Virus genome (UHGV): UHGV-1963057
Source: a virus
Reading direction: 5' to 3' (one strand)
Length of the DNA stretch: 21,781 nucleotides
Shown in pieces: positions 1 to 21,781 of the stretch (positions within the stretch are counted from its first letter, which is position 1; every line of letters begins with the position of its first letter). Position numbers and translations under genes: made by a program. The notes under the pieces were generated by a model, which ran no database searches, had not been told where the DNA came from, and saw only the letters and a list, made by a program, of their open reading frames with translations.

Positions 1-189
1 GCGCTATTTAACCAGAAGCTGGCGGAATATCTGGTGCTGTATAACAGCAAAAGACCCCACAAGGCGCTCGCACTAATGACGCCCGTGGAATATATTTTAA
101 AAGAGAATAAAAATTGCAATATGTGGTGGACCCATACAAGCACTTGCTCCTTTTCCGGAGAGGCGCTAACCTTTCACTTGTCAAGGTAA
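1..189 (+). mobile_element. 3'-terminal fragment of a DDE-type (integrase-core-like) transposase gene; 5' part lies outside the window
   Basis: Frame 1 is open from the window edge to TAA at 187-189. Translation ...LVLYNSKRPHKALALMTPVEYILKEN... resembles the conserved C-terminal YNxxRPHxxL...TP motif of integrase-core transposases. Family not determinable by eye. Confidence 0.4.
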
Positions 190-328
190 TGCGGTTAGGG
201 CCTCGGTTAAACAGAGATGTTTTCCGGGGCCTTTCCACATCTGGCCTTCGGGTATTCCCTCCGACCATCAGCCGAAAGGCACCCGCGCGTAATCTATCGC
301 TTTTTTGTTAATCCGGCAATTCTGCCTG

Positions 329-589
329 TTAGTTCTGAGGTAAAGGCAAACTCATCTGATTGTTTCCCCTGTGTGAAGCTGGCAGCTCATGCCACGGGAT
401 ACCTTCTGAAGAGTGAACGGCGGAGGCGTGTTTTGATGTGAATTTATGGAAGGCTTCCAGTGTTGAGAAGCATACGCCGCATTCCAGGTTGTTACACTGG
501 TAATACTTTTGCCGCACGGTGTTTGAATCATTTTCCGGACGACTTGTGCGGATACGGGCAGATGCGCCACAAAGCGGACAACGGAACAT
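329..589 (-). CDS. ogr: Ogr/Delta-family zinc-finger late transcription activator (86 aa)
   Basis: Translation MFRCPLCGASARIRTSRPENDSNTVRQKYYQCNNLECG... has the CxxC-(22)-CxxxxC finger and the N-terminal MF(H/R)CPLC signature of P2 Ogr. ATG at 589 is preceded by GGGAGG with 5-nt spacing. Confidence 0.85.
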   Translation of the reverse strand: MFRCPLCGASARIRTSRPENDSNTVRQKYYQCNNLECGVCFSTLEAFHKFTSKHASAVHSSEGIPWHELPASHRGNNQMSLPLPQN

Positions 590-746
590 AGAGACCTCCC
601 TTAACGTGGTGCTTCTGTTATTTTAAGTTCTACTAGCTCCGATTCCAACTGACTAAACCGCTTTGAGTTGAGGGGCTGACATTCTTATTATTCGCTTATC
701 AAAGAATAGCTAGTCAAACCTGATACATTAAAATCAGCACGTTATT

Positions 747-780
747 TTGATTGTGTGATATCATAACATTATGTTATTAA
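747..780 (+). promoter_or_regulatory. Candidate sigma70-type promoter for the cargo gene (TTGATT, 17 bp spacer, TATGTT) within an AT-rich divergent intergenic region
   Basis: Hexamers read by eye at 747-752 and 770-775, about 45 bp upstream of the ATG at 822. The surrounding 590-821 region is strongly AT-rich. Motif match only. Confidence 0.25.
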
Positions 781-821
781 TGCGTTAAATTGGGATATCT
801 AATTCAGATTGTGAGGTATTT

Positions 822-1991
822 ATGGGAAAGAATAGTCAACGTAGGCGAGATAATAAAATTAAGCGAGAAAATGAGAAAAAAAGAAACTTAGCGGCAAAGA
901 TAAATAAAATGTTGTATATAAAGCCTGATATATTTTTTGATGAATCAGGTAATACTGGCGGAAATTTACTCGATCCATTGCAACCTGTTTTTACCTTAAG
1001 TTCAAGTAGTATTAGTAAACAGGATGCGCTTAAGGCATTAGAACTAACCGGAAGCAAGTCTCCAACAGAAGCCCACTTTAAAACTCTTAGACGTAGAAAA
1101 TCTGGTCAGGATGGCATCATTAGGCTTCTTGAAAGCAAATATGTCAATGAAGAGAATGTTAAAATATACTTGGTCGATAAAAAATACATGCTAACAGCAA
1201 AGATTGTTGATATTTTGATCGAGACGTGGTGCTCTAATAGAGGAATAGATCTTTATATAAATGGACAGAATCTAGCTCTGTCTAATGTTTACTATTTCTG
1301 TTTCCCTGCTTTCTGTGGGGAGGAAAAAACAGAGGTAATGTATCAGTGTTTTATGAATATGATCAGAAGCCAATCGACTGAGTCAATTGATGAATTTTAC
1401 AGGGTAATTGATGAGTTAAAGATATGCTCAAGTGATAAGATATTCACAGATATAATAAACAGAATTAGTATTACCAGAAGCGATATTGATGATATATTGG
1501 AAGGTGTTGAGAAAAGCACATTAGATCCATCTATACCAAGCCTCTTTAGACACTGTGTAGAATGGGGTAAATTATACCCTAATGGTTTTTATATTAAGCA
1601 TGACGATTCCAAAGCTATTACAGAGAAGAAAGATATTTTTGATAAATTTATGGATATATCAAAAATTACGGAGGCATATGGTTATGATCGAAGAAAATTT
1701 GAATTGCCAATTAAAGCTCGTTCTTTGACATTCCATTCATCACAAGAGTATCCTCAATTACAAATTGTAGATATAGTAGCAAGTGCGGCTGCTTATTATG
1801 TTAACTGTCTAAAAAGAAATGACTTAGAAGATTATCTCTTTAAAGAACTTCAAAGAATAAAAATAGATAACTATTTTAAAAATATGGCCATTTGGCCTAC
1901 AACATATGTTACACCTCAAGAATTAGGCACAATTTATACTGGTGGGCGAAACCCTGCAGATGGAGTCGCTGATTATCTTTCTCAATATTAG
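822..1991 (+). CDS. Hypothetical cargo protein, 389 aa, DUF3800-like by motif recollection; Lys/Arg-rich N-terminal tail
   Basis: Long ORF with GAGG 8 nt upstream of the ATG. Visibly AT-rich compared with the flanking phage genes. N-terminal region contains IFFDESGNTG and the C-terminal region QIVDIVASAAAYY, which I recall as the hallmark ends of Pfam DUF3800. Sits between D and ogr on the opposite strand. Confidence 0.8.
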   Translation: MGKNSQRRRDNKIKRENEKKRNLAAKINKMLYIKPDIFFDESGNTGGNLLDPLQPVFTLSSSSISKQDALKALELTGSKSPTEAHFKTLRRRKSGQDGIIRLLESKYVNEENVKIYLVDKKYMLTAKIVDILIETWCSNRGIDLYINGQNLALSNVYYFCFPAFCGEEKTEVMYQCFMNMIRSQSTESIDEFYRVIDELKICSSDKIFTDIINRISITRSDIDDILEGVEKSTLDPSIPSLFRHCVEWGKLYPNGFYIKHDDSKAITEKKDIFDKFMDISKITEAYGYDRRKFELPIKARSLTFHSSQEYPQLQIVDIVASAAAYYVNCLKRNDLEDYLFKELQRIKIDNYFKNMAIWPTTYVTPQELGTIYTGGRNPADGVADYLSQY

Positions 1992-2013
1992 TAACTGGAG
2001 TTTTAATTAATAT

Positions 2014-2034
2014 GGCCGCGTTAGCGGCCTTTCT
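2014..2034. terminator. Short GC hairpin (GGCCGC-gtta-GCGGCC) followed by TTTCT between convergent cargo gene and D
   Basis: 6-bp all-GC stem at 2014-2019 / 2024-2029 with a 4-nt loop and a T-rich tail on the plus strand, lying 23 bp after the cargo gene stop. Confidence 0.4.
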
Positions 2035-2082
2035 AACTATGTTTATTGCTAGTACATATCTGAACTAATACATTTAAGACAT

Positions 2083-3192
2083 TCACGCTGTTTCTGCTAT
2101 CCATTCCGGGATTTTTGCCTCAAGCTCAAGCTGCGTGGTAAAGCCGCTGTTATCAATGGTGTGCTCGGCTTTTGCAATAATCCAGTCCTGATTATCAATC
2201 TCGCTTTTAAATCCTGTTACCGTGCCATGCATTTCGGGGTAGAGTTCTGCACGTCCACGCGCCAGCGTGATGGAAAATGATGCGGCTCCGCGTTGTAGCT
2301 GCTGCCACTTTGCCGCCGCTGCGCGTCTTGCTGCCTGCTCGTTCTGATAAGTCTTGCGTAACACAAACACATTGCCTTCCGCGCCTTCCATATAATCACC
2401 TTCACGGCTGCTGCTTTTCTCCTTTTTGGGTTTTGGCGGTTTGCGGCGTTTCACGCTGACTTTTTTCTTTTTCCCGTAATTAAGATCAAGCCAGTAAGCG
2501 CGTACCCCCGTATACGCCTCGCGGTCAGCAATGCGGAACTGATGGCGATCGCCGCTGCTGCGTGTGATGGCGAACGATGGCAACGGCTGGCCCTGTGCGT
2601 TCACGCCACCACCTGGCATGATGAATAACAGATTGCCGCTTTTTACCGTGGTGATTGCGCCCAGCATTTCCGCCATGCGCGTAAGGAAGGACATATCGCT
2701 TTCTTCGGTCTGGTCGGCGTGGTCGATTTCGATATCCATCAGCATTTCGCTGATTTGCGGTTTCAGACCATACCGATGAGCGATGGCGGATACCACACGC
2801 TCAACGGTCACATCATGCCAGGACACCTCACGTTTAACGTTAAATTCATCCCGAAAATCTGCGCTTCTGGCTGAAACAGTCAGCCTGTCCGGCGGTCCTT
2901 CGTGAGCGATTTCATCAACAATGTAAGTGCCTTTTTCTGTCAGCGGTTCTCCTTTCCAGCCAATGAGAACCGTCAGGCGCGCGCCCCGTGGCGGTAGCTG
3001 CAACTGACCATCCGCATCATCCAGCGTGATGGTGAGCTGGTCCGCGTCAAATCCCCGGTTGTCGGTCAGTGACAGGCTCATCAGGCGCTCTGCCACGCCT
3101 GACAGCGTTTTACCCTCCGCGAGAATATCAAAATCCGGCATTTTCACGGGGTCTGTGCCCTGACTGAGCAATTGCATGGTGGTATCGGTCAT
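2083..3192 (-). CDS. D: Tail protein D (late control gene D family)
   Basis: Translation matches the P2 gpD family over its length. Start chosen at ATG 3192 (MTDTTMQLL...), preceded by GGGAGGG with 5-nt spacing; the six-frame ORF extends further upstream to 3324 without an RBS. Confidence 0.88.
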   Translation of the reverse strand: MTDTTMQLLSQGTDPVKMPDFDILAEGKTLSGVAERLMSLSLTDNRGFDADQLTITLDDADGQLQLPPRGARLTVLIGWKGEPLTEKGTYIVDEIAHEGPPDRLTVSARSADFRDEFNVKREVSWHDVTVERVVSAIAHRYGLKPQISEMLMDIEIDHADQTEESDMSFLTRMAEMLGAITTVKSGNLLFIMPGGGVNAQGQPLPSFAITRSSGDRHQFRIADREAYTGVRAYWLDLNYGKKKKVSVKRRKPPKPKKEKSSSREGDYMEGAEGNVFVLRKTYQNEQAARRAAAAKWQQLQRGAASFSITLARGRAELYPEMHGTVTGFKSEIDNQDWIIAKAEHTIDNSGFTTQLELEAKIPEWIAETA

Positions 3193-3349
3193 CTGTTCCC
3201 TCCCTGTGCGGCATGGTCGCATGTGCGTGCGGAGGGGGTTACTGCTTTTTGTTGTCGCCGGATCGGGAGAACGGCACAGGGGTGAGATTACGCGCGTGGT
3301 GGGTGATGATTGTTGCCGAATCATTTAACGGATACAAGGGGCTAAAGCT

Positions 3350-4534
3350 ATGAGTGAAACTCGTTTTCATGGTGCCCGTGTTACGGAAAATACCGACCTG
3401 GTAACAGCGATTAACGATGTTGATTCCAGCGTTATCGGTATCGTGGCAACGGCGGATGATGCGGACGCGAAGCTGTTCCCGCTGAACAAGCCCACACTGC
3501 TGACCCGCGTCAATGACGTGCTGGGAAAATGCGGGACAACGGGGACGCTTTATCGTGCGCTTAAGGCCATCGCAGACCAGGTGAGCACAAAGGTGATCGT
3601 CGTTCGCGTGGCTGAACACAAAGAAGAAGACGGAAAGACGCAGGATCAACTGGTTATCGGTGGTTCTGAATCTGACGGCAGCTATACGGGGATGTATGCG
3701 CTGCTTGTTGCAGAGCAGGATGAAAGCATCGGATACCGTCCGCGTATTCTGGCCGCGCCGGAGCTGGACACGGAGGCGGTGACAAAATCCCTGTGCGTGA
3801 TTGCGGGTAAACTGCGCGCGTTTGTGTATGCCTCATGTCACGGCTGTAACACGATGGCTGAGGTGATTACCTACCGCCAGAAATTCAACGAACGTGAGGT
3901 GATGCTCTTATGGCCGGACTTCATCGCCTACAACCCGAAAAGTGGCAAAAACGAAACGTTCCCCGCGCCTGCCTATGCGTGCGGCCTTCGTGCGTACATT
4001 GACCATGAGCAGGGATGGCACAAATCACTGTCCAACGTTCCGGTTAAAAATGTGCTGGGGATGTCCAGGCATGTGTTCTGGTCGTTGCAGGCCGAAGACA
4101 GCGATGCCAACAGCCTCAACAACAAAGAAATCACGACCATTATTCGTCGCAACGGGTTCCGCTTCTGGGGCAACCGCACACCGGAAACGAACGCCTACAT
4201 CTTTGAGGTGTATACCCGAACCGCACAGGTGCTGGCTGATTCAATTGCGGAAGCGCAGTTTGAAACCATCGACAGTCCACTGACGCCTGCGAACGTGAAA
4301 GATGTTATCAGTGCCATCAGGGCAAAACTGGATTCACTGGTTACTGCCGGGAAACTGATTGGGGCGTCGTGCTGGTATGACGTGGTGGATAACGGCACCA
4401 CGAATTTACGTCAGGGGCGTGTGCGTATTCGCTACAAATATACGCCTGTTCCCCCGCTGGAAGACATGGAGCTTTACCAGTCGTTTACTGATGAATTCTT
4501 TGGTCCCGCATTTGCGGTGCTGGGAGGTGCCTGA
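3350..4534 (+). CDS. FI: Contractile tail sheath protein FI
   Basis: 394 aa; conserved sheath blocks LFPLNKP, GWHKSLSNV, IRRNGFRFWGNRT, YTRTAQV and YKYTPVPPLE match P2 FI as recalled. AAGGGG lies 8 nt upstream of the ATG. Confidence 0.95.
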   Translation: MSETRFHGARVTENTDLVTAINDVDSSVIGIVATADDADAKLFPLNKPTLLTRVNDVLGKCGTTGTLYRALKAIADQVSTKVIVVRVAEHKEEDGKTQDQLVIGGSESDGSYTGMYALLVAEQDESIGYRPRILAAPELDTEAVTKSLCVIAGKLRAFVYASCHGCNTMAEVITYRQKFNEREVMLLWPDFIAYNPKSGKNETFPAPAYACGLRAYIDHEQGWHKSLSNVPVKNVLGMSRHVFWSLQAEDSDANSLNNKEITTIIRRNGFRFWGNRTPETNAYIFEVYTRTAQVLADSIAEAQFETIDSPLTPANVKDVISAIRAKLDSLVTAGKLIGASCWYDVVDNGTTNLRQGRVRIRYKYTPVPPLEDMELYQSFTDEFFGPAFAVLGGA

Positions 4535-5046
4535 TGGCTGTACCAAAACATCTTCGCTTTTTTACGCTGTTTGTGGATGGTGAAAACGAAGTGGGTAAGG
4601 TGACGTCCGTCACTCTGCCTAAGCTGACGCGCAAAACCGACAGCTACCGGGGTGGTGGCATGATGGGTGCGGTAAGTATTGATCTCGGTCTGGACGACTC
4701 CGCGCTTGATGCGAGCTTTGTCATGGGGGGCGCAGTTCGTGAGCTGTTCCTTAAGTATGGCGGCACGATTGACGGCACGCTGCTGCGTTTTGCGGGTGAA
4801 TACTACACCGATGCAGAAAGCGATCTGTATGAAATCGAGATGCGCGGACGTGTGACGGAAATTGATATGGGGGAAGCCAAACAGGGCGAAGCCACATCAC
4901 ACACTTACGCCATTAAAAACACCTACTACAAGCTGAGTGTTAACGATCGCCCGTTGTGGGAGATTGACCTGCTGAACTTCATTTACCGGAAGGACGGCAA
5001 GGACATTGTGCCCGATCGCATCCGTTCCGCGCTTGGGCTTGGCTGA
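4534..5046 (+). CDS. FII: Tail tube protein FII
   Basis: 170 aa ORF immediately after the sheath gene; its ATG overlaps the FI stop (TGATG). Size and position are those of P2 FII. Confidence 0.9.
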   Translation: MAVPKHLRFFTLFVDGENEVGKVTSVTLPKLTRKTDSYRGGGMMGAVSIDLGLDDSALDASFVMGGAVRELFLKYGGTIDGTLLRFAGEYYTDAESDLYEIEMRGRVTEIDMGEAKQGEATSHTYAIKNTYYKLSVNDRPLWEIDLLNFIYRKDGKDIVPDRIRSALGLG

Positions 5047-5100
5047 TAAGTAATATGCAGGCGGCGCAGTGCGCCGCCTCTGACTGAAAGGAGTTTCCTG

Positions 5101-5466
5101 ATGAAAGAGACGAAAAACATCGATACCGAAAACACGGTAGTTGCTGACACTGTGAAAGAAACCAGTGAGCGTGGCGTAAAACTTACCCAACCAATTGAGC
5201 GAGGCGGCGAAAAAATCACGTATGTGGAGATCACCGGGGCTATTGAGCAGGCTGGATCTCTGCGAGATTTGTCGCTGTCTGATGTGCTGAATCTGAAAGC
5301 GGAATCCATGTTTACGCTGCTGTCACGCGTGACATCACCGCGACTGGATGAAGTGACGATCAAAAAAATGGCATCCCGTGACTTTATTCAGTTATGTGTG
5401 GTTGCCGTAAATTTTTTGAGCGGTGCGGACTCTGGCGGGAAGAACGAACAGGCGACGGAAGCCTGA
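5101..5466 (+). CDS. E: Tail assembly chaperone E (zero-frame product)
   Basis: 121 aa acidic ORF between the tube and tape-measure genes; contains the TTTTTTG slippery heptamer at 5412-5418. Confidence 0.85.
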   Translation: MKETKNIDTENTVVADTVKETSERGVKLTQPIERGGEKITYVEITGAIEQAGSLRDLSLSDVLNLKAESMFTLLSRVTSPRLDEVTIKKMASRDFIQLCVVAVNFLSGADSGGKNEQATEA

Positions 5467-5630
5467 TCACGGTTGTGTGCTTTGAGCACATAGAAGACTT
5501 TGTGGCAGATATTGCCGTTATTTTTAACTGGTCGCCCGCCGAAATCTTCATGATGACGCCCGGCGAAGTGGTTAGCTGGCGTGAGCGGGCGGCACTTCGC
5601 AGCGGGAATGCAGACAATGAAGACTCTTGA
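5101..5630 (+). CDS. E': E+E' fusion product made by programmed -1 frameshift at 5412-5418
   Basis: After slippage at T TTT TTG the -1 frame continues as FFERCGLWREE...NWSPAEIFMMTPGEVVSWRERA... to TGA at 5628-5630, overlapping the start of T. Same heptamer and arrangement as P2 E/E'. Confidence 0.75.
5412..5418 (+). other. -1 ribosomal frameshift slippery site TTTTTTG
   Basis: Heptamer is in the E frame as T-TTT-TTG, with an open -1 frame downstream that encodes the conserved E' extension. Confidence 0.75.
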
Positions 5631-8430
5631 TATCCGGGTCGCTTTCAGCGCCGTTGACAGGCTGACCCGACCTGCAGAAAACGCACGCCGCCTGATGGGG
5701 CAGTTTGGTGACTCCATCCAGCGAACGCAGGGGGCGATCAAAAATCTCGAGCGTCAGGCGCGTTCATTTGAGCGCGCCCGCGACGCTGTCAGTAAAGCGG
5801 ATGCGGGTATCGTGAAAGCACGACGCCAGCTTAACGCCCTTAATCAGTTACAACGCACGGGTACAGTGCTCAGCGAAAAACAACAAAAGCTGATGCAGCA
5901 GTTAAGCACCCGGCTTGAACGCCTGAATGAATCGCGCACACGGGAGATTCAGAAAATGCGGGAGCTTGGCGGAGAGCTGAAACGCCACGGCATTTCCCTG
6001 ACAGGCAGCGATAACACCATCCAGCAGGCCATCAGACGCACCGAACAGTACAACAACCAGCTTGAACGCGAACGGCAGGCGCTTGCGCGTGTAACGCGGG
6101 CGCGTGAGCGGTATTCGCGCGCGCAGGAAACCGCGGGAAAACTGAAAACAGGTGGTGCACTGGCAACAGGTGCGGCAGCGGCGGGCGGCTATGCTGCCGG
6201 GCGTTTTTTGCAGCCCGCGATTGGGTTCGGGAAAGAGATGTCCCGCGTTCAGGCACTGACGCGAATCGACAAAAACAGCCCACAGTTTAAGGCGCTGCGT
6301 GAGCAGGCGTTAAAACTTGGCTCTGAAACGCAGTTCACCGCTGGAGATGCCGCCAGTGGACAGGCATTTCTTGCAATGGCTGGTTTTACTCCGCAGGCCA
6401 TTCAGGCTGCGCTTCCCGGCGTGCTGAGCATGGCAACGGCTGGCGGTATGGATCTCGGCGAGACGGCGGATATTGGCTCAAATATCCTGACGCAGTTCGG
6501 CCTCTCTGCTGACCAGATGGACCGGGTTGGCGACACGCTTACAGCGGCGTTTACCCGTACCAACACTGACCTTCGCGCGCTGGGCGAAACCATGAAATAT
6601 GCAGGTCCGGTGGCGGGTAAGCTGGGAATATCGCTGGAGCAGGCCGCTGCGATGGCGGGCGTGCTGGCGAATATGGGCATCAGAGGGAGTGATGCCGGGA
6701 CGGCAATGCGTGCCAGCCTGGCTCGTCTGGCATCACCGCCAAAGGCGGCAGCAGAGGCGCTGAAAGAGCTGGGTGTGGCTGTCTCTGACGCGAACGGCAA
6801 AATGCGCCCGATGGAGGATGTACTGGCCGACCTTTATAAAGCCACCCGCAAATACGGGGAAGTTGACCGGGTATCGTTCTTTAAGGACATTGCCGGAGAA
6901 GAGGCTTTCACATCGTTTATGGCGCTCGTTGATGCAGCGGGTGACGGCTCCTTACCCAAACTGAGAAAAGAACTTGAAGGCGCGCGCGGTGAGGCTGAAC
7001 GCACAGCAAAGGTTATGGCCAACAACCTTGACGGCGATCTGAAATCACTCGGCAGTGCATGGGAAGGGTTGCGCATCCGCATTGCAGATCTGATTGACGG
7101 TCCGCTGCGTTCTGTCACGCAGTGGCTCACGCGGGTGGTATCAAAGGTGACGGCGCTGGCGCAGGCCCATCCGGCACTGACGCGCCAGCTACTGATTGCA
7201 GGTGGGGCATTGCTGGCGATGACTGCAACGGTCGGCTCGTTGTCGTTGGCTATTGGTGTGCTTGCTGGCCCGCTGGCAAAACTGCGTCTTGGCTTTTCCC
7301 TCCTGACCGGATCAATGAATGCTGTCAGGCTCCTGCCAGCACTATGGGGAATGGTGACGGGTTCCGTTTCGTTACTGGGGGGCGCTATCGGGGCGCTGTT
7401 CAGCCCGGTCGGATTGATTGCTGCTGCGTTTGTGGCTGCGGCGGTTCTCATCTGGAAATACTGGGAACCCATCAAGGCGTTTTATGCAGGGGTGTTCAGT
7501 GGGATTATGGAACGGCTGGCTCCGTTGCGCGAAACCTTTGAACGGTTCGGTCCAGTTTTTGATGTCGTGCGCGATGGGATTATTCAGGTCTTTAACTGGT
7601 TTAAATCGCTGCTGTCACCGATGGAGTCCAGCAAGGAAACGCTGGATAAATGTACCAGTGCTGGCGAGGTATTCGGCAGGGTACTCGGTGGAGCGATAGA
7701 GCTTGTCCTGACGCCAACAAAAGCATTGATGGATTCACTGGCGTGGATACTTGAAAAGCTCGGAGTGCTTCCGGATGAAGCGGAACGGGCGAGAAAGAAA
7801 ATAGAGAACGCTTCAAAGGCTCCTGTAATGTGGGAATGGGATCCGGTTCTCAAGAAAATGGTTCAGAAACCATGGACTCCCGGCCCGGCCCCGTCAGATA
7901 AGGTCGACGACAAAAAAGGCGATAAACCCAGAGACAACAAACCGCTCACAGACAACAATACCGGTACGCTACGCAGACTCAGCAAAATTGCTGATAACAC
8001 AGGTAAGCTGGTTGATGAGACGAAAAAACGCATTGGCCCCGGCGATATTGTCTTTAAGAACCTGCCCCGCGCACTTGCTGTTCGTGGGGAGTGGCAGGAG
8101 CGGAAGATTGCGCAGGTCAGTAAGCCTGCCCCCGCAATTACTATCACACCCGTGGTTCCGGCTCCGCTGCCTCCGGCGCTGGTCCCTGTTGTTGCGGCCA
8201 GCTCCCGCCCGGTGGCGGAGGCTATACGATCGCCAGTGGCATCAGTTCCTGCAACTTCCCGTAACCGGGAGCCTGTTGCCTCCGGATTTGGCGGTGAAAT
8301 TCATGTTCATCTGCATAACGTTGTTACACAGAATCCCCGCGAACTGGCGAAACTGATTGGCGAAATGGTCAGGGCAGAAATGGAACGGCGCGCCCGTGCC
8401 GGGCGTGGCAGTTTTTACGATAAAGATTGA
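5608..8430 (+). CDS. T: Tail tape measure protein T (start at ATG 5608 or 5617)
   Basis: About 940 aa with a coiled-coil-like N-terminal part, a central hydrophobic Gly/Ala-rich segment and a Pro-rich C-terminal region; position after E/E'. The listed ORF begins at GTG 5581; first in-frame ATGs are 5608 and 5617. Confidence 0.9.
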   Translation: MQTMKTLDIRVAFSAVDRLTRPAENARRLMGQFGDSIQRTQGAIKNLERQARSFERARDAVSKADAGIVKARRQLNALNQLQRTGTVLSEKQQKLMQQLSTRLERLNESRTREIQKMRELGGELKRHGISLTGSDNTIQQAIRRTEQYNNQLERERQALARVTRARERYSRAQETAGKLKTGGALATGAAAAGGYAAGRFLQPAIGFGKEMSRVQALTRIDKNSPQFKALREQALKLGSETQFTAGDAASGQAFLAMAGFTPQAIQAALPGVLSMATAGGMDLGETADIGSNILTQFGLSADQMDRVGDTLTAAFTRTNTDLRALGETMKYAGPVAGKLGISLEQAAAMAGVLANMGIRGSDAGTAMRASLARLASPPKAAAEALKELGVAVSDANGKMRPMEDVLADLYKATRKYGEVDRVSFFKDIAGEEAFTSFMALVDAAGDGSLPKLRKELEGARGEAERTAKVMANNLDGDLKSLGSAWEGLRIRIADLIDGPLRSVTQWLTRVVSKVTALAQAHPALTRQLLIAGGALLAMTATVGSLSLAIGVLAGPLAKLRLGFSLLTGSMNAVRLLPALWGMVTGSVSLLGGAIGALFSPVGLIAAAFVAAAVLIWKYWEPIKAFYAGVFSGIMERLAPLRETFERFGPVFDVVRDGIIQVFNWFKSLLSPMESSKETLDKCTSAGEVFGRVLGGAIELVLTPTKALMDSLAWILEKLGVLPDEAERARKKIENASKAPVMWEWDPVLKKMVQKPWTPGPAPSDKVDDKKGDKPRDNKPLTDNNTGTLRRLSKIADNTGKLVDETKKRIGPGDIVFKNLPRALAVRGEWQERKIAQVSKPAPAITITPVVPAPLPPALVPVVAASSRPVAEAIRSPVASVPATSRNREPVASGFGGEIHVHLHNVVTQNPRELAKLIGEMVRAEMERRARAGRGSFYDKD

Positions 8431-8436
8431 GGAGTC

Positions 8437-8931
8437 ATGGCCATGATGATGATCTACGGCATGTTTGTTTTTGAGCTGCGCACATTGCCGCATCAGCAGT
8501 TACAGCAAAACAAAAGCTGGCGGCATGTGAAAAATGAACGCGTTAACCGTTCAGCAAGCTGGCAGTATATCGGCGCAGGTGATGATCGCATCGTGCTTTC
8601 CGGCGTGCTTTATCCTGAAATTACAGGTGGCGAAGTGTCGCTTTCGTTGCTGACCACGCAGGCATATACAGGACGCCCCTGGCCTCTGATTGATGGTGTC
8701 GGGCAGATTTACGGCATGTATGTACTGACTGAAACGAATACGACCCGTTCCGAGTTTGATCGCTACGGTAAGGCGAAAAAGATAGAATTTTCACTGACTC
8801 TTGAACGCTGTGATGAGGATTTGCGGGAGCGCCTGCAATCCTCATCGTTCAGTGATATGCTGTCCGGCTTCAAAGATAAGGTCACATCATCCCTTAACAG
8901 CGCGGCCAGCTCCGTTAAAGGGCTGTTTTGA
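8437..8931 (+). CDS. U: Tail protein U (start may be ATG 8443 or 8446)
   Basis: 164 aa; FVFELRTLPHQ...WRH...GAGDD...PWPLIDG pattern matches the P2 gpU family. GGAG at 8431-8434 is best spaced for the ATG at 8443. Confidence 0.88.
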   Translation: MAMMMIYGMFVFELRTLPHQQLQQNKSWRHVKNERVNRSASWQYIGAGDDRIVLSGVLYPEITGGEVSLSLLTTQAYTGRPWPLIDGVGQIYGMYVLTETNTTRSEFDRYGKAKKIEFSLTLERCDEDLRERLQSSSFSDMLSGFKDKVTSSLNSAASSVKGLF

Positions 8932-8938
8932 TTAACGC

Positions 8939-8974
8939 AAAACCGCTAATGGTCAGATTAGCGGTTTTTATTTT
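8939..8974. terminator. Bidirectional rho-independent terminator between convergent U and invertase genes
   Basis: Perfect 10-bp stem AACCGCTAAT (8941-8950) / ATTAGCGGTT (8957-8966), extendable to 12 bp with the AA/TT pairs at 8939-8940 and 8967-8968; loop GGTCAG; T-rich run on the plus strand and AAAA on its 5' side. Confidence 0.7.
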
Positions 8975-9557
8975 CCTGAGTCTGCCTGGTTGTTTCTTCA
9001 GCCTGTATATCGCCTACAGGGTGATAACGATAAATCGTCGATATGCCGATGTCGTAAATGATCGCCAGTTGTTTCCTGTCATGACCGTTTTTAATCAGCC
9101 TCGCTATTTGCTCGTGTTGTTCTTTTGTCAACTTCGGGCGACGTCCGCCAATGCGTCCTTGTGCGCGTGCTGCTGCCAGCCCGGCCAGTGTACGCTCTAC
9201 AATTAATTCACGTTCCATTTCGGCTAAAGCCCCCATGACGTGAAAAAAGAAACGCCCCATGGGTGTTGATGTGTCAATGCTGTCCGTCAGACTACGGAAA
9301 TTAACACCTTTTTCCCGCAATTCCTCAATAAGCGTGATCAGGTGTTTCATACTTCTGCCCAGTCTGTCCAGCTTCCAGACAACCAGCGTATCTCCTTCTG
9401 ATAGCGTTCTGAGCAGTTTTTTCAATCCCGGTCTGGCTGATTTCGTTCCGCTGATTTTATCTTCAAAAATCAGTTCACATCCTGCGCAGTTCAGTGCATT
9501 GCGTTGTAAATCCGTGTTCTGGTCATTTGTTGACACACGAATATAGCCAATTTGCAT
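8958..9557 (-). CDS. Serine recombinase, Hin/Gin/Cin/Pin-family DNA invertase
   Basis: 199 aa. MQIGYIRVSTNDQNTDLQRNAL...GDTLVVWKLDRLGRS...MGRFFFHVMGALAEMERELIVERT...GRIGGRRPKLT... is near-identical in pattern to Hin/Gin, including the catalytic Ser in RVST and a C-terminal HTH. Confidence 0.95.
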   Translation of the reverse strand: MQIGYIRVSTNDQNTDLQRNALNCAGCELIFEDKISGTKSARPGLKKLLRTLSEGDTLVVWKLDRLGRSMKHLITLIEELREKGVNFRSLTDSIDTSTPMGRFFFHVMGALAEMERELIVERTLAGLAAARAQGRIGGRRPKLTKEQHEQIARLIKNGHDRKQLAIIYDIGISTIYRYHPVGDIQAEETTRQTQENKNR

Positions 9558-9612
9558 AAAAAAACATCCTCTTTGTTTCGTGAAAAATACAGAGTTGGTA
9601 TAGGTAGGGATA

Positions 9613-9638
9613 AAAACGAAAACGTTGGTTTAGGAGAA
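9613..9638. other. Invertase crossover site (hix/gix-like 26-bp site), invertase-proximal
   Basis: AAAACGAAAACG-TT-GGTTTAGGAGAA; the right half fits the GGTTTnnGAnAA half-site and the central dinucleotide falls in the shared GLGE codons. Lies 56 bp from the invertase start. Confidence 0.7.
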
Positions 9639-10127
9639 GCGGCGAAAAGGGATGTGGGCACGACAGTCGGAACCGTTGCCGCTGGTGATGATTTACGCAT
9701 AATAGGAGCACTTCAAAAGGCAAATAATCTTTATGAGTTAACAAATAAATCTGACGCAAGAGCTAATCTTGGGTTAGGAACCGTTGCAACAAAAAACGTG
9801 GGAAATAGTGCTGGGCAAATACCTGATATGTCTTACTGGTCTTCACCGGCAGGCGGAATTAATTTCCCGAATGGGTTCCAGATGCGATTCGGGACTATCG
9901 CTGGTACTGGTGGAAAATTATTTTCTACGCCATTTACAAATCAGTGCTATGGCATTGTTTTCGGACAAACATATGGAGCCAACTACTGGATGTTCAGCCC
10001 GATGTACAGAGCATCTGATCTGAGTAATACCAGTTTTGCATTCATTAACAAAACCTGGTCTGGCGTTCCGGGGGTAGGTTCTCAGGACGCTGGTGAATCA
10101 GTTTTTTATATTGCAGTAGGGTATTAA
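9627..10127 (+). CDS. Silent alternative tail-fibre C-terminal cassette (Hv'), expressed only after inversion
   Basis: Open frame from the crossover core to TAA 10125-10127. Joining at the core fuses in frame to the H constant region (...DYLGLGE|AAKRDVG...). The listed ORF start at 9552 lies outside the segment and is not a real start. Confidence 0.75.
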   Translation, partial: GLGEAAKRDVGTTVGTVAAGDDLRIIGALQKANNLYELTNKSDARANLGLGTVATKNVGNSAGQIPDMSYWSSPAGGINFPNGFQMRFGTIAGTGGKLFSTPFTNQCYGIVFGQTYGANYWMFSPMYRASDLSNTSFAFINKTWSGVPGVGSQDAGESVFYIAVGY

Positions 10128-10128
10128 T

Positions 10129-10572
10129 ATGGAAATGGTTTATAGCGCCTCAAAAAATAGTTTTTTCGCTAAAAATGATGTGGCGAAATATGAACAGGCC
10201 GGATGGGAACTTGCTGATGTTGTCGAAGTGACATATGACACTTACCTGGAATTTATTGAAGACAGAACGTTGCAAGGGAAAGTACGCATCGCGGGTGATG
10301 ATGGCCTTCCCACCTGGGGGGAAATTCCACCGCCAACTCATGAGGAACAAATTGCTGCAGCCGAACTGGAAAAGCAGCAATTGATTAATCAGGTCAACGA
10401 ATACATATACAGTAAGCAATGGCCTGGTAAAGCGGCGATTGGTCGCCTGAAAGGTGAGGAACTGGCGCAATATAATTTGTGGCTGGATTATCTGGACGCA
10501 CTGGAACTGGTCGATACTTCCGGTGCGCCAGATATTGAATGGCCTACGCCTCCGGCAGTTCAGGCCAGATGA
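10129..10572 (+). CDS. Tail fibre assembly protein (alternative, paired with Hv')
   Basis: 147 aa starting 1 nt after the Hv' stop; the C-terminal ...DYLDALELVDTSGAPDIEWPTPP mirrors the C-terminus of the minus-strand assembly protein. 3' end overlaps its convergent partner. Confidence 0.8.
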   Translation: MEMVYSASKNSFFAKNDVAKYEQAGWELADVVEVTYDTYLEFIEDRTLQGKVRIAGDDGLPTWGEIPPPTHEEQIAAAELEKQQLINQVNEYIYSKQWPGKAAIGRLKGEELAQYNLWLDYLDALELVDTSGAPDIEWPTPPAVQAR

Positions 10573-11137
10573 CGTCCGGCGCTGTGCTGGTATCTGTTGC
10601 CGTCACCGCGTCAATATAATCCAGCACAGCGTTAAGTCGGGTGTTTTCTGGCTGCGTCAGCTTCCGCCCGGCCTGTAATTTCAGTTGAATCAGACTGATG
10701 GAAGCCATTGCAGCATCAATCAGCGACTGGCGCTGTGCTTCTGCAGCTTCTACTGCGGCGCTATGCTGTGCCTCGGTATCCGTCACCCATTTCTCACCAT
10801 CCCATTTATCGTATGGCGTTAACGGTGAAAGCGTGACATAACCGTCTTTGATGGCACCGATATAATCCACTGTAACAGCTGCGCCATTTTCAGTTGAGTA
10901 AACGGTCTCATTGCGATGGTCTTCTTCATGGCTCCATCCCTTACCCGTAAATACTGCCACTCTTCCCGGAATGTATTCGCCCGGGTCAATACCAGTGGAA
11001 CAAACGGGCATACTTACGCCAGTATTAATATATTCATCAGACCAGCCCGTATATTCAGACGTTACTGCATCATAATAATAACAACGCATATCACCCGGCA
11101 CTGTAGCCAGCCCATTTTCATCAAAAACAGGTTTCAT
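10544..11137 (-). CDS. G: Tail fibre assembly protein G (currently expressed orientation)
   Basis: 197 aa; start overlaps the H stop; C-terminal ...LDYIDAVTATDTSTAPDVIWPELP is typical of fibre assembly chaperones. Confidence 0.85.
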   Translation of the reverse strand: MKPVFDENGLATVPGDMRCYYYDAVTSEYTGWSDEYINTGVSMPVCSTGIDPGEYIPGRVAVFTGKGWSHEEDHRNETVYSTENGAAVTVDYIGAIKDGYVTLSPLTPYDKWDGEKWVTDTEAQHSAAVEAAEAQRQSLIDAAMASISLIQLKLQAGRKLTQPENTRLNAVLDYIDAVTATDTSTAPDVIWPELPEA

Positions 11138-12735
11138 TATGCAGCCCTCACAATATAATTAAAGGCGATGTTACGTGGACGGTTTTCATTAGCTGTTGGC
11201 ACGACACGAGAGGCGTCGAATCCAAGGTCATCGGTTTTGCCTATATCAGTTGTGTTATTCGGCATTCTCGCAGATCGTGTTCCTGCATCATAAAAAGCCC
11301 CTCTGATTGCATCAAAAGACATACCGATCCCGCCATCTGCGAATCCCTCAATATTTCTTATTGCATCCCCCTGTGAAGATAATAATTGTCGCCCGGCATC
11401 CACACCACGTCCGTCATCCCAGCCACGAATAAATTCACCGCGTAAATCCGGCAATTTATTTGTCGGATAAACCTTTGCCAGTTCCGGGTATTCTTCAGCA
11501 GAAAAAGCCGCACCGTTGCATTTCAGCCAGCCAGTAGGCGGTGTGGCTGAAGGCCACGGAACAGGCACACCAACGGGTAATGCCGAACCTTCTCCCAAAC
11601 CAAGGTAATCAAGAACTCCCTGAGTGCTGGTTTTACCAAGAATGGCACGTCCAACACTTGTCAACGCGGTTAACGCGGCACGATCTGCCCCTGTAAAATA
11701 TGGGAGTTTATCTGCTGATGTAGCAAGCTCCGCCAGCGCCGTCAGGGTGGCATCCTTCGGTTGCTTACCCGCAAGCGCGTTAGTCATGGTGGTCGCAAAA
11801 TTCGGGTCATTGCCCAGCGCTGCAGCCAGTTCGTTCAGCGTGTTCAGTGCATCAGGTGACGAATCTACAAGTGCGGCAATCGCAGCCATAACGAAAGCCG
11901 TGCTTGCGATCTGGGTACTATTAGTCCCCTGTGGCGCTGTTGGTGTTGTTGGCGTTCCGGTCAGTGCCGGGCTGTTTAATGGTGCTTTCTTGTTCGTTTC
12001 ATCCATTACCGCCTTAACAGCTTTTGGTGTCGCTGCCAGCGTTTCAGACGTGCTGTTCGTGGCGCTACTGAGCTGAACAATCCCTTTTTGTGTAGTGGTG
12101 GCGTTCTGGGCGGTATATTTCCCGTTAGCCAGGTCATATGCAGCCTTAACCGCTTTCGGTGTTGCGGCCAGTGTTTCTGATTCACTGTTAATTGCACTGC
12201 TTAACTGAGTAAAACCTTTTACGGTCAGCGAGGCGTCCGGGTGACGTCGTGACTGTTCGTGTTCTGATATTTTATCATCCACATATTTGCGGGTTGCCAG
12301 AACCACAGACGGGTCGATTTTCAGCGTGATGGCTTCGGTGTTCGTGACAACCAGAATCATGCGGATAGTCTGGGTGCGTCCACTGCCTTCCTGCAACTGC
12401 GGTTTGTACGTTTCCGGGCAGTTTGCCACCGCAATGAGTGCACCTTCATCATCATAAAGACCAATCTCACGGATCCAGAATCCTCCCTCGTTTTCAGGGA
12501 TGATTTGCTCCGCAATAATCTGGCTCTGATTGTTAGGGTCAACACTCAGAAGATTCAGCGGTGCAATGCGTTTCTGGTTAATCAGTTTTGTTTGTGCAGG
12601 GTCTGGTGTTGGTAACACACCATTTGCATCACCAACGGCCATTTGCGTCAGATTCAGCTTACTGCCGAGCATCGTCGCGTTAGCCAGTCGTGCTGCGCCC
12701 TGATTAGTCAGAATGGCGTAGTATTTCACTGTCAT
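11137..12735 (-). CDS. H: Tail fibre protein H (constant N-terminal region fused to the current variable C-terminus)
   Basis: 532 aa; N-terminus MTVKYYAILTNQGAARLANA... and repeated TPKAVKA motifs are typical of P2/Mu/P1-type fibres. Crossover site lies near codon 377. ATG overlaps the stop of I. Confidence 0.9.
   Translation of the reverse strand: MTVKYYAILTNQGAARLANATMLGSKLNLTQMAVGDANGVLPTPDPAQTKLINQKRIAPLNLLSVDPNNQSQIIAEQIIPENEGGFWIREIGLYDDEGALIAVANCPETYKPQLQEGSGRTQTIRMILVVTNTEAITLKIDPSVVLATRKYVDDKISEHEQSRRHPDASLTVKGFTQLSSAINSESETLAATPKAVKAAYDLANGKYTAQNATTTQKGIVQLSSATNSTSETLAATPKAVKAVMDETNKKAPLNSPALTGTPTTPTAPQGTNSTQIASTAFVMAAIAALVDSSPDALNTLNELAAALGNDPNFATTMTNALAGKQPKDATLTALAELATSADKLPYFTGADRAALTALTSVGRAILGKTSTQGVLDYLGLGEGSALPVGVPVPWPSATPPTGWLKCNGAAFSAEEYPELAKVYPTNKLPDLRGEFIRGWDDGRGVDAGRQLLSSQGDAIRNIEGFADGGIGMSFDAIRGAFYDAGTRSARMPNNTTDIGKTDDLGFDASRVVPTANENRPRNIAFNYIVRAA
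11590..11615. other. Invertase crossover site inside H (distal site)
   Basis: TTCTCCCAAACC-AA-GGTAATCAAGAA; the left half fits the TTnTCnnAAACC half-site exactly. It is the inverted counterpart of the 9613-9638 site, matching it at 13 of 14 positions across the conserved half-site and core. Confidence 0.7.
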
Positions 12736-13340
12736 GCGTTTACTCTCAGATTATCAATTAAATGAATGGCCGGGGCAGGGAAATAATCCCCTTCGACAAT
12801 AATGGACTCCGGGGTGTAGGGATAAACCGTCAGGGCATCGCCGTGATAGCATCCCGTACCAACGAAAATCTTTCCGTTCACACTCAGGCTGATCGCCAGC
12901 CCCGTCAGATGGCGACTTACTGGTTTTGCATCCGCAATAAGGCGCTCAAGTTCCTGATACATTTCATCGGTGATGCCCTGATCAAGTACTCCGACAACAA
13001 TGCGAAATGTTCCTGGCTCCTCGTTGAGTTGCCACCACTCCTTTACTTCAATCAGGTAGCCGAGAGGCTCCACGGCTCTTCGCAGTGCGCTGATGGTCCC
13101 TTTGTGTCGGTGTATCAGCCATGCATCACGAATTACCTGTCGCTTTGTCTCTTCCGGCCAGTTGCGATCCCAGCGGTCAACGGAAAACGCCCAGGCGAGA
13201 TAAGGCAGCAGATGCACCGGGCAGGTGTCCGGCGACCACAGCGTGTTGAGGTCTACCGGAATGTCTGTAATGCGTGTTCCGACGGCTTCGGCACAACGCA
13301 TGAAATTGCTGGCTGATGGTGGTAACAGTGAATTACTCAT
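12732..13340 (-). CDS. I: Baseplate protein I
   Basis: Position between J and H. First ATG at 13340 is preceded by AAGGTGG; the listed ORF starts at an upstream GTG 13373. Confidence 0.8.
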   Translation of the reverse strand: MSNSLLPPSASNFMRCAEAVGTRITDIPVDLNTLWSPDTCPVHLLPYLAWAFSVDRWDRNWPEETKRQVIRDAWLIHRHKGTISALRRAVEPLGYLIEVKEWWQLNEEPGTFRIVVGVLDQGITDEMYQELERLIADAKPVSRHLTGLAISLSVNGKIFVGTGCYHGDALTVYPYTPESIIVEGDYFPAPAIHLIDNLRVNA

Positions 13341-14229
13341 TGCGTCCACCTTCGCTGATGGTGAATGACTCACAGCGCGCCGCCTGTATGTCGCTGATGG
13401 TCATATTCTGTGTGGGTTCGATTATCTCCACGCGTTGCACACCGTGCACATGCAGTGCGGCAGCAATGGCGGACAACGCCACGTCCTGACCGATAAGCCC
13501 CTGCTCAGCCAGCCACTTCCTGAACGACGATTCAGCCGCGGCCAGAATAGGTTCGGATTCCGGGCCGGGGTAAAAGTACAGTTTTGCATTCAGCCGCCAT
13601 GTCACGATTCTGGCGCTCTGTACGGTCAGGCGGTCGGCCACCGGGCGGGTATCCTCTGCATTCAGAACGGCGCGAACGGTATTAAGCAACGCCTCCGTTG
13701 CTGTGCCGTCGCCTTCAGTGGACAGGATGGAAACCGTCACATTTGCCGGAGACGGACTGATAGCCCGCGCATCACGCACCAGACCGCTGGCGCTGCGGGC
13801 AAAATACTCGTATGCACCTGACGGGCCAGCAACACTCAGGCCATCGTACGCCCGCTGTGCCCGCAGTCTCAGCGAGGTGTCACTTTCCATCACTGCGTCG
13901 GTGGTATCCGTTGCCGGAGTGATGGTCAGGCGCTTTGTGTTCATATTGCCCGCGAGGTTGTCCAGGTCTGTCCCGGCGCTGTGGCTTAACATGCAGGCGT
14001 GTGCCCCCTCATTGACCCGCTGGCGTAACAGCATTTCACGAAACGCTGTTGTCTGGGCGATAACGTTCAGGGGTTCCGATTCCAGCTCCAGCGCGGCGGA
14101 GACGGCTTCACGCTGTTCGGCGGGATAAGCCGCAATCATCATGGCCTTTGTGTCAGCCAGAATTGCCTCAAAGTCAGGCTCCGCGATGATGGCGGGTTCC
14201 GGTAACTGGGAAAGGTCAACGGCGGGCAT
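13333..14229 (-). CDS. J: Baseplate protein J
   Basis: 298 aa, gpJ-family pattern; AGGAG lies 6 nt upstream of the ATG. Confidence 0.88.
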   Translation of the reverse strand: MPAVDLSQLPEPAIIAEPDFEAILADTKAMMIAAYPAEQREAVSAALELESEPLNVIAQTTAFREMLLRQRVNEGAHACMLSHSAGTDLDNLAGNMNTKRLTITPATDTTDAVMESDTSLRLRAQRAYDGLSVAGPSGAYEYFARSASGLVRDARAISPSPANVTVSILSTEGDGTATEALLNTVRAVLNAEDTRPVADRLTVQSARIVTWRLNAKLYFYPGPESEPILAAAESSFRKWLAEQGLIGQDVALSAIAAALHVHGVQRVEIIEPTQNMTISDIQAARCESFTISEGGRNE

Positions 14230-14232
14230 GAT

Positions 14233-14583
14233 TTACTCCTTCAGCGTGATGGTTAACTCAACATTCTGCATGGTCTGCATGACAGTGCCCGACAGCGTCA
14301 CCCCGGCGCGGCCTCCCGCTTTCCAGACAACGTCGATGGCGTCCAGGGCAATGCGGGGTTCCCATCGTGTCAGCGCAATCACGGCAGCACTCATGCATTG
14401 CAGACGAGTTGTGTTATTCATGGGTTCGTCAATCAAATCAGGCACAAGGCTGCCATATTCCCGTCGCATAACCCGGCTTGCCAGCGGGGTGATCAGGATG
14501 TCCCTGACTGACTGTTTCAGGTGCTCCATATCGTTCAGGTTTCCCGTCCCGTCCGGATTCATTCCTGTGTAGCGGGTTGTCAC
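14233..14583 (-). CDS. W: Baseplate protein W (gp25-like)
   Basis: 116 aa; GTG start overlapping the V stop (GTGA), preceded by AGGAGG. Confidence 0.85.
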   Translation of the reverse strand: MTTRYTGMNPDGTGNLNDMEHLKQSVRDILITPLASRVMRREYGSLVPDLIDEPMNNTTRLQCMSAAVIALTRWEPRIALDAIDVVWKAGGRAGVTLSGTVMQTMQNVELTITLKE

Positions 14584-15161
14584 TGCGGGCCTCCTGTCGA
14601 ATCGCTGCCACCTTTAACGCCACCGTGCTTATGCGTATGCACTGTGATGCCGTTTGAGGTGAAATCGCCGCCGCTGTGCGTGATATTGCCGCTCATCTTT
14701 CCCCCTTTTGTGACGTCAAGCGTCGCTGTTCTCAGAAGGTCTGTGCATTCCACGACGGGCGTATCCAGTGTCACGCTGACGGATGCCTGCAGGGTGGCTG
14801 TTTTCATGCCGCTGGCGCTCAGTGCGCCTGCGTCCGTGTCGTAGCGGAACACCGCGCCATCCGGCGCGCTGATCACGATTTCTTTCAGGCTTTTGCCGGG
14901 GGCCGGACTGGCATCACTCCACAGGCTGCCAATTATCATGGCGGTTTCCGGGTTGCCGCCAATGCAGGCAATTACCACCTGTTCGCCTGGTGATGGCGGC
15001 AGCCACACATTGAAGGCTCCCGCGCGCGTGGTGTTCCAGCGCAGCCAGCCTGTTTCCAGTTCGCCGCTGCGAACGCGCACGCACCAGGATTCCTCATCAA
15101 CTTCAGAGATGATCCCGGTACGGATGATGTTGCTCAGCAGTCGCATGAGTTCTGCGCTCAC
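14580..15161 (-). CDS. V: Baseplate spike protein V
   Basis: 193 aa; C-terminal ...GNITHSGGDFTSNGITVHTHKHGG... resembles the His-rich spike tip of P2 gpV as I recall it. GTG start overlapping the S stop, preceded by GGAGG. Confidence 0.85.
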   Translation of the reverse strand: MSAELMRLLSNIIRTGIISEVDEESWCVRVRSGELETGWLRWNTTRAGAFNVWLPPSPGEQVVIACIGGNPETAMIIGSLWSDASPAPGKSLKEIVISAPDGAVFRYDTDAGALSASGMKTATLQASVSVTLDTPVVECTDLLRTATLDVTKGGKMSGNITHSGGDFTSNGITVHTHKHGGVKGGSDSTGGPQ

Positions 15162-15793
15162 CGTACAGCCTCCGCAATCCGGCCCAGCACCGTGTTATAA
15201 ATCAGGCGCTCATCTGCCTGGCTGATACCCAGCAGCTCACGTACCGGGTAATCGGTGAAAATGCCCGGCGCAACCTGATCGCGCTCACCGAACTGATGAA
15301 CGCGTGCAATACGTGCGGCCACGCCGCTGTAACCCACCGTCACACCGGAAGCATCTGCACGGGCTTTCAGGTAGCGGGCGGTGCGCAGTTTTACGAACAT
15401 GGGGACGCGCTTTGTGCTGTCCTGGTTGATGCGCCGGGTGCGTATTTCCAGAAAACGGTCGATGTCATCCCGGTAAAACGTGCGGATATTGTTTTTATCC
15501 TCATCCCACCCGGTAATGGTTCGCCCGTATTTCCCCGTGTCGTGATGCCAGTTTTTCAGCGTGCGTGCTTCGTTATTCCAGATAAAGCGAATGCGCTCCT
15601 GTATCCGGGTTACGCGGCGTCTGCGTGGTGTCCATGCGGTCCCGTCCGGCGCTTTCTGTGACCGGATGCGCGCCTGCTGGGCGCGGCGTAAATCCTGTGC
15701 CAGCTTTCTGGCGATGTTATTGATGGCCTGCTGATTCAGGCTGTCGCGGATGGCCTCAAAGGTTTCATCCACACGGGTGAATGCCTTATCCAT
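15158..15793 (-). CDS. S: Tail completion / virion morphogenesis protein S
   Basis: Position between R and V. Start chosen at first ATG 15793 with GGGGTGA upstream; the listed ORF starts at GTG 15802. Family assignment is from position and size, which is longer than P2 gpS. Confidence 0.7.
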   Translation of the reverse strand: MDKAFTRVDETFEAIRDSLNQQAINNIARKLAQDLRRAQQARIRSQKAPDGTAWTPRRRRVTRIQERIRFIWNNEARTLKNWHHDTGKYGRTITGWDEDKNNIRTFYRDDIDRFLEIRTRRINQDSTKRVPMFVKLRTARYLKARADASGVTVGYSGVAARIARVHQFGERDQVAPGIFTDYPVRELLGISQADERLIYNTVLGRIAEAVR

Positions 15794-16253
15794 CGCTTTC
15801 ACCCCACGTCACATCCTGGAATATATGCGACCAGTCGCCTTCGGAAGATGGCAGACGGGGTTTTGGCTCCGGCAGGTGCTCTGCCTGCGGTGTCCCCTGA
15901 CTGCTGCGCGTAATGCGAACGCGTTCCCGCAGGGGGAGCGTAAACAGGAGATCGGCGCTGTCATCGTCATTGATAACGGCGGAGAATTTGATGTCCTGAT
16001 TACGCTCCGGATTGAGCAACAACTGTGGCTGATTTTCGGATAACCACGCCAGTAGCGGCAGCGTGAGGTCGTCCAGCTCCCCGGCGTAATCCATGACAAA
16101 CATCACCATCTGATAGCGGTAAACAAACGAGGGCGTTTCTCCGGTCGTTTCAATGTTGCCGCTCTCCACGAAAATGGTGAATTTTTCCGGGTTGGCCTGA
16201 CACCATCGGCATGAACGGGTCATGGCTTCACGCAGGGAATCAGTTTTCAGCAT
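15786..16253 (-). CDS. R: Tail completion protein R
   Basis: 155 aa, the size of P2 gpR; lies directly after the lysis cassette; AGGA 8 nt upstream of the ATG. Confidence 0.8.
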   Translation of the reverse strand: MLKTDSLREAMTRSCRWCQANPEKFTIFVESGNIETTGETPSFVYRYQMVMFVMDYAGELDDLTLPLLAWLSENQPQLLLNPERNQDIKFSAVINDDDSADLLFTLPLRERVRITRSSQGTPQAEHLPEPKPRLPSSEGDWSHIFQDVTWGESDG

Positions 16254-16560
16254 GGTTGTTGTCCTCGTTGTTCAGTCGTTGCAGTCTGCGCTGTTCCAGT
16301 AATTCAATGGCCCGTTTATCCGCGTTACAGGTTTCCAGTGCATCCAGAAGGCGGTCGCCCCATATACCGAGATTTCCCCATGTGGGAGTGTCAGGGAAGG
16401 GGGGAGGCGTTACCGGTATGGTCAGCGTCTGCGGTATAAGCCGGACTGACGGCGCTGGCCGTGGCGCGTTCTGCGTGCCTGCGCAACCTGTCAGTAAAAC
16501 GAGCATCAGACAAAGCGTGGGCGCATTCATCTTTTGCAATATCGTTGCGTAGCTGTTCAC
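16240..16560 (-). CDS. lysC: LysC-type o-spanin (Rz1-like outer-membrane lipoprotein); GTG 16560 or ATG 16530 start
   Basis: Lipobox LLTGC after a hydrophobic signal segment, a Pro-rich mature region, and a start embedded in a different frame inside lysB. Confidence 0.65.
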   Translation of the reverse strand: MNSYATILQKMNAPTLCLMLVLLTGCAGTQNAPRPAPSVRLIPQTLTIPVTPPPFPDTPTWGNLGIWGDRLLDALETCNADKRAIELLEQRRLQRLNNEDNNHAEN

Positions 16561-16798
16561 GTCTGGCTTCTCCGTCCTGATTGCGTTGCTGATTTTCCAC
16601 GCGGAGTTGCGCCAGCACCTGCTGCATATCCTGTACCCCGGTGCTGATGATATTCAGGGTGTCGACGGTACTTTTCAGGGTGCTGGCCTGCGCTTCGTTT
16701 CTGGCGTTCTCCCGGCCCAGCGACCACGACAGACGTATGGATGTTCCCCATGCGGCAATCAGAAGGAAAGCGACACCCAGCGTGGGCCAGAGCTTCAT
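16391..16798 (-). CDS. lysB: LysB-type i-spanin (Rz-like)
   Basis: N-terminal transmembrane segment MKLWPTLGVAFLLIAAWG followed by a charged, coiled-coil-like region. ATG overlaps the endolysin stop (ATGA). Confidence 0.7.
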   Translation of the reverse strand: MKLWPTLGVAFLLIAAWGTSIRLSWSLGRENARNEAQASTLKSTVDTLNIISTGVQDMQQVLAQLRVENQQRNQDGEARREQLRNDIAKDECAHALSDARFTDRLRRHAERATASAVSPAYTADADHTGNASPLP

Positions 16799-17187
16799 GC
16801 CGGATAGGCTCCGTGTGGTAACTGAAAATGCGGTCCGTCTTTCAGGGTCTTCCAGTCGCCGCCCCATTCCACCGGAATATTCAGTTCCCGGCTGGCCTGT
16901 CTGAATGCTGCTGCGATTTTTTCGTACAGCGACCATTCCCATGACACCTGGCTGCCGATATAAGCCACAACATCCACGGCATGCCCCGTAAGGTGGCGGC
17001 TGTTCATGGTCTGGCTCTTACCCGTGGCCACCAGTTGCTTCTGGCGGTAACGGCTGCGCAACCCTTCGGTGATACCAAAATCCACTTCCGAGATTTCCAG
17101 TGCCCGTCGGGTCACTTTCACCAGATCAGGATTTACGCCCTGCAAATTCTTTTCGCTCCGGCTGCTGAATTTAAATGTGTTGCTCAT
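16795..17187 (-). CDS. Endolysin, peptidase M15-type (zinc D,D- or L,D-peptidase-like)
   Basis: 130 aa; HLTGHAVD (HxxGxAxD) and a C-terminal DGPHFQL His motif typical of M15/VanY-like endolysins. AAGGAG 8 nt upstream of the ATG. Confidence 0.8.
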   Translation of the reverse strand: MSNTFKFSSRSEKNLQGVNPDLVKVTRRALEISEVDFGITEGLRSRYRQKQLVATGKSQTMNSRHLTGHAVDVVAYIGSQVSWEWSLYEKIAAAFRQASRELNIPVEWGGDWKTLKDGPHFQLPHGAYPA

Positions 17188-17507
17188 TCGTCCTTCTCCT
17201 TCACCCTGCGATTAAAGGCCGCAATAACCTTGTCGCGTGCTTTCTCTGCCCCCATAAAACCGATTGATGCGCCGATAAACGTCACGGCATCTTCAGGAAA
17301 ACCGAAGAAGCGCAACGACCCGGCCACGGCCATGGCAAGAACGCCGCACGCCAGCGATCCCGTTACGGTCTGAACCAGTGTTCGTCCGTCATAAAGACTC
17401 ATCAGCGCGGAAATGCTGACCGCCGCGCCTACTGCATACACCGTTGGCAGGTGGTCAAAGAGCCATGCAATAACCTGCTCTGTGATCCCTGTTTGAATGG
17501 TGCTCAC
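17184..17507 (-). CDS. Holin (three predicted transmembrane segments, charged C-terminus), GTG start
   Basis: Three hydrophobic stretches followed by ...EKARDKVIAAFNRRVKEKDE. GTG at 17507 is preceded by GGGGGAG. Stop overlaps the endolysin start. The listed ORF extends upstream to 17726 across gene X and is not credible. Confidence 0.6.
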   Translation of the reverse strand: MSTIQTGITEQVIAWLFDHLPTVYAVGAAVSISALMSLYDGRTLVQTVTGSLACGVLAMAVAGSLRFFGFPEDAVTFIGASIGFMGAEKARDKVIAAFNRRVKEKDE

Positions 17508-17509
17508 TG

Positions 17510-17710
17510 CTACTCCCCCCACAACGGAATCATTTCTCGTTTCTTCTTCTCCGGCTCCGGCATCTCCACTTCCTGCCCGGCGTCCAGAAATACCTGCTGA
17601 CAGAGTCCGGGGTTGGCATCCAGCACCTTTTCGGTGACGCCCTGCGTCGTGCCGTAGTACCGGAAACAGAGCGAATCCACGGTGTCGCCTTCCAGTGCCT
17701 TTACTTTCAT
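17510..17710 (-). CDS. X: Tail protein X
   Basis: 66 aa from MKVKALEGDTVDSLCFRYYG..., matching the size and position of P2 gpX. Confidence 0.8.
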   Translation of the reverse strand: MKVKALEGDTVDSLCFRYYGTTQGVTEKVLDANPGLCQQVFLDAGQEVEMPEPEKKKREMIPLWGE

Positions 17711-18204
17711 CAGCACAACTCCGCAAAGATTCGCGGACGGCACAGAATGTCAGAGATGGCCCAGCTCACATCACGCCACAAATCCGATGTCTGTATATCC
17801 AGTGCGTCCGCCCGGCGGTCGCCCTTGTCCGTTGTGTCCGCATCGCGGTAACGCTCCAGAATCAGGGCGCGTGTGGCGGTGTAAACCGCATTGCGCCAGT
17901 GCCAGAGATTGACACTTTCTCCGTTAATTACGGGTGCCGGAACATCGGCCAGCGTCTGATGGCCAGCCGCCTGCTGTTCCTGCTGCCATGCTTCCAGCTC
18001 GCGGGTAACATGTGCCACAGCCCCGGTGGCGGTATGCAGCAGACGGGAGGTGGTCACACGGCCCGGCAGTCGTACCGCCAGACGCAGCTCACGCAGCACA
18101 ATATCCGGCCAGAATGCACCCGCTGAAATACGGGTATCACCATCATCGGTATCGGTGATGTCGTCCTCTGCGGGGCCGGGGTTGGTTCTGGCAACCATAC
18201 TCAT
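17710..18204 (-). CDS. L: Head completion/stabilisation protein L
   Basis: Position after M. ATG 18204 is preceded by AGGAG with 8-nt spacing; the listed ORF starts at GTG 18213. Confidence 0.85.
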   Translation of the reverse strand: MSMVARTNPGPAEDDITDTDDGDTRISAGAFWPDIVLRELRLAVRLPGRVTTSRLLHTATGAVAHVTRELEAWQQEQQAAGHQTLADVPAPVINGESVNLWHWRNAVYTATRALILERYRDADTTDKGDRRADALDIQTSDLWRDVSWAISDILCRPRIFAELC

Positions 18205-18306
18205 GGGGTTCACTCCTGAAAAAAATCGGGCGGTGGGTGCGCGGTGTAAACGGTCACGGAGTCAAACCGGAACACCGCGCACGCCGCCCGCTGACGGGGT
18301 CAGTCG

Positions 18307-19107
18307 TTAACCGCGCTTCGCCTTCTGCGTCGCGGTGGTTTTTCGTGTTGCAGGCTTCCGCGTTGTCTTTTTACTTTTGCTGCTTTCGTCCTGCGCCTGC
18401 TGTGCGCTGGCGTCTTCTGGTTCGGCTGCGGAATCGGCTTTTTTCAGGGCGCGGGAAAGGGTTGCAATCTCGCGTTTCACACCTGCATTCGGGTTCAGGT
18501 GCATTGCTTCGCGCAGCAGCTTCAGTGACAGGGCCATGCTGTCCGCATCACTCAGGCCACGACGGGCAAAGGCGCACGCCTTGCATAATTTGGCGCGCAC
18601 TTCGTCCGGCATGTCCTGGTCGGTGACAATCTCCCGGAGGGTATCCAGTGGTTCGATAAAGGCGGACAAATCCGCGTCGGCATCCGTCCCGGCCTGCGTC
18701 AGTACCGGGTTGCAGATTTCTTCGGTCAGCACTGTGGCAGCAGTACGGCCAAAGTTATCCGGCATAATGAGGTTATGACGGACCACATACGCACCAATAC
18801 GCAACGCCAGCGGAAGATCGCCGCAGTCAATCGCCCACACCATCAGCGTGGCAATCACTTCATCCTGCTGCCCGCCGTCAGCCTCCAGCGTTCCCTCAAT
18901 CCAGCCGGAAAAGTCCGGCAACAACTCTTTTTTGATGGCGGCTTTCGCGCTTCTGGCCTGTACGCCCTTAAGCCGGGCCTGTGCCAGACGCAGACGATAC
19001 AGCACCTCTTCATGCGCGGTACGCGCGGCGTGGTCCACGCCTTCGTTCGCCCGGCCTGCGCGCTGTGCCATCACGTTCTGCCAGTGTTGCTGTGCAGGAG
19101 TAATCAT
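18307..19107 (-). CDS. M: Terminase endonuclease (small) subunit M
   Basis: 266 aa; position between N and L; GGAGAG upstream of the ATG; Lys/Thr-rich C-terminal tail. Confidence 0.85.
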   Translation of the reverse strand: MITPAQQHWQNVMAQRAGRANEGVDHAARTAHEEVLYRLRLAQARLKGVQARSAKAAIKKELLPDFSGWIEGTLEADGGQQDEVIATLMVWAIDCGDLPLALRIGAYVVRHNLIMPDNFGRTAATVLTEEICNPVLTQAGTDADADLSAFIEPLDTLREIVTDQDMPDEVRAKLCKACAFARRGLSDADSMALSLKLLREAMHLNPNAGVKREIATLSRALKKADSAAEPEDASAQQAQDESSKSKKTTRKPATRKTTATQKAKRG

Positions 19108-19152
19108 TTTTTCTCTCCGTTACAGGCGGGCATGATGCCCGCTGTGAGTTGA

Positions 19153-20205
19153 TTAGCTGTCGGCGAACTTCAGGCCAGTGACCATCGCGCACTTGCCATA
19201 GTCTTCAACGACATAAGCGTCATTGATGGACTGGTAGGTGGCGATGCGGTTGTATTCCGGTTCGTCTTTCATCAGACGACGCATTGAACCTTTCTGCCAG
19301 TAAATCGACAGGTTGTTGAACGAGGTGATCAGCATCGTTGCATCCGGGAAGAACGGCGCAAGGAACACACCCAGCCCGCCAATGGTGCGCGATGACAGGA
19401 TGAGCTGTCCGGCGAGTAATTCCGCATTGGGATTCTGGCCGCTGATGCTGTTCAGCACGGGCAGACGCAGCGAGTTAAACAGGTTGCGCCCCATAATCAC
19501 CACGAGGTCGTCAGCTTCCTTGTGCCATTCATCCAGCAGGGATGAGCGTGCGTCCTGAACCAGTGCATCAGCGTTCGCATACTCACCCGCGTGCGCCACG
19601 GTGTTGTCCATGTTGCGGGAGGTCAGCGTCACGTCATTCATTACGCGCGCGCTGGCATTGGTTCTGATGTGCTCCAGCCACCCCACGTTAACGTCCTGAA
19701 GCAGCTTGTTGGTGCTGAAGTTGGATTTTTCCGCGTGTGACGTGCCGTTAAAGCCGATCATGATGCGGTCAAGCGCCACCTGTCGGGCAATCTGTGCGCT
19801 GATGCGGGTCTGGAAGTCATTGTGCGCCGCCCAGGCATCAAGCTGCGGATACGAAATAAACGTGTCGTAGTTCACCTGCTCACACTGGTACTGACGGGAC
19901 TTCAGGTCGACAGCGTTAATCGGGTTGCGGCGATCTGTGCCGTCATAACTGGTATTTGTGCGCGCAATCGGCCCGGTGGTGTCCATGAGGACTTTTTCGC
20001 CTTTCTGGTCGGTCACACCGATCACGTTAATTTTTTTTGTAAGTTCGGTGCTATCCTTTGAGGCGTTTTCAAAACGCTGCTGCACCGAGGGTTCCACGGT
20101 AAATCGCGATACCAGCCCAGAAACCGGGATATTGTTAATCGACGCCTGTCGCGTCATGTAGCAGCCCAGCTTGTTACGGGCATTATCTGACATCACCAGA
20201 TTCAT
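19153..20205 (-). CDS. N: Major capsid protein N
   Basis: 350 aa; size and position match P2 gpN; AAGGAG upstream of the ATG. Confidence 0.9.
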   Translation of the reverse strand: MNLVMSDNARNKLGCYMTRQASINNIPVSGLVSRFTVEPSVQQRFENASKDSTELTKKINVIGVTDQKGEKVLMDTTGPIARTNTSYDGTDRRNPINAVDLKSRQYQCEQVNYDTFISYPQLDAWAAHNDFQTRISAQIARQVALDRIMIGFNGTSHAEKSNFSTNKLLQDVNVGWLEHIRTNASARVMNDVTLTSRNMDNTVAHAGEYANADALVQDARSSLLDEWHKEADDLVVIMGRNLFNSLRLPVLNSISGQNPNAELLAGQLILSSRTIGGLGVFLAPFFPDATMLITSFNNLSIYWQKGSMRRLMKDEPEYNRIATYQSINDAYVVEDYGKCAMVTGLKFADS

Positions 20206-20228
20206 AAAAAATTTGCTCCTTTGTCTTA

Positions 20229-21065
20229 TCAGAAGTCAGCCAGCTGGTCGGAGGCTGCGCCCGTTGCGGTGAACCGGTTCTGCGGATCGCCGTCCTGCGT
20301 GCGCAGCTTTTCCTTCAGTGCTGTCAGCTCTGTGGTCAGCGAAGTGATTTTCTGGCTGTCCTGCTGATGGCGGGTTTCCAGTGCATTAAAGCGGTCGATA
20401 ATATCGGCCTGTGACGTTGCGACACCTTCCACCGCTTCCTGAATACGGGAGAAACTGGCGTCATCCGCTTTGCGGCCACGGCCAATAATCCCCATAACGC
20501 GGTTAAACCACTGGGTGCCTTCTTCCTGACGTTGTTCGGTGAGTTCGATAAGTTCTGACTCCATAGCGGCGGTGAACATCGCCACGTCTCCCTGCTGACA
20601 GTTGAATGTCATCAGTTGCATACGTTGTTGTGCCGCAAAGGCCAGACGTTCCGTGCCCAGGCTGGCGGGGGTGTCGGTCATTGCCAGCCCGCGCAGGTAA
20701 GGGCCTCCCGTGATGGTTGACTGTGGTTCCAGCTCAATACTGGAGTAAATTTTTTTACCATCGTTAAGCAGGGACATCATGCGAGCGGTCGGCTCAATTT
20801 CGGCATACAGTGCCGTGCGGCCTGCCAGCGGGCCATCGGTTATGTCTTCGGTGCTCAACCCCACAACATCGCCCATAGCGGAAAACTCGCTACCGGGGAG
20901 TGGTGACAGGATGTGCTCAATATTCACACGTGCACCATAAACGGACGGGTTATAACTGGTGGCGGCAGCTTTCAGCATGTCGCCGTTGATTTCGCGCCCG
21001 TCTGCCGTCACACCGGAGACAGCCACGCGAAACTTTTTGCGGGATGTCTTTTTTTCATTAGTCAT
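20229..21065 (-). CDS. O: Capsid scaffolding protein O
   Basis: Start chosen at ATG 21065 (MTNEKK..., GAGGGG upstream); the listed ORF begins at 21098 with no RBS. Gln/Glu-rich coiled-coil C-terminus typical of scaffolds. Confidence 0.85.
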   Translation of the reverse strand: MTNEKKTSRKKFRVAVSGVTADGREINGDMLKAAATSYNPSVYGARVNIEHILSPLPGSEFSAMGDVVGLSTEDITDGPLAGRTALYAEIEPTARMMSLLNDGKKIYSSIELEPQSTITGGPYLRGLAMTDTPASLGTERLAFAAQQRMQLMTFNCQQGDVAMFTAAMESELIELTEQRQEEGTQWFNRVMGIIGRGRKADDASFSRIQEAVEGVATSQADIIDRFNALETRHQQDSQKITSLTTELTALKEKLRTQDGDPQNRFTATGAASDQLADF

Positions 21066-21219
21066 AGTTTTTGCCCCTCTGACTGGTTCTTCAGTCATGA
21101 TGGCAAAGCGTAACAGGCTGATACAAAGGGCTTTTGTTGTAAGAAAACAGTCAGAACAGGGGGTTAAGGAGAACGGTTTCGCGCGCGGGTAATCTTCCTG
21201 TAATTACTCAGGGGGAGCA

Positions 21220-21666
21220 ATGATTCAGGACGCTTTTGTGCGCCAGCGTGCGCGGCAACTTTACTGGCAGGGTTATCCGCCCGCAGAAATATCACGTCTG
21301 ATGGGAATAAACCCGAACACGATTTATGCGTGGAAAAAACGCGACCAGTGGGATGAAACGCCACCCGTGCAGCGTGTCACGCAGTCCATCGATGCGCGCC
21401 TCATCCAGCTTACTGAAAAACAGAATAAAACAGGTGGTGACTTCAAGGAAATAGACCTGCTGACCCGGCAGCTTAAAAAGCTGCATGATGGCCAGCCGGA
21501 TGTGATGGCCGCAGGAAAGAAAGGCCGGGCGAAAAAACTCAAAAATCATTTCACGCCGGAACAGATTGCCGCACTGCGGGAAAAAATCATCAGCAGGCTG
21601 GAGTGGCATCAGCGGGGCTGGTTTGACTCCCTGACCCTTTGCCTGTCTCTTGATCAGATCTCCTGA
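21220..21666 (+). pseudogene. P: Terminase ATPase (large) subunit P, N-terminal ~141 codons only; reading frame runs into an IS end and stops
   Basis: Divergent from O as in P2. N-terminal HTH region ARQLYWQGYPPAEISRLMGINPNTIYAWKKRDQWDE is typical of gpP-type terminases. A full gene would be about 590 codons; here the frame terminates at 21664-21666, just after the IS terminus at 21643. Confidence 0.6.
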
Positions 21667-21781
21667 TCAAGAGACTTCATCACCAGGTAACCCTCAACCA
21701 TATCCTGAAGTCTGAACCAGCCATCCCACATGACTACCCAACCGGGGCGACCGGTGCGTTTGCTGTCATGCCATCGCCCCA
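21643..21781 (-). mobile_element. End of an IS50-like (IS4-family) insertion sequence with the 3' end of its transposase gene; the element extends beyond the window
   Basis: 21643-21661 reads CTGTCTCTTGATCAGATCT, identical to the IS50 inside end as I recall it (two GATC Dam sites). The minus strand, open from the window edge to TGA at 21654-21656, translates ...WHDSKRTGRPGWVVMWDGWFRLQDMVEGYLVMKSLDQEI*, resembling the Tn5 transposase C-terminus (...DSKRTG...) but not identical. Confidence 0.7.

What the first reader, a model, noticed from the sequence alone, without database searches (positions are those of the whole stretch)
822..1991. AT-rich cargo gene (389 aa, DUF3800-like) inserted between tail gene D and ogr
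In P2 and its relatives ogr follows D directly. Here about 1.5 kb (590-2082) lies between them and holds a single opposite-strand gene with visibly lower GC than every flanking phage gene, its own Shine-Dalgarno and promoter-like hexamers, and a hairpin after its stop. The protein has a 30-residue Lys/Arg-rich N-terminal tail, then IFFDESGNTG and a C-terminal QIVDIVASAAAYY, which I recall as the conserved ends of the uncharacterised DUF3800 family. Prophage morons like this are often superinfection-exclusion or anti-phage genes. As far as I recall, the D-ogr junction is not one of the two described P2 cargo hotspots (Z/fun between G and FI; tin/old).
Basis: partly seen in the sequence, partly recalled or inferred. 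Interest (0 to 1): 0.75.

Follow-up and report, generated by a model that had tools for sequence, protein, structure and literature searches.

The report
Prophage cargo gene: DUF3800 nuclease
A foreign, AT-rich gene for an uncharacterised RNase H-like enzyme sits in a swappable cargo slot of a common E. coli prophage (also in the 2011 O104:H4 outbreak strain); it is most likely an untested single-gene anti-phage defence.

Summary
ORF 822-1991 (+, 389 aa) lies between ogr (329-589, -) and tail gene D (2083-, -). Its GC is 33%, against 54% for the rest of the window. It passes Pfam's DUF3800 threshold and has both family motifs.

The phage is P88-like (Xuanwuvirus), not P2 proper. In phage P88 ogr abuts D, so 631-2082 is an insert. 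The slot is a real cargo hotspot. Of 1202 E. coli genomes carrying the junction, 720 have it empty. The rest hold alternative cargo (PIN, DUF2971/PDC-S31, PRTase-like, HEPN-like, SEC-C, ParA-like). DUF3800 is in 36 genomes, all at least 99.9% identical.

Homologues sit beside restriction-modification, McrBC and Hachiman genes and a Septu-like ATPase+HNH pair. One sits in the validated P2 gpA-portal hotspot.

No partner gene, reverse transcriptase or ncRNA was found. Best reading: a standalone defence nuclease. This is plausible but untested.

The parts
329..589 (-). ogr (late-gene activator); conserved left anchor of the cargo slot
   Evidence: Pfam Ogr_Delta E=4.7e-14; annotated ogr/Delta-like in RefSeq genomes
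620..648 (-). Promoter-like site upstream of ogr (TTGGAA-17-TAAAAT). It lies partly in the linker shared by occupied slots. IS5/ISKpn26 splits it at CTAG 633-636 in O104:H4 outbreak genomes.
   Evidence: Consensus scan; junction alignment; blastn of the O104:H4 locus. The promoter role is inferred.
631..2082 (.). The inserted cargo segment relative to the empty P88-type ogr|D junction (1452 bp, 33% GC)
   Evidence: Blastn: P88 matches window 300-630 and 2083-3400 with 1 nt between them; GC values
672..2032 (+). Self-contained cassette shared at 80% DNA identity with Klebsiella chromosomal islands: upstream region, gene and terminator hairpin
   Evidence: Blastn against L005-L009; alignments A2 and A3
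747..781 (+). Conserved promoter-like block (TTGATT-17-TATGTT, or TGnTATTAA) upstream of the gene
   Evidence: Conserved between the window and two Klebsiella loci; read from the sequence. Below the scan's 9/12 threshold, so tentative.
813..816 (+). Shine-Dalgarno GAGG, 5 nt before the ATG at 822
   Evidence: Read from the sequence
822..1991 (+). DUF3800 gene, 389 aa, 45 kDa (RefSeq WP_000517778.1; PHROG 12991)
   Evidence: ORF; Pfam PF12686 at 41.2 bits; PHROG 12991 E=7e-187; dN/dS 0.08 against Klebsiella
822..926 (+). aa 1-35: Arg/Lys-rich N-terminal helix (13 K/R, pI 11.1), found only in this subclade
   Evidence: AF2 helix 3-32; composition; only about 3 of the listed 50%-identity clusters match from profile position 1
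927..1178 (+). aa 36-119: first half of the RNase H-like core (strands b1-b3), with invariant D40 E41 on b1 (DESGNTG)
1179..1574 (+). aa 120-251: all-helical insertion domain. Its first helix carries K120, D130 and E134.
   Evidence: AF2 helices 120-251; invariant K120 and E134. The 149-position Pfam model spans 289 residues of the protein.
1575..1814 (+). aa 252-331: second half of the core (b4 with H260-D261-D262-S263; helix 311-331 with Q314 and D317, the QxxD motif)
   Evidence: AF2; conservation
1815..1988 (+). aa 332-389: conserved C-terminal tail (W358 P359 T360 .. G374 G375 N377), modelled with low confidence
   Evidence: pLDDT below 50 for 362-389; conservation
2014..2029 (.). GC hairpin GGCCGC-GTTA-GCGGCC. 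Likely terminator of the cargo gene; on the minus strand it also scores as a terminator after D.
   Evidence: conserved in Klebsiella
2083..3324 (-). Tail gene D (baseplate hub); conserved right anchor of the slot. The likely true start is near 3183-3192.
   Evidence: Pfam Phage_GPD E=4.2e-17; annotated lengths of 366-369 aa in P88 and RefSeq

Best explanation
The segment 631-2082 is a horizontally acquired, one-gene accessory cassette with its own promoter region and terminator. It sits in a variable cargo slot between ogr and D of a P88-like (Xuanwuvirus) prophage.

Its product is a cytoplasmic 45-kDa DUF3800 protein. It has a metal-dependent nuclease core of the RNase H2/HIII-like fold, with an apparently intact active site (D40, E41, E134, D261, D317). 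A helical domain is inserted into the core, an Arg/Lys-rich helix precedes it, and a conserved C-terminal tail follows it.

I propose that the lysogen expresses it from its own promoter and that it works alone as an anti-phage (superinfection-exclusion or abortive-infection) nuclease. The basic helix would hold a nucleic-acid duplex. The core would cut RNA-DNA hybrids or other replication or transcription intermediates of an incoming phage. The helical insertion and C-terminal tail would keep it off host nucleic acid until infection.

Shown: gene structure, foreign origin, hotspot location, family membership, fold, conserved acidic residues, purifying selection, defence-type neighbourhoods.

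Inferred: nuclease activity, substrate, gating, and the defence phenotype itself.
For: Foreign cargo:
- GC is 33% against 54% for the rest of the window.
- The junction is empty in P88.
- The cassette is in 36 of 5426 complete E. coli genomes, at least 99.9% identical, always at one place.
- The gene is AT-rich (33-40% GC) in hosts of 41-63% GC.

Hotspot:
- 720 of 1202 carrier genomes have the junction empty.
- Others hold PIN_4, DUF2971 (PADLOC PDC-S31, E=5e-27), a PRTase-like protein hitting PsyrT, SEC-C and ParA-like genes, and a weak HEPN-like gene.

Family and fold:
- Pfam DUF3800 is above its cutoff.
- The AF2 model has pLDDT 81 and pTM 0.79.
- D40, E41, K120, E134, D317 are invariant and D130, D261, Q314 nearly so across 40 relatives at 25-47% identity.
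- dN/dS is 0.08.

Context of homologues:
- Klebsiella: tmRNA island with BrxC/D-like, helicase and AAA_15+HNH genes.
- K. michiganensis: beside McrBC.
- Aeromonas: between a TIR_2 protein and HamA+helicase.
- V. cholerae: beside a type I restriction-modification system.
- Metagenomic contig (source organism unknown): near a TIR/SEFIR gene.
- A 41%-identical relative lies between gpA/methylase and the portal gene of a P2-like prophage. That is the experimentally validated P2 defence hotspot (PMC9122126).
- A distant DUF3800 lies in the Z/fun hotspot of phage 899.

Standalone: neighbours differ in all 9 contexts with DNA; no reverse transcriptase was seen; no Rfam ncRNA reached threshold.

Literature: DUF3800 is the predicted nuclease effector of type VII retrons (PMC7736814) and an accessory of Cas12a2/a3 and VI-F CRISPR loci (PMC10910872; PMC12669027).
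Against: - There is no experimental phenotype for this or any standalone DUF3800 in the searched literature.
- No PADLOC model matches and no NCBIfam model matches.
- The RNase H relationship is at fold level only: hhalign against E. coli RnhB gives 0.3% probability, the PDB sequence search gives nothing, and Foldseek against the PDB is not significant.
- I could not inspect model coordinates, so clustering of the conserved acids into one site is inferred from their positions on secondary-structure elements.
- Three of the contexts (Pseudomonas, Serratia, Yersinia) show islands or mobile elements without clear defence neighbours.
- In Rousset's P2 hotspot table another DUF3800 travels with partition-like genes (StbA + Plasmid_stab_B), not obviously defence genes.
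- The promoter evidence is weak.
Confidence: 0.55

Rival explanations
1. Counter-defence or inter-element weapon that serves the phage. An RNase H-like enzyme could destroy RNA-DNA hybrid immune molecules of the host or of rival elements (for example retron msDNA), or attack satellites such as P4, without protecting the cell.
For: The gene is on a phage. The fold is RNase H2/HIII-like. DUF3800 is linked to retrons, whose msDNA is an RNA-DNA molecule. It sits next to ogr, the activator that P4 exploits (established P2/P4 biology).
Against: Close homologues are mostly in chromosomal islands beside restriction-modification, McrBC, Hachiman and TIR genes rather than in phage early regions. The gene has its own promoter-like block and terminator and reads against the late genes, which fits expression in the lysogen. 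Known DUF3800 links are to the defence side, as a retron effector and a CRISPR accessory.
Confidence: 0.12
2. A toxin or addiction-type nuclease, or a general stress nuclease, kept because it stabilises the prophage end (as the neighbouring hok/sok does) or benefits the host in some way unrelated to phages.
For: It lies within 1 kb of a hok/sok locus at the prophage end. It is a single nuclease-like gene with no identifiable regulator. Another DUF3800 co-travels with plasmid-stability genes in a P2 hotspot.
Against: No antitoxin-like partner was seen in any of 9 contexts. The slot is empty in 60% of carrier genomes, so the prophage is maintained without cargo there. The neighbours are typical of defence islands.
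Confidence: 0.12
3. A selfish mobile gene: an RNase H-fold (DDE-type) transposase or an insertion-sequence-like element that inserted itself between D and ogr.
For: It is a 1.45-kb unit with one ORF of RNase H-like fold. It is found in many unrelated genomic contexts and is AT-rich.
Against: There are no terminal inverted repeats and no target duplication at 631/2082 or 672/2032. There is exactly one copy per genome, always at the same site, in 36 genomes. Other unrelated genes occupy the same slot with the same flanking linkers, which points to cassette exchange by recombination in the flanks. No transposase family matched in Pfam.
Confidence: 0.04
4. A decaying passenger gene with no current function.
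For: It has low GC and no known function, and it is dispensable for the phage.
Against: The 389-codon ORF is intact. dN/dS is 0.08 against the 85%-identical Klebsiella orthologues. There are 68 invariant columns across 32 homologues, and the full-length family has 421 clusters at E<=1e-30.
Confidence: 0.03

Closest known systems
Type VII retron effector (DUF3800 protein, subtype VII-A2, or DUF3800 fused to the reverse transcriptase, VII-A1; Mestre et al. 2020, PMC7736814)
   Same: Same Pfam family (PF12686). It has the N-terminal DE motif, is predicted to be RNase H2-like, and occurs in a defence context.
   Different: There is no reverse transcriptase or msr/msd RNA here or near 9 homologues. 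This protein keeps the Q of QxxD, which the paper says retron-linked members lack. It is larger, with a 130-aa helical insertion, a basic N-terminal helix and a conserved C-terminal tail.
TPR-DUF3800 accessory proteins of Cas12a2/Cas12a3 and VI-F CRISPR loci (PMC10910872; PMC12669027; preprint 10.64898/2026.01.16.699850)
   Same: The DUF3800 domain is described there as an RNase H fold 'with a catalytic rearrangement' and is linked to immunity.
   Different: No TPR domain, no CRISPR array and no cas genes are present. The gene is standalone.
Type 2 RNase H (RNase HII/H2A, RNase HIII)
   Different: There is no detectable sequence homology. A helical domain splits the core. Conserved E134 on the first helix and D317 in a QxxD helix differ from the RNase HII layout. 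The gene is not a housekeeping gene.
P2-family cargo hotspots (old/tin between gpA and portal; Z/fun between G and FI; Rousset 2022, PMC9122126)
   Same: The logic is the same: a short, high-turnover locus between two conserved phage genes, holding AT-rich genes with their own promoters, many of them defence genes. Relatives of this very family occupy the gpA-portal hotspot, and a distant DUF3800 occupies Z/fun.
   Different: The position differs (ogr|D) and the phage lineage differs (P88-like, Xuanwuvirus). In the searched papers I found this slot described only in general terms.
PHROG 12991 / RefSeq WP_000517778.1 'DUF3800 domain-containing protein'
   Same: It is this protein family (E=7e-187; identical RefSeq protein).
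   Different: Both entries are labels without a function. The PHROG profile starts at residue 33, so it omits the basic N-terminal helix.

Membership tests
DUF3800 (Pfam PF12686) | Score above Pfam's gathering threshold | tested here: met
   41.2 bits against a cutoff of 21, E=3.5e-10, aa 37-325 on profile positions 2-148 of 149
DUF3800 (Pfam PF12686) | N-terminal DE motif and C-terminal QxxD motif, as quoted in PMC7736814 | tested here: met
   D40-E41 and Q314-I-V-D317. D40, E41 and D317 are invariant and Q314 nearly invariant in 40 relatives.
Type 2 RNase H (RNase HII/HIII) | Sequence membership (Pfam RNase_HII or profile similarity) | tested here: not met
   No Pfam hit; hhalign against E. 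coli RnhB gives 0.3% probability; no PDB sequence hit at E<=10
Type 2 RNase H (RNase HII/HIII) | RNase H-like fold | tested here: met
Type 2 RNase H (RNase HII/HIII) | Four carboxylates forming one metal site; cleavage of RNA-DNA hybrids | not testable with these tools
   Conserved acids lie on b1, the first helix, the end of b4 and the last core helix. Model coordinates could not be inspected and activity needs biochemistry.
Type VII retron | Adjacent or fused retron reverse transcriptase | tested here: not met
   The slot holds one gene. No RVT family appears among the neighbours in 9 homologue contexts.
Type VII retron | msr/msd non-coding RNA next to the genes | tested here: not met
   No Rfam match except a sok-like element outside the cassette. 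The upstream region is not unusually structured (z=+0.76).
DUF3800-associated ncRNA systems (Weinberg 2017, DUF3800-I to -XI) | One of the curated DUF3800 RNA motifs near the gene | tested here: not met
   Rfam 15 holds at least DUF3800-I and DUF3800-IX. None was found in the window (E<=5) or in 11 homologue loci at the gathering score.
Anti-phage defence system (operational definition) | Lies in a high-turnover hotspot of a mobile element together with alternative defence-type cargo | tested here: met
   Empty in 720 of 1202 carrier genomes; at least 9 alternative cargos, including PDC-S31, PIN, a PsyrT-like PRTase and a HEPN-like gene
Anti-phage defence system (operational definition) | Homologues enriched next to known defence genes | tested here: met
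   6 of the 9 contexts with DNA: a Septu-like ATPase+HNH pair with BrxC/D-like genes, McrBC, Hachiman plus TIR, type I restriction-modification, TIR/SEFIR, and the P2 gpA-portal hotspot. The sample is small, with no statistical background.
Anti-phage defence system (operational definition) | Match to a catalogued defence model | tested here: not met
   PADLOC-DB v2: no family at E<=1
Anti-phage defence system (operational definition) | Reduces phage plating when expressed | not testable with these tools
   Needs experiment. No report was found in the searched library.
Insertion sequence / DDE transposon | Terminal inverted repeats, target duplication, multiple copies | tested here: not met
   No terminal inverted repeats at the cassette ends. 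One copy per genome at one site in 36 genomes.
Toxin-antitoxin module | Conserved adjacent partner gene | tested here: not met
   No second ORF of 40 aa or more in the intergenic parts of the cassette. Neighbours differ in every context.

The most novel reading that the evidence does not exclude
The standalone ~360-390-aa DUF3800 proteins are a widespread, self-sufficient family of immune nucleases (1729 clusters at 50% identity). Their core has been borrowed as the effector of type VII retrons and as an accessory of class 2 CRISPR systems. This E. coli copy would bind its nucleic-acid target through an arginine-rich N-terminal helix rather than through a partner ncRNA. If so, it is the first genetically tractable model for what DUF3800 enzymes cut. 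In addition, ogr|D would be an unexploited third defence hotspot present in about a fifth of E. coli genomes.
Probability: 0.4. Interest if true: 0.65.

Novelty: new variant of a known kind. Interest (0 to 1): 0.47.

Why it matters
DUF3800 is a large family with no known function. It turns up wherever bacterial immunity is studied: as the type VII retron effector, as an accessory of Cas12a2/a3 and VI-F loci, and next to eleven unrelated ncRNA motifs. No substrate or phenotype is known.

This copy is a one-gene version with its own promoter region and terminator, in E. coli, on a prophage found in clinical lineages including the 2011 O104:H4 outbreak strain. That makes the question directly testable with standard phage panels and point mutants.

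Separately, the ogr|D junction of P88-like prophages is a compact hotspot bounded by two anchor genes. About 1200-1450 of 5426 complete E. coli genomes carry the junction, and it is not empty in about 40% of carriers. Its cargo is mostly uncharacterised (PIN, HEPN-like, DUF2971/PDC-S31, PRTase-like, SEC-C, ParA-like). It could be mined in the same way as the gpA-portal hotspot of P2.

If the gene has no anti-phage effect, that would also be useful. It would warn against reading every hotspot gene as a defence gene.

Tried and rejected
- **PADLOC and NCBIfam scans of the protein:** nothing found.
- **Residue mapping onto RNase HII:** profile alignment to genuine E. coli RnhB, fetched from MG1655, gave 0.3% probability. 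I therefore could not map catalytic residues by sequence and rejected RNase HII family membership.
- **Associated ncRNA:** an Rfam E-value scan of 1-3400 and gathering-score scans of 11 homologue loci found no DUF3800 motif or retron RNA. Folding of the 5' region gave z=+0.76. Rejected for this subfamily.
- **Insertion-sequence hypothesis:** no terminal repeats and single copy. Rejected.
- **Conserved partner gene:** none in 9 contexts. Rejected.
- **Promoter scan:** too many hits in AT-rich DNA to be informative.
- **Literature:** 18 papers mention DUF3800, none with a standalone phenotype. The supplements of Vassallo 2022 and the 2026 P2/P4 preprint do not list it. Rousset's supplement lists a different DUF3800 with StbA/Plasmid_stab_B.
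- **Invertible tail-fibre segment:** a search for crossover repeats at seed 10 found nothing convincing.
Full report

Yes. The six-frame ORF list shows a 389-codon ATG-initiated ORF at 822..1991 on the + strand. To its left is a minus-strand ORF at 329..589, which is Ogr/Delta (Pfam E=4.7e-14). To its right is a minus-strand ORF at 2083..3324, which is tail protein D (Phage_GPD, E=4.2e-17).

GC falls to 0.31-0.36 between about 600 and 2100 and is 0.50-0.58 on either side. Computed directly, the insert is 33.3% GC against 54.3% for 2083-21781. GC3 is 0.26 for the gene against 0.58 for D.

GAGG lies 5 nt before the ATG (read). A six-pair GC hairpin (2014-2029) followed by TTTCT lies 23 nt after the stop codon. 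The first 35 residues contain 13 Lys/Arg (pI 11.1). The protein passes Pfam's DUF3800 threshold (41.2 bits against 21; E=3.5e-10) and carries the DE and QxxD motifs.

Promoter-like hexamers are the weakest part of the observation, because AT-rich DNA gives many (13 against 6.9 +/- 2.8 in shuffles). However, a block at about 747-781 is conserved with homologous cassettes in Klebsiella.

**2. What phage is this, and is the gene an insert?**

The flanks match P88-like phages (Peduoviridae, genus Xuanwuvirus) at 95-98% identity, not P2 itself. In this lineage D is transcribed divergently from the sheath-tube-tape-measure operon (3350 onward, +). The D(-)/FI(+) arrangement in the window is therefore normal.

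In phage P88 the sequence matching window 300-630 is followed after one base by the sequence matching 2083-3400. The insert is therefore 631-2082. That it holds for P2 rests on my own knowledge of the P2 map.

**3. The slot is a hotspot.**

A probe made of the two flanks joined as in the empty site matched 1202 of 5426 complete E. coli genomes. In 720 of them it matched as one uninterrupted 501-503-bp stretch, meaning the junction is empty.

An evenly spaced sample of the matches to window 300-3400 showed the following cargo in the remainder: PIN-domain, DUF2971, YecA/SEC-C, ComF-family plus a hypothetical protein, ParA-family, several different hypothetical proteins, and IS1.

I fetched five of these loci and scanned them:
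- DUF2971 is PADLOC's defence candidate PDC-S31 (E=5e-27).
- The ComF-like protein hits the PRTase part of PsyrT (E=1e-7).
- One cargo is a 500-aa PIN_4 protein.
- One carries a SEC-C motif.
- One is a ParA-like ATPase.
- The 340-aa cargo of phage 500465-2 has a sub-threshold HEPN match.

Occupied slots share a linker of about 40 nt on the ogr side (631 to about 668) and about 20 nt on the D side. This fits cassette exchange by recombination in conserved flanks.

The DUF3800 cassette is in 36 genomes, at least 99.9% identical, one copy each, always here. That points to one acquisition spread with the prophage. It is not in any deposited phage genome at high identity.

**4. The cassette is a self-contained unit.**

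Klebsiella chromosomal loci share 80% DNA identity with window 672-2032, and only with that stretch. It comprises 150 nt upstream, the gene and the hairpin. Neighbours on both sides differ. No ORF of 40 aa or more lies in the non-coding parts. There are no terminal inverted repeats. It is therefore a one-gene module, not an insertion sequence and not a two-gene toxin-antitoxin pair.

**5. The protein.**

Full-length homologues (389-400 aa) occur in Klebsiella, Citrobacter, Serratia, Proteus and Yersinia at 70-86% identity. They also occur in Pseudomonas, Aeromonas, Vibrio, Shewanella and Halomonas at 42-51%.

An exhaustive profile search of 1.84 billion cluster representatives found 1729 clusters at E<=1e-3 and 421 at E<=1e-30. 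Most listed relatives are 355-370 aa and begin at profile position about 35. Only about three listed clusters carry the basic N-terminal extension. In the clade that has the extension its start is conserved (M1, N4, S5, R9), so the upstream ATG is the real start.

dN/dS against the 85%-identical Klebsiella orthologues is 0.08. The gene is AT-rich (33-40% GC) in every host sampled, including a Pseudomonas locus of 63% GC.

AlphaFold2 with a 32-sequence alignment gave pLDDT 81 and pTM 0.79. The model has these elements:
- helix 3-32;
- strands 36-41, 56-62 and 113-119;
- an all-helical block at 120-251;
- strand 256-260, further strands at 283-304, and helix 311-331;
- a tail (362-389) with pLDDT below 50.

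The relationship is not visible in sequence. Pfam shows only DUF3800. The PDB sequence search gave nothing. hhalign against E. coli RnhB gave 0.3% probability. Foldseek against the PDB was not significant.

In 40 relatives at 25-47% identity the invariant residues are D40, E41, K120, E134, W248, D317 and P359. Nearly invariant are G43, T45, G46, Q54, P55, E83, D130, N150, N155, D261, S263 and Q314. The acids fall on strand 1 (D40, E41), the helix after strand 3 (D130, E134), the end of strand 4 (D261) and the last core helix (D317). These are the four places where RNase H-fold enzymes carry their catalytic carboxylates (established knowledge of the fold).

I infer an intact metal-dependent nuclease site, but I could not inspect coordinates to confirm that these residues cluster. 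The C-terminal tail is conserved (W358-P359-T360, G374-G375, N377) yet modelled with low confidence. This suggests it binds a partner or folds back on the enzyme. That remains unexplained.

**6. Context of homologues.**

Nine contexts with DNA were read.
- Klebsiella: a tmRNA-site island holding BrxC/D-like, DEAD-helicase, AAA_15/21 ATPase plus HNH, then DUF3800, then an integrase.
- K. michiganensis: directly after McrB-McrC, before a GIY-YIG protein.
- Aeromonas: an integrase island with a TIR_2 protein, DUF3800, then HamA plus helicase (Hachiman).
- V. cholerae: next to a type I restriction-modification system.
- A metagenomic contig: near a SEFIR/TIR_2 gene and an MqsA-like gene.
- A P2-like prophage: a 364-aa relative (41% identity, E=4.5e-135) lies between gpA plus a DNA methylase and the portal gene. 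This is the hotspot shown experimentally to hold anti-phage systems (PMC9122126).
- Yersinia (Tn3/plasmid-like, with an FRG-domain protein), Serratia (a mobile island with RadC and YfjT) and Pseudomonas (a small island of unknown genes) are accessory contexts without clear defence neighbours.

A more distant DUF3800 (26 bits, above the cutoff) lies in the Z/fun hotspot of the P2-like Escherichia phage 899. Rousset's supplementary table lists another DUF3800, flanked by StbA and Plasmid_stab_B, in the P2 hotspot. No reverse transcriptase, CRISPR array or Rfam ncRNA accompanies any of the close homologues, and Rfam 15 does hold DUF3800 motifs.

**7. Most likely mechanism.**

The lysogen expresses a 45-kDa cytoplasmic RNase H-fold nuclease from the cassette's own promoter. 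The gene reads against the late genes and is followed by its own terminator. I propose that it acts alone against incoming phages. The basic helix would bind duplex nucleic acid. The core would cut RNA-DNA hybrids or other phage replication or transcription intermediates. Alternatively, once activated, it could cut indiscriminately (abortive infection). The helical insertion and C-terminal tail would gate activity.

- Shown: structure of the locus, foreign origin, hotspot, family, fold, conserved acids, purifying selection, defence-type neighbourhoods.
- Inferred: catalysis, substrate, trigger, phenotype.

I put the defence reading at 0.55. The rivals are as follows.
- A counter-defence or inter-element weapon (0.12).
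- An addiction or stress nuclease (0.12).
- A selfish transposase-like gene (0.04). This is contradicted by the single copy and the lack of terminal repeats.
- A decaying passenger (0.03). This is contradicted by dN/dS of 0.08.

The remainder is left for functions not considered.

**8. Comparison with what is known.**

The protein is a member of DUF3800 (threshold and both motifs met). It is not a type VII retron (no reverse transcriptase, no msr/msd RNA), not a CRISPR accessory (no TPR, no cas genes) and not an RNase HII family member by sequence. It shares only the fold. It is already labelled in RefSeq (WP_000517778.1) and in PHROGs (12991, 'unknown function'), so the gene itself is not a discovery.

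What I did not find described is:
- a standalone DUF3800 with a phenotype;
- the ogr|D junction of P88-like phages as a named hotspot.

[quoted passage not shown] I therefore class it as a new variant of a known kind, namely prophage-hotspot nuclease cargo.

**9. Verdict.**

The finding is real but not very surprising to a specialist, because prophage hotspots full of candidate defence genes are now familiar.

Its value is practical. It offers a compact, testable E. coli model for a puzzling enzyme family, and a hotspot present in roughly a fifth of E. coli genomes. Interest: 0.47.

Noticed in passing
window 1-284: The window starts inside the 3' end of an IS481-family transposase gene (1-189, +; ...YNSKRPHKALALMTPVEY...). 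In other genomes a Hok/Gef gene lies at this position, and similarity to those genomes begins only at about 136. The IS has therefore replaced or truncated hok of the prophage-end hok/sok locus. A sok/hok-leader-like RNA remains at 133-284 (-) (Rfam RF01794, 48.9 bits, below the gathering score of 59, E=3.7e-9).
   Followed up: partly
window 633-636 (L014 1838-3032 in O104:H4 str. 2011C-3493): In the 2011 O104:H4 outbreak-lineage genomes an IS5-like ISKpn26 is inserted at CTAG 633-636. This lies between the -10 and -35 of the promoter-like site upstream of ogr, 185 nt upstream of the DUF3800 start codon. The 2009 O104:H4 isolates lack it. It may cripple late-gene activation of the prophage while leaving the cargo gene's own upstream block intact.
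   Followed up: partly
window 631-668 and 2061-2082: Occupied ogr|D slots with unrelated cargo share short linker sequences next to both anchor genes. The empty P88-type junction lacks them. The left linker contains the ogr -35-like hexamer. The empty state may therefore be a deletion rather than the ancestral form.
   Followed up: partly
window 8958-11137: A serine recombinase (resolvase/invertase, 8958-9557, -) lies next to a 191-aa ORF with no Pfam hit (9552-10127, +) and two oppositely oriented tail-fibre assembly genes (10129-10572 +, 10544-11137 -), downstream of tail-fibre gene 11137-12735 (-). This looks like an invertible host-range segment. No clear crossover repeats were found with a 10-nt seed.
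   Followed up: partly
window 2083-3324: The D ORF is uninterrupted (413 codons to the farthest start). Even so, NCBI's PGAP annotation pipeline splits it in many genomes into a 266-aa 'VgrG/Pvc8 family' protein plus a pseudogene fragment, while other records call a 366-369-aa D protein. This is an annotation inconsistency, not a sequence defect.
   Followed up: no
window 763-777: A perfect 15-nt palindrome, ATAACATTATGTTAT, overlaps the promoter-like block upstream of the DUF3800 gene. It is not conserved in the Klebsiella cassettes, so it is probably not an operator.
   Followed up: partly
window 1893-1988 (aa 358-389 of the DUF3800 protein): The C-terminal tail is strongly conserved (P359 is invariant down to 25% identity), but residues 362-389 are modelled with pLDDT below 50. 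It is a candidate partner-binding or autoinhibitory peptide.
   Followed up: no
L034 6001-7095; L024 3483-4529: Members of the same DUF3800 family occupy both classical P2 hotspots in other prophages. A 364-aa relative lies between gpA/methylase and the portal gene (L034). A distant 348-aa DUF3800, next to a 461-aa protein with a weak AHJR-like nuclease match, lies between the tail-fibre assembly and sheath genes of Escherichia phage 899 (L024).
   Followed up: partly

What the first reader, a model, noticed from the sequence alone, without database searches (positions are those of the whole stretch)
3193..8957. The tail sheath-tube-chaperone-tape measure-U operon is inverted relative to canonical P2 gene order
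In P2-family genomes V-W-J-I-H-G-FI-FII-E-T-U-D-ogr are all co-directional. Here V through G and D plus ogr are on the minus strand, but FI-FII-E/E'-T-U (3350-8931) are on the plus strand, so FI diverges from D and U converges on the invertase gene. Both junctions look tidy: a 157-bp divergent spacer at 3193-3349 and a strong bidirectional terminator at 8939-8974. This could be an established arrangement, a large inversion that separated D from its operon, or an assembly error. It abuts a serine invertase gene, but I found no hix-like site at either boundary.
Basis: partly seen in the sequence, partly recalled or inferred. Interest (0 to 1): 0.6.

Follow-up and report, generated by a model that had tools for sequence, protein, structure and literature searches.

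The report
Fixed tail-operon inversion in P88-like prophages
The sheath-to-U tail genes really do run opposite to phage P2's order, but this is the normal, fixed layout of a large, already sequenced group of P2-like phages (P88, SEN5 and relatives), not an error or a switch.

Summary
D (2083-3192) and ogr lie on the minus strand. FI-FII-E/E'-T-U (3350-8931) lie on the plus strand. A 157-bp divergent spacer separates D from FI, and a hairpin terminator (8939-8968) lies between U and a serine invertase gene.

It is ordinary, however. The same layout occurs in induced, infective phages: P88 (Xuanwuvirus) and SEN5 (Senquatrovirus). It also occurs in 82 of 82 IMG/VR and reference loci and in about 40 prophages from more than 20 genera of Enterobacterales. 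The D|FI junction is present in 1355 of 5426 complete E. coli genomes. None of 1414 genomes carrying these genes has a P2-type U-to-D junction.

Most relatives with the inversion have no invertase. Here the invertase has its own hix-like sites (9613-9638 and 11590-11615) around a tail-fibre switch segment, and there are none at the FI-U boundaries. The finding therefore meets its own refutation criterion: it is a lineage trait.

One result goes beyond the finding. The spacer has a rigid conserved core: one Ogr-type dyad (3253-3270) lies exactly 34 nt from a -10-like hexamer on each side. This suggests one activator site drives both FI and the detached D gene. That is inferred from sequence and has not been shown experimentally.

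The parts
329..589 (-). ogr-like late activator gene (86 aa, C4 zinc finger)
   Evidence: Pfam Ogr_Delta, E 4.7e-14. It is 38% identical to the Ogr-type regulator of a P2-type phage.
2083..3192 (-). gene D (tail/baseplate hub, 369 aa), detached from the FI-U operon
   Evidence: phrog_52 tail protein and Pfam Phage_GPD. The ATG at 3192 follows GGGAGGG. It is 99% identical to P88 D and 49% identical to P2-type D.
3193..3349 (.). 157-bp divergent D|FI spacer holding the proposed bidirectional late promoter
   Evidence: Sequence. Conserved-block footprint across 40 spacers.
3213..3221 (-). predicted extended -10 of a D promoter (TGcGACCAT); predicted start near 3206
   Evidence: It lies 34 nt from the dyad in 37 of 40 related spacers. 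TG, A2, A5 and T6 are conserved while the leader length varies from 18 to 22 nt. No transcript data.
3253..3270 (.). Ogr-type dyad TGTcgccggatcgggAGA (T[G/C]T-N12-ACA when read towards D)
   Evidence: Found at the same position in 38 of 40 spacers checked (window, P88 and 36 of 38 loci), with about 30 different N12 fillers. It matches the P2 late-promoter consensus TGT-N12-ACA (PMC3931495) and the extended TGTTGT...ACAACA motif (PMC5694545).
3305..3310 (+). predicted -10 of the FI promoter (GATGAT), counterpart of P2 PF; predicted start near 3317
   Evidence: It lies 34 nt from the dyad in 40 of 40 spacers. The same 34-nt spacing is seen upstream of FI in the P2-type comparator.
3350..4534 (+). 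FI, tail sheath
   Evidence: phrog_23 tail sheath, E 6e-125. It is 47% identical to P2-type FI.
4534..5046 (+). FII, tail tube
   Evidence: phrog_55. It occupies the tube gene's position in P88 and SEN5.
5101..5630 (+). E (5101-5466) and the E' frame (ORF 5394-5630), tail chaperones
   Evidence: phrog_103. ORFs. P88 annotates two matching CDSs. The frameshift itself was not tested.
5581..8430 (+). T, tape measure protein (ORF from the first GTG; P88's annotated start corresponds to about 5617)
   Evidence: phrog_28 tape measure, E 6e-216.
8437..8931 (+). U, tail protein, last gene of the inverted block
   Evidence: phrog_76. 99% identical to P88 U.
8939..8968 (.). hairpin terminator shared by the convergent U and invertase genes
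   Evidence: 12-bp stem, -15.6 and -14.7 kcal/mol on the two strands, z about -5.
8958..9557 (-). serine DNA invertase (Hin/Gin/Cin/Pin type), not involved in the FI-U inversion
   Evidence: phrog_125 DNA invertase; Pfam Resolvase plus HTH_7. It is 90% identical to the invertase of a P2-type phage with canonical gene order.
9613..11615 (.). invertible tail-fibre segment between inverted crossover sites TTCTCCTAAACCAACG... (9613-9638, minus strand) and TTCTCCCAAACCAAGG... (11590-11615, plus strand)
   Evidence: Oppositely oriented fibre-tip and chaperone genes lie inside it (9552-10127 and 10129-10572 on +, 10544-11137 on -).
21138..21155 (.). second dyad (TGT-N12-AGA) in the divergent O|P spacer, with -10-like hexamers 34 nt (P side) and 35 nt (O side) away
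   Evidence: It shows the same design as the D|FI spacer within this genome.

Best explanation
The window is the late region of a P88-like (Xuanwuvirus) prophage of the family Peduoviridae. In the common ancestor of a large clade of P2-like phages, the FI-FII-E/E'-T-U block, together with its PF promoter, was inverted once. The breakpoints lay upstream of the PF activator site and between U and D. This clade corresponds to D proteins at least about 62% identical to this one and includes Xuanwuvirus, Senquatrovirus and many prophages of Enterobacterales. The arrangement has been fixed ever since. It is not an assembly error, not a recent accident and not a product of the neighbouring serine invertase, which only flips the tail-fibre segment at 9613-11615. 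All of this is shown.

The following is inferred. In P2, D is the last, translationally coupled gene of the F operon. Here D is expressed from its own late promoter, which shares the single Ogr-type dyad (3253-3270) with the FI promoter. The dyad lies exactly 34 nt from a -10-like hexamer on each side, so it is centred at about -55.5 of both predicted start sites (about 3317 for FI, about 3206 for D). One bound activator would then switch on both divergent transcripts. The same design appears in the O|P spacer.

I put the lineage-trait part at about 0.97 and the shared-dyad promoter at about 0.55.
For: Same order and strands in phage P88 and phage SEN5, which has no invertase.

The 1.3-kb D|FI junction is present in 13 phage records at 93-99% identity and in 1355 of 5426 complete E. 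coli genomes.

A synthetic canonical U-to-D junction is matched as one piece in 0 of 1414 genomes that carry the genes.

About 40 prophage loci from more than 20 genera, with D 64-99% identical, all show V W J I H on one strand, U T E FII FI on the other, then D. 82 of 83 further loci are divergent; the one exception is the canonical Kapieceevirus phage, whose D is 52% identical.

P2-type phage NC_041848 has the invertase cassette (invertase 90% identical) but canonical order, and its U stop overlaps the D start.

[quoted passage not shown] SEN4/5 virions have contractile tails (PMC5261728).

Promoter model: the dyad is found in 38 of 40 spacers checked (window, P88 and 36 of 38 loci). The FI-side hexamer is 34 nt away in 40 of 40 spacers. 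The D-side TGn-hexamer is 34 nt away in 37 of 40. Meanwhile N12 and the leader lengths vary. The PF region of the P2-type phage has the same 34-nt spacing. The P2 consensus is TGT-N12-ACA and related motifs (PMC3931495, PMC5694545). In Smp131 one such element is annotated for both PP' and PO' (PMC3931495).
Against: There are no transcript or binding data for this lineage.

The window's dyad has one mismatch (AGA in place of ACA), and both -10 hexamers are weak (GATGAT, GACCAT).

The conserved TGn extended -10 on the D side could act without an activator.

A conserved CGCGCG block next to it is unexplained and might be a site for another factor.

The direction of the rearrangement (canonical order as ancestral) rests on two canonical comparators checked here plus general knowledge of P2, 186, phiCTX and R-pyocin gene order, not on a rooted tree.

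The loci are related to each other, so the counts are not independent events.
Confidence: 0.8

Rival explanations
1. The arrangement is a lineage trait, but the dyad serves only FI. D is transcribed from an activator-independent extended -10 promoter, or under another regulator that binds the conserved CGCGCG block.
For: The D-side element carries a conserved TG extension, which can compensate for a missing -35. A conserved C.CGCGCGC block lies directly upstream of it and is unexplained. The D-proximal geometry has not been tested experimentally.
Against: The D-side hexamer keeps an exact 34-nt distance to the dyad in 37 of 40 spacers, although indels occur freely in the adjacent leaders. An independent promoter would not need that. 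The distance equals the one on the FI side and the one in P2-type PF. The O|P spacer repeats the design.
Confidence: 0.3
2. FI-U is a reversible invertible segment flipped by the adjacent serine invertase. It would be a second, large substrate, and the window caught one state.
For: An invertase gene abuts the block.
Against: There is no crossover-like site within 3 mismatches at either boundary and no flanking inverted repeat beyond chance. The invertase's own sites bracket the tail-fibre segment. None of 1414 E. coli genomes has the other orientation. Most loci with the inversion lack any invertase. A phage with the invertase has canonical order.
Confidence: 0.02
3. Assembly error, or a recent strain-specific inversion that orphaned D and left the prophage tail-defective.
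For: None beyond the departure from P2 order. This particular copy does carry an insertion sequence (IS) in its terminase gene.
Against: The junction is identical in hundreds of independently finished genomes and in virion-derived phage genomes. D keeps an intact ORF, a Shine-Dalgarno sequence and 99% identity to P88 D. Phages with this layout make infective particles with contractile tails (PMC6456863, PMC5261728).
Confidence: 0.01

Closest known systems
Escherichia phage P88 (Xuanwuvirus P88, NC_026014) and relatives 500465-2, 520873, P884B11, PhiR44_2 and Citrobacter phage phiSM
   Same: Identical gene order and strands from ogr through D | FI..U | invertase | fibre switch | H..V. About 94-95% DNA identity over 79-83% of the window, and 93-99% protein identity for D, FI, FII, E, T and U.
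   Different: P88 has only about 60 bp between D and ogr, whereas the window carries a 389-aa low-GC DUF3800 gene there. The fibre tips differ (H 64% identical). The window's terminase gene is interrupted by ISEc13.
Salmonella phages SEN4/SEN5 (Senquatrovirus)
   Same: Same inverted FI-U block with a divergent D. D is 63% identical.
   Different: They have no invertase and no invertible fibre segment. G converges directly on U.
Phage P2 and P2-type Peduovirus magyaro NC_041848; Klebsiella phage ST512-KPC3phi13.2 (Kapieceevirus)
   Same: Same gene set. Same type of Ogr activator. The same dyad-34 nt-hexamer layout upstream of FI. NC_041848 even has the same invertase cassette in the same place.
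   Different: FI FII E E' T U D ogr are co-directional and form one operon (PMC3931495). The U stop overlaps the D start. D and FI are only 47-52% identical to the window's.
Din-family invertible segments (Mu G/Gin, P1 C/Cin, e14 P/Pin, Salmonella Hin)
   Same: The window's invertase and its 26-bp inverted sites around alternative fibre-tip and chaperone genes fit this kind of switch. The resemblance of the sites to hixL and gix is from memory.
   Different: This system accounts for the segment 9613-11615 only, not for the FI-U block.
Stenotrophomonas phage Smp131 late promoters
   Same: One TGT-N12-ACA element is annotated for both divergent promoters PP' and PO', and tail genes are rearranged relative to P2 (PMC3931495).
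   Different: The shared element lies at the P/O junction and not at a D|FI junction. The rearrangement is a different one. The promoters were predicted, not tested.

Membership tests
Peduoviridae (P2-like) late tail gene cluster | Homologues of V W J I H G, FI FII E T U D and an Ogr/Delta zinc-finger activator | tested here: met
   PHROGs and Pfam hits for every gene. 32-74% protein identity to a P2-type phage.
Peduoviridae (P2-like) late tail gene cluster | Canonical P2 operon structure: FI FII E E' T U D co-directional and read from PF | tested here: not met
   FI-U is on the + strand and D on the - strand. The canonical comparators are co-directional. This is a feature of P2 itself and not of the whole family.
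Peduoviridae (P2-like) late tail gene cluster | Late promoters with an activator dyad TGT-N12-ACA centred near -55 | tested here: inconclusive
   One-mismatch dyads with the right spacing to -10-like hexamers lie in the two divergent spacers. Binding and transcript starts were not tested.
P88-like phages (Xuanwuvirus and sister clades with inverted FI-U) | High DNA identity and full synteny with P88, including the divergent D|FI junction | tested here: met
Serine-invertase (Din-type) invertible segment, as an explanation of the FI-U inversion | Inverted crossover sites at both ends of the segment | tested here: not met
   No site within 3 mismatches near 3193-3349 or 8932-8957, and no flanking inverted repeat.
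Serine-invertase (Din-type) invertible segment, as an explanation of the FI-U inversion | Both orientations found among closely related genomes | tested here: not met
   1355 genomes carry the D|FI junction and 0 of 1414 carry the U-to-D junction.
Serine-invertase (Din-type) invertible segment, for the tail-fibre region 9613-11615 | Invertase gene next to a segment bounded by inverted 26-bp sites and holding alternative fibre tips and chaperones | tested here: met
   Actual flipping was not tested.

The most novel reading that the evidence does not exclude
In this clade the inversion placed the palindromic PF activator site next to D and created a true bidirectional late promoter. One Ogr-type dyad is centred at -55.5 of two divergent start sites, within a rigid 98-bp core (hexamer, 34 nt, 18-nt dyad, 34 nt, hexamer) conserved across more than 20 genera. 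The O|P spacer uses the same design. The whole late regulon would then run from two shared activator sites instead of four separate ones as described for P2.
Probability: 0.5. Interest if true: 0.4.

Novelty: already known. Interest (0 to 1): 0.2.

Why it matters
The result has three practical uses.

1. It removes a false alarm. Annotators and assembly checkers should expect FI-U to run opposite to D in P88-like prophages. These occur in about a quarter of complete E. coli genomes and in many other Enterobacterales.

2. It shows that the neighbouring invertase should not be credited with the rearrangement.

3. The conserved symmetrical spacer is a compact, testable case of how a gene cut off from its operon by an inversion can be rescued by sharing a palindromic activator site. 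If confirmed, it would be a small addition to the P2 late-regulation model and a ready-made Ogr-dependent bidirectional promoter.

Tried and rejected
- An exact TGT-N12-ACA search gave 5 hits in the window, none of them in a late intergenic region and no more than chance. The site appeared only after allowing one mismatch and using the cross-genus footprint.
- Local alignment of the D|FI and O|P spacers was inconclusive.
- The inverted-repeat search across 2900-9700 returned only short, low-identity pairs typical of chance, none of them bracketing the block.
- A composite scan (dyad plus spacing plus hexamer) found no convincing promoter upstream of V or R, so how V-G is transcribed stays open. 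Read-through from the O promoter is possible.
- The alignment-based IMG/VR scan returned only close relatives (D at least 62% identical), so it did not sample canonical-order clades. Canonical order was checked in only two phages.
- Literature searches found the P88, phiSM, SEN4/5 and Serratia PP4 papers, but none of them mentions the inversion. Julien and Calendar 1995 is not held in the library.
- PADLOC gave no hit for the DUF3800 cargo gene.
- E. coli AR_0013 matches the junction at 100% identity, but it is not the source genome: it lacks the DUF3800 gene and has other cargo.
Full report
**What is in the window.** ORF listing and family searches show the late region of a P2-like prophage.
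- Minus strand: an Ogr/Delta zinc-finger gene (329-589), D (2083-3192), a serine invertase (8958-9557), then H, I, J, W, V, S and R and the lysis and head genes.
- Plus strand: sheath FI (3350-4534), tube FII (4534-5046), E/E' (5101-5630), tape measure T (5581-8430) and U (8437-8931).

D starts at the ATG at 3192, behind GGGAGGG, and not at the upstream in-frame ATG at 3324. The hairpin at 8939-8968 folds at -15.6 and -14.7 kcal/mol on the two strands, with z about -5.

**Is it really inverted relative to P2?** Yes. A P2-type phage (Peduovirus magyaro, NC_041848) carries the same invertase and invertible fibre cassette, with an invertase 90% identical. It has invertase-FI-FII-E-E'-T-U-D-ogr all co-directional, and its U stop overlaps the D start. 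Relative to that layout the window differs by one clean inversion of FI..U. The breakpoints lie between the invertase and the FI promoter region, and between U and D. D and FI are only 47-49% identical to the P2-type proteins, so this is a different lineage and not a rearranged P2.

**Is it an artefact, a local accident or a lineage trait?** It is a lineage trait.
- The whole window is 94-95% identical over about 80% of its length to Escherichia phages 500465-2, P88, 520873, P884B11 and PhiR44_2 and to Citrobacter phage phiSM.
- P88's RefSeq annotation shows the same order and strands.
- The 1.3-kb piece spanning the D|FI junction occurs intact in 13 phage records and in 1355 of 5426 complete E. 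coli genomes.
- I built the junction a canonical arrangement would have, the 3' end of U followed by the 5' end of D. None of the 1414 genomes carrying these genes matches it as one piece.
- A scan of one genome per species with the D protein gave 47 loci in Salmonella, Trabulsiella, Symbiopectobacterium, Edwardsiella, Serratia, Kluyvera, Erwinia, Enterobacter, Mixta, Pantoea, Kosakonia, Citrobacter, Pectobacterium, Izhakiella, Brenneria, Klebsiella, Raoultella, Yokenella, Rouxiella and others, with D 64-99% identical. Every locus long enough to judge (about 40) has V W J I H on one strand, U T E FII FI on the other, then D.
- Eighty IMG/VR contigs with D 62-100% identical all show the same.
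- Salmonella phage SEN5 (Senquatrovirus, D 63% identical) has the inversion and no invertase.
- Klebsiella phage ST512-KPC3phi13.2 (Kapieceevirus, D 52% identical) is canonical.

The inversion therefore marks a clade and is old. Phages with this layout are viable. P88 lyses many E. coli strains and phiSM is an active temperate phage (PMC6456863). SEN4/5 virions have contractile tails (PMC5261728). None of the papers I could read comments on the inversion.

**The invertase is a bystander.** Only a minority of the loci with the inversion encode an invertase. In the window the invertase has its own substrate. Two inverted 26-bp sites share the half-site TTCTCCYAAACCAA, at 9613-9638 (minus strand) and 11590-11615 (plus strand). 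They bracket oppositely oriented fibre-tip and chaperone genes. No comparable site and no meaningful inverted repeat lies at either FI-U boundary.

**How D is probably expressed (inferred).** In P2, D is the last gene of the PF operon FI FII E E' T U D, and the late promoters carry TGT-N12-ACA and depend on Ogr (PMC3931495, PMC5694545). [quoted passage not shown] Cut off from that operon, D needs its own signal.

I aligned the D|FI spacer from the window, P88 and 38 loci. The alignment shows a rigid core inside otherwise variable DNA.
- A dyad T(G/C)T-N12-ACA, read towards D, lies at window positions 3253-3270. It is present at the same place in 38 of 40 spacers checked (window, P88 and 36 of 38 loci), with about 30 different N12 fillers.
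- On the FI side a hexamer (GATGAT here, GATTAT in most others) lies exactly 34 nt away in 40 of 40 spacers.
- On the D side an extended -10-like element, TGnNANNAT (TGcGACCAT at 3221-3213), lies exactly 34 nt away in 37 of 40. The other three have 35, 35 and 37 nt.
- The leaders downstream of each hexamer vary in length: 18-22 nt for D in all but two atypical loci, and 29-39 nt for FI. Indels are therefore tolerated outside the core but not inside it.

With the usual 7 nt from hexamer to start site, the dyad is centred at -55.5 of both predicted starts (about 3317 and about 3206). That is the position described for P2 late promoters, as I recall from Christie and Calendar 1985; I could not check it in the library. 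The P2-type comparator has TGT-N12-AAC with the same 34-nt spacing upstream of FI, so the FI side is the PF counterpart.

The O|P divergent spacer of the window repeats the design. It has TGT-N12-AGA at 21138-21155, with TAATCT 34 nt away towards P and TGnCATCAT 35 nt away towards O. A relaxed whole-window scan finds two-sided matches only in these two spacers. A single element serving both PP' and PO' has been annotated in phage Smp131 (PMC3931495).

My reading is that the inversion carried the palindromic PF site next to D, and one activator site now serves two divergent promoters. This is sequence inference only. An activator-independent extended -10 promoter for D remains a real alternative. 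A conserved CGCGCG block beside the D-side element is unexplained.

**Comparison with what is known, and novelty.** The gene set, the activator and the promoter grammar are those of P2-like phages. The operon order is that of P88 (Xuanwuvirus) and SEN4/5 (Senquatrovirus), which are annotated in public records. The window is simply another copy, and probably a defective one, because an IS4-family ISEc13 end interrupts the terminase gene from about 21640. The finding as stated is therefore already known in the databases, and it fulfils its own refutation condition. The shared-dyad architecture is the only part that may be new, and it is untested.

**Verdict.** The interpretation reduces to the mundane option: a fixed lineage trait, unrelated to the invertase. 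Interest is low (0.2). The most novel reading not excluded is a conserved bidirectional Ogr-dependent promoter, with probability about 0.5 and modest interest if true.

Noticed in passing
window 21640-21781: The terminase large-subunit gene P starts at 21220 on the + strand. From about 21640 it is interrupted by the end of an IS4-family ISEc13 element (CTGTCTCTTGATCAGATCT at 21643-21661, 97-99% identical to ISEc13 copies). This prophage copy is probably unable to package DNA. No complete E. coli genome in the collection has this exact junction.
   Followed up: partly
window 822-1991 (+): A 389-aa gene with 34-36% GC, against about 55% around it, sits between D and ogr on the opposite strand. 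It hits Pfam DUF3800 and phrog_12991 and has no PADLOC hit. P88 has only about 60 bp at this spot. The same insert is in IMG/VR loci L053 and L064, and inserts of similar size (about 1.4-1.5 kb, not characterised) separate D and ogr in L004 and L045. The D-ogr gap looks like a cargo hotspot.
   Followed up: partly
window 9613-9638 (-) and 11590-11615 (+): Hix/gix-like crossover sites bound a roughly 2-kb invertible segment with alternative tail-fibre tips and chaperones (9552-10127 and 10129-10572 on the + strand, against 10544-11137 and the H 3' end on the - strand). This is the real substrate of the invertase at 8958-9557.
   Followed up: partly
window 3222-3235 and the matching columns in 40 related spacers; also 3294-3299 and 21181-21188: A GC block (C.CGCGCGC) lies directly upstream of the D-side -10-like element in nearly all related spacers. 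CGCGCG also sits between the dyad and the -10 of the FI and P promoters in the window. Its function is unknown.
   Followed up: no
window 14580-16400: No dyad plus hexamer match and no intergenic gap precede V, which has its own promoter PV in P2. The V-G genes may be read through from the O promoter in this lineage.
   Followed up: partly
window 21065 / 21098 (-): The O (scaffold) ORF is listed from the ATG at 21098. The ATG at 21065, behind GAGGGG, matches the length annotated in P88 and leaves room for the predicted O promoter.
   Followed up: partly
L047 (Trabulsiella odontotermitis), about 9960-10060: This locus has an insertion of about 80 nt between the D-side -10-like element and the D start codon, and its H/I/J genes lie on the opposite strand from the usual layout. 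It is a rearranged variant of the clade.
   Followed up: no
L004 (record titled Vagococcus sp.) and L045 (Planococcaceae MAG): Prophage DNA of E. coli type, 98-99% identical, appears in assemblies labelled as Firmicutes. This is most likely contamination or mis-binning of those assemblies.
   Followed up: no

What the first reader, a model, noticed from the sequence alone, without database searches (positions are those of the whole stretch)
9613..11615. Shufflon-like invertible tail-fibre segment with both crossover sites readable, occupying the G-FI slot
A Hin/Gin-type invertase (8958-9557) sits beside a ~2 kb segment holding two alternative fibre C-terminal cassettes and two convergent fibre-assembly genes. 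The 26-bp sites at 9613-9638 and 11590-11615 are inverted copies sharing TTCTCC(C/T)AAACCAA, with the core dinucleotide inside a GLGE codon block present in both cassettes, so inversion gives an in-frame alternative H protein (about 377 constant residues plus about 166 alternative). P2 itself has no such module; here it lies where P2 carries Z/fun. Host range should be phase-variable, and the fibre genes would remain switchable even if the prophage is defective.
Basis: partly seen in the sequence, partly recalled or inferred. Interest (0 to 1): 0.5.

Follow-up and report, generated by a model that had tools for sequence, protein, structure and literature searches.

The report
Invertible tail-fibre switch in E. 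coli prophage
This is a real but ordinary Gin/Pin-type DNA switch in a P2-like E. coli prophage that flips a 2-kb segment to give the phage tail fibre one of two alternative tips, and the same switch has already been shown to flip in the laboratory in a sister prophage.

Summary
Two 26-bp sites (9613-9638 and 11590-11615) are the only copies of TTCTCC(C/T)AAACCAA in the window. They lie in inverted orientation around a 1,977-bp segment that carries two fibre C-terminal cassettes and two convergent chaperone genes. A 199-aa serine invertase sits beside it (72.5% identical to Mu Gin).

Flipping the segment in silico gives an in-frame 544-aa fibre (378 constant + 166 residues); the present fibre is 532 aa (378 + 154). 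That exact 544-aa protein exists in NCBI. Its E. coli contig matches the flipped window over 5,227 bp with 2 mismatches. Two O157:H7 strains differ only by this inversion, with breakpoints at the sites.

The invertase is 100% identical to that of a P2-like prophage of EPEC E2348/69. The inversion end points published for that prophage (sequencing plus PCR) fall on the homologous sites.

Corrections:
- It is a two-site, two-state serine-invertase switch, not shufflon-like. Relatives have 3 or 7 sites.
- It lies between the chaperone genes and gpU, where two late operons converge, not in a G-FI slot.
- The core dinucleotide is in the codon before GLGE.
- A Fis enhancer is inferred by homology only.

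Already known; low interest.

The parts
8958..9557 (-). Serine DNA invertase (199 aa) of the Gin/Cin/Pin/Hin group. It lies outside the invertible segment, with its 5' end facing site L.
   Evidence: Resolvase and HTH_7 domains. E = 3e-91 to the Gin structures 4m6f/3uj3. 72.5% identical to Mu Gin and 100% identical to the E2348/69 prophage invertase WP_001165545.1. Ser9, H106, M114, R153/L154 and K47/R50 were read from the sequence.
9613..9638 (-). Crossover site L (26 bp; core TT at 9625-9626). The inner half TTCTCCTAAACC is consensus-like; the outer half is degenerate.
   Evidence: It aligns column for column with Mu gixR and the e14 site. The outer half is identical to the E2348/69 site that lies at a published inversion end point.
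11590..11615 (+). Crossover site R (26 bp; core AA at 11602-11603), inside the fibre gene H.
   Evidence: The 26 bp are identical in the O157:H7 prophages, where the inversion breakpoint maps to this site. Its outer half is identical to that of the E2348/69 site at a published inversion end point. The orientation break against contig L012 also falls here.
9627..11601 (.). Invertible segment between the two cores (1,975 bp; 1,977 bp counting one core dinucleotide).
   Evidence: The in-silico flip matches natural contig L012 over 5,227 bp with 2 mismatches, and matches strain DETEC-S589 over 8400-10907 at 97.4%.
11602..12735 (-). Constant part of tail-fibre gene H (378 codons), outside the segment.
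   Evidence: Phage_tail_fib and Phage_fiber_2 domains. The frame was computed.
11137..11601 (-). Fibre C-terminal cassette that is currently expressed (154 aa, tail-collar type).
   Evidence: Collar domain. 60% identical to e14 StfE.
10544..11137 (-). Chaperone (tail-fibre assembly protein, 197 aa) paired with the expressed cassette.
   Evidence: Caudo_TAP, E = 3.7e-27. 63.5% identical to e14 TfaE.
9627..10127 (+). Silent alternative fibre C-terminal cassette (166 aa, gp53-like C-terminus). It has no start of its own.
   Evidence: Weak Gp53-like_C hit, E = 0.0077, below the Pfam cut-off. Relatives are annotated 'gp53-like domain-containing protein'. The fused 544-aa protein exists 100% identical in NCBI.
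10129..10572 (+). Chaperone (147 aa) paired with the silent cassette. Its 3' end overlaps the other chaperone gene by 29 nt.
   Evidence: Caudo_TAP, E = 4e-30. 55% identical to e14 TfaP.
9473..9535 (-). Predicted recombinational enhancer. Two Fis-like 15-bp cores (9521-9535 and 9473-9487) lie 48 bp apart, about 98 bp from the core of L. This is inferred by homology only.
   Evidence: The cores match the consensus at 9/11 and 8/11 positions, but 190 equally good pairs occur in the window. The positions are conserved with Mu gin and e14 pinE, and the DNA is identical to E2348/69. The expected geometry comes from PMC3798978.
8939..8968 (+). Hairpin terminator between gpU and the invertase. It overlaps the invertase stop codon.
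   Evidence: Consensus scan only.

Best explanation
This is a classical two-state, serine-invertase tail-fibre switch of the Gin/Cin/Pin type, in a P2-like E. coli prophage related to the Gemsvirus phage 500465-2 and the P88-like Xuanwuvirus phages.

Proposed mechanism, by analogy with Gin and Hin:
1. Invertase dimers bind sites L and R.
2. With a Fis-bound enhancer in the 5' part of the invertase gene, they form an invertasome on supercoiled DNA.
3. All four strands are cut at the 2-bp core (TT/AA), one pair of subunits rotates 180 degrees, and the DNA is religated.

The flip exchanges what follows codon 378 of fibre gene H. In the present orientation H ends in a 154-aa collar-type tip followed by its 197-aa chaperone. 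After the flip it ends in a 166-aa gp53-like tip followed by its 147-aa chaperone. The cassette facing away from H has no promoter and no 5' part, so it is silent. Phage released from a lysogen population should therefore carry one of two receptor-binding tips.

What is shown: the sites, the reading frames, the identity of the invertase, and that both orientations occur naturally with breakpoints at the sites.

What is inferred: Fis and enhancer dependence, the flipping rate, and the effect on host range.
For: - Sites and frame.
- Invertase: 72.5% identical to Gin, with Ser9 present.
- Same layout as Mu. The invertase 5' end faces the segment, 68 bp from core to start codon here against 67 bp in Mu, and site L aligns with gixR.
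- O157:H7 strains FRIK944 and BB24-1 have 100% identical flanks. A 1,920-bp inner segment is inverted at 99.9% identity, with breakpoints on the homologous sites.
- The predicted 544-aa flipped fibre exists 100% identical in NCBI.
- Its contig matches the flipped window over 5,227 bp with 2 mismatches. Other E. coli assemblies carry the native state at 99.985%.
- The predicted post-flip left junction is contiguous in 733 complete E. coli records, and the native right junction in 217.
- The invertase is 100% identical to that of the E2348/69 prophage. That prophage's three sites fall at NC_011601.1 ~1891695, 1892127 and 1893703. These are the inversion end points found by sequencing and PCR (PMC4272514 Table S1).
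- The cassettes and chaperones are 55-63% identical to e14 StfE, TfaE and TfaP.
Against: - No reads from the source culture are available, so flipping in this particular strain is not shown directly.
- The outer half of site L is a poor match to the half-site consensus. The same outer half does recombine in E2348/69.
- The Fis enhancer cannot be told from chance by consensus matching.
- No sigma-70-like promoter for the invertase was found by the simple scan.
- The host-range consequence is untested.
Confidence: 0.93

Rival explanations
1. The switch is a frozen relic in this genome. The sites and invertase look intact, but the segment no longer flips at a meaningful rate, for example because the outer half of L is degenerate or the invertase is not expressed.
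For: The outer half of L (AAAACGAAAACG) matches the half-site consensus poorly. No promoter-like site was found upstream of the invertase. The spacer between L and the start codon is unrelated to that of Mu, e14 or the O157 prophage.
Against: The same outer half-site, the same spacer (one T fewer) and an identical invertase flip in E2348/69 cultures. The same prophage, at 99.96% identity, is found in both orientations in different E. coli assemblies.
Confidence: 0.04
2. The two orientations arise by RecA-dependent homologous recombination between the short inverted repeats. The neighbouring invertase plays no part.
For: The comparisons show only that breakpoints lie within the 14-18-bp shared repeat. 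They do not show which enzyme acted.
Against: Repeats of 14-18 bp are well below the length RecA uses efficiently (established knowledge). The repeats have the 12-2-12 architecture of gix/hix/pix sites and align with gixR. A Gin homologue sits beside them in every relative examined.
Confidence: 0.01
3. The main selected role is in the lysogen rather than the virion. One fibre variant, the gp53-like one, would block adsorption of other phages, as reported for the e14 chimera StfE2.
For: The e14 P segment is homologous. Its inversion product StfE2, which has a gp53-like C-terminus, was reported to block T2 adsorption (PMC12529663). The window's silent cassette has a weak gp53-like hit.
Against: Here the cassette fuses to a complete 378-aa fibre shaft inside what looks like a complete late-gene cluster. 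It should therefore be made only after induction. The gp53-like cassette shows no BLASTP match to e14 StfP. No experiment bears on this locus.
Confidence: 0.02

Closest known systems
Invertible fibre locus of the P2-like prophage of EPEC E2348/69 (NC_011601.1 ~1891695-1893703; Goldberg et al. 2014, PMC4272514)
   Same: The invertase protein is 100% identical. The outer half-sites of L and R are identical. The invertase 5' region and spacer DNA are identical apart from one T. The prophage backbone is the same (T, U, invertase, cassettes, H, I, J). Flipping was shown there by sequencing and PCR.
   Different: E2348/69 has three sites, three alternative tips, one chaperone gene and four states. 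The window has two sites, two tips, two chaperone genes and two states. The cassette sequences differ.
G segment and Gin of phage Mu
   Same: Both have a constant fibre 5' part outside the segment, two tip cassettes each with its own chaperone arranged convergently inside it, and the invertase outside with its 5' end about 67 bp from the nearest site. The invertases are 72.5% identical and L aligns with gixR.
   Different: The phage backbone differs (Mu versus P2-like). The Mu segment is 3 kb and its constant part is about 170 aa. The cassettes are unrelated except for a weak chaperone match.
P segment and PinE of the defective prophage e14 (E. coli K-12)
   Same: The contents are homologous: the collar cassette matches StfE (60%) and the chaperones match TfaE (63.5%) and TfaP (55%). 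The chaperone genes show the same 29-nt 3' overlap, and the site sequence is nearly the same.
   Different: e14 is a lambdoid remnant with a truncated fibre gene. Here the fibre gene is complete and sits in a P2-type tail cluster.
Min system of plasmid p15B and the 7-site relative in E. coli F163 (L019)
   Same: Same invertase family and the same type of site within fibre genes (the p15B comparison is from established knowledge).
   Different: Those are multiple-inversion systems with many cassettes. The window has only two sites.
Shufflon of IncI plasmids (R64, Rci)
   Same: Both swap C-terminal ends of a surface adhesin by DNA inversion.
   Different: The R64 shufflon uses a tyrosine recombinase (Rci), many sfx sites and a pilus tip protein (PilV), and needs no Fis enhancer (established knowledge). 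None of these applies here.

Membership tests
Gin/Cin/Pin/Hin DNA-inversion systems (enhancer-dependent serine invertases) | A small serine recombinase with an N-terminal catalytic domain carrying the active-site serine (Ser9 in Gin) and a C-terminal helix-turn-helix. | tested here: met
   Resolvase E = 1.5e-51 and HTH_7 E = 1.4e-12. Aligns over residues 1-185 with Gin, with Ser9 in place. 72.5% identical to Gin.
Gin/Cin/Pin/Hin DNA-inversion systems (enhancer-dependent serine invertases) | Two 26-bp sites in inverted orientation, each made of two 12-bp half-sites around a 2-bp core, with matching cores. | tested here: met
   L and R have cores TT and AA on the + strand. They are the only two such sites in the window. 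L aligns with gixR and the e14 site. The outer half of L is degenerate.
Gin/Cin/Pin/Hin DNA-inversion systems (enhancer-dependent serine invertases) | The invertase gene lies next to and outside the invertible segment. | tested here: met
   The start codon is 68 bp from the core of L, compared with 67 bp in Mu.
Gin/Cin/Pin/Hin DNA-inversion systems (enhancer-dependent serine invertases) | A recombinational enhancer with two Fis sites at the ends of a ~65-bp element, about 100 bp from one site, inside the 5' part of the invertase gene. | tested here: inconclusive
   Cores matching 9/11 and 8/11 of the consensus lie at 9521-9535 and 9473-9487, 48 bp apart and ~98 bp from the core of L. However, 190 equally good pairs occur in the window, and conservation there is confounded by the coding sequence. 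The DNA is identical to the flipping E2348/69 locus. The expected geometry is from PMC3798978.
Gin/Cin/Pin/Hin DNA-inversion systems (enhancer-dependent serine invertases) | The segment is actually found in both orientations, with breakpoints at the sites. | tested here: met
   (natural genomes). (published sequencing and PCR on the prophage with the identical invertase).
Gin/Cin/Pin/Hin DNA-inversion systems (enhancer-dependent serine invertases) | Dependence on Fis and on negative supercoiling. | not testable with these tools
   Indirect only. The protein keeps H106 and M114, which are changed in Fis-independent mutants. It also keeps R153/L154 and K47/R50, the equivalents of the Hin residues needed for Fis activation (read from the sequence; PMC3798978).
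Shufflon (R64/Rci type) | An Rci-type tyrosine recombinase. | tested here: not met
   The only recombinase at the locus is a serine recombinase.
Shufflon (R64/Rci type) | Several invertible segments bounded by more than two sites. | tested here: not met
   Exactly two sites in the window. Relatives have 3 or 7.
P2 'G-FI slot' (position of Z/fun) | The module lies between the chaperone gene G and the sheath gene FI. | tested here: not met
   On the far side the module is flanked by the 3' end of gpU, not by FI. FI is at 3350-4534 on the + strand. The P2 gene order is given.

The most novel reading that the evidence does not exclude
In the lysogen the switch might also act as a defence toggle. 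Flipping to the gp53-like tip would yield a product that interferes with adsorption of unrelated phages, as reported for the e14 chimera StfE2. The invertase might also act in trans on other Pin-type segments in the same cell. Nothing here supports this beyond homology to the e14 segment.
Probability: 0.05. Interest if true: 0.4.

Novelty: already known. Interest (0 to 1): 0.1.

Why it matters
It matters little as a discovery. Invertible tail-fibre segments driven by Gin/Pin-type invertases are textbook cases (Mu, P1, e14), and this prophage lineage has already been shown to flip in EPEC E2348/69.

There are practical consequences:
- Lysogens of this prophage are mixed populations, so phage stocks will have two host ranges.
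- Short-read assemblies tend to break at the sites.
- Automatic annotation splits the fibre gene into fragments in one of the two orientations.

Tried and rejected
- Extra sites. I scanned the whole window with the 26-bp and half-site consensus to test the 'shufflon-like' label. I found none.
- Fis enhancer by consensus. Two cores lie at the expected place with the expected spacing, but 190 equally good pairs occur in the window, so the match carries no weight on its own.
- Invertase promoter. The simple sigma-70 scan gave nothing upstream of the gene.
- Megablast of the whole 4.4-kb region against complete E. coli genomes. No record covers 80% or more. This is because the receptor-binding parts of the cassettes (about 9662-10320 and 11188-11587) are mosaic, not because the locus is unusual.
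- NCBIfam names for the fibre and chaperone proteins. There were no hits.
- Johnson's 2015 review. I tried an id recalled from memory, to cite the 48-bp Fis spacing, but the paper is not held. That spacing therefore rests on my own knowledge.
- Chance explanation. I considered that the repeats merely reflect a conserved GLGE motif in two homologous cassettes. I rejected this because the inversion breakpoints in natural genomes fall on them.
Full report
**What is in the sequence**

The - strand ORF at 8958-9557 encodes a 199-aa protein with a Resolvase catalytic domain (E = 1.5e-51) and a resolvase helix-turn-helix (E = 1.4e-12). It aligns over residues 1-185 with the solved structure of the Mu G-segment invertase Gin (E = 3e-91), and the active-site serine is in place. 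It is 72.5% identical to Gin.

To its right lie four elements:
- On the + strand, an ORF with no proper start (9552-10127).
- A 147-aa tail-fibre assembly gene (10129-10572).
- On the - strand, a 197-aa assembly gene (10544-11137).
- A 532-aa fibre gene H (11137-12735), with P2-type fibre N-terminus, fibre repeats and a tail-collar domain.

**The two sites**

The motif TTCTCCNAAACCAA occurs exactly twice in the 21.8-kb window, at 9625-9638 (-) and 11590-11603 (+). The next best match has two mismatches.

The full 26-mers are TTCTCCTAAACC-AA-CGTTTTCGTTTT (L, read on the - strand) and TTCTCCCAAACC-AA-GGTAATCAAGAA (R). They agree at 17 of 26 positions. They have the 12-2-12 layout of gix/hix/pix sites. 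L aligns column for column with Mu gixR (TTCCTGTAAACCGAGGTTTTGGATAA) and with the site next to pinE in e14.

The inner halves are good half-sites. The outer half of L is degenerate.

**Frame**

The constant part of H, from 12735 down to the core at 11602, is exactly 378 codons. The core TT is the second and third base of a Leu codon in H and of a Val codon in the silent cassette. The inner half-sites encode G-L-G-E in both.

Flipping 9627-11601 in silico gives a continuous 544-aa fibre (378 + 166). The present fibre is 378 + 154. The core sits just before the GLGE block rather than inside it.

**Does it flip? Evidence from other genomes**

1. Two O157:H7 strains, FRIK944 and BB24-1, carry the same prophage with identical tape-measure, gpU, invertase, gpI and gpJ proteins. 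Their flanks are 100% identical. A 1,920-bp inner block is inverted at 99.9% identity. The two alignments overlap by 18 nt exactly on the homologous sites.
2. Strain DETEC-S589 matches the in-silico flipped window continuously from the tape-measure gene through the invertase and site L into the collar cassette and its chaperone (8400-10907, 97.4%).
3. The predicted 544-aa flipped fibre is present 100% identical over its full length in NCBI as an E. coli 'phage tail protein'.
4. The contig encoding it (GCA_001265355.1, JHRF01000271.1) matches the flipped window over all 5,227 bp with 2 mismatches. Against the native window it splits at site R.
5. Other E. coli assemblies (GCA_001266335.1, GCA_047714625.1) carry the native orientation at 99.985%. 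One contig, from GCA_001265165.1, ends at window position 9628, two bases from the core of L.
6. Across complete E. coli genomes, the predicted post-flip left junction is contiguous in 733 records and the native right junction in 217.

**Experimental anchor**

The window's invertase is 100% identical to WP_001165545.1 of a P2-like prophage of EPEC E2348/69.

That locus has three sites, at about 1891695, 1892127 and 1893703 of NC_011601.1. Table S1 of Goldberg et al. 2014 (PMC4272514) lists inversions 1891695-1893703 and 1892127-1893703 in a P2 prophage of this strain. They were detected by paired-end sequencing and confirmed by PCR.

The outer half-sites of L and R are the same in the window and in E2348/69. 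So are the spacer between L and the invertase start and the first ~180 nt of the invertase gene, apart from one T in a T-run.

**Mechanism**

By homology, the reaction should be the Gin/Hin one. Dimers bind L and R, and a Fis-bound enhancer joins them to form an invertasome. Double-strand cuts are made at the 2-bp core, subunits rotate 180 degrees, and the DNA is religated.

The enhancer in Hin is a 65-bp element with a Fis site at each end, about 100 bp from hixL (PMC3798978). At the homologous place here there are two 15-bp cores. They lie at 9521-9535 (9 of 11 consensus positions) and 9473-9487 (8 of 11). They are 48 bp apart, and the first is about 98 bp from the core of L.

This is weak evidence. 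The consensus is so loose that 190 equally good pairs occur in the window, and the region also encodes the conserved catalytic motif. The enhancer therefore rests on homology and on identity to the E2348/69 DNA.

The protein keeps H106 and M114, which are changed in Fis-independent mutants. It also keeps the equivalents of Hin R154/L155 and R48/K51, which are needed for Fis activation (read from the sequence; PMC3798978). This pattern fits a Fis-dependent enzyme.

**Consequence**

Each orientation places one tip cassette and its own chaperone directly behind the constant part of H in the late operon. The other pair faces the wrong way, has no 5' end, and is silent. This is the Mu arrangement (Sc-Sv-U versus Sc-Sv'-U').

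The contents are homologous to the e14 P segment. The collar tip is 60% identical to StfE, and the chaperones are 63.5% and 55% identical to TfaE and TfaP.

An alternating host range is inferred from Mu and P1 (established knowledge) and was not tested here.

The window is from E. coli and belongs to a P2-like prophage. Its closest phage records are Gemsvirus (phage 500465-2) and Xuanwuvirus (P88-like phages), all annotated with a 'DNA invertase' at this place.

The gene order is gpD (-), then FI-FII-E-T-U (+), then invertase (-), the segment, and H-I-J-W-V-S-R (-). The switch therefore sits where two late operons converge, between gpU and the fibre chaperones. It is not between G and FI, where P2 has fun(Z).

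With two sites and a serine invertase it is not shufflon-like. Relatives with 3 sites (E2348/69) or 7 sites and six cassettes (strain F163) are multiple-inversion systems.

**Verdict**

The placement and the 'shufflon' label are wrong, and the feature is an already known kind of element in an already studied prophage lineage. Interest is low.

Noticed in passing
L002 4679-6169; L004 4164-5669; L007 5672-7162: When the gp53-like cassette is joined to H, RefSeq annotation splits the fibre gene into a short 'gp53-like domain-containing protein' plus pseudogene fragments. The ORF is in fact intact (501-506 aa). This is an annotation artefact tied to one orientation of the switch.
   Followed up: partly
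window 9558-9624: The spacer between site L and the invertase start codon exists in two unrelated versions. The window and E2348/69 share one. The O157 prophage, phage 500465-2, Mu and e14 share the other. The change begins at the outer half-site, and the first invertase codons differ too (MQIGYI versus MLIGYV). The window has a run of 7 T before the ATG where E2348/69 has 6. The invertase promoter was not identified.
   Followed up: partly
L019 1513-5499 (E. coli F163, NZ_OY754349.1): A relative whose invertase is the protein found in DETEC-S589 (99.5% identical to the window's) has seven crossover sites. One faces six others that are in direct orientation, with six short fibre-tip cassettes and a single chaperone gene. 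This is a true multiple-inversion version of the locus.
   Followed up: partly
L016 (GCA_001265165.1, JHQV01000098.1), contig end = window 9628: A short-read contig carrying the native arrangement stops two bases from the core of site L. This is what a mixed-orientation culture would do to an assembly.
   Followed up: no
window 9662-10320 and 11188-11587: Identity to the closest complete E. coli prophages is lost over the receptor-binding parts of both cassettes. It returns at the sites and in the chaperone 3' parts, so the tips are mosaic modules.
   Followed up: no
window 10544-10572: The two convergent chaperone genes overlap by 29 nt at their 3' ends. The same overlap is seen in e14 (tfaP/tfaE), and 28-29-nt overlaps occur in the relatives that carry two chaperone genes.
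   Followed up: no
window 822-1991 (+) and 2083-3324 (-): A 389-aa DUF3800 protein lies next to gpD. gpD is on the opposite strand from FI-U rather than following U as in P2. The DUF3800 gene may be cargo.
   Followed up: no
L008 6193-8306 (E. coli 2022E04-002): This is a decayed relative. The invertase and segment are followed by a fragment of a second recombinase gene and a DUF262 gene instead of the fibre and baseplate genes.
   Followed up: no
window 8939-8968: A 12-bp-stem hairpin followed by a T-run lies between gpU and the invertase and overlaps the invertase stop codon. It may terminate transcription from both directions.
   Followed up: no

What the first reader, a model, noticed from the sequence alone, without database searches (positions are those of the whole stretch)
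21220..21781. Terminase ATPase gene P truncated by an IS50-like element
The P frame runs about 141 codons and then reads straight into the 19-bp terminus CTGTCTCTTGATCAGATCT (21643-21661), stopping a few codons later. On the opposite strand the window edge encodes a Tn5-transposase-like C-terminus (...DSKRTG...KSLDQEI*) ending inside that terminus, the same way the IS50 transposase gene ends inside its inside end. Without P the prophage cannot package DNA, so it is probably a cryptic element. The element is not identical to IS50 in either its transposase C-terminus or the bases just inside the terminus. A 13-bp perfect inverted repeat GTCTCTTGATCAG / CTGATCAAGAGAC spans the terminus.
Basis: partly seen in the sequence, partly recalled or inferred. 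Interest (0 to 1): 0.5.

Follow-up and report, generated by a model that had tools for sequence, protein, structure and literature searches.

The report
ISEc13 insertion in prophage terminase gene
A well-known E. coli jumping gene (ISEc13, a relative of IS50/Tn5) has landed in the DNA-packaging gene of an otherwise intact P2-like prophage; this is an ordinary, apparently recent gene knockout.

Summary
Window 21220-21642 is the first 141 codons of the terminase large-subunit gene (P) of a P88-like (Xuanwuvirus, P2-family) prophage. It is 100% identical to intact 583-codon alleles in many E. coli genomes. Similarity to every intact allele stops exactly at 21642. From 21643 to the window end (139 bp) the sequence is 100% identical to the inside end of ISEc13, a catalogued 1550-bp IS4-family element with about 30 copies in EPEC E2348/69. 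Its first 19 bp equal the IS50 inside end. The rest is not IS50: the transposases are 39% identical and the DNA has no similarity past about position 25. The 13-bp palindrome is a native ISEc13 feature. The truncated product keeps only the N-terminal HTH (Terminase_5) domain and loses the ATPase and nuclease domains. The portal gene lies downstream in the same transcription unit, so it is probably affected too. The other 23 late genes in the window are full length, so the event looks recent. "Cryptic" is plausible but not shown. The window ends inside the IS, so the other IS end, the target duplication and the rest of P cannot be seen. Side finding: ISEc13 and its relatives insert into short hairpin-like palindromes, and P carries one (TCCCTG-N8-CAGGGA) at the site. 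Low novelty, low interest.

The parts
21220..21642 (+). 5' fragment (codons 1-141 of 583) of the terminase large-subunit gene P of a P88-like, P2-family prophage. It keeps only the HTH/Terminase_5 domain.
   Evidence: tblastn to P88 TerL covers residues 1-141 at 97.9%. There are 0 mismatches in 423 nt to intact alleles in L003, L067-L069 and L072-L075. Pfam Terminase_5 covers residues 6-63; in the intact protein Terminase_6N starts at residue 150 and Terminase_6C at residue 405.
21643..21666 (+). IS-encoded tail of the truncated P reading frame (LSLDQIS plus a TGA stop).
   Evidence: ORF 21220-21666. Homology to intact P ends at 21642.
21643..21781 (-). Inside-end-proximal 139 bp of ISEc13 (IS4 family, IS50-like), cut off by the window end. 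The transposase gene is on the - strand.
   Evidence: 139/139 nt identical to ISEc13 copies in E2348/69 and other strains. It is identical to L001 2501-2639 of a 1550-bp element.
21643..21661 (+). 19-bp terminal inverted repeat of ISEc13, identical to the IS50 inside end.
   Evidence: The same 19-mer lies next to aph(3')-IIa in Tn5-derived DNA. The terminal 14 nt TGATCAAGAGACAG are conserved in most relatives, down to about 40% transposase identity, with one or two changes in a few.
21654..21779 (-). Last 41 codons plus stop of the ISEc13 transposase (Tn5-type dimerisation domain). The stop lies inside the terminal repeat.
   Evidence: Translation. The full-length reference copy has Tnp_DNA_bind, DDE_Tnp_1 and Dimer_Tnp_Tn5 domains. 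It matches Tn5 transposase structures at E=7e-83.
21645..21675 (.). 13-bp perfect palindrome (arms 21645-21657 and 21663-21675, 5-nt loop) native to ISEc13. One arm is positions 3-15 of the terminal repeat; the other encodes K-S-L-D-Q of the transposase.
   Evidence: It is present in every ISEc13-clade copy. The arm core TCTCTTGA is invariant in clade members with about 49% transposase identity, although the Ser and Leu codons are six-fold degenerate.
21633..21642 (+). Presumed left copy of the target-site duplication: CCCTTTGC (21635-21642) if 8 bp as in E. coli ISEc13 copies, up to GACCCTTTGC if 10 bp.
   Evidence: An 8-bp duplication was found at 4 of 4 independent E. coli ISEc13 sites that have one, and 8-10 bp (one of 12 bp) in relatives. 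The second copy lies outside the window, so this is inferred.
21628..21633 (+). Left half (TCCCTG) of the dyad TCCCTG-ACCCTTTG-CAGGGA at the insertion site. The right half is beyond the IS and is seen only in intact alleles.
   Evidence: 10 of 13 intact P alleles carry the perfect 6-bp dyad. Relatives insert between such inverted repeats.
20229..21065 (-). gpO capsid scaffold/protease gene, divergent neighbour of P. It is the first gene of the intact head operon (O, N, M, L...).
   Evidence: Pfam Phage_GPO E=1e-85. Full-length tblastn match to P88 gpO. The exact protein occurs next to an intact P and portal gene in 10 of 10 contigs shown.

Best explanation
A copy of ISEc13 transposed into the terminase large-subunit gene P of a resident P88-like (P2-family) prophage. 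ISEc13 is a 1550-bp IS4-family element whose DDE transposase is a 39%-identical homologue of Tn5/IS50 transposase. The IS end that is identical to the IS50 inside end abuts P exactly after codon 141.

Mechanism, inferred from the Tn5 paradigm: transposase dimers bind the two 19-bp ends, excise the element and join it to staggered cuts 8-10 bp apart in the target. The chosen site fits the element's preference for short inverted repeats, here TCCCTG-N8-CAGGGA.

Consequence: P is split between its N-terminal HTH domain and its ATPase and nuclease domains. The product is a 148-residue stub. The downstream, overlapping portal gene Q is probably affected by polarity. The prophage therefore cannot package DNA on its own.

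The event is recent: both the IS and the P fragment are 100% identical to other copies, and every other late gene in the window is intact. The window stops 139 bp into the IS. The other window end also lies in a multi-copy IS, which suggests that the window is a short-read contig broken at repeats. I put about 70-75% on a simple insertion with the rest of P resuming about 1.4 kb further on.
For: Shown:
- Homology to intact phage and prophage P genes ends exactly at 21642, in 3488 E. coli records and 16 phage records.
- 21643-21781 is 139/139 identical to ISEc13.
- The junction falls on base 1 of the IS terminus.
- All 13 intact alleles continue with AG(G/T)GAAGCC rather than the 19-mer.
- The domain split is documented.
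- In intact relatives P (583 aa) is followed directly by the portal gene on the same strand.
- 23 other P88 late proteins align full length in single segments.
- The ISEc13 transposase is a Tn5-type homologue.
- Duplication length and palindromic target preference come from 17 independent insertion sites: a mean of 5.0 of 6 flanking positions are complementary against 1.5 by chance.
- The same dyad is present at the P site.
- In draft assemblies ISEc13 collapses into its own contig of 1551-1552 bp (L006, L007). Window 1-138 is the end of another multi-copy IS.

Inferred: the transposition chemistry, the polarity on Q, the loss of packaging, and continuation of P beyond the IS.
Against: Only one IS-target junction is in the window, so there is no second end, no target duplication and no 3' part of P. 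The same junction was not found in 5426 complete E. coli genomes, in GTDB representative genomes or in JGI metagenomes. The truncated protein is not on record. The allele therefore cannot be confirmed independently. The junction is 1 nt off the position expected for an 8-bp duplication centred on the dyad. No functional data exist on prophage induction.
Confidence: 0.85

Rival explanations
1. One-ended junction. The ISEc13 copy did insert in P, or recombined with a copy that had. A later IS-mediated deletion, inversion or homologous recombination between ISEc13 copies then removed or relocated the 3' part of P, Q and the early region. What remains is a prophage remnant, not a simple insertion.
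For: Genomes carrying ISEc13 can hold up to about 30 copies. One of five independent E. coli copies examined (pMAR2, L060) has no target duplication, the signature of such rearrangements. The window gives no sequence beyond the IS. The other prophage end also carries an IS.
Against: All late genes on the visible side are intact and the P fragment is 100% identical to live alleles, which points to a very recent event. Four of five surveyed ISEc13 copies are simple insertions with 8-bp duplications.
Confidence: 0.22
2. Artefact. The P-IS junction is an assembly chimera, or transposase-adapter contamination at a contig end, and P is intact in the real genome.
For: The window ends in repeats at both sides, as a short-read contig would. 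Tn5-derived adapter sequences are a common contaminant at contig ends (own knowledge).
Against: The break coincides to the base with nucleotide 1 of the IS terminus, and a random chimera would not do that. The 19-mer is the inside-end sequence, not the Nextera mosaic end. It is followed by 120 further bases of genuine ISEc13 coding sequence. The site carries the target dyad that the family prefers.
Confidence: 0.03
3. The element is IS50/Tn5 itself, or a laboratory mini-Tn5 carrying the I end.
For: The 19-bp terminus is identical to the IS50 inside end.
Against: Beyond about position 25 there is no nucleotide similarity to IS50 except one 75-nt patch at 73%. The encoded C-terminus is ...KSLDQEI* rather than ...MAQGIKI*. 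The transposases are 39% identical. The 139 bp are 100% ISEc13.
Confidence: 0.01

Closest known systems
ISEc13 (IS4 family; NCBI 'IS4-like element ISEc13 family transposase'), e.g. the roughly 30 copies in EPEC O127:H6 E2348/69
   Same: 139/139 nt identical over everything visible: the terminal repeat, the palindrome and the transposase C-terminus.
   Different: Nothing in the sequence differs. Only the insertion site, inside a prophage terminase gene, was not found in any collection searched. The five surveyed E. coli copies lie in intergenic DNA; the four with a duplication sit in hairpin-like palindromes, three of them just past a gene end and one between the MGMT-family gene and ybaY.
IS50 / Tn5
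   Same: Identical 19-bp inside end. The other ISEc13 end, CTGTCTCTTATACACAAAT, matches the Tn5 outside end at 17 of 19 positions (outside-end sequence from my own knowledge). The transposase stop codon sits at positions 12-14 of the inside end. The transposases share domain architecture and are clearly homologous.
   Different: 39% protein identity and essentially no DNA similarity inside the ends. The duplication is 8 bp in E. coli ISEc13 copies against 9 bp for Tn5 (own knowledge). ISEc13 has palindromes at both ends; IS50 lacks the 13-bp one at its inside end (IS50's outside end was not obtained).
Terminase large subunit gpP of phage P88 (Xuanwuvirus, Peduoviridae) and P2-family prophages
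   Same: Residues 1-141 are 98% identical to P88 and 100% identical to many prophage alleles. The gene has the same divergent arrangement with gpO, gpN and gpM.
   Different: Truncated at residue 141 of 583. The ATPase (Terminase_6N) and nuclease (Terminase_6C) domains are missing from the reading frame.
IS4-family elements with dyad or REP target preference (IS231A GGG-N5-CCC, from own knowledge; ISRm22 in REP elements, PMC1525189)
   Same: ISEc13-clade insertions lie between short inverted repeats, and the duplication covers the spacer.
   Different: The spacing (8-10 bp) and the CCC../..GGG arms resemble intrinsic-terminator stems rather than REP clusters. I found no description of this for ISEc13.

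Membership tests
ISEc13 (IS4 family, IS50-like group) | Near-identical nucleotide sequence to reference ISEc13 copies | tested here: met
   139/139 nt identical to the E2348/69 copies over all of the element that is in the window.
ISEc13 (IS4 family, IS50-like group) | Terminal inverted repeats CTGTCTCTT... at both ends | tested here: inconclusive
   The inside-end repeat is present at 21643-21661. The other end lies outside the window and was seen only in reference copies.
ISEc13 (IS4 family, IS50-like group) | DDE transposase with Tn5-type DNA-binding, catalytic and dimerisation domains | tested here: inconclusive
   Only the last 41 residues are in the window, and they are identical to the reference. 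The reference protein has Tnp_DNA_bind, DDE_Tnp_1 and Dimer_Tnp_Tn5 and matches Tn5 transposase structures at E=7e-83.
ISEc13 (IS4 family, IS50-like group) | Direct target-site duplication flanking the element | not testable with these tools
   The second junction is outside the window and was not found in any collection. Reference copies show 8 bp.
IS50 proper | IS50 nucleotide sequence and transposase | tested here: not met
   Only the terminal 19-25 nt match, and the transposases are 39% identical.
P2-family terminase large subunit (gpP) | N-terminal Terminase_5 domain plus Terminase_6N ATPase and Terminase_6C nuclease domains | tested here: not met
   Terminase_5 is present (E=8e-28). The ATPase and nuclease domains are absent from the frame because of the IS. 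Intact alleles have all three. It is therefore a disrupted member (pseudogene) of the family.
P2-family terminase large subunit (gpP) | Synteny: divergent from the gpO-gpN-gpM head operon and followed by portal gene Q | tested here: inconclusive
   The divergent O, N and M genes are present and intact. Q lies beyond the window. It follows P in all intact relatives.
Cryptic (defective) prophage | Loss of functions needed to form infectious particles | tested here: inconclusive
   One essential gene is disrupted. All other visible late genes are intact. The early region, int, cos and Q are not in the window, and there are no induction data.

The most novel reading that the evidence does not exclude
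ISEc13 and its relatives may form a sub-group of Tn5-like elements with a rule that I could not find described. They insert into the loop of short G+C-rich hairpin palindromes, which look like intrinsic terminators, and duplicate the 8-10 bp spacer. They also carry conserved hairpins of their own at both ends. At the outside end this is an inward-facing terminator-shaped hairpin. At the inside end it is a 9-13-bp palindrome maintained at synonymous codon positions of the transposase. The hit in P would then be a rare in-gene occurrence of that target motif (TCCCTG-N8-CAGGGA), and the end hairpins might insulate transposase expression or replace the terminator that the element destroys.
Probability: 0.35. 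Interest if true: 0.3.

Novelty: already known. Interest (0 to 1): 0.1.

Why it matters
It matters little beyond annotation. The P gene here should be called a pseudogene interrupted by ISEc13, and the prophage should be flagged as probably unable to package DNA. IS hits in prophage morphogenesis genes are a routine route of prophage domestication and decay. There are two practical points. First, the contig break inside ISEc13 is an assembly limit, not biology, so statements about the rest of the prophage need long reads or PCR. Second, the ISEc13 ends are identical or nearly identical to Tn5 ends: the inside end matches 19 of 19, and the other end matches the Nextera mosaic end at 17 of 19 (my own knowledge of that sequence). 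Adapter trimmers and mini-Tn5 junction pipelines could therefore mistake genuine ISEc13 ends for adapters. The hairpin-target preference of the ISEc13 clade is a modest lead for people who study IS target choice.

Tried and rejected
- Looked for the same insertion allele elsewhere. A megablast of 21100-21781 against 5426 complete E. coli genomes found no place spanning the junction. An exact junction 37-mer in GTDB representative genomes gave 0 hits. The left junction and the predicted right junction with a 8-10-bp duplication gave 0 hits in JGI metagenomes. An exact look-up of the 148-aa truncated product found nothing on record. The right junction therefore could not be recovered.
- IS50/Tn5 or mini-Tn5 identity: rejected.
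- Nextera adapter contamination: rejected, because the terminus is the inside-end sequence and is followed by 120 nt of ISEc13 coding sequence.
- The 19-mer as a native part of P: rejected. 13 of 13 intact alleles lack it.
- Additional decay of the prophage: I first suspected that gpD was fragmented, judging from the ORF list. tblastn showed that gpD lies elsewhere (2089-3192, - strand) and is full length. The ORFs at 8958-10572 are the invertase and alternative tail-fibre cassette.
- The palindrome as an intrinsic terminator: no T run follows it on either strand, and the scan found none there.
- The IS50 copy I fetched (L059) lacks its outside end, so I made no full-length IS50 versus ISEc13 DNA alignment.
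- The literature search for ISEc13 returned only resistome and mobilome surveys that list the name.

Full report
**1. The observation**

- CTGTCTCTTGATCAGATCT occupies 21643-21661. It is unique in the window even with three mismatches allowed, and none is expected by chance.
- The + strand ORF 21220-21666 has 148 codons.
- The - strand of 21654-21779 encodes GRWHDSKRTGRPGWVVMWDGWFRLQDMVEGYLVMKSLDQEI*. Its stop codon lies inside the 19-mer.
- The 13-bp perfect inverted repeat has arms at 21645-21657 and 21663-21675 with a 5-nt loop. As a single strand it folds at about -24.7 kcal/mol, well below shuffled controls.

**2. What the left part is**

- The first 141 codons carry the Pfam Terminase_5 (gpP-like) domain, E=8e-28. 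They are 97.9% identical to residues 1-141 of the 583-residue terminase large subunit of phage P88 (Xuanwuvirus, Peduoviridae).
- Several complete E. coli genomes have the 423 coding bases without a single mismatch, inside an intact 583-codon gene followed directly by the portal gene.
- The neighbours are as in P2-type phages. On the opposite strand lie gpO scaffold (20229-21065; Phage_GPO E=1e-85), the P2-family major capsid protein (19153-20205), the small terminase and the rest of the late genes.
- In every comparison, against 3488 E. coli records and 16 phage records, similarity stops exactly at 21642.
- In all 13 intact alleles I read, the gene continues ...CCCTTTGC|AG(G/T)GAAGCCGGG.

**3. 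What the right part is**

- Bases 21643-21781 are 139/139 identical to copies of ISEc13, annotated by NCBI as 'IS4-like element ISEc13 family transposase'. EPEC E2348/69 has 30 matches on its chromosome and 2 on pMAR2. In all, 2465 of 5426 complete E. coli genomes carry this element or a variant of it.
- A reference copy (L001 2501-4050) is 1550 bp long. One end is CTGTCTCTTGATCAGATCT and the other is CTGTCTCTTATACACAAATCC. It holds a single 457-residue transposase gene.
- That protein has the Tnp_DNA_bind, DDE_Tnp_1 and Dimer_Tnp_Tn5 domains. It matches solved Tn5 transposase structures at E=7e-83 and is 39% identical to the IS50 transposase.
- The 19-mer equals the IS50 inside end. It sits next to aph(3')-IIa in Tn5-derived DNA and appears in primers to that region. 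In both elements the transposase stop codon is at positions 12-14 of that end.
- Beyond about position 25 there is essentially no DNA similarity to IS50.
- 'IS50-like but not IS50' is therefore right, and the precise name is ISEc13.

**4. How it most likely arose and what it does**

- The junction coincides with base 1 of the IS terminus. That is the signature of transposition rather than of a random break or an assembly chimera.
- By homology with Tn5, the transposase would bind both ends, excise the element and join it to staggered target cuts. This step is inferred, not shown.
- The insertion separates the N-terminal HTH domain (residues 6-63) from the ATPase domain (150-374) and the nuclease domain (405-566). 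The frame ends seven IS-encoded codons later.
- In intact relatives the portal gene starts at the last base of P on the same strand, so polarity on the portal gene is likely (inferred).
- Terminase large subunit is essential for packaging in P2-type phages (established knowledge). The prophage should therefore be unable to make filled heads on its own.
- The other 23 P88 late proteins tested align over their full length in single segments. The P fragment and the IS are both 100% identical to other copies. The event therefore looks recent.
- 'Cryptic' is a reasonable expectation, not a demonstrated state. Q, cos, the early genes and int are outside the window.

**5. What cannot be seen**

- The window ends 139 bp into the IS.
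- Its other end (1-138) is the 3' end of an IS481-family transposase gene. That element is multi-copy in some E. coli genomes, with up to 38 matches in one genome.
- In draft assemblies ISEc13 collapses into a separate contig of 1551-1552 bp (L006 and L007).
- Together this suggests that the window is a short-read contig broken at repeats (inference).
- I could not find the same junction, or the predicted opposite junction, anywhere. The searches covered complete E. coli genomes, GTDB representative genomes, JGI metagenomes and the exact truncated protein.
- A simple insertion is about 70-75% likely in my judgement. It cannot be distinguished here from a one-ended junction left by an IS-mediated deletion or inversion.
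- One of the five independent E. coli ISEc13 copies I examined (pMAR2) lacks a target duplication, so such rearrangements do occur.

**6. The palindrome**

- It is part of ISEc13, not something created by this insertion. It is present in all reference copies.
- One arm is positions 3-15 of the terminal repeat. The other arm encodes K-S-L-D-Q near the transposase C-terminus.
- Relatives from Scandinavium, Pantoea, Buttiauxella, Klebsiella and Phytobacter (70-77% protein identity) keep 12-13 bp of it.
- Relatives from Alishewanella, Alteromonas, Colwellia and Pseudoalteromonas (about 43-50% identity) keep 8-12 bp.
- The core TCTCTTGA is invariant in all of these, although Ser and Leu each have six codons and the neighbouring conserved E-G-Y codons vary freely at third positions.
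- More distant relatives with the same terminal 14 nt have no palindrome. It is therefore not needed for end recognition as such.
- This points to selection at the nucleotide level. My best guess is a 3' stem-loop that bounds or stabilises the transposase mRNA, or a second partial transposase-binding site. Neither was tested. No T run follows the palindrome on either strand, so it is not a canonical terminator.

**7. Why this site?**

- For 17 independent insertions of ISEc13 and its relatives, I reconstructed the empty target. The duplication is 8 bp in the four E. coli ISEc13 sites and 8-10 bp (one of 12 bp) in relatives.
- The six bases on either side are complementary at a mean of 5.0 of 6 positions, against 1.5 expected by chance. 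Typical arms are CCC.. and ..GGG.
- The E. coli copies lie in intergenic DNA: just past the 3' ends of satP, tRNA-Pro and trhA, and between the MGMT-family gene and ybaY. These sites look like terminator hairpins.
- P carries TCCCTG-ACCCTTTG-CAGGGA exactly at the insertion point in 10 of 13 intact alleles.
- The observed junction lies 5 nt from the dyad centre. That fits a symmetric 10-bp duplication, or an 8-9-bp duplication shifted by one base.
- Dyad or REP targeting is already known within the IS4 family (ISRm22, PMC1525189; IS231A from my own knowledge). This is a variation on a known theme, although I found no description of it for ISEc13.

**8. Verdict**

The finding is real and was correctly interpreted. 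It is also ordinary: a catalogued insertion sequence has disrupted a prophage packaging gene. Novelty is 'already known' and interest is 0.1. The only mildly new material concerns the ISEc13 clade: its end hairpins and its preference for hairpin targets. That material is peripheral to the finding itself.

Noticed in passing
window 1-138 (reading frame runs to 186): The window begins inside the 3' end of an IS481-family transposase gene (rve_2/rve_3 hits). Relative to phage P88 this element sits immediately next to the start of the hok/gef toxin gene at the prophage's ogr-proximal end. The same IS-prophage junction occurs in the complete genomes AH19B041 (100% identical) and MB06101 (99.5% identical). 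The prophage region therefore carries two IS junctions, and both window ends lie in multi-copy repeats.
   Followed up: partly
L001, L061-L063 (E. coli ISEc13 copies) and L013-L045 (relatives); target in window 21628-21642: ISEc13 and its relatives insert between short inverted repeats, duplicating the 8-10 bp (one of 12 bp) spacer. Across 17 independent sites a mean of 5.0 of 6 flanking positions are complementary, against 1.5 by chance. The E. coli copies lie in intergenic DNA, three of four just past a gene end, at terminator-like hairpins. The P site has TCCCTG-N8-CAGGGA.
   Followed up: partly
L001 4010-4050 (ISEc13 outside end); L008, L013, L017, L023, L041, first 50 nt of each element: The other end of the element also carries a hairpin overlapping the terminal repeat. 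In relatives it reads AAATCCCnn-loop-nnGGGATTTTTTT, which has the shape of an intrinsic terminator facing inward. That would stop outside transcription from entering the transposase gene. In ISEc13 it is CACAAATCCCC/GGGGATTTGTG with no T run.
   Followed up: partly
L001 4032-4050 (ISEc13 outside end CTGTCTCTTATACACAAAT): This end matches the Nextera/Tn5 mosaic end CTGTCTCTTATACACATCT at 17 of 19 positions, including the first 16 (mosaic-end sequence from my own knowledge). The inside end equals the mini-Tn5 I end. Adapter trimmers or Tn5-junction pipelines could clip or misassign genuine ISEc13 junction reads.
   Followed up: no
L060 (pMAR2 of E2348/69), ISEc13 copy at 1601-3150: This copy has no target-site duplication (flanks ...ctgtatgac / tccttgcag...). 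That suggests recombination or deletion between ISEc13 copies on the plasmid.
   Followed up: no
window 822-1991 (+), next to gpD at 2083-3324 (-): A 389-residue ORF (MGKNSQRRRDNKIKRENEKK...) lies between ogr and gpD and has no counterpart in P88. A 384-residue hypothetical protein occupies the same position in AH19B041. It may be a prophage cargo (moron) gene. I did not analyse it.
   Followed up: no
window 8958-9557 (-) and 9552-10572 (+): A DNA invertase gene (82% identical to the P88 invertase) sits next to alternative tail-fibre and assembly ORFs. The tail-fibre protein matches P88 gpH only over its N-terminal 430 residues at 63%. This indicates an invertible host-range cassette with a different fibre tip.
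   Followed up: no
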